DNA from: Spirochaetia bacterium
GTDB taxonomy: Bacteria > Spirochaetota > Spirochaetia > DSM-2461
Assembly (NCBI GenBank): GCA_963666985.2
Contig: CAXXIA010000003.1
Location: forward strand, 64,001 to 128,000
Reading direction: 5' to 3'
Length of the DNA: 64,000 nucleotides
The translations under genes were made by a program, and so were the position numbers. Positions 1 through 64,000 of this stretch are shown piece by piece; position 1 is the first letter of the stretch, and the number at the start of each line of letters is the position of its first letter. Under the pieces are notes generated by a model. It worked only from the letters and a program-made list of their open reading frames with translations, did not search any database and had not been told where the DNA came from.

Positions 1-1233
1 AATTGGGGAGGACTCTATCGGGACGTTTCCATCCTTCGCGTACCGGCGGTTTTCATCCGCGATTTTCGCCTTTCCCTCGCTCCCGGCGGCGGATATGATG
101 CTCTGGCCGTTCGCTGTGTGCTCTCCGAACCGGTCAACGGCGCCGCCGTCCTCTCCATACCCGATTTGGACATCAAGACAGAAATCCCCGTAAAAGATGG
201 TTTGGGAGAACTGATTATTCCGGCTCAGCCGACACTCTGGGAACCGGAAAATCCGCGGCTTTACGAAGTCTCCCTGACTTACGGCGGCGACAGGGTGGAA
301 GATTTGGTGGGTTTCCGGGATATCCGCGTAGAGGGCCGTCAAATTCTGCTCAACGGCCGTGAGATTTTTTTGAGAGGCATCAGTGTTCATGAAGACGATG
401 CCCGAAACGGAAAGATGCTCACGGAGGAAGATCTGGACCGCCGTTTCCGCCATGCCCGGGAACTCGGGGTAAACTTCATGAGGCTGGCCCATTACCCGCA
501 CGATGAACGTGTGGCCCGGCGAGCCGACCGGGAAGGGATTCTCCTCTGGGAGGAGATTCCCGTGTACTGGGCCATCGATTTCGCCAATCCGGTTACCTAT
601 AGCGACGCCGAGAACCAGCTTACCGAACTGATTCTCCGGGATGGAAATCGGGCGAGCGTGATTATCTGGTCGGTGGGAAATGAGAATCAGGACACGGATG
701 AACGGCTTTCTTTCATGAGCCGGCTGGCCGACCGAGCTCGGGAACTGGACGGTACACGGCTGATAACGGCCGCCTGCCTGGTGAATCATGAAAAGAACCG
801 TATTGAGGATCGGCTCGCCGCCTGTTTGGATGTAATCGGCCTGAACGAATACGTAGGCTGGTATGTTCCCGACTTCGCCGAACTTGAGGCCCTTGTTCGA
901 AATTCAAACCCTGATCGTCCGGTCATCATCTCCGAATTCGGCGCCGGTGCCGAAGCAGGATTTCACGGAGAGGACAACCGAATGTTCACCGAGGAATATC
1001 AGGATCTGGTATACGCCCGGCAGATCGAGACCATCGCCCGACTGGAATACATCCGCGGCATGACGCCCTGGATTCTCTATGACTTCACCTGTCCCCGGCG
1101 GCAGAATCGCCATCAGCGCGGCTACAACCGCAAGGGACTCATCGCCGAGGACAAAGAGACGAAAAAGCTGGCTTTCAAGCGCCTCGCCGAGTTCTATCAC
1201 ACGCCGGCGAAAAACAATCTCAGCCGAGGGTAA
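1..1233 (+). CDS. GH2 beta-glucuronidase/beta-galactosidase family glycoside hydrolase (5' end outside window)
   Basis: Frame is open from base 1 (NWGGLYRDV, a GH2 motif). Contains NFMRLAHYPHDE, the acid/base motif WSVGNE, the nucleophile region IISEFGA, and YNRKGL typical of beta-glucuronidases. Confidence 0.9.
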   Translation, partial: NWGGLYRDVSILRVPAVFIRDFRLSLAPGGGYDALAVRCVLSEPVNGAAVLSIPDLDIKTEIPVKDGLGELIIPAQPTLWEPENPRLYEVSLTYGGDRVEDLVGFRDIRVEGRQILLNGREIFLRGISVHEDDARNGKMLTEEDLDRRFRHARELGVNFMRLAHYPHDERVARRADREGILLWEEIPVYWAIDFANPVTYSDAENQLTELILRDGNRASVIIWSVGNENQDTDERLSFMSRLADRARELDGTRLITAACLVNHEKNRIEDRLAACLDVIGLNEYVGWYVPDFAELEALVRNSNPDRPVIISEFGAGAEAGFHGEDNRMFTEEYQDLVYARQIETIARLEYIRGMTPWILYDFTCPRRQNRHQRGYNRKGLIAEDKETKKLAFKRLAEFYHTPAKNNLSRG

Positions 1234-3340
1234 ATTCGAAATGCCCACTCTTCAACGGGCCGTTTGCCTCAAGGAGAATCCTGTAAAGAACAGGGGGCCA
1301 GGCCTGACGAAGCCTGGAATCGGTAACGGGGATCTCTTCCACCCGAATGGTGAATCCGTCGGGAACACCAAGGGGAAGCCCCGCGGGCTTGCCCCGGTGG
1401 TCTTTTGCCGCACGGCCGCCTTCATCTTCGCCCGTTACGGATCCGTTTCCCGCGAGGCCGTCCTCAAATCGGCCCTCACCAGGCCCATCAAAGAGCAGCA
1501 AACCTCCATCCTCGTTTTCAAGGGGCCGCCAGGGGGTCATCAGAATAAAAACCACAGAGGAAGAGTTCTCCAAAGTAAAGTCCTCGCGCACCGTCACCCG
1601 GCCGCCTCCCGCCCGATCCAGTCGAATCAGGCGGTTCCAGGAACGGATTCCCGCTTCCTTGGGATAAGCCCCGCCGATGTCCAGAGACAGTTCGGCAAAG
1701 TCCTCTTCCAGTCGGCAGACCACATTTTCGGCCCCGGATTCCCGGCCGGGCGACTGACCCAATCCCCCGATTATGGGCAGATTGTGATACTCGGAACGCA
1801 TGGTCCAAAGGGAATAGCGCTCAGGACCGAAGGTTTTGGCCGTGTATGTTTCAACACCTATGTCGATAAGCACCGGTTCTCCTGCGTGATAAACCAGAAA
1901 CGATCCGACATCGTTGTGATTATGATTTTCCCCGTTGTGCCCTCCCTTGGCGGCCAGAAAAAAACCTTCATGGGAACTCTCGGAAGTCCGGGCGCACATC
2001 ACCTGAATGTCTCCGAGCCAGCTCTGAAGAATCTCCGGAATCTCGGCGGTACACCGAACGCCGAACAAATCGTGCGGGGAACATCCCCTCCGGGGCCGGG
2101 GCAGAGCAGCGATTATTCCAACCGGCTCCTTTTCGCTCCCCTCCCCGCTCTCATTCCGGGCCGTCGCGCCGAAACTTCCGTCGGGAAACCTCGATTCCGC
2201 CGCCGAATCGCTCATGCGATGAAGCTTCCGAAAAAAACTTTCCGGAACATCTTCCGCCGCATCGGGAGCTCGGCCCTGACGCCGCGCCAGATTCACACCG
2301 AAGGCTTCCAATCCGCTGTCCTTAATCCGCACACCCCAGCGCCGGATAAGATCACCCGGGATGTAGGGAACAATCGCCGAGCCGTCGGCGAAATTGACAT
2401 AAAAATCACCGGCGATATGAACCTTCCGAATGTAGCGGCCCATTTCGGCGATAAGAGGTTCGTCATAGGCCGAGATTCGGCCTCCCGACATTTCAAAAAG
2501 AATCTCCAAGGCATCGAAGAGGGCCGCTCCGGCCTTAGTCCAGTAAGCCGCGCCTTCGTCGCAGCCTCCGTCCTCACCGTATTCCGCCAAGAACCTGTCC
2601 AGAAGTCGACAGGACTTAAGGGCGAGGGAGGAACGTTCGGCGTCGAATTCCTCCAGGAGAGCCGCCGTAATCAAAACATTGGACACAATCCAGGGATTCC
2701 AGTTGTTCACCCTCTGTCCCGGAGCCAAGTTTTCGCCCATCCACCAAAAATCAGTCCGCTCCAAAAAAGGCATGACGATCCGGTAACGGAGCTCCCGGAG
2801 AACCCGCCTGGCCGTCAAAGGACTTTCTTTTTCCAGAGAGGGACCGGCGAGGCGAAGAGCCCAGGCCAAAAGGGCGGCTGTTTCCGCGGCGAACAAATCA
2901 AGCACGGGCTCATCAACATCGCAGAGATCCGGAGCCGCGATGCCGGACACGGCATTATGGGCGCTCAATCCCCAGAAACTCTCCTCGCAGATGGTCCAAA
3001 GCGCATCAAGGAGCAAGCCCGCGGCAGGCGTAACGGACGGACTGAAAAGATGATCCGTCAGGATATCGCCCAAAAGCTTACGCCTCTCGAAATGGATTTT
3101 TTCGTACCCCGAACGGTCACCGTCCGTTCGAAAACGGCGGAAAAGGGACGCCGTCAAAGGCGGCCAAGAGTAATCTGCCCATCGCCGGGAAAATCCGGCT
3201 CCGCCGGCCGCTCGGGCCGCCTTCGTCCAGAACTCCCGGTTCGAAACGTCGGGGAAAAAATCCACAGGCCGGGCAAAAAGATCCGGCCGTGCCTTCAAAG
3301 CACCGACGCAGCGTTCCTCCAGGCTTATCTTCAACGACAT
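1220..3340 (-). CDS. Heparinase II/III family (polysaccharide lyase-like) protein
   Basis: 706 aa; NNWNPWI, DGGCDEG..YW, KGGHNGENHNHNDVGSF, D.G...Y and HN motifs of the heparinase II/III family; no obvious signal peptide. Confidence 0.85.
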   Translation of the reverse strand: MSLKISLEERCVGALKARPDLFARPVDFFPDVSNREFWTKAARAAGGAGFSRRWADYSWPPLTASLFRRFRTDGDRSGYEKIHFERRKLLGDILTDHLFSPSVTPAAGLLLDALWTICEESFWGLSAHNAVSGIAAPDLCDVDEPVLDLFAAETAALLAWALRLAGPSLEKESPLTARRVLRELRYRIVMPFLERTDFWWMGENLAPGQRVNNWNPWIVSNVLITAALLEEFDAERSSLALKSCRLLDRFLAEYGEDGGCDEGAAYWTKAGAALFDALEILFEMSGGRISAYDEPLIAEMGRYIRKVHIAGDFYVNFADGSAIVPYIPGDLIRRWGVRIKDSGLEAFGVNLARRQGRAPDAAEDVPESFFRKLHRMSDSAAESRFPDGSFGATARNESGEGSEKEPVGIIAALPRPRRGCSPHDLFGVRCTAEIPEILQSWLGDIQVMCARTSESSHEGFFLAAKGGHNGENHNHNDVGSFLVYHAGEPVLIDIGVETYTAKTFGPERYSLWTMRSEYHNLPIIGGLGQSPGRESGAENVVCRLEEDFAELSLDIGGAYPKEAGIRSWNRLIRLDRAGGGRVTVREDFTLENSSSVVFILMTPWRPLENEDGGLLLFDGPGEGRFEDGLAGNGSVTGEDEGGRAAKDHRGKPAGLPLGVPDGFTIRVEEIPVTDSRLRQAWPPVLYRILLEANGPLKSGHFEFTLG

Positions 3341-3399
3341 GCACGCCCCCTTGAGGCAAATCCGTCCATGAGAGACATTCTACAACAAGGAGTCCCGAT

Positions 3400-4554
3400 A
3401 TGAATCGCCAAGCCGATCCAATCACCCGTTCCATGGAAACTTATCAAAAAGAAATCGCCTTCGCCGCGGCTAAAATCAAAACCTTCATCCCTCATTTCGC
3501 CGAGAACTTTCCCGGACCTTCCAGCGTCGGCGGAATATACCCTATTCGGCCCAACGAAGATTGGACCTCATCGTTCTGGACGGGGATGCTTTGGCTGTGC
3601 TGGGAAGCCACCGGCGATGACGATTTCCGCCGGGCCGCAGAAGCCCAGCTTCCCTCGTTCTACCGCCGCGCCTACGAACGGCTTCACACCGACACGCACG
3701 ATTTGGGATTCCTTTACACCCTTTCCTGCGTCGCCGCGTGGAAACTCACCGGCAACCAAGAAGCCCGAAATGCCGCCCTTGCCGCCGCGGATCTCTTGAT
3801 GGAACGCTTCCTCCCGGCCGCCGGAATTATCCAGGCTTGGGGGAATCTGAACGATCCGGCCAATCGCGGCCGGATGATCGTCGACTGCACCATGAATCTG
3901 CCCCTGCTCCACTGGGCCTCCGATGAAACAGGTAAACCGACCTACAGAGATGCGGCAATAAGTCATATGGACCGGACACTGGAGCATATCTTTCGGGACG
4001 ATCATACAACCTTCCATACCTTCTTTATGAACCCCGAAACCGGTGCGCCCCTTCACGGAACAACCGCTCAAGGGTATGCCGACGACTCCTGCTGGGCGCG
4101 CGGACAGGCATGGGCCATGTACGGCCTGCCCTTGGGCTACCGCCATACACACAACCCCAATCTCCTGCACCGGGCCGCCGAGGCAAGCGGCTATTTTCTG
4201 GAGCATCTTCCCGCGGATGGGGTGTGCTTTTGGGATTTAATCTTTACTTCAGACAATGAAAAGCGGGACAGTTCGGCGGCGGCCATCGCCGTCTGCGGAC
4301 TTCTGGAGCATGCATCCCATCTTCCGCCGGCCCATCCCCGGCACCGGCTCTACGAAGATGCCGCAATGAGAATGATGAACGCCCTCATCGGCGGCTATGT
4401 CAACCGCACTCGGGAAGAATCCAGCGGGCTCCTTACCGAGGCGGTCTACGATATGCCGAAAAACGTGGGTGTGGGCGAATCCTGCATCTGGGGCGACTAC
4501 TTTTACCTTGAAGCTCTGGTTCGGATGGTACGGGACTGGCGGCCCTACTGGTAA
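3400..4554 (+). CDS. GH88 unsaturated glucuronyl hydrolase
   Basis: DWTSSFWTG, HDLGFLY, MIVDCTMN, WARGQAW, DSSAAAI and WGDYFYLEAL motifs; AAGGAG RBS upstream. Confidence 0.92.
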   Translation: MNRQADPITRSMETYQKEIAFAAAKIKTFIPHFAENFPGPSSVGGIYPIRPNEDWTSSFWTGMLWLCWEATGDDDFRRAAEAQLPSFYRRAYERLHTDTHDLGFLYTLSCVAAWKLTGNQEARNAALAAADLLMERFLPAAGIIQAWGNLNDPANRGRMIVDCTMNLPLLHWASDETGKPTYRDAAISHMDRTLEHIFRDDHTTFHTFFMNPETGAPLHGTTAQGYADDSCWARGQAWAMYGLPLGYRHTHNPNLLHRAAEASGYFLEHLPADGVCFWDLIFTSDNEKRDSSAAAIAVCGLLEHASHLPPAHPRHRLYEDAAMRMMNALIGGYVNRTREESSGLLTEAVYDMPKNVGVGESCIWGDYFYLEALVRMVRDWRPYW

Positions 4555-4706
4555 AAATCCCGATTAAACCAAGACCACAGTTAATGAACTTACGCCAGCC
4601 TGCTCCGGCGAACACGATAACAAGGAACATATAAAAACCCTCCCCTCTATGAAGTTTTTCCATCCGGCCGAAACCGTTAGACGAAAAAAGAGACTTCTCC
4701 GTCTTT

Positions 4707-5372
4707 ATGGGTATGGAGGAAAACATGATTCAGGAAAGGACATTATTCGATTTCGGATATTCGTACGCGGACTTTTGTAAAACGGATCAAATCGGCCCGA
4801 TTAAGGCCCTATTTTATAAACCCCTATTGCGTTATTCGACCTTCCCGCGCCTTTACGGAGCCTCTTGGGACCATCACAGATATTTCTTGAAATTTCTCTA
4901 TGCGGACATCCATGGACGCACCGTTCTGGAACTCGGCGCCGAATCCGGCGAAACAGCGGACTTACTCTCCCCGGATAACGCCTATATTTGCGTCGATCGA
5001 TCTTCATCCCTGCTTTCCGCCGCGGCCGCCAGATTTCGGCACGCCGATTTCCCGGAACCCCGATTCATCCGAGGATCGGCTGAAGATCTGATATTCCGCG
5101 AAGAATCATTCGATTTCATACTCTGCAACCCCAACGGACTCCACACGAATTATTTAATGGCGGCCATAAGAGAAGCCTCGCGAGTGCTGAAAGACGGCGG
5201 GAAGCTTATCGGATACCTCCCGCAGCGGGGATACGCCGAAAAGAAACTCCCGGACAATCTTCGTTCCAATGAAGAACTCGGCATTATGTTTAAACACTGC
5301 GGATTTTCATACACTCCTTTGGAATTCGAAAACGGATCTCTGCTGTACTTCACGGCCGAAAAACGCCGTTGA
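4707..5372 (+). CDS. Class I SAM-dependent methyltransferase
   Basis: VLELGAESG motif I, VDRS acidic motif, FREESFDFILC, RVLKDGG. Confidence 0.8.
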   Translation: MGMEENMIQERTLFDFGYSYADFCKTDQIGPIKALFYKPLLRYSTFPRLYGASWDHHRYFLKFLYADIHGRTVLELGAESGETADLLSPDNAYICVDRSSSLLSAAAARFRHADFPEPRFIRGSAEDLIFREESFDFILCNPNGLHTNYLMAAIREASRVLKDGGKLIGYLPQRGYAEKKLPDNLRSNEELGIMFKHCGFSYTPLEFENGSLLYFTAEKRR

Positions 5373-5461
5373 AAGCGGTATGAACCGAAAACAGCCGGCA
5401 AGAAAGCCGGCTCGAAGGGATGAGCTTCATCAAGAGGGAACACAAACTCCGGCTGCCGCGT

Positions 5462-5531
5462 CCGCATAAGTCCCGCATAAGTCCCGCATAAGTCCCGCAT
5501 AAGTCCCGCATAAGTCCCGCATAAGTCCCGC
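5462..5531. repeat. Tandem repeat, about 6 copies of an 11-bp unit (CCCGCATAAGT)
   Basis: Directly visible; intergenic between two convergent methyltransferase genes. Confidence 0.9.
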
Positions 5532-5641
5532 GTATCGAACCGACGTTATTCACGGGCGCTAAGGCCTGCCGCCTGTGATGCACATCCTTAACAGTCGAGC
5601 CGAAACAGACCCTTTTGCCGAATCTCCGCCCGCCCTTTGTA

Positions 5642-6304
5642 CTACAAAGATTTCCCGGCTCTCATGGATAAACCGAAGGCACTGCTTACAACCCGAAAAT
5701 CATCGAAAGCACTTTGCTCCATCAATTGCGTCAGTTCATCGGCAAGATATGCGGCATGAACGGAACTGACCAGACCGGCCTTCATGTCGGCCCCTTTCGT
5801 CAGCATCCGCATCATCATCAAAATCAGCGGATTCAGATTTCGCTTCAAATCGCTGATGAAAAGCCGGCCGCCCGGCCTCAAGACACGATGAGCTTCCGCA
5901 ATAACGGCCAGGGGATTTTCCCATTCATGAAGCGATCCGTTGGAAAAAACCGCATCCACCGACGAATCGGCCACAGGCATCTTCATTCCGTTCCCGCGCC
6001 GGTATTCGGCCCTGTCCTCAAATCCGTACTCAGACCGATTCTTTTCGGCCATCCGGATCATCTCGGGACTGATTTCCACCCCGATAAGCCGGGTTCCTTC
6101 GGTTGATGAAAGCCATTCCAGCCCGAGGTAACCGGGCCCCGGACCAACCTCAACAGCCGTTCCGAAATCAATACCGAATTGAATAATATCCCGTGTCTCA
6201 AGGATGCCCCTGTCGCGAAATCCTCTCTGCATTCCGTCAAACTGCTCAACCGTAACAGCGTCCTGAATGCCTTCATTCGTCTCAATAACCCTTTCTTTTG
6301 TCAT
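5642..6304 (-). CDS. Class I SAM-dependent methyltransferase (UbiE/Methyltransf_11-like)
   Basis: VEVGPGPG motif I, GVEISPEM, SVDAVFSNGSLHEW, RVLRPGG; GGAGG RBS. Confidence 0.85.
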   Translation of the reverse strand: MTKERVIETNEGIQDAVTVEQFDGMQRGFRDRGILETRDIIQFGIDFGTAVEVGPGPGYLGLEWLSSTEGTRLIGVEISPEMIRMAEKNRSEYGFEDRAEYRRGNGMKMPVADSSVDAVFSNGSLHEWENPLAVIAEAHRVLRPGGRLFISDLKRNLNPLILMMMRMLTKGADMKAGLVSSVHAAYLADELTQLMEQSAFDDFRVVSSAFGLSMRAGKSL

Positions 6305-6326
6305 AATGCCCTCCGCTAAACCTTAT

Positions 6327-6344
6327 ATATACAACCTTGTATAT
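6327..6344. promoter_or_regulatory. Palindromic operator ATATACAA-CC-TTGTATAT (copy 1), putative PadR site
   Basis: Perfect 8-2-8 inverted repeat about 22 bp upstream of the methyltransferase start; identical copy at 6925-6942. Confidence 0.75.
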
Positions 6345-6359
6345 CACGCTAAAAAAAAT

Positions 6360-6902
6360 TCATTTCGGATATCTTCCGGATGAAACGGCTTCTTCCACTT
6401 CCCGCAGCCATGCCAATTCCGCCTCGATATGATGGCGGCTATGAGAAAAAATGGCGGCCGCTTCCGGCGGAACATGAGGATTCTCCACGGTAACGCTCTC
6501 ATGAGCCTTCAAGTGCTTCAGGCTTTTTTCATATTCGGTAATCCGTTCTCGAATCAGCGGAAGCCTCTTTTCAGCAGGAAGCTCCCTTAAAAAGAACAAG
6601 CCGATATCCAGCGGATAATAATCGCGCGTCATAGAAGCCCAAAGATTTTCAAGGAGAACTAAAAACTCCTTTCTGCCGCGCTCGGTTACCTCATAAATTC
6701 TTCGCGACGGCCGGTTGCCTTCCCTCTCCTCGCCAACCTGAGCCACAAGCCCTTCTTCGGTGAGCTGCTTCAAAGCAAAATAAATGGAACCGAAGGCAAT
6801 GTTCGTCCAGTCGCCCATATGATCCTCGATGATATGCTTGAGTTCATATCCATAAAGAGGTTTATCCCTGAGAAGACCGAGGATAACCAGGCGGGTCGAC
6901 AT
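6360..6902 (-). CDS. PadR family transcriptional regulator
   Basis: MSTRLVILGLL...YGYEL...GSIYFAL...RRIYEVTERG winged helix; GAAGGAG RBS before the ATG at 6902. Confidence 0.92.
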   Translation of the reverse strand: MSTRLVILGLLRDKPLYGYELKHIIEDHMGDWTNIAFGSIYFALKQLTEEGLVAQVGEEREGNRPSRRIYEVTERGRKEFLVLLENLWASMTRDYYPLDIGLFFLRELPAEKRLPLIRERITEYEKSLKHLKAHESVTVENPHVPPEAAAIFSHSRHHIEAELAWLREVEEAVSSGRYPK

Positions 6903-6924
6903 TGCATTATCTCCTTCAGCACCA

Positions 6925-6942
6925 ATATACAACCTTGTATAT
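6925..6942. promoter_or_regulatory. Palindromic operator ATATACAA-CC-TTGTATAT (copy 2), putative PadR autoregulatory site
   Basis: Identical to 6327-6344; about 22 bp upstream of the padR start. Confidence 0.75.
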
Positions 6943-7121
6943 TCATAATCAAGCCCATACCGGATTTTTGAAGCTTATCCGGCTCTCCGCTCAAACAGCC
7001 TTCTCCCTCCGGCCTTATCCGGCTTCGTTCCTCCGCTCCGCCGGGGCCGTTCGGGCTGTAACCGCTGCGATCCGGGCTAGGGGAAACATCCAAAACTCGG
7101 AACACTGTTTTCAGCGGCACG

Positions 7122-8009
7122 TTAAAGAAGCGCTTCCACCTCGGAAAGAAACGGAATCCCCGTCATGGCGCCGGCTCGGGTTACCGCGATGGAACCGGCC
7201 GCACAGGCGCGCCGCAAACAGGCCTCCGCATCCATCCCCGCCATCTCCCCGGCGAGAAAATATCCCATGAACGTATCTCCGGCCCCGGTGGTGTCGACGA
7301 TAGGCCCCACATCCGGGAAAGAAGATCTGATCAAACCCGAATCGTCCGCCCGGACGGCGCCCTTTTTGCCCAGAGTCATCACCACCACCGTATTCGGATA
7401 CCGGCGGCGAAGTTCTGCAACCACATCCTCATCCGACGCATCGAGTCCCGAAAGCTCACGGCCTTCAATTTCATTCACAACCAGCCAAGAAAGACTCTCA
7501 AGAGGAAGCTTCTTCACTTCCGGCCCCATCGGCGCGGGATTCATCGCAATCTTCAGCCCGGCATCAAAAGCGGCCTTCATGAGATCTTCCGTCCTGTTAA
7601 TCTCGTTCTGCAAAAGCAGAATGTCACCTTTTTCCGCATCGCCGAGGAATCGGGTAATATCGTGTTCGTTCCAGTCTCTGTTGGCGCCGCCGAAAAGGAC
7701 AATGGCGTTCTCCCCGTCTTCGGCCACCTGGATCACCGCATGACCCGTCGGGACATCACCGACCGCGATGCCGGAAACATCAACACCGTCGGCCGCCAGT
7801 CCGGCCTTAAGGAACTCTCCGTCCTCGCCTATCTTGCCGACATGACGAACGGGAGCGCCGGCGCGCGCCAAAGCCGCCGACTGATTCAGGCCCTTCCCGC
7901 CCGCGAACCGTTCGAGAATCCGGCTCGGAATGGTTTCTCCCGGCCGAACGATATGATCCGTGCGAAAAACATCATCGATATTCAGTGAACCCGCATTATG
8001 TATCTTCAT
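7122..8009 (-). CDS. rbsK: Ribokinase (PfkB family)
   Basis: GSLNID, GGKGLNQ, LLQNE, NPAP, VNEIE and DTTGAGDTF signatures. Confidence 0.88.
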   Translation of the reverse strand: MKIHNAGSLNIDDVFRTDHIVRPGETIPSRILERFAGGKGLNQSAALARAGAPVRHVGKIGEDGEFLKAGLAADGVDVSGIAVGDVPTGHAVIQVAEDGENAIVLFGGANRDWNEHDITRFLGDAEKGDILLLQNEINRTEDLMKAAFDAGLKIAMNPAPMGPEVKKLPLESLSWLVVNEIEGRELSGLDASDEDVVAELRRRYPNTVVVMTLGKKGAVRADDSGLIRSSFPDVGPIVDTTGAGDTFMGYFLAGEMAGMDAEACLRRACAAGSIAVTRAGAMTGIPFLSEVEALL

Positions 8010-8092
8010 AGTTCTCCCAATTCCTTGCGAAAAAATACCATGCATTGTTCGAAGCCGCCACCGCAACATCGACTCTGCGATAGAATAACCGT

Positions 8093-8629
8093 ATGAACTA
8101 TTGCCGAAAAATCAGCCTTTTAGCTGTGGTCGCGCTCATCGCCGCTGTGTTAATCCCGACCGGATGCTCAACGGCCCTCGGCTTTATGGGAACGCCCAAA
8201 ACCGTTAAAGGCACCCATATTGAACTCATCGACTCGGAACGGGGCATCGAATACAAAACCCTTATCGGCGGCACCGAAACGGCTCAAATCTTCGCCGTTC
8301 TCGACGAGAACGGATCGTACCGGATTGATTTTATCTATACGGACACCCGCCGGCTGAATATTGAAGCCGTCTTTCTCGAAACCGAAAATCTTATCGAACG
8401 AATCGACGTACCGAATCCCCTCATTGAGAATCCAACCGACGGGGAAACAGTTGAAACCGGATCCGCTTACATCCGAAAATCCGTCCTGGAAACGATGATC
8501 GAAACGGCGGTTCCGACGATTTACCTGAAAGGCCGAAATGGAACGGTTATCCTCGAAATGGGCGTAAACGGAAAAAGCCGGCTGAAGGAATTGATCGAGT
8601 TCGGGAATGACAGATTTCCCGGCGATTAA
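8093..8629 (+). CDS. Hypothetical lipoprotein
   Basis: Basic N-terminus, hydrophobic stretch and lipobox-like LIPTGC; 178 aa. Confidence 0.65.
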   Translation: MNYCRKISLLAVVALIAAVLIPTGCSTALGFMGTPKTVKGTHIELIDSERGIEYKTLIGGTETAQIFAVLDENGSYRIDFIYTDTRRLNIEAVFLETENLIERIDVPNPLIENPTDGETVETGSAYIRKSVLETMIETAVPTIYLKGRNGTVILEMGVNGKSRLKELIEFGNDRFPGD

Positions 8630-8675
8630 ACCTTTCGATTTCGGAAATACTCCCTCAGCCGTTCCATAAGAATTT

Positions 8676-8720
8676 AACAGGGCGCCTCAAGACGAAACAA
8701 TCATCTCAAGACACCCTGTT
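8676..8720 (-). terminator. Stem-loop between the convergent lipoprotein and MCP genes
   Basis: On the minus strand AACAGGGTGTCTTGAGA pairs with TCTTGAGGCGCCCTGTT (17 bp including G-U pairs); no clear U-tract. Confidence 0.45.
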
Positions 8721-8768
8721 CCTCATAGGATCTTTTCAAAACCGAAAAAGACGGCGGACAGTCTCCGC

Positions 8769-10859
8769 TTATAATTCCTTTTCGATTTGAAAAACTGCGA
8801 CTTTTTCGTTTACGGCATTCAAGCTTGCGGTATTGCCATTCAACATATCGACCGCTTCCAGAACGATGGTATCGACATCCTTTGATTTTTCCGCAACGGA
8901 TAAAACCGAGTCCTTAACTTTTTCGGTTATCTCCACAAGTCCCGTCATTTCCTGAATAATGGCACGGCTTCCGGTAAGCATCTCCCTTGAACCGGAATGG
9001 ACTTCTTCGGTAATCCGGCTGATATCGGAAAGCGCCATAAGAACTTGAGAGCCTCCGCTGGACTGCTCTTCCAGGGAAATCTTGATTTCTTCTTCGATAT
9101 TGGTAACCCGCTGTACCGACTGCACAATGGCGCCAAGAGATTCTTCCGTTTCCTTCGAGGCGCCGACAGCCTCATCAATGGCCTTCTTGAATATTCCGAG
9201 GCTATCGGAAATAAGCCGGGATTGATCGTTGGAAACCTCGGCGAGTTTCCGGATTTCATCGGCAACCACGGCAAAACCTCTGCCGGCCTCTCCCGCGTGA
9301 GCCGCCTCAATCGCGGCGTTCATAGCCAAAAGATTCGTTTGAGAAGCGATACTCATAATCACTTCATTGGCTTCCATAACGCTCTGAGACTGCTGCCAAA
9401 GCGAAAGAACCGTTTCTTTTAATTCACCGACCAGCGTATTGCCCGAATCCACCACCTCATTGAGCTTTTCAAATTCCATTGAATTATTCTTCAGTCCGTT
9501 CGAAATGGACTTAATATTCGCAATCATTTGTTCAATGGCGGCGGAACTTTCGGTAATGCTGGCCGATTGAGATTCGATCTTCCCATCCTGATTCTCGATG
9601 GTCCGGGCAATTTCCTCAACGGTGGAAGATACCTCCACCACAACCGATGACTGATGAATAATGGAAGACTTCACATCTTCGGCCAAAGTGCTGATTTCAC
9701 TCGCGGACATTTTTGTATCGTTCATCGCCGAAAGCAGCTTGTTCACACCATCGATTGTTTGATTCAGATTCCGCCTTATCGTCGTAATAAAGCCGGTCAG
9801 GTTTTCCAGAGTGTCGTTCAGACTTCGGCTCATCTGGCCAACCTCATCCCTGCTCTTCACGTTTACGCGATCGGTCAGATTGCCATTGGACATTTCGGAA
9901 AGAGTCATCATCACGTTCCGAATCGGCTTACTGATTCCCAGAGAGAACCAGATCGACACAAAAATACCGACAAGGATGGAGGCGACAAACACGATTAGAA
10001 TATTCTGAGTCATCCCCCGAACCGAAGACATCACTTCGTCTTTCAGCGCGACAATCACAATGGACCACTCGGTGCCTTCGATGGGAGCGAAACCCAGAAA
10101 ACGATCAATGCCATCCAGTCGATACCTGTCGAAACCCGTTTCCCGGGCCACCATACGGTTCATGGAATCGATCATCTGAACATATTCCGGATTAATTTCG
10201 CTTTCTTTAATGAAGTTCTTGGAGTTGAAAACATAATCCCTGTTAGGATGAGCGATGATGTCGGCTTCTCCGTTCACGATATAGGAATAGCCGTCTTCCC
10301 CGTATGAAATGTTGTCGGTAATCAGCGAAAGCTCTTCACCGTCCAAACGGGCAATGATAACCGCGACGGGGTTTCCCCCCTCTCCGAAAATGGGGGAAGC
10401 CAGCATAACCACGGCCTTATGGGTTACCCTGCTGATAATAACATCGGAAATAACGGTTTTTCCGGAGAATGCCTCTTTAACATAAGTACGATCTCCCAGA
10501 TTCGCCGTGTTTCCATCGGTATAAACGGTGTGCCCGTCGGGAAAAACAATTCCCATTCCCAAATATCCGAGACGTTTGATTTCCTCTTCCAAAATCGGCG
10601 CCTGGATTTCCCAATCCATGCTTTTCATCTGCGGCTGCGCGGCGATGTTCTCTATTCCCAAAAGAAGATAATCCAATCGCGCCCGTAGATATTTCGCCGA
10701 ATCGGTCGCAATCTCAATAAGGGATTCTTCAATCGTCTCCTCTATCGCCGCCCGTCCGCTCAAAGTGGACAGAACCGCGATGCCGCCGCAGACAACAATC
10801 AGCAATATCGAAATAAGTCCGATAAGCTTCCAACGAATCGTTGCTGTTCTCCTTGCCAT
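8769..10859 (-). CDS. Methyl-accepting chemotaxis protein (dCache sensor, HAMP, signalling domain)
   Basis: Two TM helices, a Cache-like periplasmic domain, HAMP (DEVGQM), and the [35 protein letters not shown] hairpin. Confidence 0.95.
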
Positions 10860-11098
10860 TTTCAGTACTCCAAATTTTTGTTATACATAGTTCTACCTTC
10901 TCATGTAATAAAGGACTTACAGGAGCGGAAGGATGATGTCCTCTAAGAACCGTGCTGTTCGTTATTCTAGAGAAAGTAATGAGTCGGTTCAGTGTTTTCA
11001 AGAAAAAATCTTGAAAGAAACACCTTTTCTCCATAAGCAGGTCCGCCAAGAATTTAGGGAAGAGAACATATGTTTACAAGAGGCTTAAGGAGCGCATC

Positions 11099-11911
11099 AT
11101 GACCTTGTACCAAGTGGATGCATTTACCGATACGGTCTTCGGCGGAAATCCGGCCGCCGTCTGCCCCCTGAAAGAATGGCCCGAAGAGACTCTTCTTCAA
11201 AATATCGCCATGGAAAACAACCTCTCGGAAACGGCCTTCATAATCAATCGCGGCGATTATTGGGACATCCGGTGGTTCACCCCGACATACGAAATCGATT
11301 TGGCGGGACATCCCACCCTTGCCGCCGCCTGGGTTATTTTTCATCTGCTGACCCCCGAAGACGCCTCGGAGGAAATCCGTTTCCGTACCCGGTGGGCCGG
11401 CGACCTTGCGGTTCGGCGGGAAGAATCCCGCATTATTATGGATTTTCCGGCCCGGCCCGGCGAAAAGCGTCCGGTAACAAGGGAAATCGCCGAAGCCCTG
11501 GGAATTACTCCCGAAGCCGCCTATAAATCCCGCGATTGGATGATGGTGTTTCCCGATGAACAAACCGTTCGCGATTTCCGGCCCAATCCCGCAGCCCTTT
11601 CGAATATTGCCCATGAAAAAAACGGTCTCATCGTCACCTCGCCGGGCCGCAAGGACGGCGCGGATTTCGTTTCCCGCTTCTTCGCTCCCTCACTCGGCAT
11701 TAACGAAGACCCGGTAACGGGTTCCGCTCACTGTACGCTGGTGCCTTACTGGTCGCAACGTCTCGGGAAAAAGAAGCTGCACGCTCGGCAGCTGTCGAAA
11801 CGCGGCGGAGAGCTTTACTGTGAAGAGCGCGGAGAGAGAATCTTAATCTCCGGGAATGCCGTTCTTTTCATGACGGGAGAAATCAGCCTCCGCTCGGATT
11901 CGCCCGGCTGA
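11099..11911 (+). CDS. PhzF family epimerase/isomerase
   Basis: QVDAFT..F.GNPAAV, NLSETAF, RWFTP..E..LAGH.T, EDPVTGSAH. Confidence 0.93.
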   Translation: MTLYQVDAFTDTVFGGNPAAVCPLKEWPEETLLQNIAMENNLSETAFIINRGDYWDIRWFTPTYEIDLAGHPTLAAAWVIFHLLTPEDASEEIRFRTRWAGDLAVRREESRIIMDFPARPGEKRPVTREIAEALGITPEAAYKSRDWMMVFPDEQTVRDFRPNPAALSNIAHEKNGLIVTSPGRKDGADFVSRFFAPSLGINEDPVTGSAHCTLVPYWSQRLGKKKLHARQLSKRGGELYCEERGERILISGNAVLFMTGEISLRSDSPG

Positions 11912-11945
11912 AGCGTTCCGCTGTTCCAAAATTTCTCGCGGAACT

Positions 11946-12611
11946 TCAATCCGTCGAAAATCGCTCCCGAAACTTTTCCATAAGGATTTCAACATCGTCC
12001 GCGGGAAGAGACGGCAGCGGGGCTTGGCCCGCCAGAATCCGGACGTTCCGATGAATCTGCGCAAGTTTTTCAACCACGTAAACGGCATCAACAGCATCGG
12101 TCAGACTTCTCCCGCAGGTCAGAAGGCCATGGTGGGACAGCATAACGGCATTCCCCCGCCCAAGACCTTCCAATACGACTTGTACCAGCTCCTCGGTTCC
12201 CGTTAATCGATAAGGAGCACAGGGAACCGCACCGCCAAGGAAAGCGGCCGCTTCTTCCGCAATCAGAGGAATCTTTTGTTCGAGAACGGCATGAGCCACC
12301 GTTTCCGGCGGATGCGTATGAACAACGGCCATCACTCTCGGCCGCCGGCTAAAAACTCCCGCATGCATTCGAAATTCGGAAGACGGCCTCCGCGGACCGC
12401 TCCGTTTCTCGTCAAAAACGCCTTCAAAAGTCACGACGGCCATATCCTCGGACTTCAAATCGGAATACCGATTCATCGTAGGGGTAATAACCATGGCGTT
12501 TTCACCCGGGATTCGCAAACTCAAATTACCTTCGCCGGGCAGAACCAATCCGTTCTCATAAAGAGCTTTGGCGGCGGCGGCCAATTCGTCCTTCAGTTCC
12601 TTAATATTCAT
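11946..12611 (-). CDS. Class II aldolase/adducin family protein (fuculose-phosphate-aldolase-like)
   Basis: GNLS.R, ITPT, PSSE..MH, VVHTHP, HHG metal ligands. Confidence 0.88.
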   Translation of the reverse strand: MNIKELKDELAAAAKALYENGLVLPGEGNLSLRIPGENAMVITPTMNRYSDLKSEDMAVVTFEGVFDEKRSGPRRPSSEFRMHAGVFSRRPRVMAVVHTHPPETVAHAVLEQKIPLIAEEAAAFLGGAVPCAPYRLTGTEELVQVVLEGLGRGNAVMLSHHGLLTCGRSLTDAVDAVYVVEKLAQIHRNVRILAGQAPLPSLPADDVEILMEKFRERFSTD

Positions 12612-12726
12612 TAACTTTGTCCTTTCCGAGTAAAATAAGCCTAATTCAACAATTTTTTCTTGTTTTTGGTGAAAATACTCCTCCTCAAATACTATTCTTT
12701 TCTTATGGAGGACGGAGCATACATAA

Positions 12727-14256
12727 ATGAATACCATAAACGACAGCATCGCCAGACAAAAACATCAATCATCGGAGGACTACTTGAAAGTTCTCATCGT
12801 TGATGATGAACCGATGGTTCATGACATAACCGAGCTGATTTTAAAGAACTTCAAATATAAAAACCATAAGCTCAAACTTGTTAACGCTTATTCCGCGGCG
12901 GAAGCCCGGGAAATCCTGGCGGCGGAAAGTCCTTTTGCACTCATTCTCCTGGATGTCATCATGGAAACCGATGATGCGGGGCTCACCCTCGCGCGATATA
13001 TTCGTGAAGAACTCAAGGACCCTCTGGTGCGCATTATTCTTCGTACCGGTCAGCCCGGCATGGTTCCCCAGCGGCAAGTCATGCGGGAATACGAAATCGA
13101 TGATTACAAGGAAAAATCGGAACTGACCAGCGAAAAATTCGATTCCGCCGTAACGGCCGCCATTCGTACTTACCTCGGTTTTCAAAGCCTTGAACAAAGC
13201 CGCCGGGGATTGGCCTGCATTCTTGATGCGGTTCGAGACGTCGAGGCGACGGATGTTGAAGAAACCATCGCGAATCGGATTCTGGACCAAATTGAATCGG
13301 TAACCGACCGTAACGACAAAAAAACCAACAGCATGGGAGCGCTTCTTGTCTCCGTTGATGAAAAACAGTCAAGCCGCATTATTACGGGGCGGGGAAACTA
13401 TGGGAACATTCACGATTCGGCCCTGGACACCATTGAAGATGCAAGCATTAAGGATCTGATCCAGCAGGGACTTTCATCAGGCGGAACCCTCTCCGACGAA
13501 CATCACATCCTCACCTCGCTTTTAACAAGAAACGGAGAACGCTATCTGGCCTATTTCGAAGACGAAAAAGAATTCGGCGATGTGGAACGCTATCTGGTCG
13601 AACTCTATTCCTCTCATATGAAGGCTTCTTTAGATAATAAAATGCTCAACCAGGAGCTGATTGATACTCAAATCGAAATCATCTCAACTTTAAGTGAAGT
13701 CATCGAATCCCGTTCCGGCGAAACGGGTCTTCACGTCAGAAGGGTCGGAGAACTCTGCTATATGATGGCGGATAACCTGGGTTTCGACGAAGAAAAGCTG
13801 GATTTGATTATGTTCGCCTCTCCCCTTCACGACATTGGAAAAGTCGGAATCAGTGATGCGATTCTCAATAAACCGGGAAGACTGACTCCGGAAGAATTCG
13901 AATTAATGAAAGCCCACGCGCAAATCGGATACGATATTCTCAAAACGTCTCATAAATCCTTATTAAAATTGGGCGCCGACATCTGTCTTCAGCACCACGA
14001 AAGATGGGACGGCAAAGGCTATCCGAACGGACTGGCCAAAGACGAAATCTGTATCGAAGCGCAAATCTGCGCGGTGGCCGATGTTCTGGACGCCGTGAAA
14101 TCGAAAAGAGTTTATAAAGATGCCATGCCCCTGGATCAGGCCCTGGGAATCATCAAAGAAGGACGGGGAACACAATTCAATCCCGAAATTGTCGACATCC
14201 TTATAGACAATAAAGCAACCGTGGAAGAAATCTATAATCAATTGGACGATGAATAG
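12727..14256 (+). CDS. Response regulator with DUF3369-like linker and HD-GYP c-di-GMP phosphodiesterase domain
   Basis: REC domain (VLIVDDE, LLDVIME, LRTGQPG), ETGLHVRRV, LHDIGK, HHERWDGKGYP. Confidence 0.9.
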   Translation: MNTINDSIARQKHQSSEDYLKVLIVDDEPMVHDITELILKNFKYKNHKLKLVNAYSAAEAREILAAESPFALILLDVIMETDDAGLTLARYIREELKDPLVRIILRTGQPGMVPQRQVMREYEIDDYKEKSELTSEKFDSAVTAAIRTYLGFQSLEQSRRGLACILDAVRDVEATDVEETIANRILDQIESVTDRNDKKTNSMGALLVSVDEKQSSRIITGRGNYGNIHDSALDTIEDASIKDLIQQGLSSGGTLSDEHHILTSLLTRNGERYLAYFEDEKEFGDVERYLVELYSSHMKASLDNKMLNQELIDTQIEIISTLSEVIESRSGETGLHVRRVGELCYMMADNLGFDEEKLDLIMFASPLHDIGKVGISDAILNKPGRLTPEEFELMKAHAQIGYDILKTSHKSLLKLGADICLQHHERWDGKGYPNGLAKDEICIEAQICAVADVLDAVKSKRVYKDAMPLDQALGIIKEGRGTQFNPEIVDILIDNKATVEEIYNQLDDE

Positions 14257-14336
14257 CCGCTTTCATCGGCGAAATGGAATGCCGCCGGTCAAACGATAAA
14301 AACCCGCCGCGGATGTCTTCATCAGCCTGCTGCTGA

Positions 14337-15545
14337 TCATCCATCTTCCCATTCATCGCTTTTTAATCCGATGCTCAGGAGTTTCGGACCCGCATAACGG
14401 ATACCGAGAAGCCCCAGCGGCGTTGTAAAAATAATCGCCAGCACCGCATAGGCCAAAATAAGGGCTCCTCCTTCAATCCCTTCCTGAAGGGGAACGGCTC
14501 CCAAAGCCGCTTGAACCGTTGCTTTGGGCAAATAAGCCACAATGGAAAAAAGCCTTTCTTTCCAATCCAGCGCCGATCCCGCGGTCGCGGTCAGCACCCC
14601 GATTGAACGGGCGGCAAGACCGGCCGCTATAAAGAGCAAGGCCAATGGACCGGCCTTAAGCGCCGCGTCCAATTGAACGGACATCCCGATAAGAACAAAG
14701 AGGACAATCTCGCTGAACACCCACACTTTACCGAGCTTCAAAGAGAGTTCCTTGGCCACACGATCGGCTTTGGCCAAAAGAATAAAACCCACGGTCATTA
14801 TGCCCAAAAGCGCGGCGGCTTGCGTCCAATCACCGACTTGCGCCAGCATAACGCTCACGCCGAGAAGCAAAATCGTTTTCTCGGTCGCGCGGATTTTTTC
14901 GTAATACCGTTCAAAGAACCAAACCAGGAAAAACCCCACGGCCAAACCGGGCAGAACGCCCAGAAGCAGAGATCGGGGAACCGCCAAAACGGCCTCCAGA
15001 ACACCGAAGCGGTCGCCTTTCGCCAATCCCAAAAACAGGGTAAAGAGAGTAATAACCACAACATTGTCCAGCCCGGCCCCGGCGAGAACCATCGTGGGGA
15101 CATCTTTTTCTTTTCCGTATCCCTTTTCTTTAAGATGCAGCATGGAAGGAACCACCACCGCCGGGGAAACAGCAGAAAGCAGCAATGCGGCCAAAACCGC
15201 GATAAACCAGTCGAAATCAAGAATAAATCGGAATAAAACAGTCAGCGCGGCCGCTTCGAAAAACGCCGGCAAAAAAGACATCTTGATAACCACGGAACCG
15301 ACTTTCTTCAATGTTTCAAGACGAATGCCCAATCCGGCTCTGAGCAGAATAACAATAAGTGCCAGAGTCTTTAAAAAGGGAGCCAATTCCCAAAGTTCGG
15401 ACGGAATAACCTCGTGCCAAAGCGTGCCGAGGGCCAGCCCCCAGAGGGTCATTCCGAGAACTCCGGGAAGACCGATTCGGGCGAATAAACGGCCGAACAG
15501 CCAGCCGCCGACAAGAATGAGTACGATAATAAGCTGCAGAGTCAC
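14337..15545 (-). CDS. Cation:proton antiporter (CPA1/NHA-like Na+/H+ exchanger)
   Basis: About 12 TM helices; ILLRAGL, AVSPAVVVP, GLDNV, PKATVQAA; GTG start with GGAGG RBS. Confidence 0.88.
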   Translation of the reverse strand: MTLQLIIVLILVGGWLFGRLFARIGLPGVLGMTLWGLALGTLWHEVIPSELWELAPFLKTLALIVILLRAGLGIRLETLKKVGSVVIKMSFLPAFFEAAALTVLFRFILDFDWFIAVLAALLLSAVSPAVVVPSMLHLKEKGYGKEKDVPTMVLAGAGLDNVVVITLFTLFLGLAKGDRFGVLEAVLAVPRSLLLGVLPGLAVGFFLVWFFERYYEKIRATEKTILLLGVSVMLAQVGDWTQAAALLGIMTVGFILLAKADRVAKELSLKLGKVWVFSEIVLFVLIGMSVQLDAALKAGPLALLFIAAGLAARSIGVLTATAGSALDWKERLFSIVAYLPKATVQAALGAVPLQEGIEGGALILAYAVLAIIFTTPLGLLGIRYAGPKLLSIGLKSDEWEDG

Positions 15546-15655
15546 GCAAGCCTCCCGAATCCACTATAGACGGGAGAAGGCCGTTAACGCCAGGAACGGA
15601 GGAAAAACGCCGCGGCAATGAAGCATTTCCGATAATCGATGCGTTATTCCTTATT

Positions 15656-16330
15656 ATGAGAAACAGAACCTTTCAGCGGATATCCGATATAAAACCCGAA
15701 GACAGACCGCGTGAACGATTGGCCTCGCGCGGCGTTACGGCCCTTTCCGACATTGAACTGCTCTCGCTGATGCTCGGCTCGGGCGGAGGATTCGGAGGAG
15801 TCGGTCGGATAGCCCTGGAAATTCTGACGGTGATGGACGGCTGTGAAGACATGCCGGATATCGAAGAACTGATGTCCGTCGAGGGCATCGGACCGGCGAA
15901 GGCATCCATGCTTTCGGCATCTTTCGAGTTCGCCCGGCGCCGCTTAAAGCCGGCCATCAGCCGAATCAGTCAGCCCGTGGACGTCCTTCCTCTGGTTTCC
16001 CATTGGGCCGACAGACCCCAGGAACATTTTCTGGTGATCAGCCTGAACGGCGGCCACGAGGTTATTCGGCTTCGTGTGGTCAGCCAAGGAACTTTGGATC
16101 GGACACTCGTGCACCCCCGCGAAGTTTTCGTGGATCCTTTATCCGACAGGGCGGCGGCGATTATCTGCGCTCATAATCATCCGAGCGGCAACCCGGAGCC
16201 CTCCAAAGAGGATAAAGATCTGACTCTTCGGCTCTCAAAGGCCGGTGATCTTCTCGGCATTCCTCTCTTGGATCATGTGATTTTTACCCATAAAGGCTAC
16301 TACAGTTTTCTGGAGGAGGGGCTGCTGTAA
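15656..16330 (+). CDS. radC: RadC family protein (JAB/MPN domain)
   Basis: RPRERL...LSDIELL, HhH GIGPAKA, VHPREVF, HNHPSG.P.PS.ED, LLDHVI. Confidence 0.95.
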   Translation: MRNRTFQRISDIKPEDRPRERLASRGVTALSDIELLSLMLGSGGGFGGVGRIALEILTVMDGCEDMPDIEELMSVEGIGPAKASMLSASFEFARRRLKPAISRISQPVDVLPLVSHWADRPQEHFLVISLNGGHEVIRLRVVSQGTLDRTLVHPREVFVDPLSDRAAAIICAHNHPSGNPEPSKEDKDLTLRLSKAGDLLGIPLLDHVIFTHKGYYSFLEEGLL

Positions 16331-16381
16331 TTTTTCAAGCCCTTAGCGGCGGACTCATCTTAGTAAATGAGAAAAGAACTG

Positions 16382-18544
16382 TTATGAAAAGATATTCGAG
16401 GAATAATAGCGGTCTTCTATCGTGCAATACTCGTTGAGTGAAATGCCGCAGGGTATTGCGCGCAGCTGATATGATCCCATGTATGAATCACACTCGCGGC
16501 CTCCGGTAAGGATGTTGGCATTGGATTCATCCCAGCCGTAACCGGGAGCACCGGCTTCGGGATACCACCACGCAAAATCACAATTAATAACCTGAATATC
16601 CATTGAAGGCTCAAGCTTTGCTTTTTGAGTAATTTGCCCCTGTGAGGTTTCTATGAACACCCAGTCGCCTTCGTTAATGTCGTGTTCCTTTGCGGTATCA
16701 GGATGCATGCGTACAAGGGGAAACGGATACTGTTTTCTCAGGCTTCGTATTTGCCGGTTATTGGATATAAAAAATTGCTGATGGCGACCGCCCGTAGTCA
16801 AAATATAGGGATATTTCTTTTCAGGATCGAGATTTTGCCGGGAATCTTCGGGAGCTTCCTGCCAATAGGGAAGAGGATCGCCCCCGTTGTGTTCCATTTC
16901 CAATGAATAAAACTCAAATTTTCCGGATGGAGTATTAAAACCGGCCCGTTTTTTGTAGTTGTAATACTCCCGCTTTGGTGTATAAAAGCCGGTTTCTTTC
17001 AGTTTATCAAAGGTTAAACCGCTCATTTCAGGAAAACGCTGCGACATGAGGGCCAGTTCCTTATCAATGATTTCTTTTTGATCGGCAGTACCATCATCAA
17101 GTCCAAGACGTTTTAAAATTTCTATAAAAATCTCCTCATCAGCCTTACATTCCCCAACCTGTACGATCTTCTGCTGGCAGAGTACCGTGTGCTCGGAAAA
17201 TTCCGGCATGCAGAAAACGCAGTCAAGTTCCGGCCAGAGCGCCGCAGGCAATACGATGTCGGCAAGCTCCGCGGTAGGAGTCATAAACATGTCGATAGAG
17301 ACAAAAAAGTCCAGCTTCTTCAAACATTCATATACTTTTCTGCTGCCGGGAAGCGAGATCAATGAATTGTTTGCGCTGGCTATCATGGCCCGTATCTTGT
17401 AGGGTAAGCCCGAACAGATGGAATCCATCACTTCCAGCGGATGTGCATAGGGCTTAAGGTTTCTGTATGGGAAATGGTTGATCAATGAAGGATTCGGAAC
17501 TATCGGATCCCGCTTGGTAGGAACAATCCCTTTACTTTCTACAAATCCTCCGGGAATATCATAGTTGCCGGTGATCGCGGGAATCATATAGATGGCCCTG
17601 CAGGTTTGAGTCGCGTTGTATCCTTGTTCAAAGGCACAGCCCCATTCAAGGGATAACGGTTTTACCTCCGCCATCATATGAGCGGCTTTCCGGATGTGTT
17701 CTTTCGGTATCCGGGTTATTTCGGAAACTCGGTCAATATTATAGTCCTTACACCGTTCCCGAAGCTCATCAAAACCAAAAGTCCAGTTATCAACGAATTC
17801 ATGATCGTATAGATTCTCCGAGATGATGATATTCAGTATTCCGAGAGCCAATGCGCCGTCCGTACCGGGACGGATTCTCAACCACAGGTCGGCACGTTCG
17901 GCAAGCTCGGTTTTTTGAGGATCAATAACGATGAACTTTGTACCGAGTTCGGCGCATCTGCGCGGATGCCACTGAAGTTCGCCGTCGGCTCCGCTTACCG
18001 TTGGATTGGCGCCCCATACAACAAGACATTCCGGAGTCTTCGGACCATAATAGTCCACGCAGGAATAGGTCCCGGCCGTGGAAAAACCGGCGTTTTTACG
18101 GGGTCCAAGGCAGATCAGGGCTCCAGCGGATGTTATGTTCGGGGTTCCAAGGGCTTTTGTAAATTTCCAGAGAGAGGGTATATGATGTCTGCCGGTGCCG
18201 GTTATTGCCGAAACGCACTCAGGACCATATCCGTCAATGAATTCGGCTAATTTTTCAGCAATGGTATCAAGAGCTTCATCCCATGATATTCGCTCCCATG
18301 TGCCGTTTCCGCGGGAGCCGACGCGTCGCATAGGATACAACAGTCGGTCGGGGTGGTACATTTGTTCAATTATCGACAGGCCTTTTATGCAGGCGTTTCC
18401 CTGATTCAGCGGTCCGTCTTTATCGGGACGGATTTTCACGACCTTCCCGTCTTTAACCGTTAAGAGATGCAGGCATCCGCCATGGCATCCGCGGCAGGCA
18501 ACCCTGTATTCCTGAGAATCATCCACCTGAATATCCCACCCCAT
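16382..18544 (-). CDS. Molybdopterin (DMSO reductase family) oxidoreductase, acetylene-hydratase-like clade
   Basis: N-terminal [4Fe-4S] motif CRGCHGGC...C.KG, HPDRLLYP, WERISWDEALD, ICLG (metal-ligand Cys), FMTPTAELADIVLP, TPSGKFE. Start uncertain (18544 or 18583/18580); no Tat signal. Confidence 0.88.
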   Translation of the reverse strand: MGWDIQVDDSQEYRVACRGCHGGCLHLLTVKDGKVVKIRPDKDGPLNQGNACIKGLSIIEQMYHPDRLLYPMRRVGSRGNGTWERISWDEALDTIAEKLAEFIDGYGPECVSAITGTGRHHIPSLWKFTKALGTPNITSAGALICLGPRKNAGFSTAGTYSCVDYYGPKTPECLVVWGANPTVSGADGELQWHPRRCAELGTKFIVIDPQKTELAERADLWLRIRPGTDGALALGILNIIISENLYDHEFVDNWTFGFDELRERCKDYNIDRVSEITRIPKEHIRKAAHMMAEVKPLSLEWGCAFEQGYNATQTCRAIYMIPAITGNYDIPGGFVESKGIVPTKRDPIVPNPSLINHFPYRNLKPYAHPLEVMDSICSGLPYKIRAMIASANNSLISLPGSRKVYECLKKLDFFVSIDMFMTPTAELADIVLPAALWPELDCVFCMPEFSEHTVLCQQKIVQVGECKADEEIFIEILKRLGLDDGTADQKEIIDKELALMSQRFPEMSGLTFDKLKETGFYTPKREYYNYKKRAGFNTPSGKFEFYSLEMEHNGGDPLPYWQEAPEDSRQNLDPEKKYPYILTTGGRHQQFFISNNRQIRSLRKQYPFPLVRMHPDTAKEHDINEGDWVFIETSQGQITQKAKLEPSMDIQVINCDFAWWYPEAGAPGYGWDESNANILTGGRECDSYMGSYQLRAIPCGISLNEYCTIEDRYYSSNIFS

Positions 18545-18636
18545 TCCGTTCGTATGTGCGCCCCAAAGGGATGTTCCCATCATAAATAAAGCATTATCAT
18601 AGATAAAATGAATTATATTGATGATAGAAATAGACA

Positions 18637-19557
18637 ATGCGAATGTTAAATGACAGCTTTACGGCGAATCTCGAGTACTACAAGGTTTTCTACTATGTGG
18701 CAAAATGCGGGAATATTACCGCTGCAGCAAACGAGCTCTTCCTTACTCAGCCGAGCATTACCAAGGCAATTAAAAATTTGGAACAGCAGCTGGGCTGCAC
18801 CCTTTTTGTCAGAACAAAACGGGGAGTGCTGCTGACTCCCGAGGGAAAAACACTGTGGCGGAAAATCGAGCCGGCCTGCCGGCTTATCATTTCCGCGGAA
18901 AAAGAGCTTGAGGATATTAAGTCCGTAAACGGCGGAAAACTGAGCATTGCATCGACCGAAATGAGCTTCAAAACATATGTGTTACCTGCTCTTGAATCAT
19001 TTCTGAAGGATCATCCGGATATCAAAATCAAGTTTGTTAATGCACTGAATGAACAGATTATCGATATGCTGAAGAAAGGAATGGTTGATCTTGCAATCCT
19101 GCACGAACCCTTTGAACTGGATGAAGAGATGGATACGATTAAAATAGACACGATCGAAGAGTATATGGTTGCGGGCCCCAGATACGCATATCTTTCGGAG
19201 GAAACCAGAGATATTTCGGAGCTCAAGGATTTTTCATTTATTTCCATGCCGGAAGGCTCTTCAACCAAGAATTATCTGAAAGATTATTTCTTTCGGCATA
19301 ATATGAACTTTGAACCGGATATTGAACTCACGACAATTGAATTGGCCGTTCAGGCGGTTGAAAGTAATTTCGGCATCGGTATTCTGCCTGAAAAAGTCAT
19401 AAGAGAAAAAATACAAACAGGGAAACTGTTTGAGGTGAAACTCGCCGATAAATTACCGGAGAGACGGGCCTATCTGATTACCAACAGGAAGCTTTCACCG
19501 TCCATTACAGCCAGGGCATTTATAAAAGAATATTTAGAGCGGGAAGAAATGCTTTGA
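18637..19557 (+). CDS. LysR family transcriptional regulator
   Basis: HTH NITAAANELFLTQPSITKAIKNLE..LG..LF.R..RG..LT; divergent from the Mo enzyme. True start may be a few codons downstream. Confidence 0.93.
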   Translation: MRMLNDSFTANLEYYKVFYYVAKCGNITAAANELFLTQPSITKAIKNLEQQLGCTLFVRTKRGVLLTPEGKTLWRKIEPACRLIISAEKELEDIKSVNGGKLSIASTEMSFKTYVLPALESFLKDHPDIKIKFVNALNEQIIDMLKKGMVDLAILHEPFELDEEMDTIKIDTIEEYMVAGPRYAYLSEETRDISELKDFSFISMPEGSSTKNYLKDYFFRHNMNFEPDIELTTIELAVQAVESNFGIGILPEKVIREKIQTGKLFEVKLADKLPERRAYLITNRKLSPSITARAFIKEYLEREEML

Positions 19558-19695
19558 ATGCCGGAGGGCTTCACTCATTTTACCCTACCGTCCGCATTAA
19601 AGCCGAATAGCCGGATATCACTGCCTCCCTAGGAGTTCACCCGACGGATTATCACTCCGGTTAAAAACAGAATCCGGCGCCCCGGCCGAAATCCT

Positions 19696-19769
19696 GCCGG
19701 TGATTTGCTCGGGATTCCTCTCTTGAACCATGTTGTCTCTACTCTTAACGGATACTACAGTTTTTTGGG
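19696..19769 (+). repeat. Degenerate duplicate of the radC 3' end (att-like remnant)
   Basis: Translates AGDLLGIPLLNHVVSTLNGYYSFL versus RadC AGDLLGIPLLDHVIFTHKGYYSFL. Confidence 0.85.
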
Positions 19770-19850
19770 AAACGACGCGGTGCGGCCGTTTAGCCGTATG
19801 TGTACATTTTTATGCTCGACAATCGCAGAGAAGACAATAATGAAGTTTGG

Positions 19851-21302
19851 TTATTCCTCAACAATCTCGAATTGCCCCATCATTCCATTGTCCTCGTGCT
19901 CAAGAAGATGACAATGATACATATAGACTCCGGGATACGAATGAAAACGGATAATAACGCGAATCTGATCGCCCGGCCAAAGCAGTACGGTATCTTTCCA
20001 TCCGGAAAGTTCCGGCGGCGGAGATTTTCCATTGATATCAAGAATCTGAAACTGAACGGCATGGATATGAAAACTGTGGGGCTGACTCATCATTCCGCTC
20101 ATTCCGCCGCCGCCCATACCGTCAATATTCACAATGTGCCAGATTTCCGTATCGCCAAGCCGAACAACCTCATCGATACGATTCATATTCATCTGCCGCC
20201 CGTTGATGAACATTCTCCCGCCCATACCGAACTGAAGTTCAAACCGCCGTGTTAACCGTGCCTCACTCTCTTGGATTGGCTCAATTGAAGTAAGATATTC
20301 AGGAACGGATAGAAACTCAGCATCTTGATTCCCGATATGGAATTCCATCGCGGTATAGGTATTTCGGCCGTTAGTATCGGCGACAAGCCGAACGGTTTCG
20401 GAATCAGCGCTTGCGAAATCAATAAGAACCTCAGCCCTTTCACCGGGTGAAAGAATAATGGACTCCAACGGTACGGGCCGCTCCAAAAAGCCGCCGTCCG
20501 ATGCAATCTGATAAAGGGAATCAACGCCGTCGAAGCGGATACGAAGTAAGGTCGAATTGGACCCGTTCAGAAGACGGAGCCGAGATAAACCGCGGGGGAC
20601 ATCGGCATAGGGCTCAACGGAACCGTTCACCAGGAGCCGATTGCCGAAATAGCCGTGCATCAAGTCCGGCATCCCCGGACGATAATCAAACCTCCCCTCT
20701 CCGTCGAAACGCCGCTCCTGCAGAATAATGGGAAGATCATCGACTCCATATTCATGCGGAATTTGAAGACGATCGGAAACCTCGTCGTCAATTATCAGCA
20801 TCCCGGCCAATCCTTTATAGACTTGTTCGCCGGTCGTTTTAATAAAATGCGGATGATACCACAGTGTCGCGGCCTGCTGACGGACTCTGAATTGAGCGGT
20901 CCAAGAACGTCGAGGACGAATTCCTTGATGAGGTCCGCCGTCGGATTCCGCCGGAACATCCGCTCCATGCCAATGAACCGTTGTCGGGTTATTCAGGTGA
21001 TTGAAAACCGTAATGGAAATACGATCATTACGCCGAACCCGTATCGTCGGCCCCAGGTAATTCCCGTTATACCCCATGGTAGAGGTTGTTGTTCCATCGA
21101 AAAAATCGGTCTCACCTTTTTGGGCGGTTAGGATGAAATTTTTCGTACCGTCACTTGATGTCCGATACTCAAGCAAGGAAGGAATCGGCAAAGGATTTTT
21201 GGATTCAAGGCTTGATGCCGGATTCATGAAAACGAGGAACAAGATTCCGAGAAGAACGAATCTCATCCGATCATGATTCTCTAAGAATCGGATTCCACTC
21301 AT
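19851..21302 (-). CDS. Multicopper oxidase (CueO-like), exported
   Basis: All four Cu motifs: HWH, WYHPH, HSFHIH, HCHLLEHEDNGMM; Met-rich loop; hydrophobic signal peptide. Start uncertain (21302 or 21266). Confidence 0.92.
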   Translation of the reverse strand: MSGIRFLENHDRMRFVLLGILFLVFMNPASSLESKNPLPIPSLLEYRTSSDGTKNFILTAQKGETDFFDGTTTSTMGYNGNYLGPTIRVRRNDRISITVFNHLNNPTTVHWHGADVPAESDGGPHQGIRPRRSWTAQFRVRQQAATLWYHPHFIKTTGEQVYKGLAGMLIIDDEVSDRLQIPHEYGVDDLPIILQERRFDGEGRFDYRPGMPDLMHGYFGNRLLVNGSVEPYADVPRGLSRLRLLNGSNSTLLRIRFDGVDSLYQIASDGGFLERPVPLESIILSPGERAEVLIDFASADSETVRLVADTNGRNTYTAMEFHIGNQDAEFLSVPEYLTSIEPIQESEARLTRRFELQFGMGGRMFINGRQMNMNRIDEVVRLGDTEIWHIVNIDGMGGGGMSGMMSQPHSFHIHAVQFQILDINGKSPPPELSGWKDTVLLWPGDQIRVIIRFHSYPGVYMYHCHLLEHEDNGMMGQFEIVEE

Positions 21303-21394
21303 TGAGTTATGGCCCTTCATAATTTTCAATTATAAGAGTCTGAGCGGAATATTTAAAATTTAACCATCACCGAATTCCCGTGAACGGTATGAAC

Positions 21395-22453
21395 CTACCA
21401 GCGGTTGAACACGTCTTCGGCGAATCCCGGAAGGCCGTTCAGTTCCAGATTCGTACCGTCGTCCAGCAACGCCGTACCGGAGAAGCGCCCGAAAACCTGA
21501 TGCTGCACCGATTTAATCAGCAAAAAATCGGTTTTCGAGAACCGATCGACTGCGGGCGTGAAACAGAGATTCAGCCTGCCGTCTTCATCACGAATCTCCC
21601 ACGGAACAAGGTAATTCGCCTCGTCATAGAAAAACTTCACATCGCCGAGTTTATGGGCAACGCCCTTGTAAAAAAGGACGTTTTCACTTGCCGGGCTTCG
21701 GTCCGAAAAACCGTATCCGAGATTGAAGCCGAAATCATTTCCGCCGATTATTCCGTTCGCCGAACTCCAAAACCAGCGGTTTCTATACGTCCATGCGCCC
21801 CGTCCCCAATCCAGACCGCCGAACGCCGTTTCCGGCCGGAATACATACTCGCTGTTTCCGGCCTTCACCGTGCCCGAGACCCTCATGCAGTTAATCTTCC
21901 GGTTGTAGTAAAACCGGCGGCGATTCTCGGCCCAGGAGGTGGCGATGTTTATGCTTTCCAGCTTCTTCGGCTGCTCCAGTATTATCTCGCCTTTCACACC
22001 GGAGCCGCCGGTTCCGATATCGAGGGACGGGGCGCTGAAGATCAGTCGACGATGAGCGCCGGCCGTTTCGAAGCGCAGGCTGAGATTTTCGCTTTCGTAC
22101 GAGAGAACGCCCGACTCCGAAACATCGGCATCGGAAGGATTCACCGCCGTAACCCGTCCGCGGGTCAGCGGTGCAAGAGCATCTGCCTGTGAAGTCCTCC
22201 CCGCCTCTAAATCGATCCAGCAGAGCGCCATTAATCCGGCATACCCCAAATCACTGATGGTGAAGGAAATGCCTTTCTTCAAATCGTCGGAGAGGACATA
22301 GTAGTAATCCCACTCTTTGATACGCCACCAGGGTGCTTTAACATCGCCTCGGCGATACTCCCAATAGGGATGACGAGCCCAGCCTTCTTCCGTAATCCGG
22401 CCCCCGCCGTCAAGAAGAGGAAAAGATTGAGTAATCTCATTTTGCCGATTCAT
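21395..22453 (-). CDS. DUF2804 family protein
   Basis: GWARHP, RIKEWDYY, LDWGRG.W.Y...W.W, GFNLG.GF, EN..F, HQVFG.F.G, C-terminal GFAE...RW. Confidence 0.85.
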   Translation of the reverse strand: MNRQNEITQSFPLLDGGGRITEEGWARHPYWEYRRGDVKAPWWRIKEWDYYYVLSDDLKKGISFTISDLGYAGLMALCWIDLEAGRTSQADALAPLTRGRVTAVNPSDADVSESGVLSYESENLSLRFETAGAHRRLIFSAPSLDIGTGGSGVKGEIILEQPKKLESINIATSWAENRRRFYYNRKINCMRVSGTVKAGNSEYVFRPETAFGGLDWGRGAWTYRNRWFWSSANGIIGGNDFGFNLGYGFSDRSPASENVLFYKGVAHKLGDVKFFYDEANYLVPWEIRDEDGRLNLCFTPAVDRFSKTDFLLIKSVQHQVFGRFSGTALLDDGTNLELNGLPGFAEDVFNRW

Positions 22454-22560
22454 TGATATCCTCCGCATCAGAAAGTTATGTAACGGAGCGGAGGCAAGCC
22501 GGAGGGGGCACCGAACCGTGGAACGGCTCCCGTCTCTTACAAAACCGCCGCAGCTCTATA

Positions 22561-22667
22561 AGGCGATTTCAAAAATCAGCGATTTTTGAAATGGAACCCT
22601 TCTATTTTGATGTAGAAGGGATTTCGGCCATCGGTTCCAAGCAATTTCATAGATTATGAAATTACCT
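22561..22667. repeat. ~107-bp structured dispersed repeat (MITE/REP-like), copy 1
   Basis: Begins AGGCGATTTCAAAAATC..GATTTTTGAAAT and ends TGAAATTACCT (imperfect terminal IR); homologous to 31900-32006. Confidence 0.7.
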
Positions 22668-22680
22668 CATATAATACACG

Positions 22681-22713
22681 AAAAAAGGGCCGCTCCCGGT
22701 GGAAACGGCCCTT
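22681..22713 (-). terminator. Rho-independent terminator of the minus-strand envelope operon
   Basis: Stem AAGGGCCG/CGGCCCTT followed by a T-run on the minus strand, 20 bp past the stop at 22734. Confidence 0.8.
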
Positions 22714-22733
22714 GTAACTGCAGAAAAAAGTCG

Positions 22734-23456
22734 TTATTTCAGAATGATACGGTAGGTGTAATACTGGGTGGTACCGGATGTTGCGTAATAATTGAACGCA
22801 ACGCCTTCGGCATCATCGGAAAGATCCGTACCGCTGCCGCTGTAGGTTCCGCCTCCGATGGTCTCATACGCGGGAGTTCCGGCAGAGACCGTCGGATTTC
22901 CACCGAAAGTCACTCCAAAGCTAACCATTGTACCGCCGGTCGGCCTATCGTAATCGATAATCACCGTGTTCTCGGCGAATTCGAGAGTTTGAATCTCCTC
23001 CGGAGGATCCTGGAAATCAAAAACATCCCCGTCGATTCCTTCAATTTCACAAGTTTCGATTCCCGGCGCCACTTCTATGGAAAGGGTATTAAGTCCCCTC
23101 TTTACCGTATATTCCTTAATGGCAAGCCCAACGTTGTCCCCTGATGAATCCTGTAAAACAACTCCGAAAACATAATCGCCCACGGGAAGATTGGCGATAA
23201 CAACCTGGCCGTCGATAAAGGCTTCGAGAGCTTCACCCTCGAACAGATTCAGCGAATAGACCTTGTCTTTTTTTAAGACGATGACATAACCTTCCGCTCC
23301 GTCTTCTTCGGCGTCCGGAGAAACGAACAGTCCCTCACTCGACGATTGCGGGAGAGAAATCCGCACCGTGGTTTCCCCGCCGACAACACCGGAACAGGCA
23401 CTTAGGAGAATTACGGCCGCCATGGCCGCTAAAACAATCAAAAGCTTCTTCATCAT
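22734..23456 (-). CDS. Hypothetical lipoprotein, beta-rich and acidic
   Basis: MMKK plus hydrophobic stretch and lipobox LSAC; alternating beta-strand pattern; GGAGGGA RBS. Confidence 0.75.
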   Translation of the reverse strand: MMKKLLIVLAAMAAVILLSACSGVVGGETTVRISLPQSSSEGLFVSPDAEEDGAEGYVIVLKKDKVYSLNLFEGEALEAFIDGQVVIANLPVGDYVFGVVLQDSSGDNVGLAIKEYTVKRGLNTLSIEVAPGIETCEIEGIDGDVFDFQDPPEEIQTLEFAENTVIIDYDRPTGGTMVSFGVTFGGNPTVSAGTPAYETIGGGTYSGSGTDLSDDAEGVAFNYYATSGTTQYYTYRIILK

Positions 23457-23462
23457 TCCCTC

Positions 23463-24125
23463 CTACTGCAGTTCAATCCGAACCGATCCGACGCGGGACG
23501 ATGATGAACGGCGGCGATAACGGTCGTCTCCGATCGTTCCGGCCTCCGGAGAAACACCCCAGATTTCATCGAACGTTTCCATGGGATTAAGAGGAGGAAG
23601 CCCCGGAACCGACCAGGAATAGGTACCGCCGGGACTCAGAACGACGGCCTGACCTTCGGTGAAGCTGACCAAACCTTCGAGAGTCTCCAGCTTATCGTGA
23701 CTGACATAAAAGTCCGTTCCGCGTACGGCGGCGGTGGCCACCGGCGTACTGACCCGAAAATCAATCTGCCTTTGGGTGCTTCGCGTAGCCCTGGTAACCG
23801 GGGGTTTCGTGGCCCGAACCCGGCCGGTCTGCAGCGATACGGCCGTTCGATCGGTATCGCCGTCGGTAACCAGACTGTCGATAACAACGCGTGTAAGGGG
23901 CTGAAGATTCAATTCCATGCCGCCGGCCGAAAGGCGGGCCCGAGAACCGAAACCCGTGGAAATCATGGAAGCCGAGGAGATTTTCTGTCCTACGGCGGCG
24001 GGAACCCAATCCCGACCGGGCTCTTTAATTTCAACATTTCCGGAGAGACTTAAAACCGTCACCTCCGCGGCGCCTATGGAAAAAGCTAGAGACGCCAATA
24101 AAACAATTAGTGCAATTTTCTTCAT
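23463..24125 (-). CDS. Exported FecR-domain protein
   Basis: Signal peptide; ISTGFGSRARL, SLQTGRVRA, FRVSTPVATAAVRGTDF, EGLV FecR signatures. Confidence 0.85.
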   Translation of the reverse strand: MKKIALIVLLASLAFSIGAAEVTVLSLSGNVEIKEPGRDWVPAAVGQKISSASMISTGFGSRARLSAGGMELNLQPLTRVVIDSLVTDGDTDRTAVSLQTGRVRATKPPVTRATRSTQRQIDFRVSTPVATAAVRGTDFYVSHDKLETLEGLVSFTEGQAVVLSPGGTYSWSVPGLPPLNPMETFDEIWGVSPEAGTIGDDRYRRRSSSSRVGSVRIELQ

Positions 24126-24134
24126 ACACTCCTC

Positions 24135-25442
24135 CTAGAAGCTCCAGGACCAGTCGAATCCCAGCCGAAACAGCATGGGAACTTTGTCGAACCAGTACTC
24201 CTGAAGCAGTGAATCCATTTCGATCGGGTCGCCGGCATACACAACGCCGAGCTTCAAATCCCAGCCGAAATCGGATTTCGGTCTCCAGAACCAGCTCATC
24301 AACAATTCCTGAGCAAGAAAGGTTCCGGAACCTGACGTTTGGGAAACCAGTGATGAAGAAACCGGACCATCGACGTTCCGTAGGAATGTTGTGGATCGCA
24401 GCTCCCAGGAATGCGTCAATTGGGGACGACGAGCATAAAACACAGCCACGGATGTTATGTTTCCCGGTTCAAATTCTATCACATATCCGCGGGTTAACAC
24501 GACCGAAACAGGAAGATATTGATAAAGAGAGGATCCGGAAGCGTTTCCAAGGGTATATCCGCCCCTATCCCAGCCGTCGCCCGTAGAGGCAATCACCTCA
24601 ACTCCCAAGCGGTTCGCGTTTCCCGGAATCCAGGAAAAGCCGAGACGCCCCAGTCCCGCCGTTACGGACGCATCACCGTAAACTCCGAACTGTCCGACAA
24701 AAGCCGCTTCATAAATAAAAGATCCCGCCAAAGAACCGTCCGCCGTGAGTTCCAGATAAACAGGATGAAATTGCTCGTTTCCGTTCTCCGCGAGCTGATC
24801 CTCTCCGGTGAAATCCTGAAGCGCCAGAAGGTAGGCGGATAAATTCACACTCTCGGTTAGGGCGGGAAGAGACCATTGGACGTACTCGATAAGACGCGGT
24901 GTTGAAAGAAGAGAATCCCGGCCGGTGTCCGTTGCCGTTAGATAAAATTCGGCGGAATCGCCGAAGGTCAGTCCGGTATAGCCCACGCCGGCACTCAGGT
25001 AACTTCTCCCCAAATTTACAGCGAAGTCAACACCGTCGAAGGGAGCGTCAATAATAAGACCCGAAGGATCCGAAACGATCTGACGTCCGGCCTTGTATCC
25101 GTATAACCCCGAATTCCCGTAGAAATTCAGTTTATCCAGAATGGGATAAAGCGTGTAGGAATAGCCGAGGAAGGATACGTTTATACCGGTATCCACACCG
25201 AAATCGAACGATCCGTCGAGTCCCACTCCGGCATCGATTTCCATATTGGCGGCTTGACTCCAGCTTCCCTTATACCATGCTCCGGCACTCGCGGTGGTAA
25301 CCACACCGGCCGATGATGCGTGAACTTCGGGAAAATCAAAACCGAGATTCGTCCGAATGCCCCACATCTGATCGAAAGCGCTCAAGGAAACGGCCGGAAT
25401 CAGGAACACAAGAAGCGCCGCGGCAGCGAATTGTTTTTTCAC
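24135..25442 (-). CDS. Putative outer-membrane beta-barrel protein
   Basis: Sec signal (SLSA|F), many aromatic amphipathic strands, AGRQ...D motif, C-terminal RLGFDWSWSF ending in Phe (BamA-type signal); GTG start. Confidence 0.7.
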   Translation of the reverse strand: MKKQFAAAALLVFLIPAVSLSAFDQMWGIRTNLGFDFPEVHASSAGVVTTASAGAWYKGSWSQAANMEIDAGVGLDGSFDFGVDTGINVSFLGYSYTLYPILDKLNFYGNSGLYGYKAGRQIVSDPSGLIIDAPFDGVDFAVNLGRSYLSAGVGYTGLTFGDSAEFYLTATDTGRDSLLSTPRLIEYVQWSLPALTESVNLSAYLLALQDFTGEDQLAENGNEQFHPVYLELTADGSLAGSFIYEAAFVGQFGVYGDASVTAGLGRLGFSWIPGNANRLGVEVIASTGDGWDRGGYTLGNASGSSLYQYLPVSVVLTRGYVIEFEPGNITSVAVFYARRPQLTHSWELRSTTFLRNVDGPVSSSLVSQTSGSGTFLAQELLMSWFWRPKSDFGWDLKLGVVYAGDPIEMDSLLQEYWFDKVPMLFRLGFDWSWSF

Positions 25443-25900
25443 AGCGTGCCTCCTTCAAGGGCGTCCGTAACATAGGTAATTCCCGTAAGGACTTCGTAGG
25501 GCGCCATGGCTCTGGTGTAGTAAAGTCTTGAGGGCTCTACGTATCCCAGATACCCCGCTTCCATTGCCGCATATCTGGGGGTTCCGAGGGCGTTGTACAT
25601 CAGTCCTCCCTTTATATCGAAGGCCTTGAAAAGAGCGAGATAAAAAAGTCCCAAGCTGATCGGATCCTCCGGGGTAAGATTCTTTAAATACTTTCCGAAA
25701 TTCTGCTCGGCTCCCCAAAAGAAACCGTCTTGAGGAACGGCTTCAAGCGGTAATTCACCCGAGGCTTGGGCAATGAGCAGCAAAGAGGTGGCGACATCGG
25801 CCTCTTCAACTTCCAGAAATCGATCCAGAAGATCATTGGATTGTCCCCACAAAGCGGTTGAAATGATAACAAAAATCGCCGCAAATACGACTTTTCTCAT
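25439..25900 (-). CDS. Exported hypothetical protein with weak SLH-like pattern
   Basis: MRKVVF signal peptide; TPEDPISLGLF resembles the SLH P..ITR.EF element; stop overlaps the beta-barrel start. Confidence 0.65.
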   Translation of the reverse strand: MRKVVFAAIFVIISTALWGQSNDLLDRFLEVEEADVATSLLLIAQASGELPLEAVPQDGFFWGAEQNFGKYLKNLTPEDPISLGLFYLALFKAFDIKGGLMYNALGTPRYAAMEAGYLGYVEPSRLYYTRAMAPYEVLTGITYVTDALEGGTL

Positions 25901-26053
25901 AATATTCCCCTTTCTTCCTACATAGTATCCGAAAAAGAGGACTATAACACGATTCATAGAACCCGAGGAACTCTCTTCATGGAATCCTTACATACGTATT
26001 TCATAAGTCATACGCGCTGGCTTAATCCGGCGAGGTTCGACTATCCTGAAGTT

Positions 26054-26548
26054 ATGAAAAACAGTATGACATGGGAAAGGACCTTCGTTCTGCTTAAACC
26101 CGATGCCGTTCGGCGTACCTTAGTGGGTGAAATCATTTCCCGATTCGAAAGGGCGGGACTCACGTGTACGGCATTAAAAATGACCTTGGCCAATCGGGAG
26201 CTGGCGGAATCCCACTATAAGGCTCATCAAGGGAAGCCGTTCTTCCCTCCATTGGTGGATCTTCTCTGCTCCGGACCTTGTGTGGCCATGTCCTGGGAAG
26301 GCGCTCACGCTGTTTCGGTGGTTCGGAAAATCGTCGGAGCCACGGAGCCGAAGGAAGCCTCTCCGGGAACCATTCGGGGCGACTTCTGCCATATGAGCTA
26401 CGAACGCAGCCGGGAGCGGCTCGGGGTTATCCCCAATCTGGTTCATGCCTCGGACTCATCCGAAAGCGCCGAAGAAGAACTGGGCCTTTGGTTTCCCGAT
26501 GGGAATTTCGCCTGTTCTTATCAGCGGGCCGATGCGGAGTTTCTCTAA
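26054..26548 (+). CDS. ndk: Nucleoside diphosphate kinase
   Basis: ERTFVLLKPDAV.R.L.GEII.RFE, HY..H.GKPFF, GAT.P.EA.PGTIRGDF, NLVHASDS. Confidence 0.96.
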   Translation: MKNSMTWERTFVLLKPDAVRRTLVGEIISRFERAGLTCTALKMTLANRELAESHYKAHQGKPFFPPLVDLLCSGPCVAMSWEGAHAVSVVRKIVGATEPKEASPGTIRGDFCHMSYERSRERLGVIPNLVHASDSSESAEEELGLWFPDGNFACSYQRADAEFL

Positions 26549-26604
26549 TCCGAAGGGATGCGCCGGTGCGGCCGCTCTTAAGCGGGATGCCCCGGAACGC
26601 CCGA

Positions 26605-27405
26605 TTAGCCCATCCCAAGCTCCCGAAGGGTTTTCACCGTCTGGGCCAGACCGGGGAGCTTGGGAGCCAGTTCATAAGCCTTGAAAACCTCATCGGCGGC
26701 GGCTTGATGACGGCCGGCGGCCGCAAGCAGCTCGGAAAGGAGTTTTCGAAGCCGCGCTTCCTCCTTCGGCGGATAGGAGAGCTTCACCAGATCATAAAGA
26801 AACGCCATCCGCAAACGGTTGTCATCGTTGTCGGGAAGTGATTTCTGTACAATGGAAGCCAACCGCTGTAAGACTTCGATATAAAAATGTTTGAAATAGG
26901 GATGTTCCTCTTCAAGTTCGGCAACACCCCTAAGCAGCCGGTAAGCCTTAACCACGGCGTCGCGCTCCAGGTACGCTTCGGCCAAAAGGAAGGCGTAGTC
27001 CATGAAATCCTCGCGCTCCAGATATTGCCGAAGAGAAAAGAATCCGCCCGATTGGGCCTCGTCGTAAAGATCGACGGCTTCCGAATCCCTGTCGTGAAGT
27101 AAATCGTAACAGACGAGTTTGGCCAGACTCTCCGGATCGTCCTTCCGTCCGTGGAGAAAATCCCGGTAATCCCATTCCACCGTTGTTGCGGATTTTCGGG
27201 CCGCCTTCCTGGTGATATCGTAGGCTTCCCGAGTGGAGGTATCCGAAAGGACTTCGTAGGCTTCTTTAAGGGCCAGGAACCTGGCGGTTCCTTCATCTCC
27301 CACCAAATCGGGATGAACTTCTTTTGCCTTGGCCCTGTAGGCCCGCCGAATCTCGTTAATCCCGCACTCAGGTTTGAGTCCCAGGATCATGTAATAATCT
27401 TTCAT
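26605..27405 (-). CDS. J-domain (DnaJ class C) protein with helical C-terminus
   Basis: MKDYY.ILG...IRRAYR.KAK..HPD...F..L.EAYEVLSD; no zinc finger. Confidence 0.88.
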   Translation of the reverse strand: MKDYYMILGLKPECGINEIRRAYRAKAKEVHPDLVGDEGTARFLALKEAYEVLSDTSTREAYDITRKAARKSATTVEWDYRDFLHGRKDDPESLAKLVCYDLLHDRDSEAVDLYDEAQSGGFFSLRQYLEREDFMDYAFLLAEAYLERDAVVKAYRLLRGVAELEEEHPYFKHFYIEVLQRLASIVQKSLPDNDDNRLRMAFLYDLVKLSYPPKEEARLRKLLSELLAAAGRHQAAADEVFKAYELAPKLPGLAQTVKTLRELGMG

Positions 27406-27501
27406 TCCGGACTACCGCTCCATGAAGCAGATATTATAGTCGGACAGAGGAAAATCCGGCAGACTGTTGTTCTTTGGAAATTCCGGATGGAACCCGAGCC
27501 G

Positions 27502-28170
27502 CTAAAGATTGCCGCTCCGGTTCATTTCCAGTCTCTCGCCCGTTCGGGCATAATAAATCCATTCACACATATTGGTCACCCGATCCCCAAGGCGTTCCAT
27601 GAATCTGTTGAGAAATAAAAGGGACACGATATCTTCGGGGTTGTACTCTCCGCCGTTTTTCAATGCCGTTAAGGCCAGATTGTAGAAATCGTCATGGATT
27701 CGATCGATTTCCGAATCCATCGCCGCCACATCCAGGGCGCTCTTGGAATCGTGTTCGGTGAAGGCTTCCAAAGCCTCCTTCATCATCACAAGAACGCGCG
27801 CCAGCATCGCGTCAAAATACGGTAGCGCCAGAACCAGTTCGGATGTTCCTATTCGGCCGGTCCGCTTCGCCAGGCTTCTGGCATGATCCCCCATGCGCTC
27901 GAGTTCCGAGGAAAGTTTGAGAACGGTAAGAACGTCCCTCAAATCACTTGCCATGGGCTGCTCACGGGCGATAATCATGGCACAGACCCGTTCAATTTCT
28001 TCTTCCATGGCGTCAATGGCCGAATCGGATTCGATTATTTTCTCCGCCGAATCGATATCGTTCGATTTTACCGCGGTCATGGCGCCGGAAAGAGAGCGCT
28101 CCACGAGAAGACCCATTTTGAGAATCTCATCATGCAGAACATGTAATTCGCGTTCGTATCGCTCTCTCAT
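27502..28170 (-). CDS. phoU: Phosphate signalling protein PhoU
   Basis: QPMASDLR, LERMGDHA, ERLGDR.TNMCEW. Confidence 0.95.
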   Translation of the reverse strand: MRERYERELHVLHDEILKMGLLVERSLSGAMTAVKSNDIDSAEKIIESDSAIDAMEEEIERVCAMIIAREQPMASDLRDVLTVLKLSSELERMGDHARSLAKRTGRIGTSELVLALPYFDAMLARVLVMMKEALEAFTEHDSKSALDVAAMDSEIDRIHDDFYNLALTALKNGGEYNPEDIVSLLFLNRFMERLGDRVTNMCEWIYYARTGERLEMNRSGNL

Positions 28171-28973
28171 ACGCTGTACCGTGTACCTTTTGAGTGTTTG
28201 CCGGTAATGTAATCTTCCGTCCGCTTGTCCGAAGGATTCACCAGGATGTCGTCCGTATCCTCATATTCCACCAATTCTCCGTATCCCCCCGCGCCGGGAA
28301 GAAACAGGGCGGTTTTTTCGGCGAGCCGTCCGGCTTGAAGATGATCATGCGTGGCGAAAATGACTCCGACATCCTCCTTAAGCTGAATAAGAACGTCTTC
28401 AATACGGCCGGTGGCGATGGGATCGAGACGGCTGGTGGGTTCGTCCAAAAGGAGCGCGTCCGGTCCAACCGCCAGCGCCCGGGCGATGCAGAGCCGCTGC
28501 CGCTGTCCGCCCGAAAGGCGCAGGGCGCTCTTGCGGAGCATTCCCTTCACCTCGTTCCACAGTCCCGCGCGCTTAAGGCAGTTCTCCACGAGTTCATCGT
28601 AATCGCCATTATAACCGTTTACCCGCGCGCCCCAGGCCACGTTTTCCCAAATACTTCTGGGGAAACAGGTCGGTTCGGAACTGATGAAGCTGAGTCTTCT
28701 CCTGAGTTCTTCGGGCGAAAGTTCGTTTCGATACGCGTCTTCTCCGTAAAAAAATACGGAGCCTTCAACGGAAGATCCGGATTTCAGCTCAATTAGACGG
28801 TTCAGCGCAAGCAGAAGACTGGTTTTCCCGGTTCCCGTCGGTCCGATGAGCGCCGTGACGGCGCGATTGTCGAAATCCATGGAAACATCTCCCACAACGG
28901 GTGTTTCATTATAGGAAACGGTGAGATGCCTGACACAAAGAAAATCACGGCCATCGGCCGCATGAGAACTCAT
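28167..28973 (-). CDS. pstB: Phosphate ABC transporter ATP-binding protein
   Basis: Walker A GPTGTGKT, LSGGQRQRLCIARALA, DEPTSRLDP, RTEDYITG; ATGA overlaps with both neighbours. Confidence 0.92.
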   Translation of the reverse strand: MSSHAADGRDFLCVRHLTVSYNETPVVGDVSMDFDNRAVTALIGPTGTGKTSLLLALNRLIELKSGSSVEGSVFFYGEDAYRNELSPEELRRRLSFISSEPTCFPRSIWENVAWGARVNGYNGDYDELVENCLKRAGLWNEVKGMLRKSALRLSGGQRQRLCIARALAVGPDALLLDEPTSRLDPIATGRIEDVLIQLKEDVGVIFATHDHLQAGRLAEKTALFLPGAGGYGELVEYEDTDDILVNPSDKRTEDYITGKHSKGTRYSV

Positions 28974-29989
28974 CGAAGCCCCTCCCGGCGTCTGGAGATG
29001 CGACGGCGCCATGTGTATGAAATGATGTTCAATAACAGTATGCACAGAAGCAGAACCAATGCCGAGGAGGCCGCAAGATTTCTATGAATCTCATCGGGTC
29101 TGAGCGACCATTGGAAAACCTGTGCCGGAAGAATGATGAATCTGTCGCCGAGCCCCCTGGGCGCTGCGGAAACATATTGGGATGCCCCGAGAACGATGAA
29201 CGGCGAGGCCAAACCCAGAAGGCCTGCCGAGATTCGCACGGTCTCGGCGAAAACGGCTTCAATGGACGCGGGGAGAATTTGACGGAACACGACCGTCGAC
29301 CATGAAGCGCCCAGCGCGTAGGCGGCCGTTCGGATTTCTTCAAGTACCAGATCGATTTCGCGAACCATCATCACCGTCAGCTTCGGAAGCGCGACCAAAG
29401 CCATAAGCAGAGCGGCGCTGCCGACGCTCCTGACTCCGAATCCCGGAAAAGAGTGCTCAAGCCGGCCGAAAAGAGCCAAAGCGAAGATTCCGTATAAAAC
29501 ATGCGGAACCCGCATAAATTGGTTTATTACGGCGGAAGCTATTCGCGCCGACTTGGAAACCGTTATTGAAGAATCAATCCAGAGGGCCGTCAGCAGAGCC
29601 GTGGGAAAAGATATCATCAGTCCCAGTATGAGAATCCAGAACGAACCGGCGAGAACCGCAAGCAGCCCGGTATCCTCCGGACTCGCTGAAGGTCCGGAAA
29701 ACACGAACTTAGGCGTTAATCCGAAATGAAACGAGCGTATCGCTTCGGAGCCGCAGTTTTCAAGTTCCATTCCGATTTCATCCCGATCCAGAACGGAACG
29801 AAGTAATGTCCATTGGCGAACGGGCCGTCCTTCGATACTGATGCGAGTGCCCATGGAACGGTCCGCGAGTGTTAAGACCATAAAGGTCAGGACCAGAAGA
29901 GGAACGAATGAAAAAACAATGATGAGCATCCGCAGAAACGAATCCCGGCGGCGGCGTTTATCGGAAAGGCCCGGTCCGTTTCCGTTCAT
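28970..29989 (-). CDS. pstA: Phosphate ABC transporter permease PstA
   Basis: PS..PE..G...L.GS, VP..LYGIF.L..F, EAA-like RTAAYALGAS, LPAQVFQW. Confidence 0.88.
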   Translation of the reverse strand: MNGNGPGLSDKRRRRDSFLRMLIIVFSFVPLLVLTFMVLTLADRSMGTRISIEGRPVRQWTLLRSVLDRDEIGMELENCGSEAIRSFHFGLTPKFVFSGPSASPEDTGLLAVLAGSFWILILGLMISFPTALLTALWIDSSITVSKSARIASAVINQFMRVPHVLYGIFALALFGRLEHSFPGFGVRSVGSAALLMALVALPKLTVMMVREIDLVLEEIRTAAYALGASWSTVVFRQILPASIEAVFAETVRISAGLLGLASPFIVLGASQYVSAAPRGLGDRFIILPAQVFQWSLRPDEIHRNLAASSALVLLLCILLLNIISYTWRRRISRRREGLR

Positions 29990-30860
29990 CGTAATCTCTC
30001 CGCGGAAGCGATACGTGCGACTTTGTCGCCGAGAAGGTTCAGCGAAATCGTTACCAGAAAAAGCAGGGTTCCGAAGGCGAAGATGGTATTCTGTCCTCCG
30101 GATCCGGTGCGAAGAAGAAAACCGGTGATGGTCTCCGCCGCCGCAAGAACATCATGGGTTTGTCTGGGCCGGCTCCGGCCGCCATACCGACGATAATGGA
30201 TTCACCGAGGGCCCGTGCGAACCCTAAAAGAACCGCCGAGAAAAAGCCCGGAAGAGCGTTCGGAAGAACAATACGCAGGAGCGTTTCGGCCTTCGTTGCT
30301 CCCAGGGCCATGGCCGCCGTACGGATATCCGCCTGTGTTTCCTCAAGAGCGGAGGCAAGCAGACCCGTGACATACGGTGTGAGGAAAATCCCCAAAACCA
30401 ATCCGGCCGACAGGGTGTTGTACGGCTGTACTCTTCCCTCTCCGAAAATCCCCTGAAGAAGCGGAGTAACGAACATCAGGGCGAACAGCCCGTAAATAAC
30501 GGCCGGAATGGATGATAATATTTCCTGAATGAGTCGAAACCGCCTTTTCGAATCATCGGGAGCATAATCGCTTATATAGAGGGCAAGAGCCAAAGACCAG
30601 GGAACGGCGAACAGCACGGCGATGAGGGCCGTTCGAAGCGAGGCGCCGATAAAAGCGCGGGCACCGTAGGCTCCGGTTTGGGGATTCCACGCCGCTTTGA
30701 AGAGGAACTCGCCGAAAGGAACATTCCCTTCACGGAAAAATCGTATCGCGCCTCCGGCCATAACGAACACGAGAAGAGCCAGAAGAAAGACCGAAAGCAA
30801 AGCGCCGAAACGGAGAAAAATCACTCCGATCGACGGTATGCGGAGCCGGAAGGATTTCAT
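29986..30860 (-). pseudogene. pstC: Phosphate ABC transporter permease PstC; one apparent frameshift near 30160 (probably sequencing error)
   Basis: EILSSIPAVIYGLF, AAMALGATK.ET, ARALGES. The alternate frame resumes AETITGF...FAFGTLLFLVTISLN and stops at a TGA overlapping the pstA ATG. Confidence 0.88.
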
Positions 30861-30864
30861 GGCT

Positions 30865-31751
30865 TTATTGATCCTCTTCCAAAGACGAGAGCACCCGTAA
30901 ACCGTCCGCGATGACTTTATTGGAAGGAGGCAGAAATCCCGGAGGTTTATCTCCGGCGGCGACCGATTCCAAAACGAATCGAACGAAATCCTCCGCTATA
31001 ACGGATGTTTTTTCATCCGCGGCGTCGAAATAAAGATACAAAGGTCTGGATAAAGGATAATCGGAGCCGTCCTCGGGCAGGAATCCATCGATACTCAGTA
31101 TCGTCAGCTCATCTTTTCGATCCGCATAATACGAATAACCGAAAAAAACCCAAGGCCCACGGATCCCCGAGAAGTCCCTGAACGAGAACATGATCATCCT
31201 CGGAAAGCTGCAGGCCGGAAGAAGAGAGGATGGAGCCGGCAAATCCGCTGAAAAGAGTCGAAACGATAAAGTCGAACGTCCCCGAGTCCTGTCCCGGATA
31301 ATATTTTTCTATGGGTTCGTCCGGCCATTCAAGACGAACTTCGCCCCACGTATCGGATGTAAGGAGCTTCGGCAATTCCGCCATGGAGACATCATCGGAA
31401 ACGCCTCCTCCCGTACACACGGCAACGGCATCCATGGCCACGACAATCCCTACGGTTTCTTTCCCGAGCGATATCGCTTCCATTTTTTCTTTCATCGTCA
31501 TCGCCCGCGAGGCCGAAACCACATCACATTCATTATGAAGATATCGGCGGATTCCGGCACCGGAGCCGATGGAATCCAAAGAGACGGTTCCCTCAAATCC
31601 CGATTGCACATACTTATCGAGCATGATTTCAATCAACGGCGCCAGAGTCGAGGAACCGGAAACGGAAAAAACCTTTTGAGCGCTCTTCCCTAAAACAGGA
31701 CGTGGTCAAACAAACAAAAAAAGTTAGGATAAACAAAATATAAGTACGCAT
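30865..31751 (-). pseudogene. pstS: Phosphate-binding lipoprotein PstS; two apparent frameshifts at A/T runs (~31715 and ~31145)
   Basis: Joined frames give a signal peptide with LTTSC, then SGSSTLAP, GSGAG, ASR, SGTFDF, GFFGYSY, YPLSRPLY. Confidence 0.88.
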
Positions 31752-31768
31752 GGAGACTCCAAATAATC

Positions 31769-31816
31769 AGTCTACGATGATTGCTGGGTGTGAGGGTTAT
31801 GTTAACCGAATGTTAA
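31769..31816 (-). promoter_or_regulatory. Pho-box-like direct repeats and -10 element upstream of pstS
   Basis: Minus strand TTAACAT-N4-TTAACAT-N4-CTCACAC (11-bp period), then TAGACT 13 bp downstream. Confidence 0.6.
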
Positions 31817-31899
31817 TTTAAGATGAGCAATCGATGCTGCCCCGCAAAAATCCTCCTCATTCCTGATTTTTCCACTTATTCATGTCCCATAGATACTTG

Positions 31900-32006
31900 A
31901 GGCGATTTCAAAAATCAATGATTTTTGAAATGAAGCTCTTCCGAACGGATTCGGAGTAATTTCGGCCGCCGCCGACAAACAATTTCATGAATTAGTTAAA
32001 GTATCT
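31900..32006. repeat. ~107-bp structured dispersed repeat, copy 2
   Basis: AGGCGATTTCAAAAATCAATGATTTTTGAAATG ... ATTTCGGCC ... CAATTTCAT, colinear with 22561-22667. Confidence 0.7.
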
Positions 32007-32109
32007 TCTTAAAGCTTAATGCTTAAAACTTAGTGTTCCGATTCGCCGCTCTTTCGGCCCGGCGGTGAAATTCAATCTTCCGCATGATTTCCCTGCCGCT
32101 TAGGCTATA

Positions 32110-33724
32110 ATGGGCCACATGGAAGCCGATCATCCCGAACTCCACGGTTTTTCCCTGCGTTACATGGACGGATGGGCCGTGCTCATCGTACCGCCGAAAT
32201 CGGAACGTTCAAGACCTGTCTACGCCGACGACATCTCGGCGCGGATGAAAATACTGAATATTCCCTCCGTACCGGCCAAAATGATACGAAACATCATTGC
32301 GGAGGGAACAGGCAAGCCCGTTCCTCTTGTGAAATGGGCCGCCGGAGCCTCCCTGAACGCCCGGATGACGGTTACCGTGGATGAAGACGGGATGAAAGCT
32401 TATGCCGACGTAATTCCGGCAAAACCCGGCGGAGCTTCATTAAGTCCGAATACCGTTAAGGCCGCACTGGAGGACGCCGGAGTATCCAGAGGGCTGAAAA
32501 GGGATTGCTATCGATAATATTCTCGCCTACCCCGTAGCCGCCGAGAATATTCTTATCGCCGAAGGGAAAGCCGCGAAGAACGGCCGGACGCGGCGGACAG
32601 AATGCCGATTCGTAACCGAACGGGGTAAACCCTGGAAAGAAGCCCTCCGGCGGACGGATTGATTTGAAGGACCTTCATTTCATTCAGAACAGGAAAGCCG
32701 GAGATCTTCTGGCCCGCATCGTACCCGCCGTTCCCTCCGAAGACGGATATAATGTCTTCGGAGAAGTGATTGAAGCCGAAGAACCCGTTCAGGAAATTCT
32801 TTTGGAAGCCGGTGAGGGAGTTCGTGCGGACGAAGACGGATTGACGGCCGAAATCGACGGAAACGTCCTCATCATCGACGGAGCCGTATGCGTTGAGCCG
32901 TCGGTAAACGTGAAAAACGTCGATTATTCAACGGGAAACATCGAATTCGACGGTTCGGTTTGCATCGAAGGGACCGTGGCCGACGGATTCACCGTCAAGG
33001 CCGAAGGAGAAATTCTTGTCGGGAAAACCGTCGGACGCGGACGTTTATCCGCCGGAAGAAACTTGGTGCTTCAGGCCGGAGTGGTGGGCGACGGTGAAGG
33101 ACACTGCGAGGCGGCGGCAGTCTGTACGCCAAATTCATTGAAAACGCAAAACCTCCGTCGCGGGAGACCTGATTGTAACCGAAGCCGTACTTCACTCCGA
33201 AAACGAAGTGGATGGAAACATGGTGCTCGACGAAGGCCGCGGAGAAATCGTCGGAGGCATCACCGTTCTCGGCGGAAACCTTACCTGTAAAAAAATCGGG
33301 GAATATTTACGCAGGACAAACCCGAATTTACATCGGCTGTCCGCCGGAAAAGCTCCGTTCGTATCATGAACTCGGCACGCGGCTTAAAGCGACCCGTGAA
33401 GAAACCGATGAACTGGAACGTCAGCTCGACTATCTCCGCTCGAAGAATGGAGCGAAAGAAGAAATCATGACTTTGGAGCGGGGAATCGGCGCGCGTTTGG
33501 AGGCATTGAAGGAACAAGCGGCGCGTCTGAAAGCGTTAAAGGAAAGTATTAAGGCGCCGGACGGAATCACCGTAACCGTTAAGGATCGAATCTATCCGGG
33601 AGCCGTTCTCTCATTCGGACTGGAAGAATACCCGTTGGGCGATAAGGGACTGGAACGGGCGGTTCTTCAGCGCAAAGGCGGACGAACCGTGATGCACGGA
33701 TATACGCCGGCAAAGGAAACATAA
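32110..33724 (+). pseudogene. fapA: FapA/DUF342 (flagellar assembly protein A) family; about 5 apparent frameshifts
   Basis: Pieces across frames: VDEDGMKAY, LIAEGK...NG, GRIDLKDL, VDYSTGNIEFDGSV.IEG.V..GF.VKA.G, AKFIENA, GEIVGG, IYPG; shifts near 32505, 32648, 33112, 33152 and 33298. Confidence 0.82.
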
Positions 33725-33823
33725 TAATCGAAACACATCAGAAGACAAAGGAGATTGGGCCCTACCACGATCGAAGAGATTCGATTCCAGGACGATTGTT
33801 CGAAATACAGCACCGCCGACAGC

Positions 33824-35972
33824 CTATTTTCGGTGCTTTATCTTCGTCGGTTCCCCAATGTACAAGAAGGTCCGTTTCGCAATGCTTGTTCCGTTCCAAA
33901 GTTTTTTCAAGAACGGCATAATCCAGTAATCCAGTCCGAAAGATTTGCCCGCGCCGCCCAGGAACGCTAAAGCCGCCGCCATATACCAGAAAATGGACGC
34001 ATCCGTCATCGCGCCGACAATGAGCATGATGCTGAAAACGAAGGATGCCGCCGCGGCCAGCCAGGTGAAAGCCCCGCCGATGAGCGCCAATCCGATAAGA
34101 ATCTCGAATACAACAATACCCGACTGAAAAAAGTGCGGAGCCAAGTTCACGGTATGCTGCGCCGCCCAGACATAAATGCCGAGGGGATTATCGAGGAGGG
34201 CACTCCCTCCGGAAACATGCCCGGCCGCTTCGACCGTCGCCGATGCCACCGCATCCGCGGCGTCCGCGACATGCGCGGCCGCAGAAGCAACCTGTGTTGC
34301 ACTTTCCGCGACGGCTTCGGATGCCGCGCTTACGGCATCGGCTCCACCATGGACGGCGCTCCGACGGCCTCCCAGCCACCCCCGACCACCGCATCCGCGG
34401 CGTCCGCGACATGCGCGGCCGCAGAAGCAACCTGTGTTGCACTTTCCGCGACGGCTTCGGATGCCGCGCTTACGGCATCGGCTCCACCATGGACGGCGGC
34501 TCCGACGGCCTGAGATGCCGCCGCGCTTCCCTCGGCGGCAACAGAAGCGCCGCTCACGGCATCGCCGCCCTGCGACCGGAACACTGACGAAATCATTCGC
34601 GCGATCCAGCCATCCGCCGAGCGCCTTCTTTATTCCTTGTATTAGCCACATCGTCCCGACATACATCCGCAGAGGCACAAGCCAATAGTTCGGAGTTTTC
34701 CAAGCGGCAAATCCCCCGATGAGGGACCGGTTGTTCCGGATATCAAGGATTTCATGCTTCAGATAGGCCCATACACCGTTCAGACCGACAACCCCGACTT
34801 GGTAGTAGAGATTAACCACGTGTTTCAGGGCCACGGCGAAGAATCCCGAGAGGGAGATGCCTCCGGTATGCGACACGGCGTATTTACTGCCGATGGAAAC
34901 CATGAAGCCGTGGTAGCGGCCCTTGTATTCGACTTCCCGGGCTTTTTTCCCGCGTCCCTCGGACTTTTCGAGAGCATCGATGATGTTGTGAGCGGCGGTT
35001 TCGGCGGTTTGCTCGGCCGCCTCAACAATCTGAGGATTCGGCCGTTCGTTCTCCAAAATCCAAACACCGTCTCCGGCAAGAAAGACGTTATCCCGTCCGG
35101 GGCTCCGCATGGTCCGATCCGCTTCCATGCGGCCGGCTTTGCCCGCCTTCAAATCCAGGCATCCCAGGAAAGAGCTGCCTTTCACTCCGCAAGTCCAAAC
35201 AAGAGTGGCCGCTTCCAGAGACGTTCCGTCTTTAAAATGGAACGCGCCTTCCTCGGCCTTGACGATCAGGGCATTCGTGCGGATCTCAACACCCTTTTTC
35301 TCCATATAGCGCGCGGCTTTCGCTCTCTGCTCCTCGGGAAGCATATCAAGGATATGTCCCAAAGCCTCGACGTTATAGATGGCCACCTCGTCTTCCGAAA
35401 GGTCGTATTTCCGGCATAAAGTCGGAAGGAACTCGATTAACTCACCCACCAGTTCCACACCGGTAAACCCGGCGCCTGCCACGGCAACGGTCATCAGTTT
35501 CCTGCGCTCGGCCGGATCGGGTTCCAATGAAGCCTCCTGAAATTTCGCTCAAGGGTCCCGCGAATCAAAGCGCGTCGTCAAGAGACCATAGGGATAACGT
35601 AAAATCCCGGATGCCCGGAATCCCGAAGTCGGCGGGTTCGCCGCCCGTCGATATAAGCACATAGTCGTAGGGATAGCGGCCGATGAATCCTTTAGCCTCG
35701 TTCGCCTCAAAATTCACACCGGTAATCTCGTCATGGATTACATTCACCCGAGTTCCTGAAAAAATTCGGTCATAGCTGATTTTCACCGAAGCCTGGGGCA
35801 CCCGGTCTCCGGCAATCTCATGAAGTTCGGTCATCAGAGTGTGGAACCGATTCTTGTCGACCAGCGTAATCTCCACATCCTTATCTTTCCGGTATTTTCG
35901 ATGGAGCGTTTTCGCCGCCTTGACGCCCGCATAACCTCCGCCAATAATCAGAATCCTTTTTCTCGGTGCCAT
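33824..35972 (-). pseudogene. ndh: Type II NADH dehydrogenase fused to a C-terminal DoxX-like membrane domain (Listeria Ndh2-like); frameshifts at ~35555, ~34569 and ~34358, probably sequencing errors
   Basis: ILIIGGGYAG, HTLMTELHE, VAGAGFTGVELVGEL, WTCGV, AGD, PQIVEAAEQTA, GFMVSIG; then PLRMYVG.MWL..G..K...GW and EILIGLALIGG.FTWLAA...GAGKSFGLDYW membrane domain. Confidence 0.88.
34246..34511. repeat. Near-perfect tandem duplication inside ndh (period 140 bp as read; 141 bp or 47 codons if one G is restored)
   Basis: 34246-34370 and 34386-34511 are identical except for one G missing at ~34358. Confidence 0.92.
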
Positions 35973-35998
35973 TGCTTTTTCCTTCGATTTTTTGTTTC

Positions 35999-36982
35999 TC
36001 ATCGATCACGATTTCCCAGTGTCGCCGCAAGATCCGCCAGAGCATCTTTCGCCGCACCATTCGGTAGCGCTTCGGTGCACATAATCGCGCGCCGTGTGTA
36101 ATCCTCGACATATGTCAGAGCCGCCGCCGCCCCGCCCACCTCAACAACGCGGCGGCGAATTTTCGCGGAACGCCTTTTCGACAAAGGTTTATCCAGAATC
36201 CCCTCGAATTTTTCAGGATTCCGCCGGACCGCCAAAATAAGCGGCAGGGTGGCGATGCCGTCACCCGAATCCTTGCCGACGGGTTTTCCCAAAGCCTCCG
36301 GACTCCCGCCGTAATCAAGGATGTCGTCGAGAATCTGAAATCCCATTCCCAGAGCGTAGCCGTAACTCCTCATCGCTCCGCAGACGGAGTCCGAACTTTC
36401 GCCGACCCGCGCCCCCGCATATGCGGCCATAAGAAAGAGCGACGCTGTTTTTCCGGCGGCCTTTCTCTTGTAGCTCCTTAATCCCGAACCTTTCGCGGGA
36501 ACGAGGATTAATTCGGATTCACAGAGTCTCCCGACGCCTGCAGAGAGAAGACGCGCCGATTCCGGAGAAGCAAAATCCGCGACAAGCCCAAAACAGCGTG
36601 TCAGTACGTAGTCTCCGGCCAATACCGCTTTCTTAACCCCGTGTGCCGTATGGAGAGTCGCAACACCTCGGCGCATGGGTGATGAATCGACGATATCATC
36701 GTGGATCAGGGAGGCCAAATGAAGAAGTTCAAGAGCGGAGGCCGCACGATAAGTCTTCTCGGCATCGAACTCGCCGAGCCTGGCTCCCAGTATAAGCAAG
36801 GTTGACCGAAGCATCTTTCCCGGGCTTTCCAGCAGAGAAGCCAGATCGCCGCCAAGTAGAGCCGGATCCGGGGATACGGTATTTTTAATCAGTCTGCGGA
36901 CCTCCGCGATATCATGTTCCAGATATGGATGCCGCAAGCGGAATTCGTCGATTGTATTGGAAGAAATCTTTTTAATAGTCAT
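35999..36982 (-). CDS. Polyprenyl diphosphate synthase (HepT/DmkB-like)
   Basis: GKMLR, ELLHLASLIHDDIVD...RRG, GKTASLF, FQILDDILD, GKPVGKD..G..TLP. Confidence 0.93.
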   Translation of the reverse strand: MTIKKISSNTIDEFRLRHPYLEHDIAEVRRLIKNTVSPDPALLGGDLASLLESPGKMLRSTLLILGARLGEFDAEKTYRAASALELLHLASLIHDDIVDSSPMRRGVATLHTAHGVKKAVLAGDYVLTRCFGLVADFASPESARLLSAGVGRLCESELILVPAKGSGLRSYKRKAAGKTASLFLMAAYAGARVGESSDSVCGAMRSYGYALGMGFQILDDILDYGGSPEALGKPVGKDSGDGIATLPLILAVRRNPEKFEGILDKPLSKRRSAKIRRRVVEVGGAAAALTYVEDYTRRAIMCTEALPNGAAKDALADLAATLGNRDR

Positions 36983-37101
36983 CCGTTAATTCTCCGAATC
37001 GACCCCTCTTAATATTAGCGTTTTACTATTATTTTAACACATCGAAGGATGAAAATACCCAAAATATCGGCCGATTTCAAGAAATGTTTCGGTATCGAGG
37101 G

Positions 37102-38022
37102 TTAATCCGCAAAAAGCTGCCGGGTATAAACAATGCCGATAAGAAGCATTGAGGCCAGAGCGAGAGTGAATGCAAGGAAAATACGCGAAATCCCCTGCAT
37201 GGAAATCCCTTTGGTCTCATGAGAGAATCCATTGCGATGCATCACGGAAAATTCCCGAACCGCGAAGCCGAAGAACGGTATGATAACAGCGGGGCTCCAA
37301 ATCGGAACCGGACCGAAAAGACCCGGGATTAACGGAAAAAGGAACGCCACCGCCGCTTCGGAGGCCGCGATGGCTTCACCGATTCGGCGTCCGACCATCA
37401 CTGAAAGGGTTTTCCTTCCCGCGGCGCGATCGCCGACGATATCGCAGGTATTGTTCACCGTAAGAACGGACGCAATGGCGAATGAAGAAGGGAGTGAGGC
37501 CATGAACACCGCCGAGTCGGGCCGGCCCGCTTGAACGTACCAAATAATGAGGAAAAAGGCCGATCCCAAAGTACCGCCTGCGAAAAACTCGCCCAAGGGC
37601 GTTCCCGAAAGGGGATGCCGACCTCCGTTGTAGAAATAACCCACTGCCATACAGCCGGCGCCTGCCGCCGCAACGGGCCATCCCGACAGGAACGCAAGCG
37701 CCAAGCCCAAAGGCACGGCCATGGCGAAAAGGCCGATTGAAACGAGCAGGGCCCAACCCCAAGGAACCCCTTCATGGACAACGACCTTGGACGCTTCTCT
37801 GTTATATGCCGGATCGTCCACGCCTCTACGGAAATCGAAATACGTGTTGAACGCCGTTGTCCCCATATCCACCAGAAGGGCGGCGATCAGCAATAAAGCC
37901 GCACGAACCGGTTCAATTCCGCCGGTTCGAAGCACGACATACAGACTTCCCAGAACATACGTGGAAATCGAGACAATCTTCGTCCGAATCTCGACGACCG
38001 ATAGAAATTGTCTTAAAGTCAT
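37102..38022 (-). CDS. menA: UbiA-family prenyltransferase, MenA/DmkA-like
   Basis: FL..VEIRTK, N.YFDF.RG.D, Y..G..P.S..PLGE, NNTCDI..D...GR.TL; multi-pass membrane protein. Confidence 0.85.
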   Translation of the reverse strand: MTLRQFLSVVEIRTKIVSISTYVLGSLYVVLRTGGIEPVRAALLLIAALLVDMGTTAFNTYFDFRRGVDDPAYNREASKVVVHEGVPWGWALLVSIGLFAMAVPLGLALAFLSGWPVAAAGAGCMAVGYFYNGGRHPLSGTPLGEFFAGGTLGSAFFLIIWYVQAGRPDSAVFMASLPSSFAIASVLTVNNTCDIVGDRAAGRKTLSVMVGRRIGEAIAASEAAVAFLFPLIPGLFGPVPIWSPAVIIPFFGFAVREFSVMHRNGFSHETKGISMQGISRIFLAFTLALASMLLIGIVYTRQLFAD

Positions 38023-38261
38023 TGCCAAAATCGCTTCACCTTTGCCCCTGCCGCTCTCCCATAAATTCCTTCCGGAAGCGGCGAGCGAAAAAAACGGCCA
38101 AATCGGAATAATCCTACTGAAATATGAAACACTTTCTCTTCTCTTGTAAAATGACCGGATTATCTATTACTATTTTAGTATTATTATATTTATGGTAATA
38201 TTTCAATCCGGCGTTGTTTCCCACAGAATTAGGAAGCGACGGACATAATGAGGAGATTACG

Positions 38262-39068
38262 ATGAAAAAACTGATTTTCGTTACACTGGTTCTGTTCGCG
38301 GCGGTTTCGGCATTCGCCGGAAATTGGACGGACGGATTATATTTCGCGCAAGACGACGCCTTCGGCCGAACCGGCTGGAAATCCAACGTTACATTGGAAG
38401 TCCGCAACGGACGCATCAGAAGCGCCGTCTGGAACGGAACGAAAATCAACGGCGGGATGGATAAAATATCGGCTTCCGAAGCCGGACGGTATCCGATGGT
38501 TCAGCAAGGCGGTGCCCGTGACGATTGGCACATCCAGGCGAAACGCGTACAGAACCACCTCCTGAAGACTCAGGATCCTACCCAGATTTCCTATTCCGAC
38601 GCAGAGGGTCATACCGACGCCATCTCGGGCGCCACCATCCACGTCAGAGAGTTCTTCATTCTGGCTCAGAAAGCCCTGGCCGCGGGACCTGTGGATCGCG
38701 GTCCATATCGGGACGGTTACTTCCAGGCGGAAGAGGCGGTTTTCTCGCAGCAGAGCGGCTGGAAATCCTTCGCCCAATTCACCGTGGTAAACGGCACCGT
38801 CGTCCAGGTAAACTGGAACGGTTTCCACAAAGACGGCGGAGAAAGCAAGAAAATCGTATCCCAAAACGGTGAATACGGGATGATGGCCAATGGCGGCGCT
38901 CAAGCCGAATGGCATGTCCAGGCAAACAATGTGGAAGAATATTATCTCCGTACCGGCGGCCGGCCGCCCAGATTCCCGGATAACTACCACACCGATGCGA
39001 TTTCCGGTGCCACGATTGGGGTTAAACCCCTTTACGCTCTGGCCGAACAAGCTCTTCGCCGGCGATAA
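38262..39068 (+). CDS. Exported protein with two FMN-binding (flavinylation) domains, PplA-like
   Basis: Signal peptide AVSAFA|G without Cys; two ~130-aa repeats (DG.Y.A...F...GW, V.NG....V.WNG, Y.M...G....W..QA), each ending DAISGATI (38616-38636 and 38994-39014). Confidence 0.9.
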   Translation: MKKLIFVTLVLFAAVSAFAGNWTDGLYFAQDDAFGRTGWKSNVTLEVRNGRIRSAVWNGTKINGGMDKISASEAGRYPMVQQGGARDDWHIQAKRVQNHLLKTQDPTQISYSDAEGHTDAISGATIHVREFFILAQKALAAGPVDRGPYRDGYFQAEEAVFSQQSGWKSFAQFTVVNGTVVQVNWNGFHKDGGESKKIVSQNGEYGMMANGGAQAEWHVQANNVEEYYLRTGGRPPRFPDNYHTDAISGATIGVKPLYALAEQALRRR

Positions 39069-39100
39069 GGAGTACTATTCGATTCCAAGAATCTTCCATA

Positions 39101-40012
39101 TCAGCTCCGCGACGCATGTTCCCGCCCGATGAGCACTCCCGCGATAATAACCGCCAAGGCCGCAACGCTGACCGGCCGAATGGTTTCATGGAGCACCAGG
39201 GCTATCCATACCAGAGATAAAAAAGGCCCGATGTAAACCAAACCGGCAATCCTCGCGGGCCTCTCGGCGCGATGCAGGGCGGTGTTCCAAAGCAGAAACG
39301 TTATGCCCATCTCGAACAGGCCCACCCACACCGCGGCAATCCCGGAAATCGGTCCGGACGGAAACGGTGCGCCGCGCAGCAGCCAGAACGGCAGGAGTAC
39401 GACAGTCGCCGCGCTGAAACCGATGAAAAGCCTGAAAAGTCCGTCGATGGAGAGCCGAGTACCGGCAAGCCAATAAACGGCCCAAATCAGTCCGCTTCCC
39501 AGAGCCAAAAAAACGCCTGCCGAATCGAGTCCCTCAACGCCCTCCGGCCGATATGAAATCAGAACAATACCGGCCATTCCGAAAACCAGGGAAATCATCT
39601 CGCGAACCGTCGGCCTGCGCCCGGCCATCGGCGCCGCCAAAAGAGCCAGAAACACAGGCCATGTATAATTCAGCGGCTGGGCGGCCTGCGCCGGGAGACG
39701 ATCGTAAGCGGCAAAAAGAACCGCGTAATACAAAACGGGATTCAGCAGTCCGATCAGCGCGGAAAAAAGCACCGTTCGGGGTGCGGGGCGGGCCGCGGCA
39801 CCCGATGCTCCGGGGAGCCAAGATCCGGCCGTGAGTCTTCGGAGAACAAGAGCCGAACCGAGAGAGGCCCAGGAGACGAAACTCGCCAAGGCCACAAGAT
39901 CCATCGGCTCAAGTTCCCGCAGCGCCAGCTTGAACGCCGCGGCGACCGTGGACCACAAAGCCACGGCACCGGCCGCCGGAATCAAAGCGGACCTCTTATC
40001 CTCATCTCCCAT
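39101..40012 (-). CDS. DMT/EamA family transporter
   Basis: WSTVAAAFK, LNP.LYY..LF.AY..LPAQ.AQPLNYTWP, GLFEMGITF.LW; about 10 TM helices. Confidence 0.9.
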   Translation of the reverse strand: MGDEDKRSALIPAAGAVALWSTVAAAFKLALRELEPMDLVALASFVSWASLGSALVLRRLTAGSWLPGASGAAARPAPRTVLFSALIGLLNPVLYYAVLFAAYDRLPAQAAQPLNYTWPVFLALLAAPMAGRRPTVREMISLVFGMAGIVLISYRPEGVEGLDSAGVFLALGSGLIWAVYWLAGTRLSIDGLFRLFIGFSAATVVLLPFWLLRGAPFPSGPISGIAAVWVGLFEMGITFLLWNTALHRAERPARIAGLVYIGPFLSLVWIALVLHETIRPVSVAALAVIIAGVLIGREHASRS

Positions 40013-41015
40013 GCCGCGAATCGCCCTCTTCGCCATCCGGCTCCCCAAGCACAGCGGGCGCAGTGTCCTCACCCCCCGCAGACTTCACCGCCGGGCAGCC
40101 ATTATCGGCACCCGCGCCAAGAGCCTGTTCCACGGCACCCCCCGGCCCAATGGACAATCCACCCTCTTCGCCATCCGGCGCCGTTTCTTCCGCATCAGCC
40201 GGGCCAACGGAGAGGTCGACAGCCATTCGGTTCGGCACACCGACGGGCGGAAGATTTCCACCCAAAAAAGGTTCCGCCGCCGAAGCGCCCTCTTCCTCAT
40301 CCGGCGCCTTCAGATACTGAAGCTTTCGGAAAATCTTCTCCATGTGCCGCGCCTCGCGGACACTCAAGGATGCACGGGCCAGAATGTCCCGAAAATACCG
40401 GTCCGTGTGAAAACGGTCCGCACTTTTGAAATAATGCATCGCCTCAAGCGAGTCATGGATCACCGAAACCAAATGATCCACCTCTTCCCGTGCCACCGGT
40501 TCATATCCGCCGGTCTTCTCCCCCAGCGAACGGCGCCAAAAAGCGTAGGCCACCACCTGAACCGCATGGGAAAGATTCAGCGAAGGAAAATCGGGCGAAG
40601 AAGGAATATGACAAGCAACATTGCAGTGATTCAGCTCCTCATCGCTCAAACCCGTCCGCTCATTCCCGAACACCAGGGCAATCTCCCCCTCGGCAAGAGA
40701 AGCCGCCTTTTCGGCCAGCTCTTCGGGAAGCAGACTGAACCACTTGCGGCGCGCGCCCCGTCTCCGTGTAATCCCGGCCGAAAGCACCGTTCCCGCCAAA
40801 GCGTCTCCCAAACAATAGAACCGCTTGGCCCCGTCATAAATCTCACGGGCATGAATGGCCGCCTGATACACCTCGTCCTGATCGAACCACGTCGGCGAAA
40901 CCAGAACCAGCTGTGTCAGTCCCATGGACTTCATGGCCCGGCAGACCGCACCGACATTCCTCGCGCCCTCGGGCCGAGCCAGAACAACGCGAACCCGATC
41001 CAGCCGGCTATTCAT
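40002..41015 (-). CDS. trmJ: SPOUT tRNA/rRNA methyltransferase, TrmJ/LasT family, with a long acidic C-terminal tail
   Basis: VVL.RP....NVGAVCRAMKSMG, LVFGNERTGLS.EEL, SLNLSHAVQV. Confidence 0.88.
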   Translation of the reverse strand: MNSRLDRVRVVLARPEGARNVGAVCRAMKSMGLTQLVLVSPTWFDQDEVYQAAIHAREIYDGAKRFYCLGDALAGTVLSAGITRRRGARRKWFSLLPEELAEKAASLAEGEIALVFGNERTGLSDEELNHCNVACHIPSSPDFPSLNLSHAVQVVAYAFWRRSLGEKTGGYEPVAREEVDHLVSVIHDSLEAMHYFKSADRFHTDRYFRDILARASLSVREARHMEKIFRKLQYLKAPDEEEGASAAEPFLGGNLPPVGVPNRMAVDLSVGPADAEETAPDGEEGGLSIGPGGAVEQALGAGADNGCPAVKSAGGEDTAPAVLGEPDGEEGDSRHGR

Positions 41016-41135
41016 TACGGCGTTTCTTCTTTACGGGTGATCCCCGAATCCGGCCCCGTACATCCCCATCCGGTTTTCGGAGTCTGCGTCTTCGGCCGAA
41101 TTCTCTTTTCCCGCGGCGCCTTCATCTTTCGCACC

Positions 41136-41975
41136 TTAACCCATCCCCGCATCGCCGAAATCGGGTTCCCGTCCCTCAAGCATGGCCTCCATCACTTGAG
41201 CGGCGCCGTCCTTATCGGCATGAGGCGCGATACGGTTCGCGGAGAAATGCGTTTTCAGAGCTTTGGGCGCACCCCCCATCACCCAGGCATCGCCCGCGGC
41301 TTTGAGCAGAGTCAAATCATTCCAGCCGTCGCCCATGGCAACCGCGGAAGACACGGGCAAACCGTGCAGGCGGCAAACTTCTTCGAGTCCCCTTCCCTTA
41401 TCCACGCCTCCGCCCATGAATTCCAGAAACGTGGTATCCGAATACGTGGCGCTGAGAAGATCCGAAGGAAATCGATCCACAAGAGCCTTTTCCACCGAAG
41501 CAAGATCCTCCGGTTCGGCCATGATAATCGTCTTGGTGAAGCCCAGCGTTTCCAGGGAATCGAAATCCACGATGGTTCCCCGCAAACCGGTCCGGATGTG
41601 GTATGCCTCAATCTTGGCTCCCACATGCTCATAGAGCAGTGCCGAATTCCGATAAGCCACCATTTCCAAACCCCGGGAGCGGGATTCCTCGATAACGGTT
41701 CTCGCGGCCGTTTCATCCATGTCTTTCTTAAAGAGAACACGACCCTCGGGCCCCTCGACAATGATGGCCCCGTTGTAGCAGACCGTCGGACCGTTAAGTC
41801 TCAATCTGTCGTAAAGGGGCTTTAAGGATTCCCAGCTTCGGCCGGTCGCCAAGCAAACCATGGTTCCGGCCGATTTCAGAGCGCCGATCGCGGAGGCAAC
41901 CCTGTCGGAAAGACTGTGATCGGAACGCAGAATAGTGCCGTCGATATCAAGAAACAAAGCATCGGGTCGATTCAT
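41136..41975 (-). CDS. Cof-type HAD-IIB hydrolase
   Basis: DIDGT, ATGR, YNGA, GVDKG, GDGWND. Confidence 0.92.
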   Translation of the reverse strand: MNRPDALFLDIDGTILRSDHSLSDRVASAIGALKSAGTMVCLATGRSWESLKPLYDRLRLNGPTVCYNGAIIVEGPEGRVLFKKDMDETAARTVIEESRSRGLEMVAYRNSALLYEHVGAKIEAYHIRTGLRGTIVDFDSLETLGFTKTIIMAEPEDLASVEKALVDRFPSDLLSATYSDTTFLEFMGGGVDKGRGLEEVCRLHGLPVSSAVAMGDGWNDLTLLKAAGDAWVMGGAPKALKTHFSANRIAPHADKDGAAQVMEAMLEGREPDFGDAGMG

Positions 41976-42076
41976 GAAACACAGTATAGAAAGGGACGCT
42001 CTCAGGGGGAAGCGGGCCCAAACCCGGCGTTTTTACAAATTATGAAATCGCCTTGCCTTAAAAAACTTACCGAGAA

Positions 42077-43327
42077 TCAATCCTCGTCGGGATAGCGCTC
42101 GCGAATACTCCGAAGAGTCGGAAGAACCTTAAAGAACGCATCGACAACCTCAGGATCGAATTTTTTTCCGGAGGCATTTTTTATTTCCAAAAGAACATCT
42201 TCTTCGTCCCAAGCTTCTTTATAAACGCGCTTTGAGCTTAAGGCATCGTAAACATCGGATATGGCGACAATACGCGCAAAAAGAGGGATTTCCTCGCCTT
42301 TCAGCCCCTGAGGACGTTCCTCTACATCGCGGATATATTTATCGGCTTCGAATAAATCATCAATTTTTCCCGGATATCCGCTGCCGTCCCAGTTTTCGTG
42401 ATGATAAAGAGCCACTTCCCGGGCGGTTTCGTTTAAGTCATCCTTATCAATAAACTGCCGGGCGCCCAGCCAGGTATGCGACTGCATAATCCGGTATTCA
42501 TCATCCTCAAACTTCCCGGGCTTTTTAAGAATAATATCGCTGATACCCACCTTCCCGACATCATGAAGCATGGCGGCCATACGGAGGTTGTCTTTATTCT
42601 TATCCATTTCTTCTTTTTCGATACCGTGCTTCATCGCCCAGGCTTCGTAGATTTCCATGGAGAAGGCGCCGACCCGGTTTACATGAGCTCCCGTCTCCTT
42701 CGGATCTCTTAAACCCGCGAACCGCGTGATGGTTTCCAACAAATTTCTCGTCATCTGAGCCCGCTGAATGGCTTTGGAACCGAACCGGGCGAAAATTTCA
42801 AAAAACGGTTCGTCTTCCTCGGCGAAAGGCACAAACCATTTTTTGCTTGAATTCTTATCTTGAGCGTTCAGCAGCTGCATCACGCCGAGGAGTTCTCCTT
42901 CGGAGGATATGATCGGGAACGTCAGACTGGAGACGGTCTTGTAGCCTGTTCTTTTATCGAAGGAGGGATCGAAATTATAAGGCGCCGATTGATCGATGGC
43001 GTACATATCGGGAATGTTCAGCACTTTCTCGTACTTCGCGACAAACCCCGAAATCGATTTCTCACTGATGGGGATGGAGAAATAAGAATAAATGAGCTTC
43101 TCGTCCGGTTTCAGTTTCGCCTGAAAGGTATCATTCTGCGTGTGTGTAAACGCAAGCTTATCCCCGTGACGGATATAGACAGTTCCGGCGTCGGCATTCG
43201 CCTCACGGCGTGCCAAAAGAAGGAGACGCTCCAGCAAGAGATCAAGGTCCCTGATACGGTCGAGTTCCCGATCAATTTCGAGAATCCGATTTAATCGTCC
43301 GTCGGAACCTCCGTGTTGGCCGATCAT
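42077..43327 (-). CDS. GAF plus HD-GYP domain phosphodiesterase
   Basis: GAF (ADAGTVY, FD.SFD..TGY.T.S.L..P), RDPKETGAHV.RV, LHDVGK, HHENWDGSGYP. Confidence 0.92.
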   Translation of the reverse strand: MIGQHGGSDGRLNRILEIDRELDRIRDLDLLLERLLLLARREANADAGTVYIRHGDKLAFTHTQNDTFQAKLKPDEKLIYSYFSIPISEKSISGFVAKYEKVLNIPDMYAIDQSAPYNFDPSFDKRTGYKTVSSLTFPIISSEGELLGVMQLLNAQDKNSSKKWFVPFAEEDEPFFEIFARFGSKAIQRAQMTRNLLETITRFAGLRDPKETGAHVNRVGAFSMEIYEAWAMKHGIEKEEMDKNKDNLRMAAMLHDVGKVGISDIILKKPGKFEDDEYRIMQSHTWLGARQFIDKDDLNETAREVALYHHENWDGSGYPGKIDDLFEADKYIRDVEERPQGLKGEEIPLFARIVAISDVYDALSSKRVYKEAWDEEDVLLEIKNASGKKFDPEVVDAFFKVLPTLRSIRERYPDED

Positions 43328-43562
43328 TATATATACAGTAAATCAAATCCGCATTAACGACCATCGTTTTTCTTCTCTTTGATCGAATCAAAGAAAAAAA
43401 GTCATATTCCCAAGTCGGATGCAATCATTCGTCATCGATTGGCGGAAGAAAAAGCCGGGCTCAAATCCGGCAGGATTCCGATTCCCGCGAGAAACCTCAT
43501 CGACGGACCGATTCGCCTGGAACCGAAAGCCATGAAGATCCGTTCGGGAATCTTCGTTATTC

Positions 43563-43591
43563 TTGACCAAGTCACCGCCCGTCAGTAAGAT
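43563..43591 (+). promoter_or_regulatory. Sigma70-like promoter of rpsD
   Basis: TTGACC-N17-TAAGAT, about 80 bp upstream of the ATG. Confidence 0.65.
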
Positions 43592-43669
43592 ACTGCGACA
43601 TGCCCGTCGGGCATTCGGGAATTTCGTCTTCACGGCGAAGAGTCCCTAAACTCCTTAAAGGAGAGAGCA

Positions 43670-44287
43670 ATGGCGAGAAACACGAAAGCTCGTGGAAAAG
43701 TCGTCCGCCGTCTCGGTGTCAATATTTACGGCAACGGTAAATATGATAGATTGCTCAAGAAGAAACCTCAAAAACCGGGTCAGGAGAAAGGCTACCGGGG
43801 ACGCGGGAAAACCAGCGACTACGGCAGACAGCTCCTGGAGAAGCAGAAACTCCGCTTCTCCTACGGTCTGAGTGAGAAGCAGTTCTACAACACCTTTGTT
43901 AAAGCAAAGCGGTTGGGCGGCCTCACCGGCGACAACATGATGATTCTTCTCGAGCGGCGGCTGGATAACGTCGTTTATCGGCTTGGAATGGCAACAACCA
44001 GGGCACAGGCCCGTCAATTCGTCAGTCACGGACATATCCGGCTGAACGGAAAGCGGTCCAACGTCCCCTCCATGGTCGTTCGCGAAGGCGATACCATCGA
44101 AATCAAGGACACTGAAGGCAGCAAGAAAATCATTCGGGAAGGCCTGGCGCACAGCAATCAGGTTATGCCCGCATGGCTGTCCATGGACGGCGATGCCCTT
44201 AAGGGCAAGGTGGAACGGCTCCCTTACCGGACCGACATTCCGACGGCCGCCAACGAACAGATGGTGGTTGAGTTCTACTCCAAGTAG
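43670..44287 (+). CDS. rpsD: 30S ribosomal protein S4
   Basis: SDYG.QL.EKQK.RF.YG..EKQF, LERRLDNVVYRLG, ARQ.V.HGH, VVEFYSK. Confidence 0.98.
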   Translation: MARNTKARGKVVRRLGVNIYGNGKYDRLLKKKPQKPGQEKGYRGRGKTSDYGRQLLEKQKLRFSYGLSEKQFYNTFVKAKRLGGLTGDNMMILLERRLDNVVYRLGMATTRAQARQFVSHGHIRLNGKRSNVPSMVVREGDTIEIKDTEGSKKIIREGLAHSNQVMPAWLSMDGDALKGKVERLPYRTDIPTAANEQMVVEFYSK

Positions 44288-44313
44288 AATTCATCACGGC
44301 GATTTATTCGCAC

Positions 44314-44345
44314 GAAAAAGGCGGTCCGTTCGGATCGCCTTTTTC
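44314..44345. terminator. Bidirectional rho-independent terminator
   Basis: GAAAAAGGCGGTCCG-TT-CGGATCGCCTTTTTC between convergent genes. Confidence 0.85.
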
Positions 44346-44386
44346 ATTGGAAAATACCGCTGATGGGAAAGCCGTACCGACGAGCA

Positions 44387-45802
44387 TCAATGACGGTAAA
44401 TGTCCCATCCCATGTATTTTGCCGCCGCTTCTTCAACGATTGAGGCGACATTTCCGCGAACCATCGCGACATGATGTTCAAATCCCCGGGCGCAGATATG
44501 CGCCATAAGCCGCCGAAGTTCGGGAACCTTCACAACGGCGATGCCTCCGTCCATCGGGAACTCACGATCAATCAGTTCTCCTTCGCCGAGATATCCCTTC
44601 ACGTTACCTTCAAGGTCGTCCGTTGAGATTCGGAAATAGGTCATCGGTCCTTCGGCGGCATGTCCCTTGACGGCTCCGAAACACCGTTCCCGTCCGAGAC
44701 TGGCGCCGAGAATATCGAGTTCCGAGATTTCCACATCCGAACCCATAAAGCTCTTCGGGTAATTGCTGCAATGGGTGCAGACGCAGACATCCGGTTCCCG
44801 CCCGAAGTTGTTGTTCCAATCCAGAAAGCCCGAAGGTTTTCCGGCGGCCAGGGTTAACGCATACATGGAGACCGCTCCGGCGATATCCATTTCACAGGCG
44901 CTCGGCTTTCCCCTCTCCCCCATCATGCTCATGGACAAACAGGACGCGCAGCCGTAATTCGCTTCAAGGCTGTCCCAGCACTGAACGGCGGAAGCCTGAC
45001 ATTCGTTTTGTTCCAGGAACTCTTCAACGGCGATGGAAAATCGCGCCTGCCGGGAGATTTGTTCGGAAGAAATCCGATCGGGGATTCTCCCATAGTTTTT
45101 TATCCCGGCAATCTTCGCCTTCACCGGTTCGGATTCGCCGTCCATGGAATTCGCCGCTGCGAGGATTTCCGATAAGTCGACGGGGATGATCGTGATTCCG
45201 CAGGCATCGAGGATTTTCTCGCTGAAACGAACGGTTCGGAAGGCCATGGGCCGGACTCCGACGGCGGCAATGCGGGCGTTCTTCAACCCTTTAACAACAC
45301 GGCAGATTCCAACGAATCGCTCCAAATCCCGAGCGAACTCCGGAGAATCCGGATCTTCGGTATGCAGGATGGTGTCGGTAAAAGGGATGCGCCGCTGATA
45401 AAGATTGTTGCAGACGGATATCTTGCCGCAAAACGAATCCCTTCTCTCGGAAACGGAGACTTTATCGGGCTGATCTTCCGAAGCCTGAACGAGTATCGGC
45501 ATGGCCTTGTCCGTATATTTCAGGGTTTCGACAACACCAATCTCGTTTCCGAAATTCGGGAGAACGATGAGCATGCCGTCCAGATCGTCTCGTCTCTCCC
45601 GGAACCAATTTCCGGCTTTAACGGCATCTTCATGATCCTCGATGCAGCCGGTCGGAGTCATATCGTCGGGAGGAAGAAGATAGGAAATTCCCGCTTTATC
45701 GAGAACCGTAATCAGTTTTTTCTTATCGGAGAGGGAGAGCTCGGGATTAAAGAAACCGCGCGTTCCGACAATCACGCCCAGTTTAATCTCCGGAATTTTC
45801 AT
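44387..45802 (-). CDS. L-fucose/L-arabinose isomerase family protein (candidate apiose isomerase)
   Basis: RGFFN, LPNFG.E, RRDSFCGK.S..NNL, AVQCW, ACE.D, HCSN, GFEHHV. Confidence 0.85.
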   Translation of the reverse strand: MKIPEIKLGVIVGTRGFFNPELSLSDKKKLITVLDKAGISYLLPPDDMTPTGCIEDHEDAVKAGNWFRERRDDLDGMLIVLPNFGNEIGVVETLKYTDKAMPILVQASEDQPDKVSVSERRDSFCGKISVCNNLYQRRIPFTDTILHTEDPDSPEFARDLERFVGICRVVKGLKNARIAAVGVRPMAFRTVRFSEKILDACGITIIPVDLSEILAAANSMDGESEPVKAKIAGIKNYGRIPDRISSEQISRQARFSIAVEEFLEQNECQASAVQCWDSLEANYGCASCLSMSMMGERGKPSACEMDIAGAVSMYALTLAAGKPSGFLDWNNNFGREPDVCVCTHCSNYPKSFMGSDVEISELDILGASLGRERCFGAVKGHAAEGPMTYFRISTDDLEGNVKGYLGEGELIDREFPMDGGIAVVKVPELRRLMAHICARGFEHHVAMVRGNVASIVEEAAAKYMGWDIYRH

Positions 45803-45963
45803 ACGAACCTCCACAGACAGCACTCAAAATGAGCGGTTTGTATTCGTTTTTGTTTTACCCTATTTAAAACCTCCCTTTTATTTTCTGTCAATTCTTTTTA
45901 TTTTCTTTTTGTTGCTTTTTATTTTCGTTTGGTCTATTGTCCTCATCAAATAGGTTGGTATTT

Positions 45964-46770
45964 ATGAATCTGCAGGAAAAAGCGGTTTCCATCAGGAAAC
46001 GAATCATCACAATGAATTCCAAAGCCGGCGCGGGGCATACCGGAGCCGATTTATCCGAAACGGATATTCTGACGGCTCTTTATTTCAACGTTTTGAATAT
46101 CACCCCCGACCGATGGAACGATCCGGAGAGAGACCGGTTCATACTCAGCAAGGGGCACGGTGTGGGCGGTTATTACTGCACATTGGCGGAAGCCGGCTTT
46201 ATCGACGAATCACTCCTTGAAACCTATCTTCAGGCGAACTCCTTTTGTCCCGGCCATCCGGTCAGGCAGAAAACAAAGGGAGTTGAAGTCAATACGGGAG
46301 GACTGGGCCACGGCTTGCCCATTGCCTGCGGCTTGGCCCTGGCCGCGAAGAAATCAGGGAGAACCTATCGCACGTTCTGCCTCTGCGGCGACGGGGAGCT
46401 CCAGGAGGGCTCCAATTGGGAAGCCGCGATGGCGGCCTCCCAATTTCGTCTCGACAATTTGATTCTCATCATCGACCGCAACAAGCTCCAGCTGGCGGAC
46501 CGAACCGAAAAGATCATGAACCTGGAACCCCTTGACGATAAACTCACCGCTTTCGGATTCCAAACATATGAGGCCGACGGAAACGATCCTGAAGCCATGG
46601 CCGCACTTCTTAACGGCTTGAAGCCGGGCGGGGAACGGCCTTATGCGGTTATCGCCAAGACGACCAAAGGAAAGGGCGTCTCGTTTATCGAGGACAATCC
46701 CGTGTGGCATCACAGAGTTCCCAAAGGAGATGAAATCATGAAGGCCATAGAAGAATTGGAGCAGCGGTAA
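45964..46770 (+). CDS. Transketolase N-terminal (TPP-binding) subunit
   Basis: GHTGADLS, DRFILSKGH, NTG.LGHGL, GDGELQEGSNWEA, TTKGKG.SF.E....WHH. Confidence 0.93.
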   Translation: MNLQEKAVSIRKRIITMNSKAGAGHTGADLSETDILTALYFNVLNITPDRWNDPERDRFILSKGHGVGGYYCTLAEAGFIDESLLETYLQANSFCPGHPVRQKTKGVEVNTGGLGHGLPIACGLALAAKKSGRTYRTFCLCGDGELQEGSNWEAAMAASQFRLDNLILIIDRNKLQLADRTEKIMNLEPLDDKLTAFGFQTYEADGNDPEAMAALLNGLKPGGERPYAVIAKTTKGKGVSFIEDNPVWHHRVPKGDEIMKAIEELEQR

Positions 46771-46771
46771 A

Positions 46772-47710
46772 ATGAAAGATTCCAGAGACGCCATGATCGC
46801 ATCGTTTATTTCCGCCGTTGAAAACGGAGTGGAGCTCATGGTTGTTGTCAGCGACTCGACATCAACCTCAAAAATTCAGCCCTTCGCCGAACGATTCCCG
46901 GAGAGAATCGTTAATGTCGGCATCGCGGAGCAGAATCTTGTCGGCATGGCCGCGGGACTCGCCCTCGGCGGATATGTCGTCGCTACCGCCAACGCCTCGC
47001 CGTTCCTTGTAAACCGTTCGGCGGAGCAAGTTCGAAACGATGTGGCCTATACCGATACCAACGTGAAAATGATGGGGCTCAATCCGGGCTTTGCTTACGG
47101 ATCTCTGGGACCGACGCATCATTCCCTGGAAGATATCAGCATGATGAGGAGTCTCGGAGGCGTGAAAATATACACGCCGATCGATCCTGAAGGAACGGCC
47201 GAGGCGGTTACTCATGTTCTCAAATCGGAGGGCCCCGCCTACATCAGAATCGATTCGGGCCTTTTTCAGAACATTAGGAGGCCCGACGGAGTTCTCCGGG
47301 TAACCGCACCCGTTCGCCTCTCCGAAGGAAATGATGTTACGATTCTCGGTATGGGAACATCATCTCATGCTGTTAAAGAAGCCGCCGAGATTCTTTCCCG
47401 CGCTGGAGTACATGCCGATGCCTGGGGCATCCCTTCGATACGCCCCCTTCGGAACGAAGAACTCCTTGAATCAATCGGTAATACGGGTAAGGTTATGAGC
47501 GTCGAAGCCCATTCGGTCCACGGCGGCTTGGGTTCACTCGTTTCCGAATGGATAGCGGATAAGGGGATTCGGGCCCGTTTGGTCCGTTTAGGCGTTCCCG
47601 AAGGACTCTTCGCCCCGGCCTCTCCCCGCCCCGCGATAGAAGCCGCCTTTAATTTGGATACCGACGGAATAGTAAAAAAGGTTCATGAATTCTTAGGAGC
47701 ATCGTATTAA
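46772..47710 (+). CDS. Transketolase C-terminal subunit
   Basis: SDSTSTSK, NVGIAEQ, R..EQ, YG.LGPTHHSLED, H...GGLG. Confidence 0.93.
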   Translation: MKDSRDAMIASFISAVENGVELMVVVSDSTSTSKIQPFAERFPERIVNVGIAEQNLVGMAAGLALGGYVVATANASPFLVNRSAEQVRNDVAYTDTNVKMMGLNPGFAYGSLGPTHHSLEDISMMRSLGGVKIYTPIDPEGTAEAVTHVLKSEGPAYIRIDSGLFQNIRRPDGVLRVTAPVRLSEGNDVTILGMGTSSHAVKEAAEILSRAGVHADAWGIPSIRPLRNEELLESIGNTGKVMSVEAHSVHGGLGSLVSEWIADKGIRARLVRLGVPEGLFAPASPRPAIEAAFNLDTDGIVKKVHEFLGASY

Positions 47711-49199
47711 TGGAAAAAACGGCGATTCTCGTTATCGATCAGGGAACAAGCGGTTCCAAAGCCGTTGTTTTTTCCAGAGAAGGTGAATTGCTTGCATCAT
47801 GTACAAAGGATTATAAAATCGACTACCCGAAACCCGGATACGTTGAAATTGATCCGAATGCGCTCCTAAAAAGTGTTTATGAAGCCGCAAAAGGAGCTCT
47901 TGCCCGTCTGGAAGAAGCCGGGATTTCCCGTGAAAACATAAAAACCATTGGCATCTCGAACCAAAGGGAATCGTTTCTTCTCTGGGATAAACAAGGGAAT
48001 CCCGTCGCTCCCATCGTGGTTTGGCAATGCAAGCGGTCGGCGGAATACTGCAAAAGTCTTTCCAAAGACGCCTCTTTTTCCTCCCTGATTTCCGAACGGA
48101 CGGGACTGATTATCGATCCGTATTTCTCCGGCACAAAAATCGCGGTTCTCGCCGATGAAGAAAATCTCCGCTCAGCCATCTCCAAAAAAGATGTGTATTT
48201 CGGAACCGTCGATACATGGCTTATTCGATCGCTCACGAATGCTACGGTTTATGCCACGGATCGTACGAATGCCGGCAGAACCATGCTTTTCGATATTTCA
48301 AGGTTTGAGTGGGACCGCGAAATCATCGATTTTCTCGGACTCAAAGGGCTGAATCTGCCGGAGGTCAGAGCCTCCGATGCGGGTTTCGGCACCACCACCC
48401 TGAACGGATTATTCAAGCGGCCGCTCCCAATCGGAGCCGCTATAGGAGATTCCCATGCCGCGGCCTTCGGCCAAGGTTTATTCCGAAAAGGCGATGCGAA
48501 AATAACCCTGGGCACCGGCTCGTCCATACTGATGAACGTCGGGGATAAACGGATTACATCTTCCAACGGGATGGTCTCAACCCTCTGCTGGAGCAGCGGC
48601 GAGCGCACGGATTATGCCCTGGAAGGGATTATCGTCAGCTGCGGTTCCACTCTCGGCTGGCTGAAGGAGAAGCTGGGAATCGTCGAAGATTTTCGTGAAA
48701 TCGATGCGCTCGCCGAATCTTTAGAAAGCGCCGAAAGCGTCTACCTTATCCCGGGATTCAGCGGAATCGGCGCGCCGTGGTGGAAGCTTGACGCGAAAGC
48801 CTCCATTGTCGGACTTGATTTCGGACATGATAAACGGCATATAGCCCGCGCGGCCCTGGAATCCATTCCGTTCCAAGTTACCGATGTTCTTTCGGCCATG
48901 ACTGAAGATGCATGCGGAACGTTGGCGAATATCAGCGCGGATGGAGGAATTACGGTCAGCCGTTTGTAACGGATACCCTTTCAGCGCTTATCGGCCGTCC
49001 CGTTTACATACCGGCAATGAAGGAATCCACATCCTGGGGAGCCGCTCTCTTGGCGGGACTGAACGAAGGCCTTTATAAAAATATTGATGAGATTGACAGA
49101 ATCATGCTCTCTCGGGAGACTGGAACGGTCAGTACGAAATCAAGTCCCGAATTAATTCGCCGATACAGAGGCTGGCAGTCTATTCTTCAGGATTATTAG
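47710..49199 (+). pseudogene. FGGY carbohydrate kinase (GlpK-like, candidate apulose kinase); one apparent frameshift at ~48960
   Basis: IDQGTSGSK, GISNQRE, WQC.R, DPYFSGTK, GDSHAA, K.T.GTGSS, ADGG; C-terminus (ESTSWGAA.LAG) continues in another frame to 49199. Confidence 0.88.
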
Positions 49200-49961
49200 A
49201 TGTTTCCCGATCAGCGCCGACAGAAGATTCTCGAACTGCTTCAGGAAAACGGCAGTGCCCGCGTGAGGGATTTAAGCGCGGCGTTCGAAGTTACCGAGCC
49301 GACGATCCGCCAGGATCTTGAAAAGCTGGAAGCCGGCGGACTCATCGTTAAAGAGCACGGCGGCGCTTATATTAAGGACTTTACCGGTCAGGTGGACAGC
49401 CTGATGCTTTACCACACCGAAAACTTGGCTCGAAAAAAGAAAATCGGAGAAAAGGCCGCTTCTTTCGTTCACAGCGGCGATACCCTGATTGTGGATTCCG
49501 GATCGACGACGACCGAATTCGCGAAATCCTTGAGAAACCTTCACGAACTGACCATCGTTACGAATGCCCTCAACATCGCCCTTATTCTCGGCGCGGAACC
49601 CACGAACGAAGTCATGATGACCGGAGGACGATTCAAGGCTCCGACTCTTTCGCTGACGGGAGAAACGGCAGCGGAACTCTTTCCCCGCATCAATGCGGAT
49701 AAACTCTTCCTGGCGACACGCGGTTTTTCCATCGAATCGGGTCTGACCTATCCGGGATTCAGCGACCTTCCGGTAAAAAAGGCCATGCTGGATTCCGCGA
49801 AAACCGTCTATCTTCTGGCCGATTCGACGAAAATCGGCGTTAATGCCTTTGCCGCGCTGGGCGAACTGCAGCGTGTCGATATTCTCATCACCGACGATGG
49901 CATCACCCGAAATCAAATCAAGGAACTTGAAGATTACGGGATGCAAATTGTAATCGCATAA
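49200..49961 (+). CDS. DeoR/GlpR family transcriptional regulator
   Basis: RRQKIL..L, V.E.TIRQDL..L, HGGA, DSGSTT, TNAL, ADSTK. Confidence 0.95.
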   Translation: MFPDQRRQKILELLQENGSARVRDLSAAFEVTEPTIRQDLEKLEAGGLIVKEHGGAYIKDFTGQVDSLMLYHTENLARKKKIGEKAASFVHSGDTLIVDSGSTTTEFAKSLRNLHELTIVTNALNIALILGAEPTNEVMMTGGRFKAPTLSLTGETAAELFPRINADKLFLATRGFSIESGLTYPGFSDLPVKKAMLDSAKTVYLLADSTKIGVNAFAALGELQRVDILITDDGITRNQIKELEDYGMQIVIA

Positions 49962-50017
49962 TTTTTTTTAAGCCATAAGCTTCTCCAGACATTACACTTT
50001 AAATTGGAGGACTCTTC

Positions 50018-51184
50018 ATGAGCAAAAAAAAATGCAGTCCCGAAACCAATATTATGAAAGCGCTCATGCTGGAAAACGATCTTCGAAGCCAGGAAATTGA
50101 AGCGAAACAAATCTTCGATGTTATTATGATGTTCCAGAAGCAATACGCAAAATTCACGTCCAAAATACAGCAGCAGATTGATACGGCCTTCAACGATCTG
50201 AAAATTATCAGTGGCGGAGCTTCCGATGTAACCGGTTTGGCGAACATCTCTTCCAAGAAAATCAAAGAGGCCATTGAAGGCCTTTCATCCCAAGCCGAAA
50301 CACCAAATCGGGATACGGACGACATCAGTAAAATTCTTCAATCGGTTCATGATGACATTAACGGCATCTCGGAAAAAGTCGGCAGGCAGGCCATGGAAAT
50401 TTCATCGCTCCTCAGTTTCCTGGATATTATCCACATAACCGGTGAAAAAGCCGTGGGCCGTCTTCCTTATGTGGAATCCTCCGTTCGTAAATACAATGAG
50501 ATCAATAAACAAACCCTCAGAAATCTCACGGCTCTCGCGAATTTTCTTTCACAGGAGAAGAATATAAAAACAGTCGGCGACAAGGCCTTACTTATGGGGC
50601 ATGATATCGCGTATCCGCCATGGGCGCACATCGAAAAAGGAGTTTCGGCGGGAATAGGCATTGAACACGCTCATCAAATGGGGAAATCCTTGGAAAGAAA
50701 GCAAATCTTCATCGCCGACCAATGGTCCAAAGTCTATCCCAAGCTTATCGGCGGAGAAGTCGACGTACTGATCAGCGTCGGCTGGCCGAACCGCATTTTC
50801 AATAAAGAACCTGTTATCGCTTCCAAACCCTACGATCAATTCCGCGCCCGATTGTTTACCATAGACGGCGTTCCGACCACGCCCAAAGATCTCAGAGGGA
50901 AAAAAGTCGGCGTTCAGAAAGGATCGTTTTCCGAAAGTCTATCCGTATACTTCGGGTTGGAGCGTGTGGTATTCGAAAATGATATCTGCGGCATGGTCCA
51001 GCTTCTTTGGGGAAACCTCGGCGCGGTACTGGTGGAAGAAAAGGTCGGCACGTATCTCTCGGAAGCCTTTTTCATGGGGAAAATTAAATCGGCTTCGGAC
51101 GTGCTCGAATCCCTGGATGTCGTCTATCTCTTCAGGGAAGACTCCGCCGAACTCATGGAACATTTCAACAGCTTCATCGAATAA
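50018..51184 (+). CDS. Coiled-coil (MCP-like) N-terminus fused to a family-3 solute-binding domain
   Basis: Heptad-rich N-terminal ~200 aa; C-terminal HDIAYPPW...G...G..I, W......L..GEVD, DLRGKKVGVQKGS; no signal peptide or TM helix. Confidence 0.7.
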   Translation: MSKKKCSPETNIMKALMLENDLRSQEIEAKQIFDVIMMFQKQYAKFTSKIQQQIDTAFNDLKIISGGASDVTGLANISSKKIKEAIEGLSSQAETPNRDTDDISKILQSVHDDINGISEKVGRQAMEISSLLSFLDIIHITGEKAVGRLPYVESSVRKYNEINKQTLRNLTALANFLSQEKNIKTVGDKALLMGHDIAYPPWAHIEKGVSAGIGIEHAHQMGKSLERKQIFIADQWSKVYPKLIGGEVDVLISVGWPNRIFNKEPVIASKPYDQFRARLFTIDGVPTTPKDLRGKKVGVQKGSFSESLSVYFGLERVVFENDICGMVQLLWGNLGAVLVEEKVGTYLSEAFFMGKIKSASDVLESLDVVYLFREDSAELMEHFNSFIE

Positions 51185-51214
51185 AAAACGAATCAGGAAA
51201 TCCGGATGCCGATG

Positions 51215-51664
51215 CTACTCTTCGGGAAGAATCTTCTCCATGGCGTGCCAGGCCAAGGCGGCGCATTTAATCCTCAAAGGGAATTGAGACACACCGCCGA
51301 GCAGGGCCAAATCCCCCCATTTTTCCAGACATTCAGGGTCTTTTTCTCCCCGTAGAACCGAAAGAAACACGGAGATAAAACTCCGGGCTTCCCGTACCGT
51401 CATGCCGACAAGGCGTTCACTCATCATCGAAGCCGATGCCGTGCTGACGGCGCATCCGTAGCCGTCGAAACGAACCTCGGCGATCAGGCCGTCATCGTCC
51501 ATGCAAACCTCAAGTTTTACGGTATCGCCGCAGGAAGGATTTTCAAATACGGCATCATCGGCAAGATGCGACAGATCGGCTTTATTTCGAGGATGTTTGT
51601 AATGATCGAGGATAATCTCCCGGTAGAGTTCATCAAAGGGGTTTGCCGTATCGGTGCCGTCCAT
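51215..51664 (-). CDS. sufU: SufU Fe-S scaffold/sulfur transfer protein
   Basis: LYREIILDHYKHPRN, NPSCGD, GCAVS.ASAS, P.RIKCA.LAW. Confidence 0.95.
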   Translation of the reverse strand: MDGTDTANPFDELYREIILDHYKHPRNKADLSHLADDAVFENPSCGDTVKLEVCMDDDGLIAEVRFDGYGCAVSTASASMMSERLVGMTVREARSFISVFLSVLRGEKDPECLEKWGDLALLGGVSQFPLRIKCAALAWHAMEKILPEE

Positions 51665-51673
51665 CGTATGTTC

Positions 51674-53110
51674 CTAAAATCCTCCGAAGTATTTTCGAGC
51701 GCCGATAACGGCATCAATCAGCCTGTCGATATCGCCGAGGGTGTTGTACGGCGCCAGAGAGGCCCGGGCCGTCGAGGGAATACCCATCAGACGCATGGCC
51801 GGCTGGGCGCAATGATGTCCGGAACGAACGGCGACATTTTCCCGACTCAGATACTGTGCCGCATCATGACTGTGAATACCTTCCAAGTTGAAGGAATAAA
51901 CCGCGCGGCGTTCGTCGGGATGTTCCGGGCCGTAGAGAGTCAGTCCGTCCACGGCTTCCAGTTTCTTTTGCATGGAAAGTTCAAGATAACGTTCCCGCTT
52001 TTCCAGAGCCTCAATGCCTTTGCCCATCATCCACTCAAGAGCGGCCGCCAATCCCACGGCCGCTTCGACATTCGGGGTACCGGCTTCGAATTTATAGGGA
52101 AGTTCGTTCCATGTGGTTTTCTCCGGCTTCACAACGGAAATCATTTCCCCGCCGCTCTGCCAGGGCGGCATTTTCTCCAGCCACTCTTCCCGTCCCCAAA
52201 GGGCGCCGGAACCCATGGGACCATAGACCTTATGACCGCTGAAAACCACAAAATCCGCACCGATCTTCCTCACGTCGATGGGCAAATGAGGTACGGATTG
52301 GGCCGCATCCAGAACCAGCGGTATGTTTCTCTCCCGGCACCATTGGGAAAGAATACGCACCGGATTAACCGTTCCGAAGGCATTCGAGACATGGGCCAAA
52401 GCGGCGATTTTCACGCGATCGGCCCGGCCGTCCGAAGCGATCGCTTCAAGAAAATTCATATCAAGTGTTCCGTCGGACAGGCCGGGAAGAAGCAAAAGCT
52501 CGGCGCCCTTTCGAAGGGCCGCCTGCTGCCAGGGAACGAAGTTGGAATGATGTTCCAGTGAACCGATCAGAACGATATCACCTTCTCCAAGGAGAAGCTC
52601 CGAAAGAGACCATGCCAGAAAATTCAGTCCCTCGGTGGCTCCCCTCGTAAAAATAATCTCCCGGGGCGAGGAGGCGCCGAGAAACGTCTCCACGGTTCGC
52701 CTTGCGTTTTCATACGCCAGGGTGGAACGTTCGGCCAAAGCGTATAGAGAACGGTGGACGTTGGCATTGCTTTCCCGGTAATAGCGTTCGACGGCATCCA
52801 GAACGGCCGCGGGTTTCTGAGTGGTGGCGGCGTTGTCCAAATAGACCAGATTCGGATTCGCCGCAAGAAGCGGAAATTCATCTTTGAGAGAATCGTTGAG
52901 GCGGATGGAACGCCCTTCGGCCGACTCGTCGGTTTCGACCGCTGAAACGCCGATTCCGCCGGGAACGGACGCACCCTGGCGAACGGACGCGGCGCGGCCG
53001 GCTTGGATAGGCGGCGAGGATTTGTCTTTGCCGAACCTTCCCAAAAAAGCATCGCCGATTCGCTCGTCCGGAATCATTCCATCTTTTGTATTACTGCCGT
53101 TCATCGTCAC
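51674..53110 (-). CDS. sufS: Cysteine desulfurase SufS with a ~65-aa N-terminal extension
   Basis: YLDNAATTQKP, EHHSN, DAAQS, FSGHK, EAGTP, RSGHHCAQP. Confidence 0.95.
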   Translation of the reverse strand: MTMNGSNTKDGMIPDERIGDAFLGRFGKDKSSPPIQAGRAASVRQGASVPGGIGVSAVETDESAEGRSIRLNDSLKDEFPLLAANPNLVYLDNAATTQKPAAVLDAVERYYRESNANVHRSLYALAERSTLAYENARRTVETFLGASSPREIIFTRGATEGLNFLAWSLSELLLGEGDIVLIGSLEHHSNFVPWQQAALRKGAELLLLPGLSDGTLDMNFLEAIASDGRADRVKIAALAHVSNAFGTVNPVRILSQWCRERNIPLVLDAAQSVPHLPIDVRKIGADFVVFSGHKVYGPMGSGALWGREEWLEKMPPWQSGGEMISVVKPEKTTWNELPYKFEAGTPNVEAAVGLAAALEWMMGKGIEALEKRERYLELSMQKKLEAVDGLTLYGPEHPDERRAVYSFNLEGIHSHDAAQYLSRENVAVRSGHHCAQPAMRLMGIPSTARASLAPYNTLGDIDRLIDAVIGARKYFGGF

Positions 53111-53119
53111 AATTCATTT

Positions 53120-54478
53120 TCACCCAACCGCAAGCGCCGCGTCCAGGTCTCCCGAGAGAATCTCCGCAACCTCTTCGGGAAGACCTTCAAGAGCTCCGCA
53201 AAGAAATCCCCGAATCAGTTCCCCGCGGGCCTCCTCGGGCGAGAACCCGCGGCTCTGCAGATAGAAGGTTTGGAGCGGATCGATTTTTCCGGAAGTGGAA
53301 CCGTGACTGCACTTCACATCGTCGGTAAGAATATCCAATTGCGGCAGAGAATCAGCGCGAGCTCCGTCGCCCAATAACAAGTTGTTGTTCGTCAGATACG
53401 CATCGGTTCCGGACGCATTGGGATCGACAACGATCAATCCCTGAAACACGCTTCTTGCGCCGGGGCTGACCGCGCCTTTGTAAAGCGCATTGGAAAAAGC
53501 TTTGGGAGCTCTATGCTCCTGGCGGGTTCCGATGTCCATATGCCGCCCAAAAGAGGCGACAAGGAGTCCGTTGAGAAGGGCCTCGGAACCCGGACCGTTC
53601 AAAACGGTCCGAACGCGGCTTTTCACCAGAGCTCCGCCGAAATGGGCTTCGTGAAAACGAAGGCGGGCATCACGAGCGGCCGAGAGCCTGTCATGAAGAA
53701 AGAAAACAACCCGATTACTCAATATCTGCCTGAGGATGATATTCACCGAAGAATCGGCGGCCGCTTCGGCGCTTAAGGCCGCGTTGATAATTGGAGTAAC
53801 GCTCTCGGGGAAATCCGGAGATCCTTCGAAAGACCAAAGCACCGAAAGAGAAGCGCTTTCTTCCGCTTCGATATGAAGATGAGGTAAGGAAATCAGAGGC
53901 TTGTTCTCATCCGGGAGAATAAGATGTTCTTCCACCAGTACGGGTTCGGTGATTTGAGAACCGCGGGAAACGCGGAGTACAAGAGATCCGGAAAGATCGC
54001 GCCAATGCCAAGCCGTAATCCTTTCCCGGGAGGAACGAAGTTCATCGGCTCCCATCCGTATAAGGCTCTCCGGGAAGTCCCCGGAATCGGCCCATTCAAC
54101 GGCCAGACCGGCCTCCGCGGCCTTCGGCGAAAGTGTAATGGAAACAGGCCGTCCGGCTTCGGTTACGATATGAGCCGCATAGTTCTCAAGCGATAAGCGG
54201 CCCTCCGAGCTTCCGCCGGCCGATGCTGAAACGTGTTCGTCGGTTTCCGGTCCGCCGGATTCAGAATCGGAACAGTCATACAGCGAATTCCGCTGGACGC
54301 GGGAGATTTCGGCGGCGGCACGATCGGCCCAGGTGGCTTCGGCGCCTCTTTCCAGAATGCCGTGAGGAAGAAGCCGGGAGAGATCCGTCCGCCGCCACTC
54401 TTCATCATCGGGCCTTGGCCAGTTTAAATTTTCAAACAACACCGAAGCTTCGGCCGTGAGGAGATTGTTAATTGCCAT
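53120..54478 (-). CDS. sufD: Fe-S assembly protein SufD
   Basis: EEWRRTDL, SVFQG.I.V, A...P.L.I..DDVKCSHG, FYLQSRG. Confidence 0.92.
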   Translation of the reverse strand: MAINNLLTAEASVLFENLNWPRPDDEEWRRTDLSRLLPHGILERGAEATWADRAAAEISRVQRNSLYDCSDSESGGPETDEHVSASAGGSSEGRLSLENYAAHIVTEAGRPVSITLSPKAAEAGLAVEWADSGDFPESLIRMGADELRSSRERITAWHWRDLSGSLVLRVSRGSQITEPVLVEEHLILPDENKPLISLPHLHIEAEESASLSVLWSFEGSPDFPESVTPIINAALSAEAAADSSVNIILRQILSNRVVFFLHDRLSAARDARLRFHEAHFGGALVKSRVRTVLNGPGSEALLNGLLVASFGRHMDIGTRQEHRAPKAFSNALYKGAVSPGARSVFQGLIVVDPNASGTDAYLTNNNLLLGDGARADSLPQLDILTDDVKCSHGSTSGKIDPLQTFYLQSRGFSPEEARGELIRGFLCGALEGLPEEVAEILSGDLDAALAVG

Positions 54479-55885
54479 TTATCCCACACTTCCTTCCATT
54501 TCAAGTTCAATGAGCCTATTGAGTTCCACGGCATATTCCATGGGCAGCTGCTTGACCAAAGGTTCGAGAAAACCATTGACGATCATCATCGATGCCTCTT
54601 CTTCACTGAGGCCCCGGGCCATCAGATAGAACAGCTGATCCTCGCTGATTCTGCTCACGAGAGCCTCATGCTCCATGGAGACATCTTCCGATTCTATTTC
54701 CATATAGGGAAATGTTCTGGTTATTGAAGTCTCATCCAAAAGCAGGGCATCGCAGATAACATGGCTCTTTACGTTCTTTAATCCCTCCGCCACTTTAACA
54801 AGACCTCGATAGGAGGCGATCCCGCCGTCCTTGCTGATGGATTTGCTGGTAATGACGCTGGACGTGTTCGAAGCTTTATGAACGGCTTTTCCTCCGGTAT
54901 CCTGTTCCTGCCCTCTTCCGCCGAACGCGATGGAAAGAATTTCGCCGTGAGCTCCTTCGCCCGTTAAATAGACCGCCGGGTACTTCATCGTCCGTTTGGA
55001 CCCGATGTTGCCGTCCACCCATTCCACCGCGGCGTTTTTTTTCACAAGGGCCCGCTGGGTTACCAAGTTGTACACATTCCCGGACCAATTTTGTATGGTC
55101 GTATAGCGAACCCGCGCGCCTTCTTCCGCGATGATTTCAACAACGGCGCTGTGCAGTAAATCGGTGGTATAGATTGGAGCGGTGCAGCCTTCAATGTAAT
55201 GAACGAAGCTGTTTTTATCGGCGATTATCAGGGTTCTCTCGAACTGGCCGAGATTCTCCGAATTGATGCGGAAATAGGATTGAAGAGGAATCTCGACTTT
55301 CACATTCGGCGGTATATAAAGAAACGTTCCGCCGGACCATGCCGCCGAGTTCAATGCGGAAAATTTGTTGTCGTTATAGGGAACGACTTTGCCGAAATAC
55401 TTTCGAACAAGATCCGGATGCCTGGCCACGGCCTCTTCCGGAGGCAGAAAGATAACGCCTTGTTCTTCCAAACCCGCCTTAATGGAATGGTACACCACTT
55501 CCGAATCGTATTGAGCTCCCATCCCCGCCAGAAATTTCCGTTCGGCTTCGGGAAGTCCCAGCTTGTCGTAAGTGTTCAGGATGTCTTCGGGAAGATCTTC
55601 CCAATTCGCCACTCCCTCATCAATCGGCTTGATATAGTAATACACATCATCGAAATCGAAATCTCCAATCTCGGCGCCCCAATTCGGCATGGGCTTTCGC
55701 CGAAAGGCACGCAAAGCCCGAAGACGGTATTCCAGCATCCATTCCGGTTCGTTTTTATGGGCGCTGATGGTCCGAATGATTTTTTCATTCAAGCCTTTCT
55801 CCGGTTTAAACACGGAAATTTCCGGATCGGAGAATCCGAATTGATAATCCGAGAGTCCGGAAACCGGCGCTTGAGTATCGATCAT
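54479..55885 (-). CDS. sufB: Fe-S assembly protein SufB
   Basis: AQYDSEVVY, GQFERTLII, EGCTAP, LHSAVVE, TMKYP, FYLM.RGL, EMEGSVG. Confidence 0.97.
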   Translation of the reverse strand: MIDTQAPVSGLSDYQFGFSDPEISVFKPEKGLNEKIIRTISAHKNEPEWMLEYRLRALRAFRRKPMPNWGAEIGDFDFDDVYYYIKPIDEGVANWEDLPEDILNTYDKLGLPEAERKFLAGMGAQYDSEVVYHSIKAGLEEQGVIFLPPEEAVARHPDLVRKYFGKVVPYNDNKFSALNSAAWSGGTFLYIPPNVKVEIPLQSYFRINSENLGQFERTLIIADKNSFVHYIEGCTAPIYTTDLLHSAVVEIIAEEGARVRYTTIQNWSGNVYNLVTQRALVKKNAAVEWVDGNIGSKRTMKYPAVYLTGEGAHGEILSIAFGGRGQEQDTGGKAVHKASNTSSVITSKSISKDGGIASYRGLVKVAEGLKNVKSHVICDALLLDETSITRTFPYMEIESEDVSMEHEALVSRISEDQLFYLMARGLSEEEASMMIVNGFLEPLVKQLPMEYAVELNRLIELEMEGSVG

Positions 55886-56724
55886 GATGCGGCCTCCCGA
55901 TGATTCGATGCGGAGCTCCTTTTTTCCGCGCCCGCTCCGCTCGTGTCCGAACCGAAACCGCCGGCCTCATCATCGTCCGGCAGCAAGGTTTCCTTCACCC
56001 AGTCGTATCCTTTGGCTTCCAGTTCACGGGCCACGTCGCTTCCTCCCGAAAGAACAATGCGGCCGTTCACCATAACATGGACTTTATCGGGCTTAACATA
56101 ATTAAGAATGCGCTGATAATGCGTAATCACCAATCCGGCGAATCCCCTGCCGCGCAGTTTGTTTATTCCATTGGAAACCACCTGGAGGGCATCGATATCC
56201 AATCCGGAGTCGGTTTCATCCAGCACGGCAAAATCCGGTTTAAGCATCATCATCTGCAGGATTTCCATGCGCTTCTTCTCGCCTCCGGAAAAACCTTCGT
56301 TTAAATATCGATTAATGAATTTCCTATCGATATGCATGAAATCCATGGCGGAACCAAGCTCTTTGACATAGGAGCTCAGATTAAAGATTTCCTCTTCGCC
56401 GCGGCGAAGCTCCACGGCCCGTTTAAGGAATTTGCTTATCGTAATCCCCGGAACCTCCACGGGATATTGGAATGCCAGAAACAGCCCGGTTCGAGCACGT
56501 TCATGCGCCTCCAATTCCAAAAGATCCGTATCGCCCAGAAAAGCCGATCCGCCTGTTACTTCATACTGCGGGTATCCGGCCAGAACATTGGCCAGGGTAC
56601 TCTTGCCCGAGCCGTTCGGCCCCATCAGGGCATGGATTTCGCCATCGGGTATTTCCAAAGAAACACCCTTTAATATCTGCCGATCCGGCAATCCGGCTCT
56701 CAAATCTTTAATCGTAAGATTCAT
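55882..56724 (-). CDS. sufC: Fe-S assembly ATPase SufC
   Basis: GPNGSGKST, FQYPVE.PG, NEGFSGGEKKR, LDETDSGLDIDAL, ITHYQR. Confidence 0.97.
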   Translation of the reverse strand: MNLTIKDLRAGLPDRQILKGVSLEIPDGEIHALMGPNGSGKSTLANVLAGYPQYEVTGGSAFLGDTDLLELEAHERARTGLFLAFQYPVEVPGITISKFLKRAVELRRGEEEIFNLSSYVKELGSAMDFMHIDRKFINRYLNEGFSGGEKKRMEILQMMMLKPDFAVLDETDSGLDIDALQVVSNGINKLRGRGFAGLVITHYQRILNYVKPDKVHVMVNGRIVLSGGSDVARELEAKGYDWVKETLLPDDDEAGGFGSDTSGAGAEKRSSASNHREAAS

Positions 56725-56810
56725 TATCTTGATTCTCCTTCCCGTTCTTCACAGGCTCCCTCGGCAGCGTGTAATTCAAGATATCCACGAAAGCCCGTCA
56801 TCTTGACTTA

Positions 56811-57293
56811 TCACCGTTTCATTCCGCCGCGTACTTGAGGATGGAGTTCACTCGAACGGCGGTCCTTTTCGTCCATACCTTCCGGGTCGGTACGGAAGAA
56901 CTCATCCAAAGTCGTCTTCTCAACGAAACACATCCATTGTGCCTGAAACATGCGAACGGCCGGTTTGATAATGCAGCCGGACTCTTCCCGGACACAGATG
57001 CCTTCCTCGGAGAGGCAGTCGGCAATGCATTCTTTCCCCCGAACGGCTCTGAGAACGGTTCCCAACGAAATCTCTTCGGGAGTCCGGGCCAGTTTGTAGC
57101 CGCCTTTGGGGCCCATCACCGCATGCACCACTCCGCCGGAACTGAGCTGTTGAAGGATGCGGGCCAGCAGTTTATACGGAAGGGAATAACGGTCCGACAG
57201 CTCCCTGGCCGAAATCAGGCTCTCTTGAGAAAAACGTCCCATGCCGACCAGGGCGATCAGCGCGTATTCCATGTCTTTGCCGAATCGAAACAT
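56811..57293 (-). CDS. Rrf2 family (IscR-like) regulator
   Basis: YAL.AL, L..ILQ.L, GPKGGYKLA, three Cys (DCL...ICVR...GCII). Confidence 0.9.
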   Translation of the reverse strand: MFRFGKDMEYALIALVGMGRFSQESLISARELSDRYSLPYKLLARILQQLSSGGVVHAVMGPKGGYKLARTPEEISLGTVLRAVRGKECIADCLSEEGICVREESGCIIKPAVRMFQAQWMCFVEKTTLDEFFRTDPEGMDEKDRRSSELHPQVRGGMKR

Positions 57294-57300
57294 CGAACCT

Positions 57301-57331
57301 GCCTAGTACTACTCATTTTGTAGTACTAGGC
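57301..57331. promoter_or_regulatory. Perfect 12-7-12 inverted repeat upstream of rrf2-suf, putative Rrf2 operator
   Basis: GCCTAGTACTAC-tcatttt-GTAGTACTAGGC 7 bp before the ATG; a TTGACT -35-like hexamer lies at 57352-57357 on the minus strand. Confidence 0.65.
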
Positions 57332-57444
57332 TATCTATTAGGATAAACTAAGTCAATATTTATTTACTATTTTGTAATATTTATGTGTCGAGAAAACCGT
57401 CCGCATCGAATGGAACTCGGAGAAATCCCGAAACAGGCCTGGAA

Positions 57445-59268
57445 TCAAGTTTTAAAGAGTTCGACTCGCCGATTCAGCTTAACGGCGACATCCGAAAGCT
57501 TGGCCGTACAAAGACTGAGACGCTCCTGCGAATTGACGGCATCTTCGGTTTTTCCGGTGATATCCGCGCCGGCTTCAGTGGCCATGTTCGATGCGGTTTC
57601 CAGCCGGCCTATAACGTCTCCGACACCTTCGGTTTCCTTTTTCATGAGTCCCGCGTCTTCGCGAAGACCCAAGGAATGAGTTCTGAGTTCATTCATGGAA
57701 GACATCACCTGACCGGCGCCGGCGCCGAGTTCCGCGACTCCGGTTTCGATTTCCTTCAGCGAATCGACGAGTTTGCGCACCTCGAGATTCATGGAGTCGA
57801 AAATCTCGGCCGTATCGCCGCCGAGTTCCGACGAATTCTCTATGGAATCGACAATTCCGGATACGGCATCGTTGATGCGTCGGGAATTCTCGCTCGTATT
57901 CTCGGCGAGTTTTTTGATTTCATCGGCCACGACGGCAAATCCGCGTCCGGCCTCTCCTGCATGCGCCGCTTCGATGGCGGCGTTCATCGCAAGAAGATTG
58001 GTCTGTCCGGCAATGGCTTTTATCAACTCCGTAATCTCCATGATTAAGTTGATTCCCTTGTGAATGCGCTCCACGGCTGTGAGCGTCAGATTCAGATTTT
58101 CACTTCCCCGAACAGCGTAATCCGCGAGATGCTCGGCGGCGGCCAATCGCTGTTTCGCTACGGTATTGATGGTACCCACGGACGCTGTGATCTGGTTCAG
58201 AGCCGCCGTAGACTGTTCCGACATCACCGCCTGTTCGTCGATATGCGACACGACCGATCCGATGTTCTCCGTCAGCGCCTCCAACAGACTTCGAGCCTGT
58301 TCGACTTCCCGCCCCATGGTCATCATGCTCGCATCAACGTCTTTCGCTCCCCCGCTGATTCCGCTGATGACGCGCCGGGTATCCAGGGAGGCCGTCGAAA
58401 GCATTTCACCCGCCTCTCGGGCTTCGTCCACGGTGGACTTGAGCCCCTCGGCCAGATTGAACAGGTAGGAACGAGTTTTATTGCAGCTGTCGATGAGTTC
58501 GCCGAATTCATCCCGGCTCATCGTGGGAAGACGATTTCCCGTTAAATCCCCTTCGGCCAGTGCTCCGGTAAAATCCCTCACCGCCGACAAGCGGCCGTTG
58601 ATGCCCTTGGCAAGGAGAAAATTATCCATGAGAACGAAGAACAGAACAAAAACCGATCCCGCGGCGATAAGCCCGGCTCGAATTCCTTCGGTATGGGCGA
58701 AGGCGCCCATGATGACGATAACGAGAAGACCGATGGAACCGAGAGTCGTGAAGCCGGCGATAAGCAGGGCACGGGTTAGATACGGCATCGATCGATGAAC
58801 ATGGGAAAACGGAAGATCCCAAGAATACTGCTCGATTCTCTGCAAAAAATGGATATAGAAAAAAAGCGACGTTAGAAACGTGAACGACAGACAGAGAATC
58901 GCGAATCCCGGAGGAAGCCCCGGCTCCAAAAAGGAGGACACCCTCGGAAGAACAAGTCCGACGGCCAAGGAGAGCATGTTGGGTAAATAGATACTGATTT
59001 TTTGGTAAACGATAATGGCTTTCTGGGCGGGTTCCATATCCTCATCGGATCGAGTTTCAAGCCACCGATCGACTTTCCTGAGAAAAAGGAAAACCATAAC
59101 GAGGGTAGAAAGAACGCAGATTGCCGCAAAAACAAGAAAAACAGGATTCCCATAAAGATACAGAACCTCTCTCATGGAAGATCCCTTAAGAAAAACAACC
59201 GTCGGTACGGCAAGGAGAGGACCTATAATCGCCGTTAGAAAATTAAACACAATAATCTTGGATCGCAC
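57445..59268 (-). CDS. Methyl-accepting chemotaxis protein with multi-TM sensor
   Basis: About 6 N-terminal TM helices, HAMP (SRDEFGEL), [35 protein letters not shown]. Confidence 0.95.
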
Positions 59269-59653
59269 GGGAAGTACCTCCGAAGATGCTTGAAAATGGA
59301 ATAACTCATCTTATCTTTTTCCTGTGGATTATCTTCGGAACTTCGGATAAAAGCCAGAAAAATCGACTTTGATGAGCGCGAGATTCTTCGGAATCGGTTC
59401 TTGCGGCCGACCAAAGGAGAAAAGCGGTTCGCCTTTTGGCCGGCATCGAAAGACGGCCGGGCACCTGATTGTGCCAGGGGCCTGTCTCCACTTAATTGTG
59501 TACTCACCCGCGATGGGGCGGCGGTTTTACCGAAACGTTTCCGTTCCGCTTCTTCCGCAATAAAAAGGCTCCGCCGTTTTTTATTCAAAACCGCGGTCTT
59601 TTTCCCTCCAGGGATCCGATTCGGTGTATTCTTGAGCACACGACTGATTTTTT

Positions 59654-60295
59654 ATGGAGGAACGAATCGTGCTGGATCATCCGGAATTAACCGATCAGGC
59701 CATGGCCATGCTGCGCAAAGGGGACAACTTCAATTGGATACTCATCCCCATGCTTGCCGCCGTGATGTACATTTATTTTACCGCCGTGGAACAGAAAAAA
59801 TGGAATCAGATCGCCGCCGGTCTGTCTCTGTACATGACCCACTGGTTCTTTGAAATACTGAATGCCCTTATTCAAAAATTCTCCGGTCATGCCTTGTGGA
59901 CCGTCCCCGCCGGAACGTCCTTTTTACTTCTGGTGGGCGTCGGAGCCGAGCTTTCCCTGATGTTCTCGGTTGCGGGCCTCCTTTTCAGCAAGATTCTTCC
60001 CGAAGATCCCAAGAAAAAGATTCTCGGTCTGCCCAACCGCCTGGTTATCGCGGTGGGAAACGCGGCCTTCTTTTCCGTTTTTGAGATTTTCCTGGCCCGC
60101 ACCCCGGCTTTTCATTGGGTTTATCCCTGGTGGGGAAGCCTGCCCGTGTTCATAACGGTCTACATTCCCTTCTTCGTTATTTCCATGTACTGCCATGATT
60201 GGCCGAGAAAGGTACAGAAACGATTCATCGGCACTTTGGCGGGAATCAACGCCTTAATGCTGATTGTTTTCGCCGGCATTCTGCACTGGATCTGA
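59654..60295 (+). CDS. Hypothetical membrane protein
   Basis: 213 aa with about 6 hydrophobic helices; start uncertain. Confidence 0.7.
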   Translation: MEERIVLDHPELTDQAMAMLRKGDNFNWILIPMLAAVMYIYFTAVEQKKWNQIAAGLSLYMTHWFFEILNALIQKFSGHALWTVPAGTSFLLLVGVGAELSLMFSVAGLLFSKILPEDPKKKILGLPNRLVIAVGNAAFFSVFEIFLARTPAFHWVYPWWGSLPVFITVYIPFFVISMYCHDWPRKVQKRFIGTLAGINALMLIVFAGILHWI

Positions 60296-60550
60296 TTGTT
60301 CCCGCTCTGAAGAAGCTTCGGCGCTTGGAAAAAAGCGCGGCCGAGTTATCCGGTCTGCGGTAAGCGAATGGTTCGCAGTAATCTGTTTCCCGGCGAATCT
60401 AAAAAAGCGGAGCCTGACGGCTCCGCCGATATCGAGAATCCCCAACCGGGAGTTATCCCGGAAGAGTCATCTTTTAAAGTTCCCCGAATCCGTGAACCGG
60501 AGTATCCGACCGGCTTCGGGGATCAACCCAAAGACGGCCCGAAAGAATGA

Positions 60551-61957
60551 CTACAGGATGGCTCCTCCCGCTTCGCGGGGAACAAACCGGCCCGCGCCCT
60601 GCTCGCCGAGCCATTTATCACCGTCAACGATAAGGTTGCCTCGTGAGAACACCTTCACGGGCCAGCCCGTGACTTCGGTTCCTTCATAGCAGTTGTAATC
60701 CACGTTCATATGGTGCGTAGAGGCGCTGATGGTTCTTTTCATATCCGGATCGAAAAGAACGATGTCCGCGTCGGCGCCGACGGCGATGGTGCCTTTCTTG
60801 GGATACATGCCGAATATCTTCGCGGCGTTGGCCGACGAGAGGGCCACGAATTTTTCAGGGCTAATCAATCCGCTGTTCACGCCCAAATGCCACAGCATGA
60901 TGTAGCGATCCTCAATTCCGGGAACGCCGTTGGGCACCTTGGACCAATTCCCCTTACCCAATTCCTTTCCGGGGATTCGACCGTTTTTTCCTCCTTCGAA
61001 CCAGAACGGACAATGATCGGTCGCTACCGTTTGAATGGTGCCGTCGCCGATGCATTCATAAACAATGCTTTTGTCCCATTCGGTTTTCGGCGGCGGTGAG
61101 CAGATGTATTTGGCGCCTTCGAAGTCGGGGGTATCAATGCACTTATCGGTCAGCACCAGATATTGGATACATGTTTCAGCCATAACCGGCAGACCTTTTC
61201 TCCGGCCGCGCCTGATGGCCTGCAGTCCTTGACCGGCCGCGGTATGGACGATGTAAAGCGGTGCGCCGGTCATTTCCACAAAGTCAACGGCCCGGCTGGT
61301 GGCCTCGGCCTCGATAATGGCCGAGTGGGCCGCGTTATGATATCCCATGCCGGTTTTGCCTTCGGCCAAAAGTCTCTCGGTTTCCATGGCGATGGCGTCG
61401 CCGTTCTCGGCATGGACCATGGTGAGCATCTGTGCTTTCTCGGCGGCGGTGAGTATTTTCAGGAAAGCGGTATCGTCCACCTGAAAAACGCCTTTATAGG
61501 CCAGAAAAACCTTCAGGCTGGTAACACCCTCATCGATAAGGGAAGGAATCTCGGCGATGGTCGCGTCATTGGGATCGGTAACGGCCACGTGAAAGGCATA
61601 ATCCACGGCCGCTTTTCCCTCGGCTCTTTTTTTCCAGGCCTTAACTCCGTCCTTCAAACTCTCGCCCTTGGTCTGCAGGGCGAAATCGATATGGCAGGTG
61701 GTACCGCCGAAAGCCGCGGCGCGATGTCCGGTAAAAAAATCGTCCGAAGAGGTTGTGCCGCCGAAGGGCATATCCAAATGCGTATGAGGATCGATGCCGC
61801 CGGGCATTACAAGAAGCCCCTTTGCATCGATAACTTCGGCTCCTTCGGCATCCAGTCCGGTTCCGACGGCCGTTACAACGCCGTCCTGAATCAGAACATC
61901 GGCTTCCAAGGTGTCGCCGGCCGTGACGACGGTTCCGCCTTTGATGATTTTTTTCAT
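60551..61957 (-). CDS. hydA: Dihydropyrimidinase (D-hydantoinase)
   Basis: PGGIDPHTH, AFGGTT, SLKVFLAY, VHAENG, ATDHCPF, PNG.PGIEDR, GADADIV; AAGGAG RBS. Confidence 0.93.
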   Translation of the reverse strand: MKKIIKGGTVVTAGDTLEADVLIQDGVVTAVGTGLDAEGAEVIDAKGLLVMPGGIDPHTHLDMPFGGTTSSDDFFTGHRAAAFGGTTCHIDFALQTKGESLKDGVKAWKKRAEGKAAVDYAFHVAVTDPNDATIAEIPSLIDEGVTSLKVFLAYKGVFQVDDTAFLKILTAAEKAQMLTMVHAENGDAIAMETERLLAEGKTGMGYHNAAHSAIIEAEATSRAVDFVEMTGAPLYIVHTAAGQGLQAIRRGRRKGLPVMAETCIQYLVLTDKCIDTPDFEGAKYICSPPPKTEWDKSIVYECIGDGTIQTVATDHCPFWFEGGKNGRIPGKELGKGNWSKVPNGVPGIEDRYIMLWHLGVNSGLISPEKFVALSSANAAKIFGMYPKKGTIAVGADADIVLFDPDMKRTISASTHHMNVDYNCYEGTEVTGWPVKVFSRGNLIVDGDKWLGEQGAGRFVPREAGGAIL

Positions 61958-62135
61958 ATTCATACTCCTTATCTTGAGAAACAAGATACGTTTCTTCGGG
62001 AAAGAAGGCCGCCCCGAAAGTCGTATATATGCGATAGGCCGATTCCTTGAAACGGAAACAGTCTATTTTTTCCTATTATACTCCCATCCTTGACGAATGG
62101 GGTTTATGATTTCGATTTTTTCCGTCCACAGGCGT

Positions 62136-62588
62136 TCAACCGGCCTTCACATGAGACTTCAAAGCCGTAACCCACCTGGCAGGATGAGGGATTCTGTACG
62201 CGGCCCGTTCGGCGCTGTTCTCTTTTCCGTGAAATCCCACGGAAACAACCGTTTGATACAAATTCTTTCCGCAGAATTGATCCGTCGTCCCGATGGAGGT
62301 AATGGATTCCAGCGGTAAATCAAAACCTTTCCCGCCGAATCGGGATTGAAAGGCCAGAAGGCTGTCGGTTAGGATCAAAGCCCCCTGCATCTTCAGAGGT
62401 TTTTTGTTTTCACTCTCCACGCCGTAGAAAGTAACCGCAAAGGCGACATGCTTTGTTTCTTCTCGGGGAAATCGTTTCGCAATGGCATTTATTTCTCTCT
62501 GACGGATTACGGCCATTGCGATGACAACGAGGAAAATGACGGCTCCCATGAAGTAAGCCGGATTCAGGGTGGCTTCGAGTACGGGCAC
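62136..62588 (-). CDS. Hypothetical membrane-anchored protein (PH/GRAM-like pattern)
   Basis: One TM helix followed by G.L.LT...L.F; GTG start immediately after the upstream stop. Confidence 0.6.
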   Translation of the reverse strand: MPVLEATLNPAYFMGAVIFLVVIAMAVIRQREINAIAKRFPREETKHVAFAVTFYGVESENKKPLKMQGALILTDSLLAFQSRFGGKGFDLPLESITSIGTTDQFCGKNLYQTVVSVGFHGKENSAERAAYRIPHPARWVTALKSHVKAG

Positions 62589-62969
62589 TTACGACTCCAT
62601 TTCTTTCAGTGTGTTTAATACGATCCGGCGCGTTCTTCCGCGAACCTTGCCGATTTTCTCCATTTCGAGTAGAAAAGAATCGGCGATTTCTTCATTGCTT
62701 TTTCCCTCGAGGCGCAATTCATCAATATGTTTTCTATTTTCCAGCAGCATCCTTACCACCGGATCATCGCTTTTATTGCGAAAAACGAAAAACGAGAGAA
62801 AGGCGATGGCCAGAGAAACGCCCAAAGTTACCAGCATGTCATAATCGGGAGAAGGGATGAGCGGCCGAATCAGGGATTTCGGATTGCCCACATTAAAGAT
62901 TAAGTAAAAATCGATAAGCATCAGCGCCGCCAGGAGAATATAGAGCGCCATGGCCGTCTTTTTTTTCAT
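62589..62969 (-). CDS. Hypothetical membrane protein
   Basis: Two TM helices and a charged tail; GAGGT RBS. Confidence 0.6.
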   Translation of the reverse strand: MKKKTAMALYILLAALMLIDFYLIFNVGNPKSLIRPLIPSPDYDMLVTLGVSLAIAFLSFFVFRNKSDDPVVRMLLENRKHIDELRLEGKSNEEIADSFLLEMEKIGKVRGRTRRIVLNTLKEMES

Positions 62970-62993
62970 CAGCTTTACACCTCGAATACGGCA

Positions 62994-63018
62994 AGGGGCC
63001 GTCTGTTCGACGGCCCCT
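62994..63018 (-). terminator. Stem-loop downstream of the NCS2 permease
   Basis: AGGGGCCGTC/GACGGCCCCT 10-bp stem; weak U-tract. Confidence 0.5.
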
Positions 63019-63045
63019 ATAATAATCGATTAGAACCGGAATGTG

Positions 63046-64000
63046 TTACTCAACAACGCCGGTTGCCTGACCGACGGCCATGGCGGCCCATTCGGCTTCG
63101 GCTTTTTCCCAAGCTTCATCGCTGGCCTCTTCTTCCCAGTAGGTCAGGCCGCGTTCCGCACGTGTGGCTCCGGGGAGGATATTGTCCAGGAGCATGGTGA
63201 TGAAAGCGGTCATGGCCATACCTGTGGTCAGGATGGTCTGGATGATGTTGGTGATGATGTAGCCAAAAGAACCGGGGGCGCCGGTAACCATCGAATTGGC
63301 GCCGAAGTGAGCGGGGAACGTCAAACCGGCGAAAAGTCCGATACCGACGATGAACAGGTTTCGAGCGTTATTCATGTTGGTGAACTGCAGGTTCGACAAA
63401 CCGGTGGCGGCGATAAGACCGAACATGGCCATGAACAAAGCACCGACGATGGGCTGCGGGAGAGTCGCGAGAACCATGCCGAACTTCCCGAAGAAGGGAA
63501 TAATCAGCAGGATGACGCCCGCGAAGCGGAGAACGCGGCGGCTGGCCACACGGGTTAAGCCGATGGAACCGATATTCTCCGAATAAGAAGTGGTACCGTT
63601 ACAGGTTTGGAACAGGGAGGCTATCAGACATCCGATACCTTCGGCGCCGATACCCCTGCTGATCATCTTTTCGGTGGGAACCGGAGCTTCGGCGATTCTG
63701 GCGCAGGAGTAGTAATCGCCCACGGACTCAATCATCGAAGAAATATATCCGGCGATCATACCGAAGGCACCGGCCACGGTGATGGCGCTCATGGTGGGGA
63801 ATCCCCACTTAAAGGGAACGGCGGGCTTAATCCAGAACCAGGGAGCCGCCTGAATGAAGGCCAGTCCGGAGTACAGGTTGGCGGGATTATCTTCGGGAAT
63901 CCAGCCGGCGATTGTTCCGATGAAACAAACGCCCCAGGCGATGATAATGGCCAAAAGGAGCGGGAAGAGGGCGAAAACCTTGTGATGCCGTCCGAGAATC
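63046..64000 (-). CDS. NCS2 family nucleobase (uracil/xanthine) permease (5' end outside window)
   Basis: ESVGDY, RGIGAEGIG, TTSYSENIG....TRVASR, LPQPIVG, RNLFIVG. Confidence 0.92.
   Translation of the reverse strand, partial: ILGRHHKVFALFPLLLAIIIAWGVCFIGTIAGWIPEDNPANLYSGLAFIQAAPWFWIKPAVPFKWGFPTMSAITVAGAFGMIAGYISSMIESVGDYYSCARIAEAPVPTEKMISRGIGAEGIGCLIASLFQTCNGTTSYSENIGSIGLTRVASRRVLRFAGVILLIIPFFGKFGMVLATLPQPIVGALFMAMFGLIAATGLSNLQFTNMNNARNLFIVGIGLFAGLTFPAHFGANSMVTGAPGSFGYIITNIIQTILTTGMAMTAFITMLLDNILPGATRAERGLTYWEEEASDEAWEKAEAEWAAMAVGQATGVVE

Follow-up and report, generated by a model that had tools for sequence, protein, structure and literature searches.

Clusters in which the gene for a membrane-anchored NADH dehydrogenase lies no more than five genes away from one for an exported ApbE or FMN-binding protein make up the EET class, which counts 553 clusters in 547 genomes (PMC8238504, PMC9973259). 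The FLEET locus of Listeria monocytogenes is a single eight-gene cluster (fmnA-dmkA-fmnB-pplA and ndh2-eetA-eetB-dmkB). In Lactiplantibacillus plantarum, which receives exogenous DHNA (PMC9888254), and in Enterococcus faecalis, PplA is dispensable for some routes, whereas Ndh2/Ndh3 and EetB are needed; according to Hederstedt (PMC9864754), it is not known what donates electrons directly to Fe(III), E. faecalis needs Ndh3 and EetB but not PplA, and screens yielded no gene outside the locus. In the spirochaete Treponema pallidum, Ftp (ApbE) attaches FMN to a periplasmic FMN-binding protein (PMC4436053). Spirochaetota clusters labelled EET are listed in Data Set S1 of PMC9973259, one of them with DmkB, Ndh, ApbE, EetB, EetA and a PplA-type gene. 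Our literature search found no experimental work on spirochaete members of the class and no report on spirochaete quinone-based iron reduction.

The window analysed here, 64,000 nucleotides of a Spirochaetia genome, holds a locus of this kind. An earlier note on this DNA drew attention to its occurrence in an apparent diderm. This is not new: the labelled Spirochaetota clusters date from 2023, and a report on a Gram-negative phylum followed in 2024. The kind of locus is already catalogued and this spirochaete is a further instance, a modest extension of the system to another free-living spirochaete.

Four genes and their Listeria counterparts

The four genes of the earlier note, encoding Ndh2 and DmkB-, DmkA- and PplA-like proteins, are all present where it had placed them:

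33824-36002, minus strand: ndh2, type II NADH dehydrogenase with a C-terminal membrane tail; Pyr_redox_2 in two ORFs; GGGYAG and GAGFTGVE
35565-36002 and 33824-35527, minus strand: the ORF pieces of ndh2, with further frame changes inside the loop
35999-36982, minus strand: DmkB-like polyprenyl diphosphate synthase (PF00348), with DDIVD and DDILD; overlaps the ndh2 start
37102-38022, minus strand: DmkA-like DHNA polyprenyltransferase (UbiA, PF01040)
38262-39068, plus strand, divergent: PplA-like exported protein of 268 aa in two related halves, one DAISGAT in each
38616-38636, plus strand: DAISGAT, canonical ApbE motif 1 of the PplA-like protein
38994-39014, plus strand: DAISGAT, canonical ApbE motif 2 of the PplA-like protein

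The named best homologues come from Spirochaetales, Spirochaetaceae and Sphaerochaeta at 54-78%, in agreement with the spirochaete host already proposed. Ndh2 scores 237 bits against Listeria Ndh2 and 97.5 against Ndh1, is a reciprocal best hit, and groups in a tree with the Ndh2 proteins of Listeria and Enterococcus (SH-aLRT 97), apart from six short NDH-2s; judged by these sequence comparisons, it is the orthologue of Listeria Ndh2 and not a housekeeping NDH-2. In reverse searches Listeria Ndh2, DmkA, DmkB, PplA, FmnB, EetA and EetB each match the proposed gene first, which bears out the suggested counterparts for Ndh2, DmkA and PplA.

For the DmkA-like protein, pairwise scores do not separate DmkA from MenA (114 bits for Listeria DmkA, up to 133 for Bacilli MenA), and the top NCBIfam MenA models score below cut-off. 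In a tree of 27 rows the Listeria DmkA clade has it as sister group (100/100), and a larger tree of 38 rows gives support of 83/99; the smaller tree drops 11 of the 38 rows (a wrong-frame ORF, L164, three long branches and seven near-duplicates), and the DmkA-clade reading depends on rooting with Thermomicrobium MenA, which is a long branch. The 5 spirochaete and 58 Bacilli loci that a search of genome contigs with DmkA returned served solely as rows for the trees. By this tree the protein appears to be a DmkA rather than a housekeeping MenA, and the grouping with housekeeping enzymes that would have spoken against the earlier note is seen neither here nor for Ndh2. The claim of a DmkB counterpart stands in part: the synthase scores 177.5 bits against Listeria DmkB and 121.7 against HepT, and its assignment comes from this best-hit score, the tree not resolving DmkB from HepT.

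The divergent gene encodes a protein with a cleavable signal peptide and two FMN-binding-type domains (PDB 2KZX, E 6e-38). The six-frame ORFs of the genome hold 34 strict D-x-x-[S/T]-G-A-[S/T] motifs between them, and no ORF other than this one has two. The protein has the feature described for NCBIfam PplA (NF041941), namely two FMN-binding domains with ApbE motifs. We name it PplA-like only, because it scores 33 bits against this model, for which the curated cut-off is 325, and because its signal region has no cysteine and hence no lipobox or lipid anchor. With Pyr_redox_2 and a hydrophobic tail encoded three genes from a signal-peptide FMN_bind gene, the locus falls in the EET class, orthology to Listeria Ndh2 standing in for KEGG K03885 in this assignment.

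Best-hit counterparts of seven of the eight Listeria genes are present; Ndh2 has the same build of an NDH-2 followed by a membrane tail, PplA and the PplA-like protein both have two FMN-binding domains, and pplA and ndh2 are divergent in both organisms. In contrast to the single Listeria cluster, the genes lie in three separate places, no FmnA match is found beside eetB, DmkA falls in a separate spirochaete subclade, the PplA-like protein is 24% identical to Listeria PplA, no second NDH-2, MenA or menB is found in the genome, and the envelope is diderm. With T. pallidum the genome shares a spirochaete ApbE and a periplasmic FMN-binding protein, a likeness by description only; TP0171, however, is a lipoprotein of unknown role, there without a link to Ndh2 or a quinone module.

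Reading frame of ndh2

The earlier note described an NDH-2/DoxX fusion. The gene is present, but not as a single ORF, since frame breaks occur near 35568, 35545, 34568 and about 34380. Support for the DoxX label is weak: Pfam DoxX has no match in the window piece and scores 19-26 bits in intact homologues. The loop also carries a duplication, which is either an assembly artefact or a recent expansion:

34246-34498: perfect 113-nt direct repeat, 140-nt spacing, inside the ndh2 loop

The frameshifts are most likely due to sequencing or assembly error. That the locus is decaying in this strain and ndh2 a true pseudogene strikes us as very improbable, although the four breaks and the duplication would fit it, as would the findings that, of 25 genes tested, ndh2 alone is split (24 intact) and that a long Ndh2 was not recovered from 10 of 13 genomes of the same genus. 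Every piece of ndh2 nevertheless keeps 85-87% identity to an intact homologue (P0002), dmkA, dmkB and the PplA-like gene are unbroken, and the unrelated neighbours fapA, pstS and pstC are likewise broken, within 30-36 kb. The extra base at 34568 is, moreover, absent from a depth-2 contig of another sample, which may itself be erroneous. The three sequencing runs, all of one study and of no more than two samples, consist of contigs that leave most of ndh2 uncovered, so that only this one-base difference was used.

Membrane tail and motif-rich loop of Ndh2

Within the membrane tail of Ndh2 lies a motif-rich loop that is absent from the earlier note:

34625-34684, minus strand: predicted first tail helix, with a DoxX-type R-x-x-x-G-x-x-W-x-x-[QE]-G-x-x-K pattern
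34235-34563, minus strand: Ala/Ser/Thr-rich loop with flavinylation-like motifs, read in two frames
34543-34563, minus strand: loop motif DAVSGAS, the single strict copy in the window loop
34513-34533, minus strand: loop motif EGSAAAS
34459-34479, duplicate 34319-34339, minus strand: loop motif DAVSAAS
34235-34255, minus strand: loop motif DAVASAT
33824-34237, minus strand: DoxX-like membrane helices closing Ndh2, from hydropathy; 85% identical to residues 558-695 of P0002

The first helix is recognised by its pattern, the hydropathy scan (threshold 1.5) having missed it, and its residues R436, G440, W443, G447 and K450 are invariant in an alignment of 62 rows (A2). Since the loop follows the cytoplasmic NDH-2 domain and this one predicted helix, it is predicted to be periplasmic. 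A spirochaete-specific motif was considered and ruled out, as rows from clostridia, Thermotogota, Listeria and Enterococcus have the motif too. Clostridial loops with a single copy often read VSGAS or VTGAT, and Listeria Ndh2 has one degenerate copy, AATSGAS, without the Asp, compared with three to five motifs here.

The relaxed pattern D-A-V-[S/T/A]-[G/A/S]-A-[S/T] occurs 315 times, in 175 of 228 homologue loops, as against 37 in reversed loops and 12.7 +/- 3.3 in 300 shuffles (maximum 22), although the shuffle test overstates the excess because the pattern was drawn from the same related sequences. The strict pattern is found in 8 of the 228 loops. Among 35,917 six-frame ORFs, two relaxed motifs within 40 aa occur only in the two Ndh2 pieces. 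Passages on the EET class in the literature searched (PMC8238504, PMC9973259) make no mention of motifs in this loop.

We tentatively propose, with confidence a little under even, that Ndh2 is itself an ApbE substrate, that FMN on the loop would take electrons from quinol in the membrane tail, and that in spirochaetes the loop, with up to five or six motifs, would be a flexible arm that holds several flavins out into the periplasm. It is also quite conceivable, if somewhat doubtful, that the locus works as in Listeria and the loop takes no flavin, being a flexible Ala/Ser-rich spacer or carrying another modification such as glycosylation. Such a spacer would suit the variable loop length (48-170 residues across homologues) and the replacement of the canonical Gly, mostly by Ala or Ser (Gly in 71 of 451 copies); in Trypanosoma, too, a minimal 9-residue motif is reported to be insufficient for flavinylation. 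It fits poorly with the strand-order bias of the motif counts, with the fixed spacing that puts Asp/Glu six residues before the terminal Ser/Thr, and with the clostridial single-copy form. Flavinylation still reaches about 50% after a G-to-A change in the motif, and a tag of 7 residues is functional when placed in surface loops (PMC12052999); DGRSSAS, too, gets flavinylated (10.1101/2020.12.30.424822).

If Ndh2 is flavinylated on its loop, this would be the missing step from quinone to the outside; it would fit all three of the Hederstedt statements (PMC9864754) and explain why EetB, through FAD export, and Ndh are needed, whereas Enterococcus, and L. plantarum in one of its routes, can do without PplA. 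The loop matters more than the locus, and spirochaete Ndh2s, with several motif copies, some of them strict, are good substrates for testing its flavinylation.

Helper genes, quinone supply and proposed electron export

From the lack of eetA, eetB and fmnB in the window, the earlier note had suggested that the route across the membrane may differ from that in Listeria. All three lie on other contigs, as best hits of Listeria EetA, EetB and FmnB, so a different route has no support, and the ApbE on which the earlier reading depended is present:

C1:206945-207781: ApbE/FmnB counterpart
C2:1607975-1608280: EetA counterpart
C2:1607470-1607898: EetB counterpart

The presence of ApbE and EetB is necessary but not specific, because the two are found in 38 and 37 of 41 related genomes, with or without Ndh2, and because this genome also has Rnf- and Nqr-type flavinylation clients. 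For the gene that follows eetB, which encodes a membrane protein, neither Pfam nor NCBIfam gives a match, and it does not match Listeria FmnA (ECF-T); a high-scoring Atlas assignment to CbiQ is a lead only, and four ordinary EcfT genes occur elsewhere in the genome.

Besides the locus copies, the genome search turned up no NDH-2 and no MenA-like gene, which leaves no housekeeping chain beside which this one could be called dedicated, as had been suggested. As, in addition, no menB or mqnA was found here, the quinone head group is probably scavenged, which would resemble the use of exogenous DHNA by L. plantarum; menB and the MqnA/D family are likewise found in none of the 41 related genomes.

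On balance we favour the view that this spirochaete cluster belongs to the Ndh2-type flavin-based electron-export system, through which a fermenting cell would discharge electrons from NADH into the periplasm; the locus suggests that these fermenters can shed NADH by way of scavenged quinone precursors. DmkB would make the polyprenyl chain that DmkA joins to environmental DHNA, giving demethylmenaquinone, which Ndh2 would reduce as it oxidises NADH. EetB would export FAD, and ApbE would place FMN on the threonines of both DAISGAT motifs in the PplA-like protein, which would be soluble in the periplasm, and probably also on one or more motifs of the outward Ndh2 loop. Electrons could then pass from quinol to loop FMN, to PplA-like FMN and on to acceptors or shuttles. 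As the genome yielded no multihaem conduit across the outer membrane, we take these to be small molecules that enter the periplasm: free flavin, quinones or chelated Fe(III). Unlike the surface-exposed lipoprotein of the monoderms L. plantarum and E. faecalis, the spirochaete flavoproteins would sit behind the outer membrane.

Among 34 other spirochaete loci, Ndh2 and DmkB are adjacent in 32, with ApbE beside them in 11 and a PplA-like gene in 9; the expectation that relatives keep the genes together holds for this pair but not for all four, which occur together in 4. A long Ndh2 is present in 23 of the 41 related genomes, and DmkA-like genes in 17 of these 23 and weakly in 3 of the 18 others.

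The prominence of the Ndh2-DmkB core would also suit a system in which Ndh2 and scavenged naphthoquinone mainly rebalance NAD+/NADH or feed oxygen or free quinones at the membrane, the periplasmic flavoproteins being optional. According to passages of one report (10.1101/2023.01.13.524026), DHNA rescue in Listeria needs Ndh2 and not pplA, dmkA, eetA or fmnA, and no cytochrome bd was found in the present genome, which we count in its favour. We nevertheless think it unlikely, since the membrane tail and motif loop are kept across the Ndh2 family, ApbE adjoins Ndh2 in the loci counted above, and the PplA-like genes, present in 12 of the 41 genomes, are confined to those with a long Ndh2. That only 12 of these 23 have one counts, on its side, against electron export.

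The diderm envelope, the missing lipid anchor and the absence from the genome of any ORF with two or more CxxCH would fit a chain that ends in the periplasm, feeding a specific reductase or iron-assimilation step there and nothing outside the cell. Flavinylated reductases are fed in this way in Listeria (PMC9973259), and a Sphaerochaeta cluster in Data Set S1 of the same study has an FMN_bind+FAD_binding_2 lipoprotein. An FMN_bind-fused reductase was not found in this genome, however, and its four best FAD_binding_2 proteins have no signal peptide by eye; this ending, too, we regard as improbable. Two of the relatives (L044 and L045) carry six and seven FLEET parts together, respectively.

The four genes and their Listeria counterparts

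The window (G000:C3:64001-128000) belongs to a 4.86 Mb genome in three contigs that is 93% complete. [quoted passage not shown]

33824-36002, minus strand: ndh2
35999-36982, minus strand: dmkB-like
37102-38022, minus strand: dmkA-like
38262-39068, plus strand, divergent from the other three: PplA-like exported protein, 268 aa

The window genes were compared with the Listeria locus in its annotated form and with a Listeria record as large as a chromosome, unannotated for the paralogues that we take to be Ndh1, HepT, IspA and MenA. Two Listeria records, L090 and L091, are filed as plasmids but have the size of a chromosome; L091 has an intact dmkA and L090 a frameshifted one. The window Ndh2 scores 237 bits against Listeria Ndh2 and 97.5 against Ndh1, and DmkB 177.5 bits against DmkB and 121.7 against HepT; the DmkA scores are ambiguous (114 bits for Listeria DmkA, 102 for Listeria MenA and as much as 133 for MenAs of other Bacilli). 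In the reverse search Listeria Ndh2, DmkA, DmkB, PplA, FmnB, EetA and EetB each rank the proposed gene top, PplA reaching the window protein at 24% (E 1e-7), and FmnA matches only four ordinary EcfT genes.

The expected grouping with EET rather than housekeeping clades is seen for Ndh2, which falls with the Listeria and Enterococcus proteins in a quick-method tree of the catalytic piece (28 rows, SH-aLRT 97) with six short NDH-2s apart, and for DmkA, ambiguous in its scores, whose spirochaete subclade is sister to the Listeria DmkA clade (100/100 in 27 rows, 83/99 in 38 rows). DmkB has DmkB as its best match, and its 18-row tree resolves nothing. The spirochaete Ndh2s form two clades (L051 and L054 versus L042-L049), one nested among clostridial proteins (Fusibacter, Vallitaleaceae), which suggests more than one acquisition. 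Two other loci have, ahead of Ndh2-DmkB, a strongly diverged UbiA-family gene (L079:7548-8465, L085:7561-8487) that lies outside both DmkA clades.

The two halves of the PplA-like protein align with each other, each closing with DAISGAT, and the first half matches PDB 2KZX (E 6e-38). No other six-frame ORF of this genome has a pair of strict ApbE motifs, D-x-x-[S/T]-G-A-[S/T]. Its signal peptide ends AFA-G and has no cysteine, so that the protein is probably soluble in the periplasm. Listeria PplA, in contrast, has a lipobox, and most relatives' copies, unlike the window protein, have the cysteine; the window flavoprotein is PplA-like, not PplA. Several relatives (L060, L086, L087, L089, L045) carry DAISGVS in place of the canonical G-A-[S/T] form, and spirochaete ApbE may tolerate looser motifs; the L044 and L045 copies are 433-448 aa long. 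An EamA-family exporter (39101-40072) is convergent with the PplA-like gene, and the window also holds a molybdopterin oxidoreductase, an exported multicopper oxidase and a SUF operon (16382-21329 and 51674-56724).

By the published operational definition the locus belongs to the EET class, and it is predicted to work like the Listeria one (FLEET), although Listeria has an eight-gene locus and no single eight-gene locus is seen here. Spirochaete members of the class are already catalogued: among the 45 K03885 rows listed, of at least about 124, in Data Set S1 of PMC9973259, at least two Spirochaetota are labelled EET. PMC11323493 claims that its flavin-based EET genes are the first from beyond the Gram-positives; they come with Nuo, not Ndh2.

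The ndh2 gene, interrupted in this assembly, and its loop

With the intact homologue P0002 as query, tblastn recovers ndh2 in pieces that are 85%, 87% and 85% identical to it; the reading frame shifts near 35568, 35545, 34568 and about 34380. A pseudogene may account for these, but we rank it below a local assembly error, which is likelier. The extra base at 34568 is absent from one depth-2 contig of another sample, the loop holds a perfect 113-nt duplication, and 24 of 25 test genes are intact, ndh2 being the exception. At 30051-33724 pstC is seemingly shortened, pstS is two ORFs and fapA three, so that the broken genes group with ndh2 within one 6-kb stretch.

The Ala/Ser/Thr/Glu-rich loop, 48-170 residues long, comes after the first predicted helix of the tail and before the DoxX-like helices. 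The window copy has DAVSGAS, EGSAAAS, DAVASAT and, because of the duplication, two copies of DAVSAAS. Of 238 full-length homologues, 10 could not be anchored and were left out. In the remaining 228 loops the relaxed pattern [DE]-x-x-[STAG]-[GAST]-A-[ST] is seen 315 times, spread over 175 of them; 300 shuffles give 12.7 +/- 3.3 and reversal of the loops gives 37. The strict motif is present in 8 loops (0.26 expected). Of 35,917 six-frame ORFs, none but the two pieces of Ndh2 has two relaxed motifs within 40 residues. The pattern was derived from the same related sequences, so that these figures establish that a motif is conserved but not that flavin is attached. One core copy is present in 94/112 clostridial-type loops and two or more in 95/116 window-type loops. 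The motif at this position reads AATSGAS in Listeria Ndh2 and VTTGAS in that of Enterococcus gilvus; the feature is therefore family-wide. We give flavinylation of the loop slightly less than an even chance; it may instead be a plain spacer.

A search of open-access papers and preprint texts turned up none that reports flavinylation motifs for the loop of Ndh2, and 'Ndh' and 'Ndh2' are absent from the main text of PMC8238504, PMC11334425 and PMC12052999. The interest of the locus rests mostly on this testable loop hypothesis.

Conservation among relatives

Of the 41 genomes in the relatives set, 23 have a long, tailed Ndh2 (among them 3/13 others of the same genus); it is also present in 16 of a phylum sample of 400, where 119 others have only short NDH-2s (26-32% identity). 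In 34 other spirochaete loci, some ending at contig edges, its neighbours are DmkB (32), DmkA-like (13), ApbE (11), PplA-like (9) and EetA (4). The four genes stay together in only 4/34 loci, three from one family, and it is the Ndh2-DmkB pair that is kept (32/34). One locus, L045, groups PplA-like, EetA, EetB, the Spirochaetota-specific membrane gene described below, ApbE, Ndh2 and DmkB. Genome-wide, PplA-like genes occur in 12/23 long-Ndh2 genomes and 0/18 others, and DmkA-like genes in 17/23 and, weakly, 3/18; the kin are not independent, and we therefore claim no statistical test on this co-occurrence.

Helper genes and a possible electron route

The Listeria-type reading stands in part: the counterparts hold by reverse best match and, for Ndh2 and DmkA, by trees; the absence of eetA, eetB and fmnB does not extend beyond the window, the ApbE sought in the genome being on C1 and eetA/eetB on C2.

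C1:206945-207781: ApbE
C2:1607470-1608280: eetA and eetB, adjacent

ApbE is found in 38/41 related genomes and EetB in 37/41, and these are therefore general flavinylation machinery. A Spirochaetota-specific membrane gene after eetB (L011:12635-13384, on C2), with no Pfam match and a weak CbiQ/EcfT lead, is a possible FmnA stand-in. The Sphaerochaeta EetB rows listed in Data Set S1 of PMC9973259 have 355-420 aa and 9 helices, which suggests a fusion.

Besides those of the window, no NDH-2 or MenA-like gene was found in the genome. Among the genomes searched, partly incomplete, menB was below cut-off here and was found in 0/41 genomes, MqnA/D family members were found neither here nor in the 41, and the search of this genome yielded neither a cytochrome bd nor an ORF with at least two CxxCH. 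By-eye inspection of translations and FMN_bind matches also identifies Rnf- and Nqr-type operons.

In the proposed chain, DmkA and DmkB would prenylate scavenged DHNA and Ndh2 would reduce the quinone. EetB would supply FAD to ApbE, a step established for Listeria (PMC9973259), and FMN would be attached to the PplA-like protein and, as the chain is drawn, probably also to the Ndh2 loop. Electrons would then exit to small acceptors able to enter the periplasm. We consider this electron-export chain as a whole a little better than an even prospect; the same genes may instead serve redox balancing without export, or a reductase chain confined to the periplasm.

Two exported DUF2271-like proteins, below the Pfam cut-off, carry strict ApbE motifs (C2:1619314-1620111 and C2:2148473-2149243), and a NapH-like Fe-S membrane gene lies beside a small FMN_bind gene (L011:2470-3594), about 10 kb from eetA/eetB.
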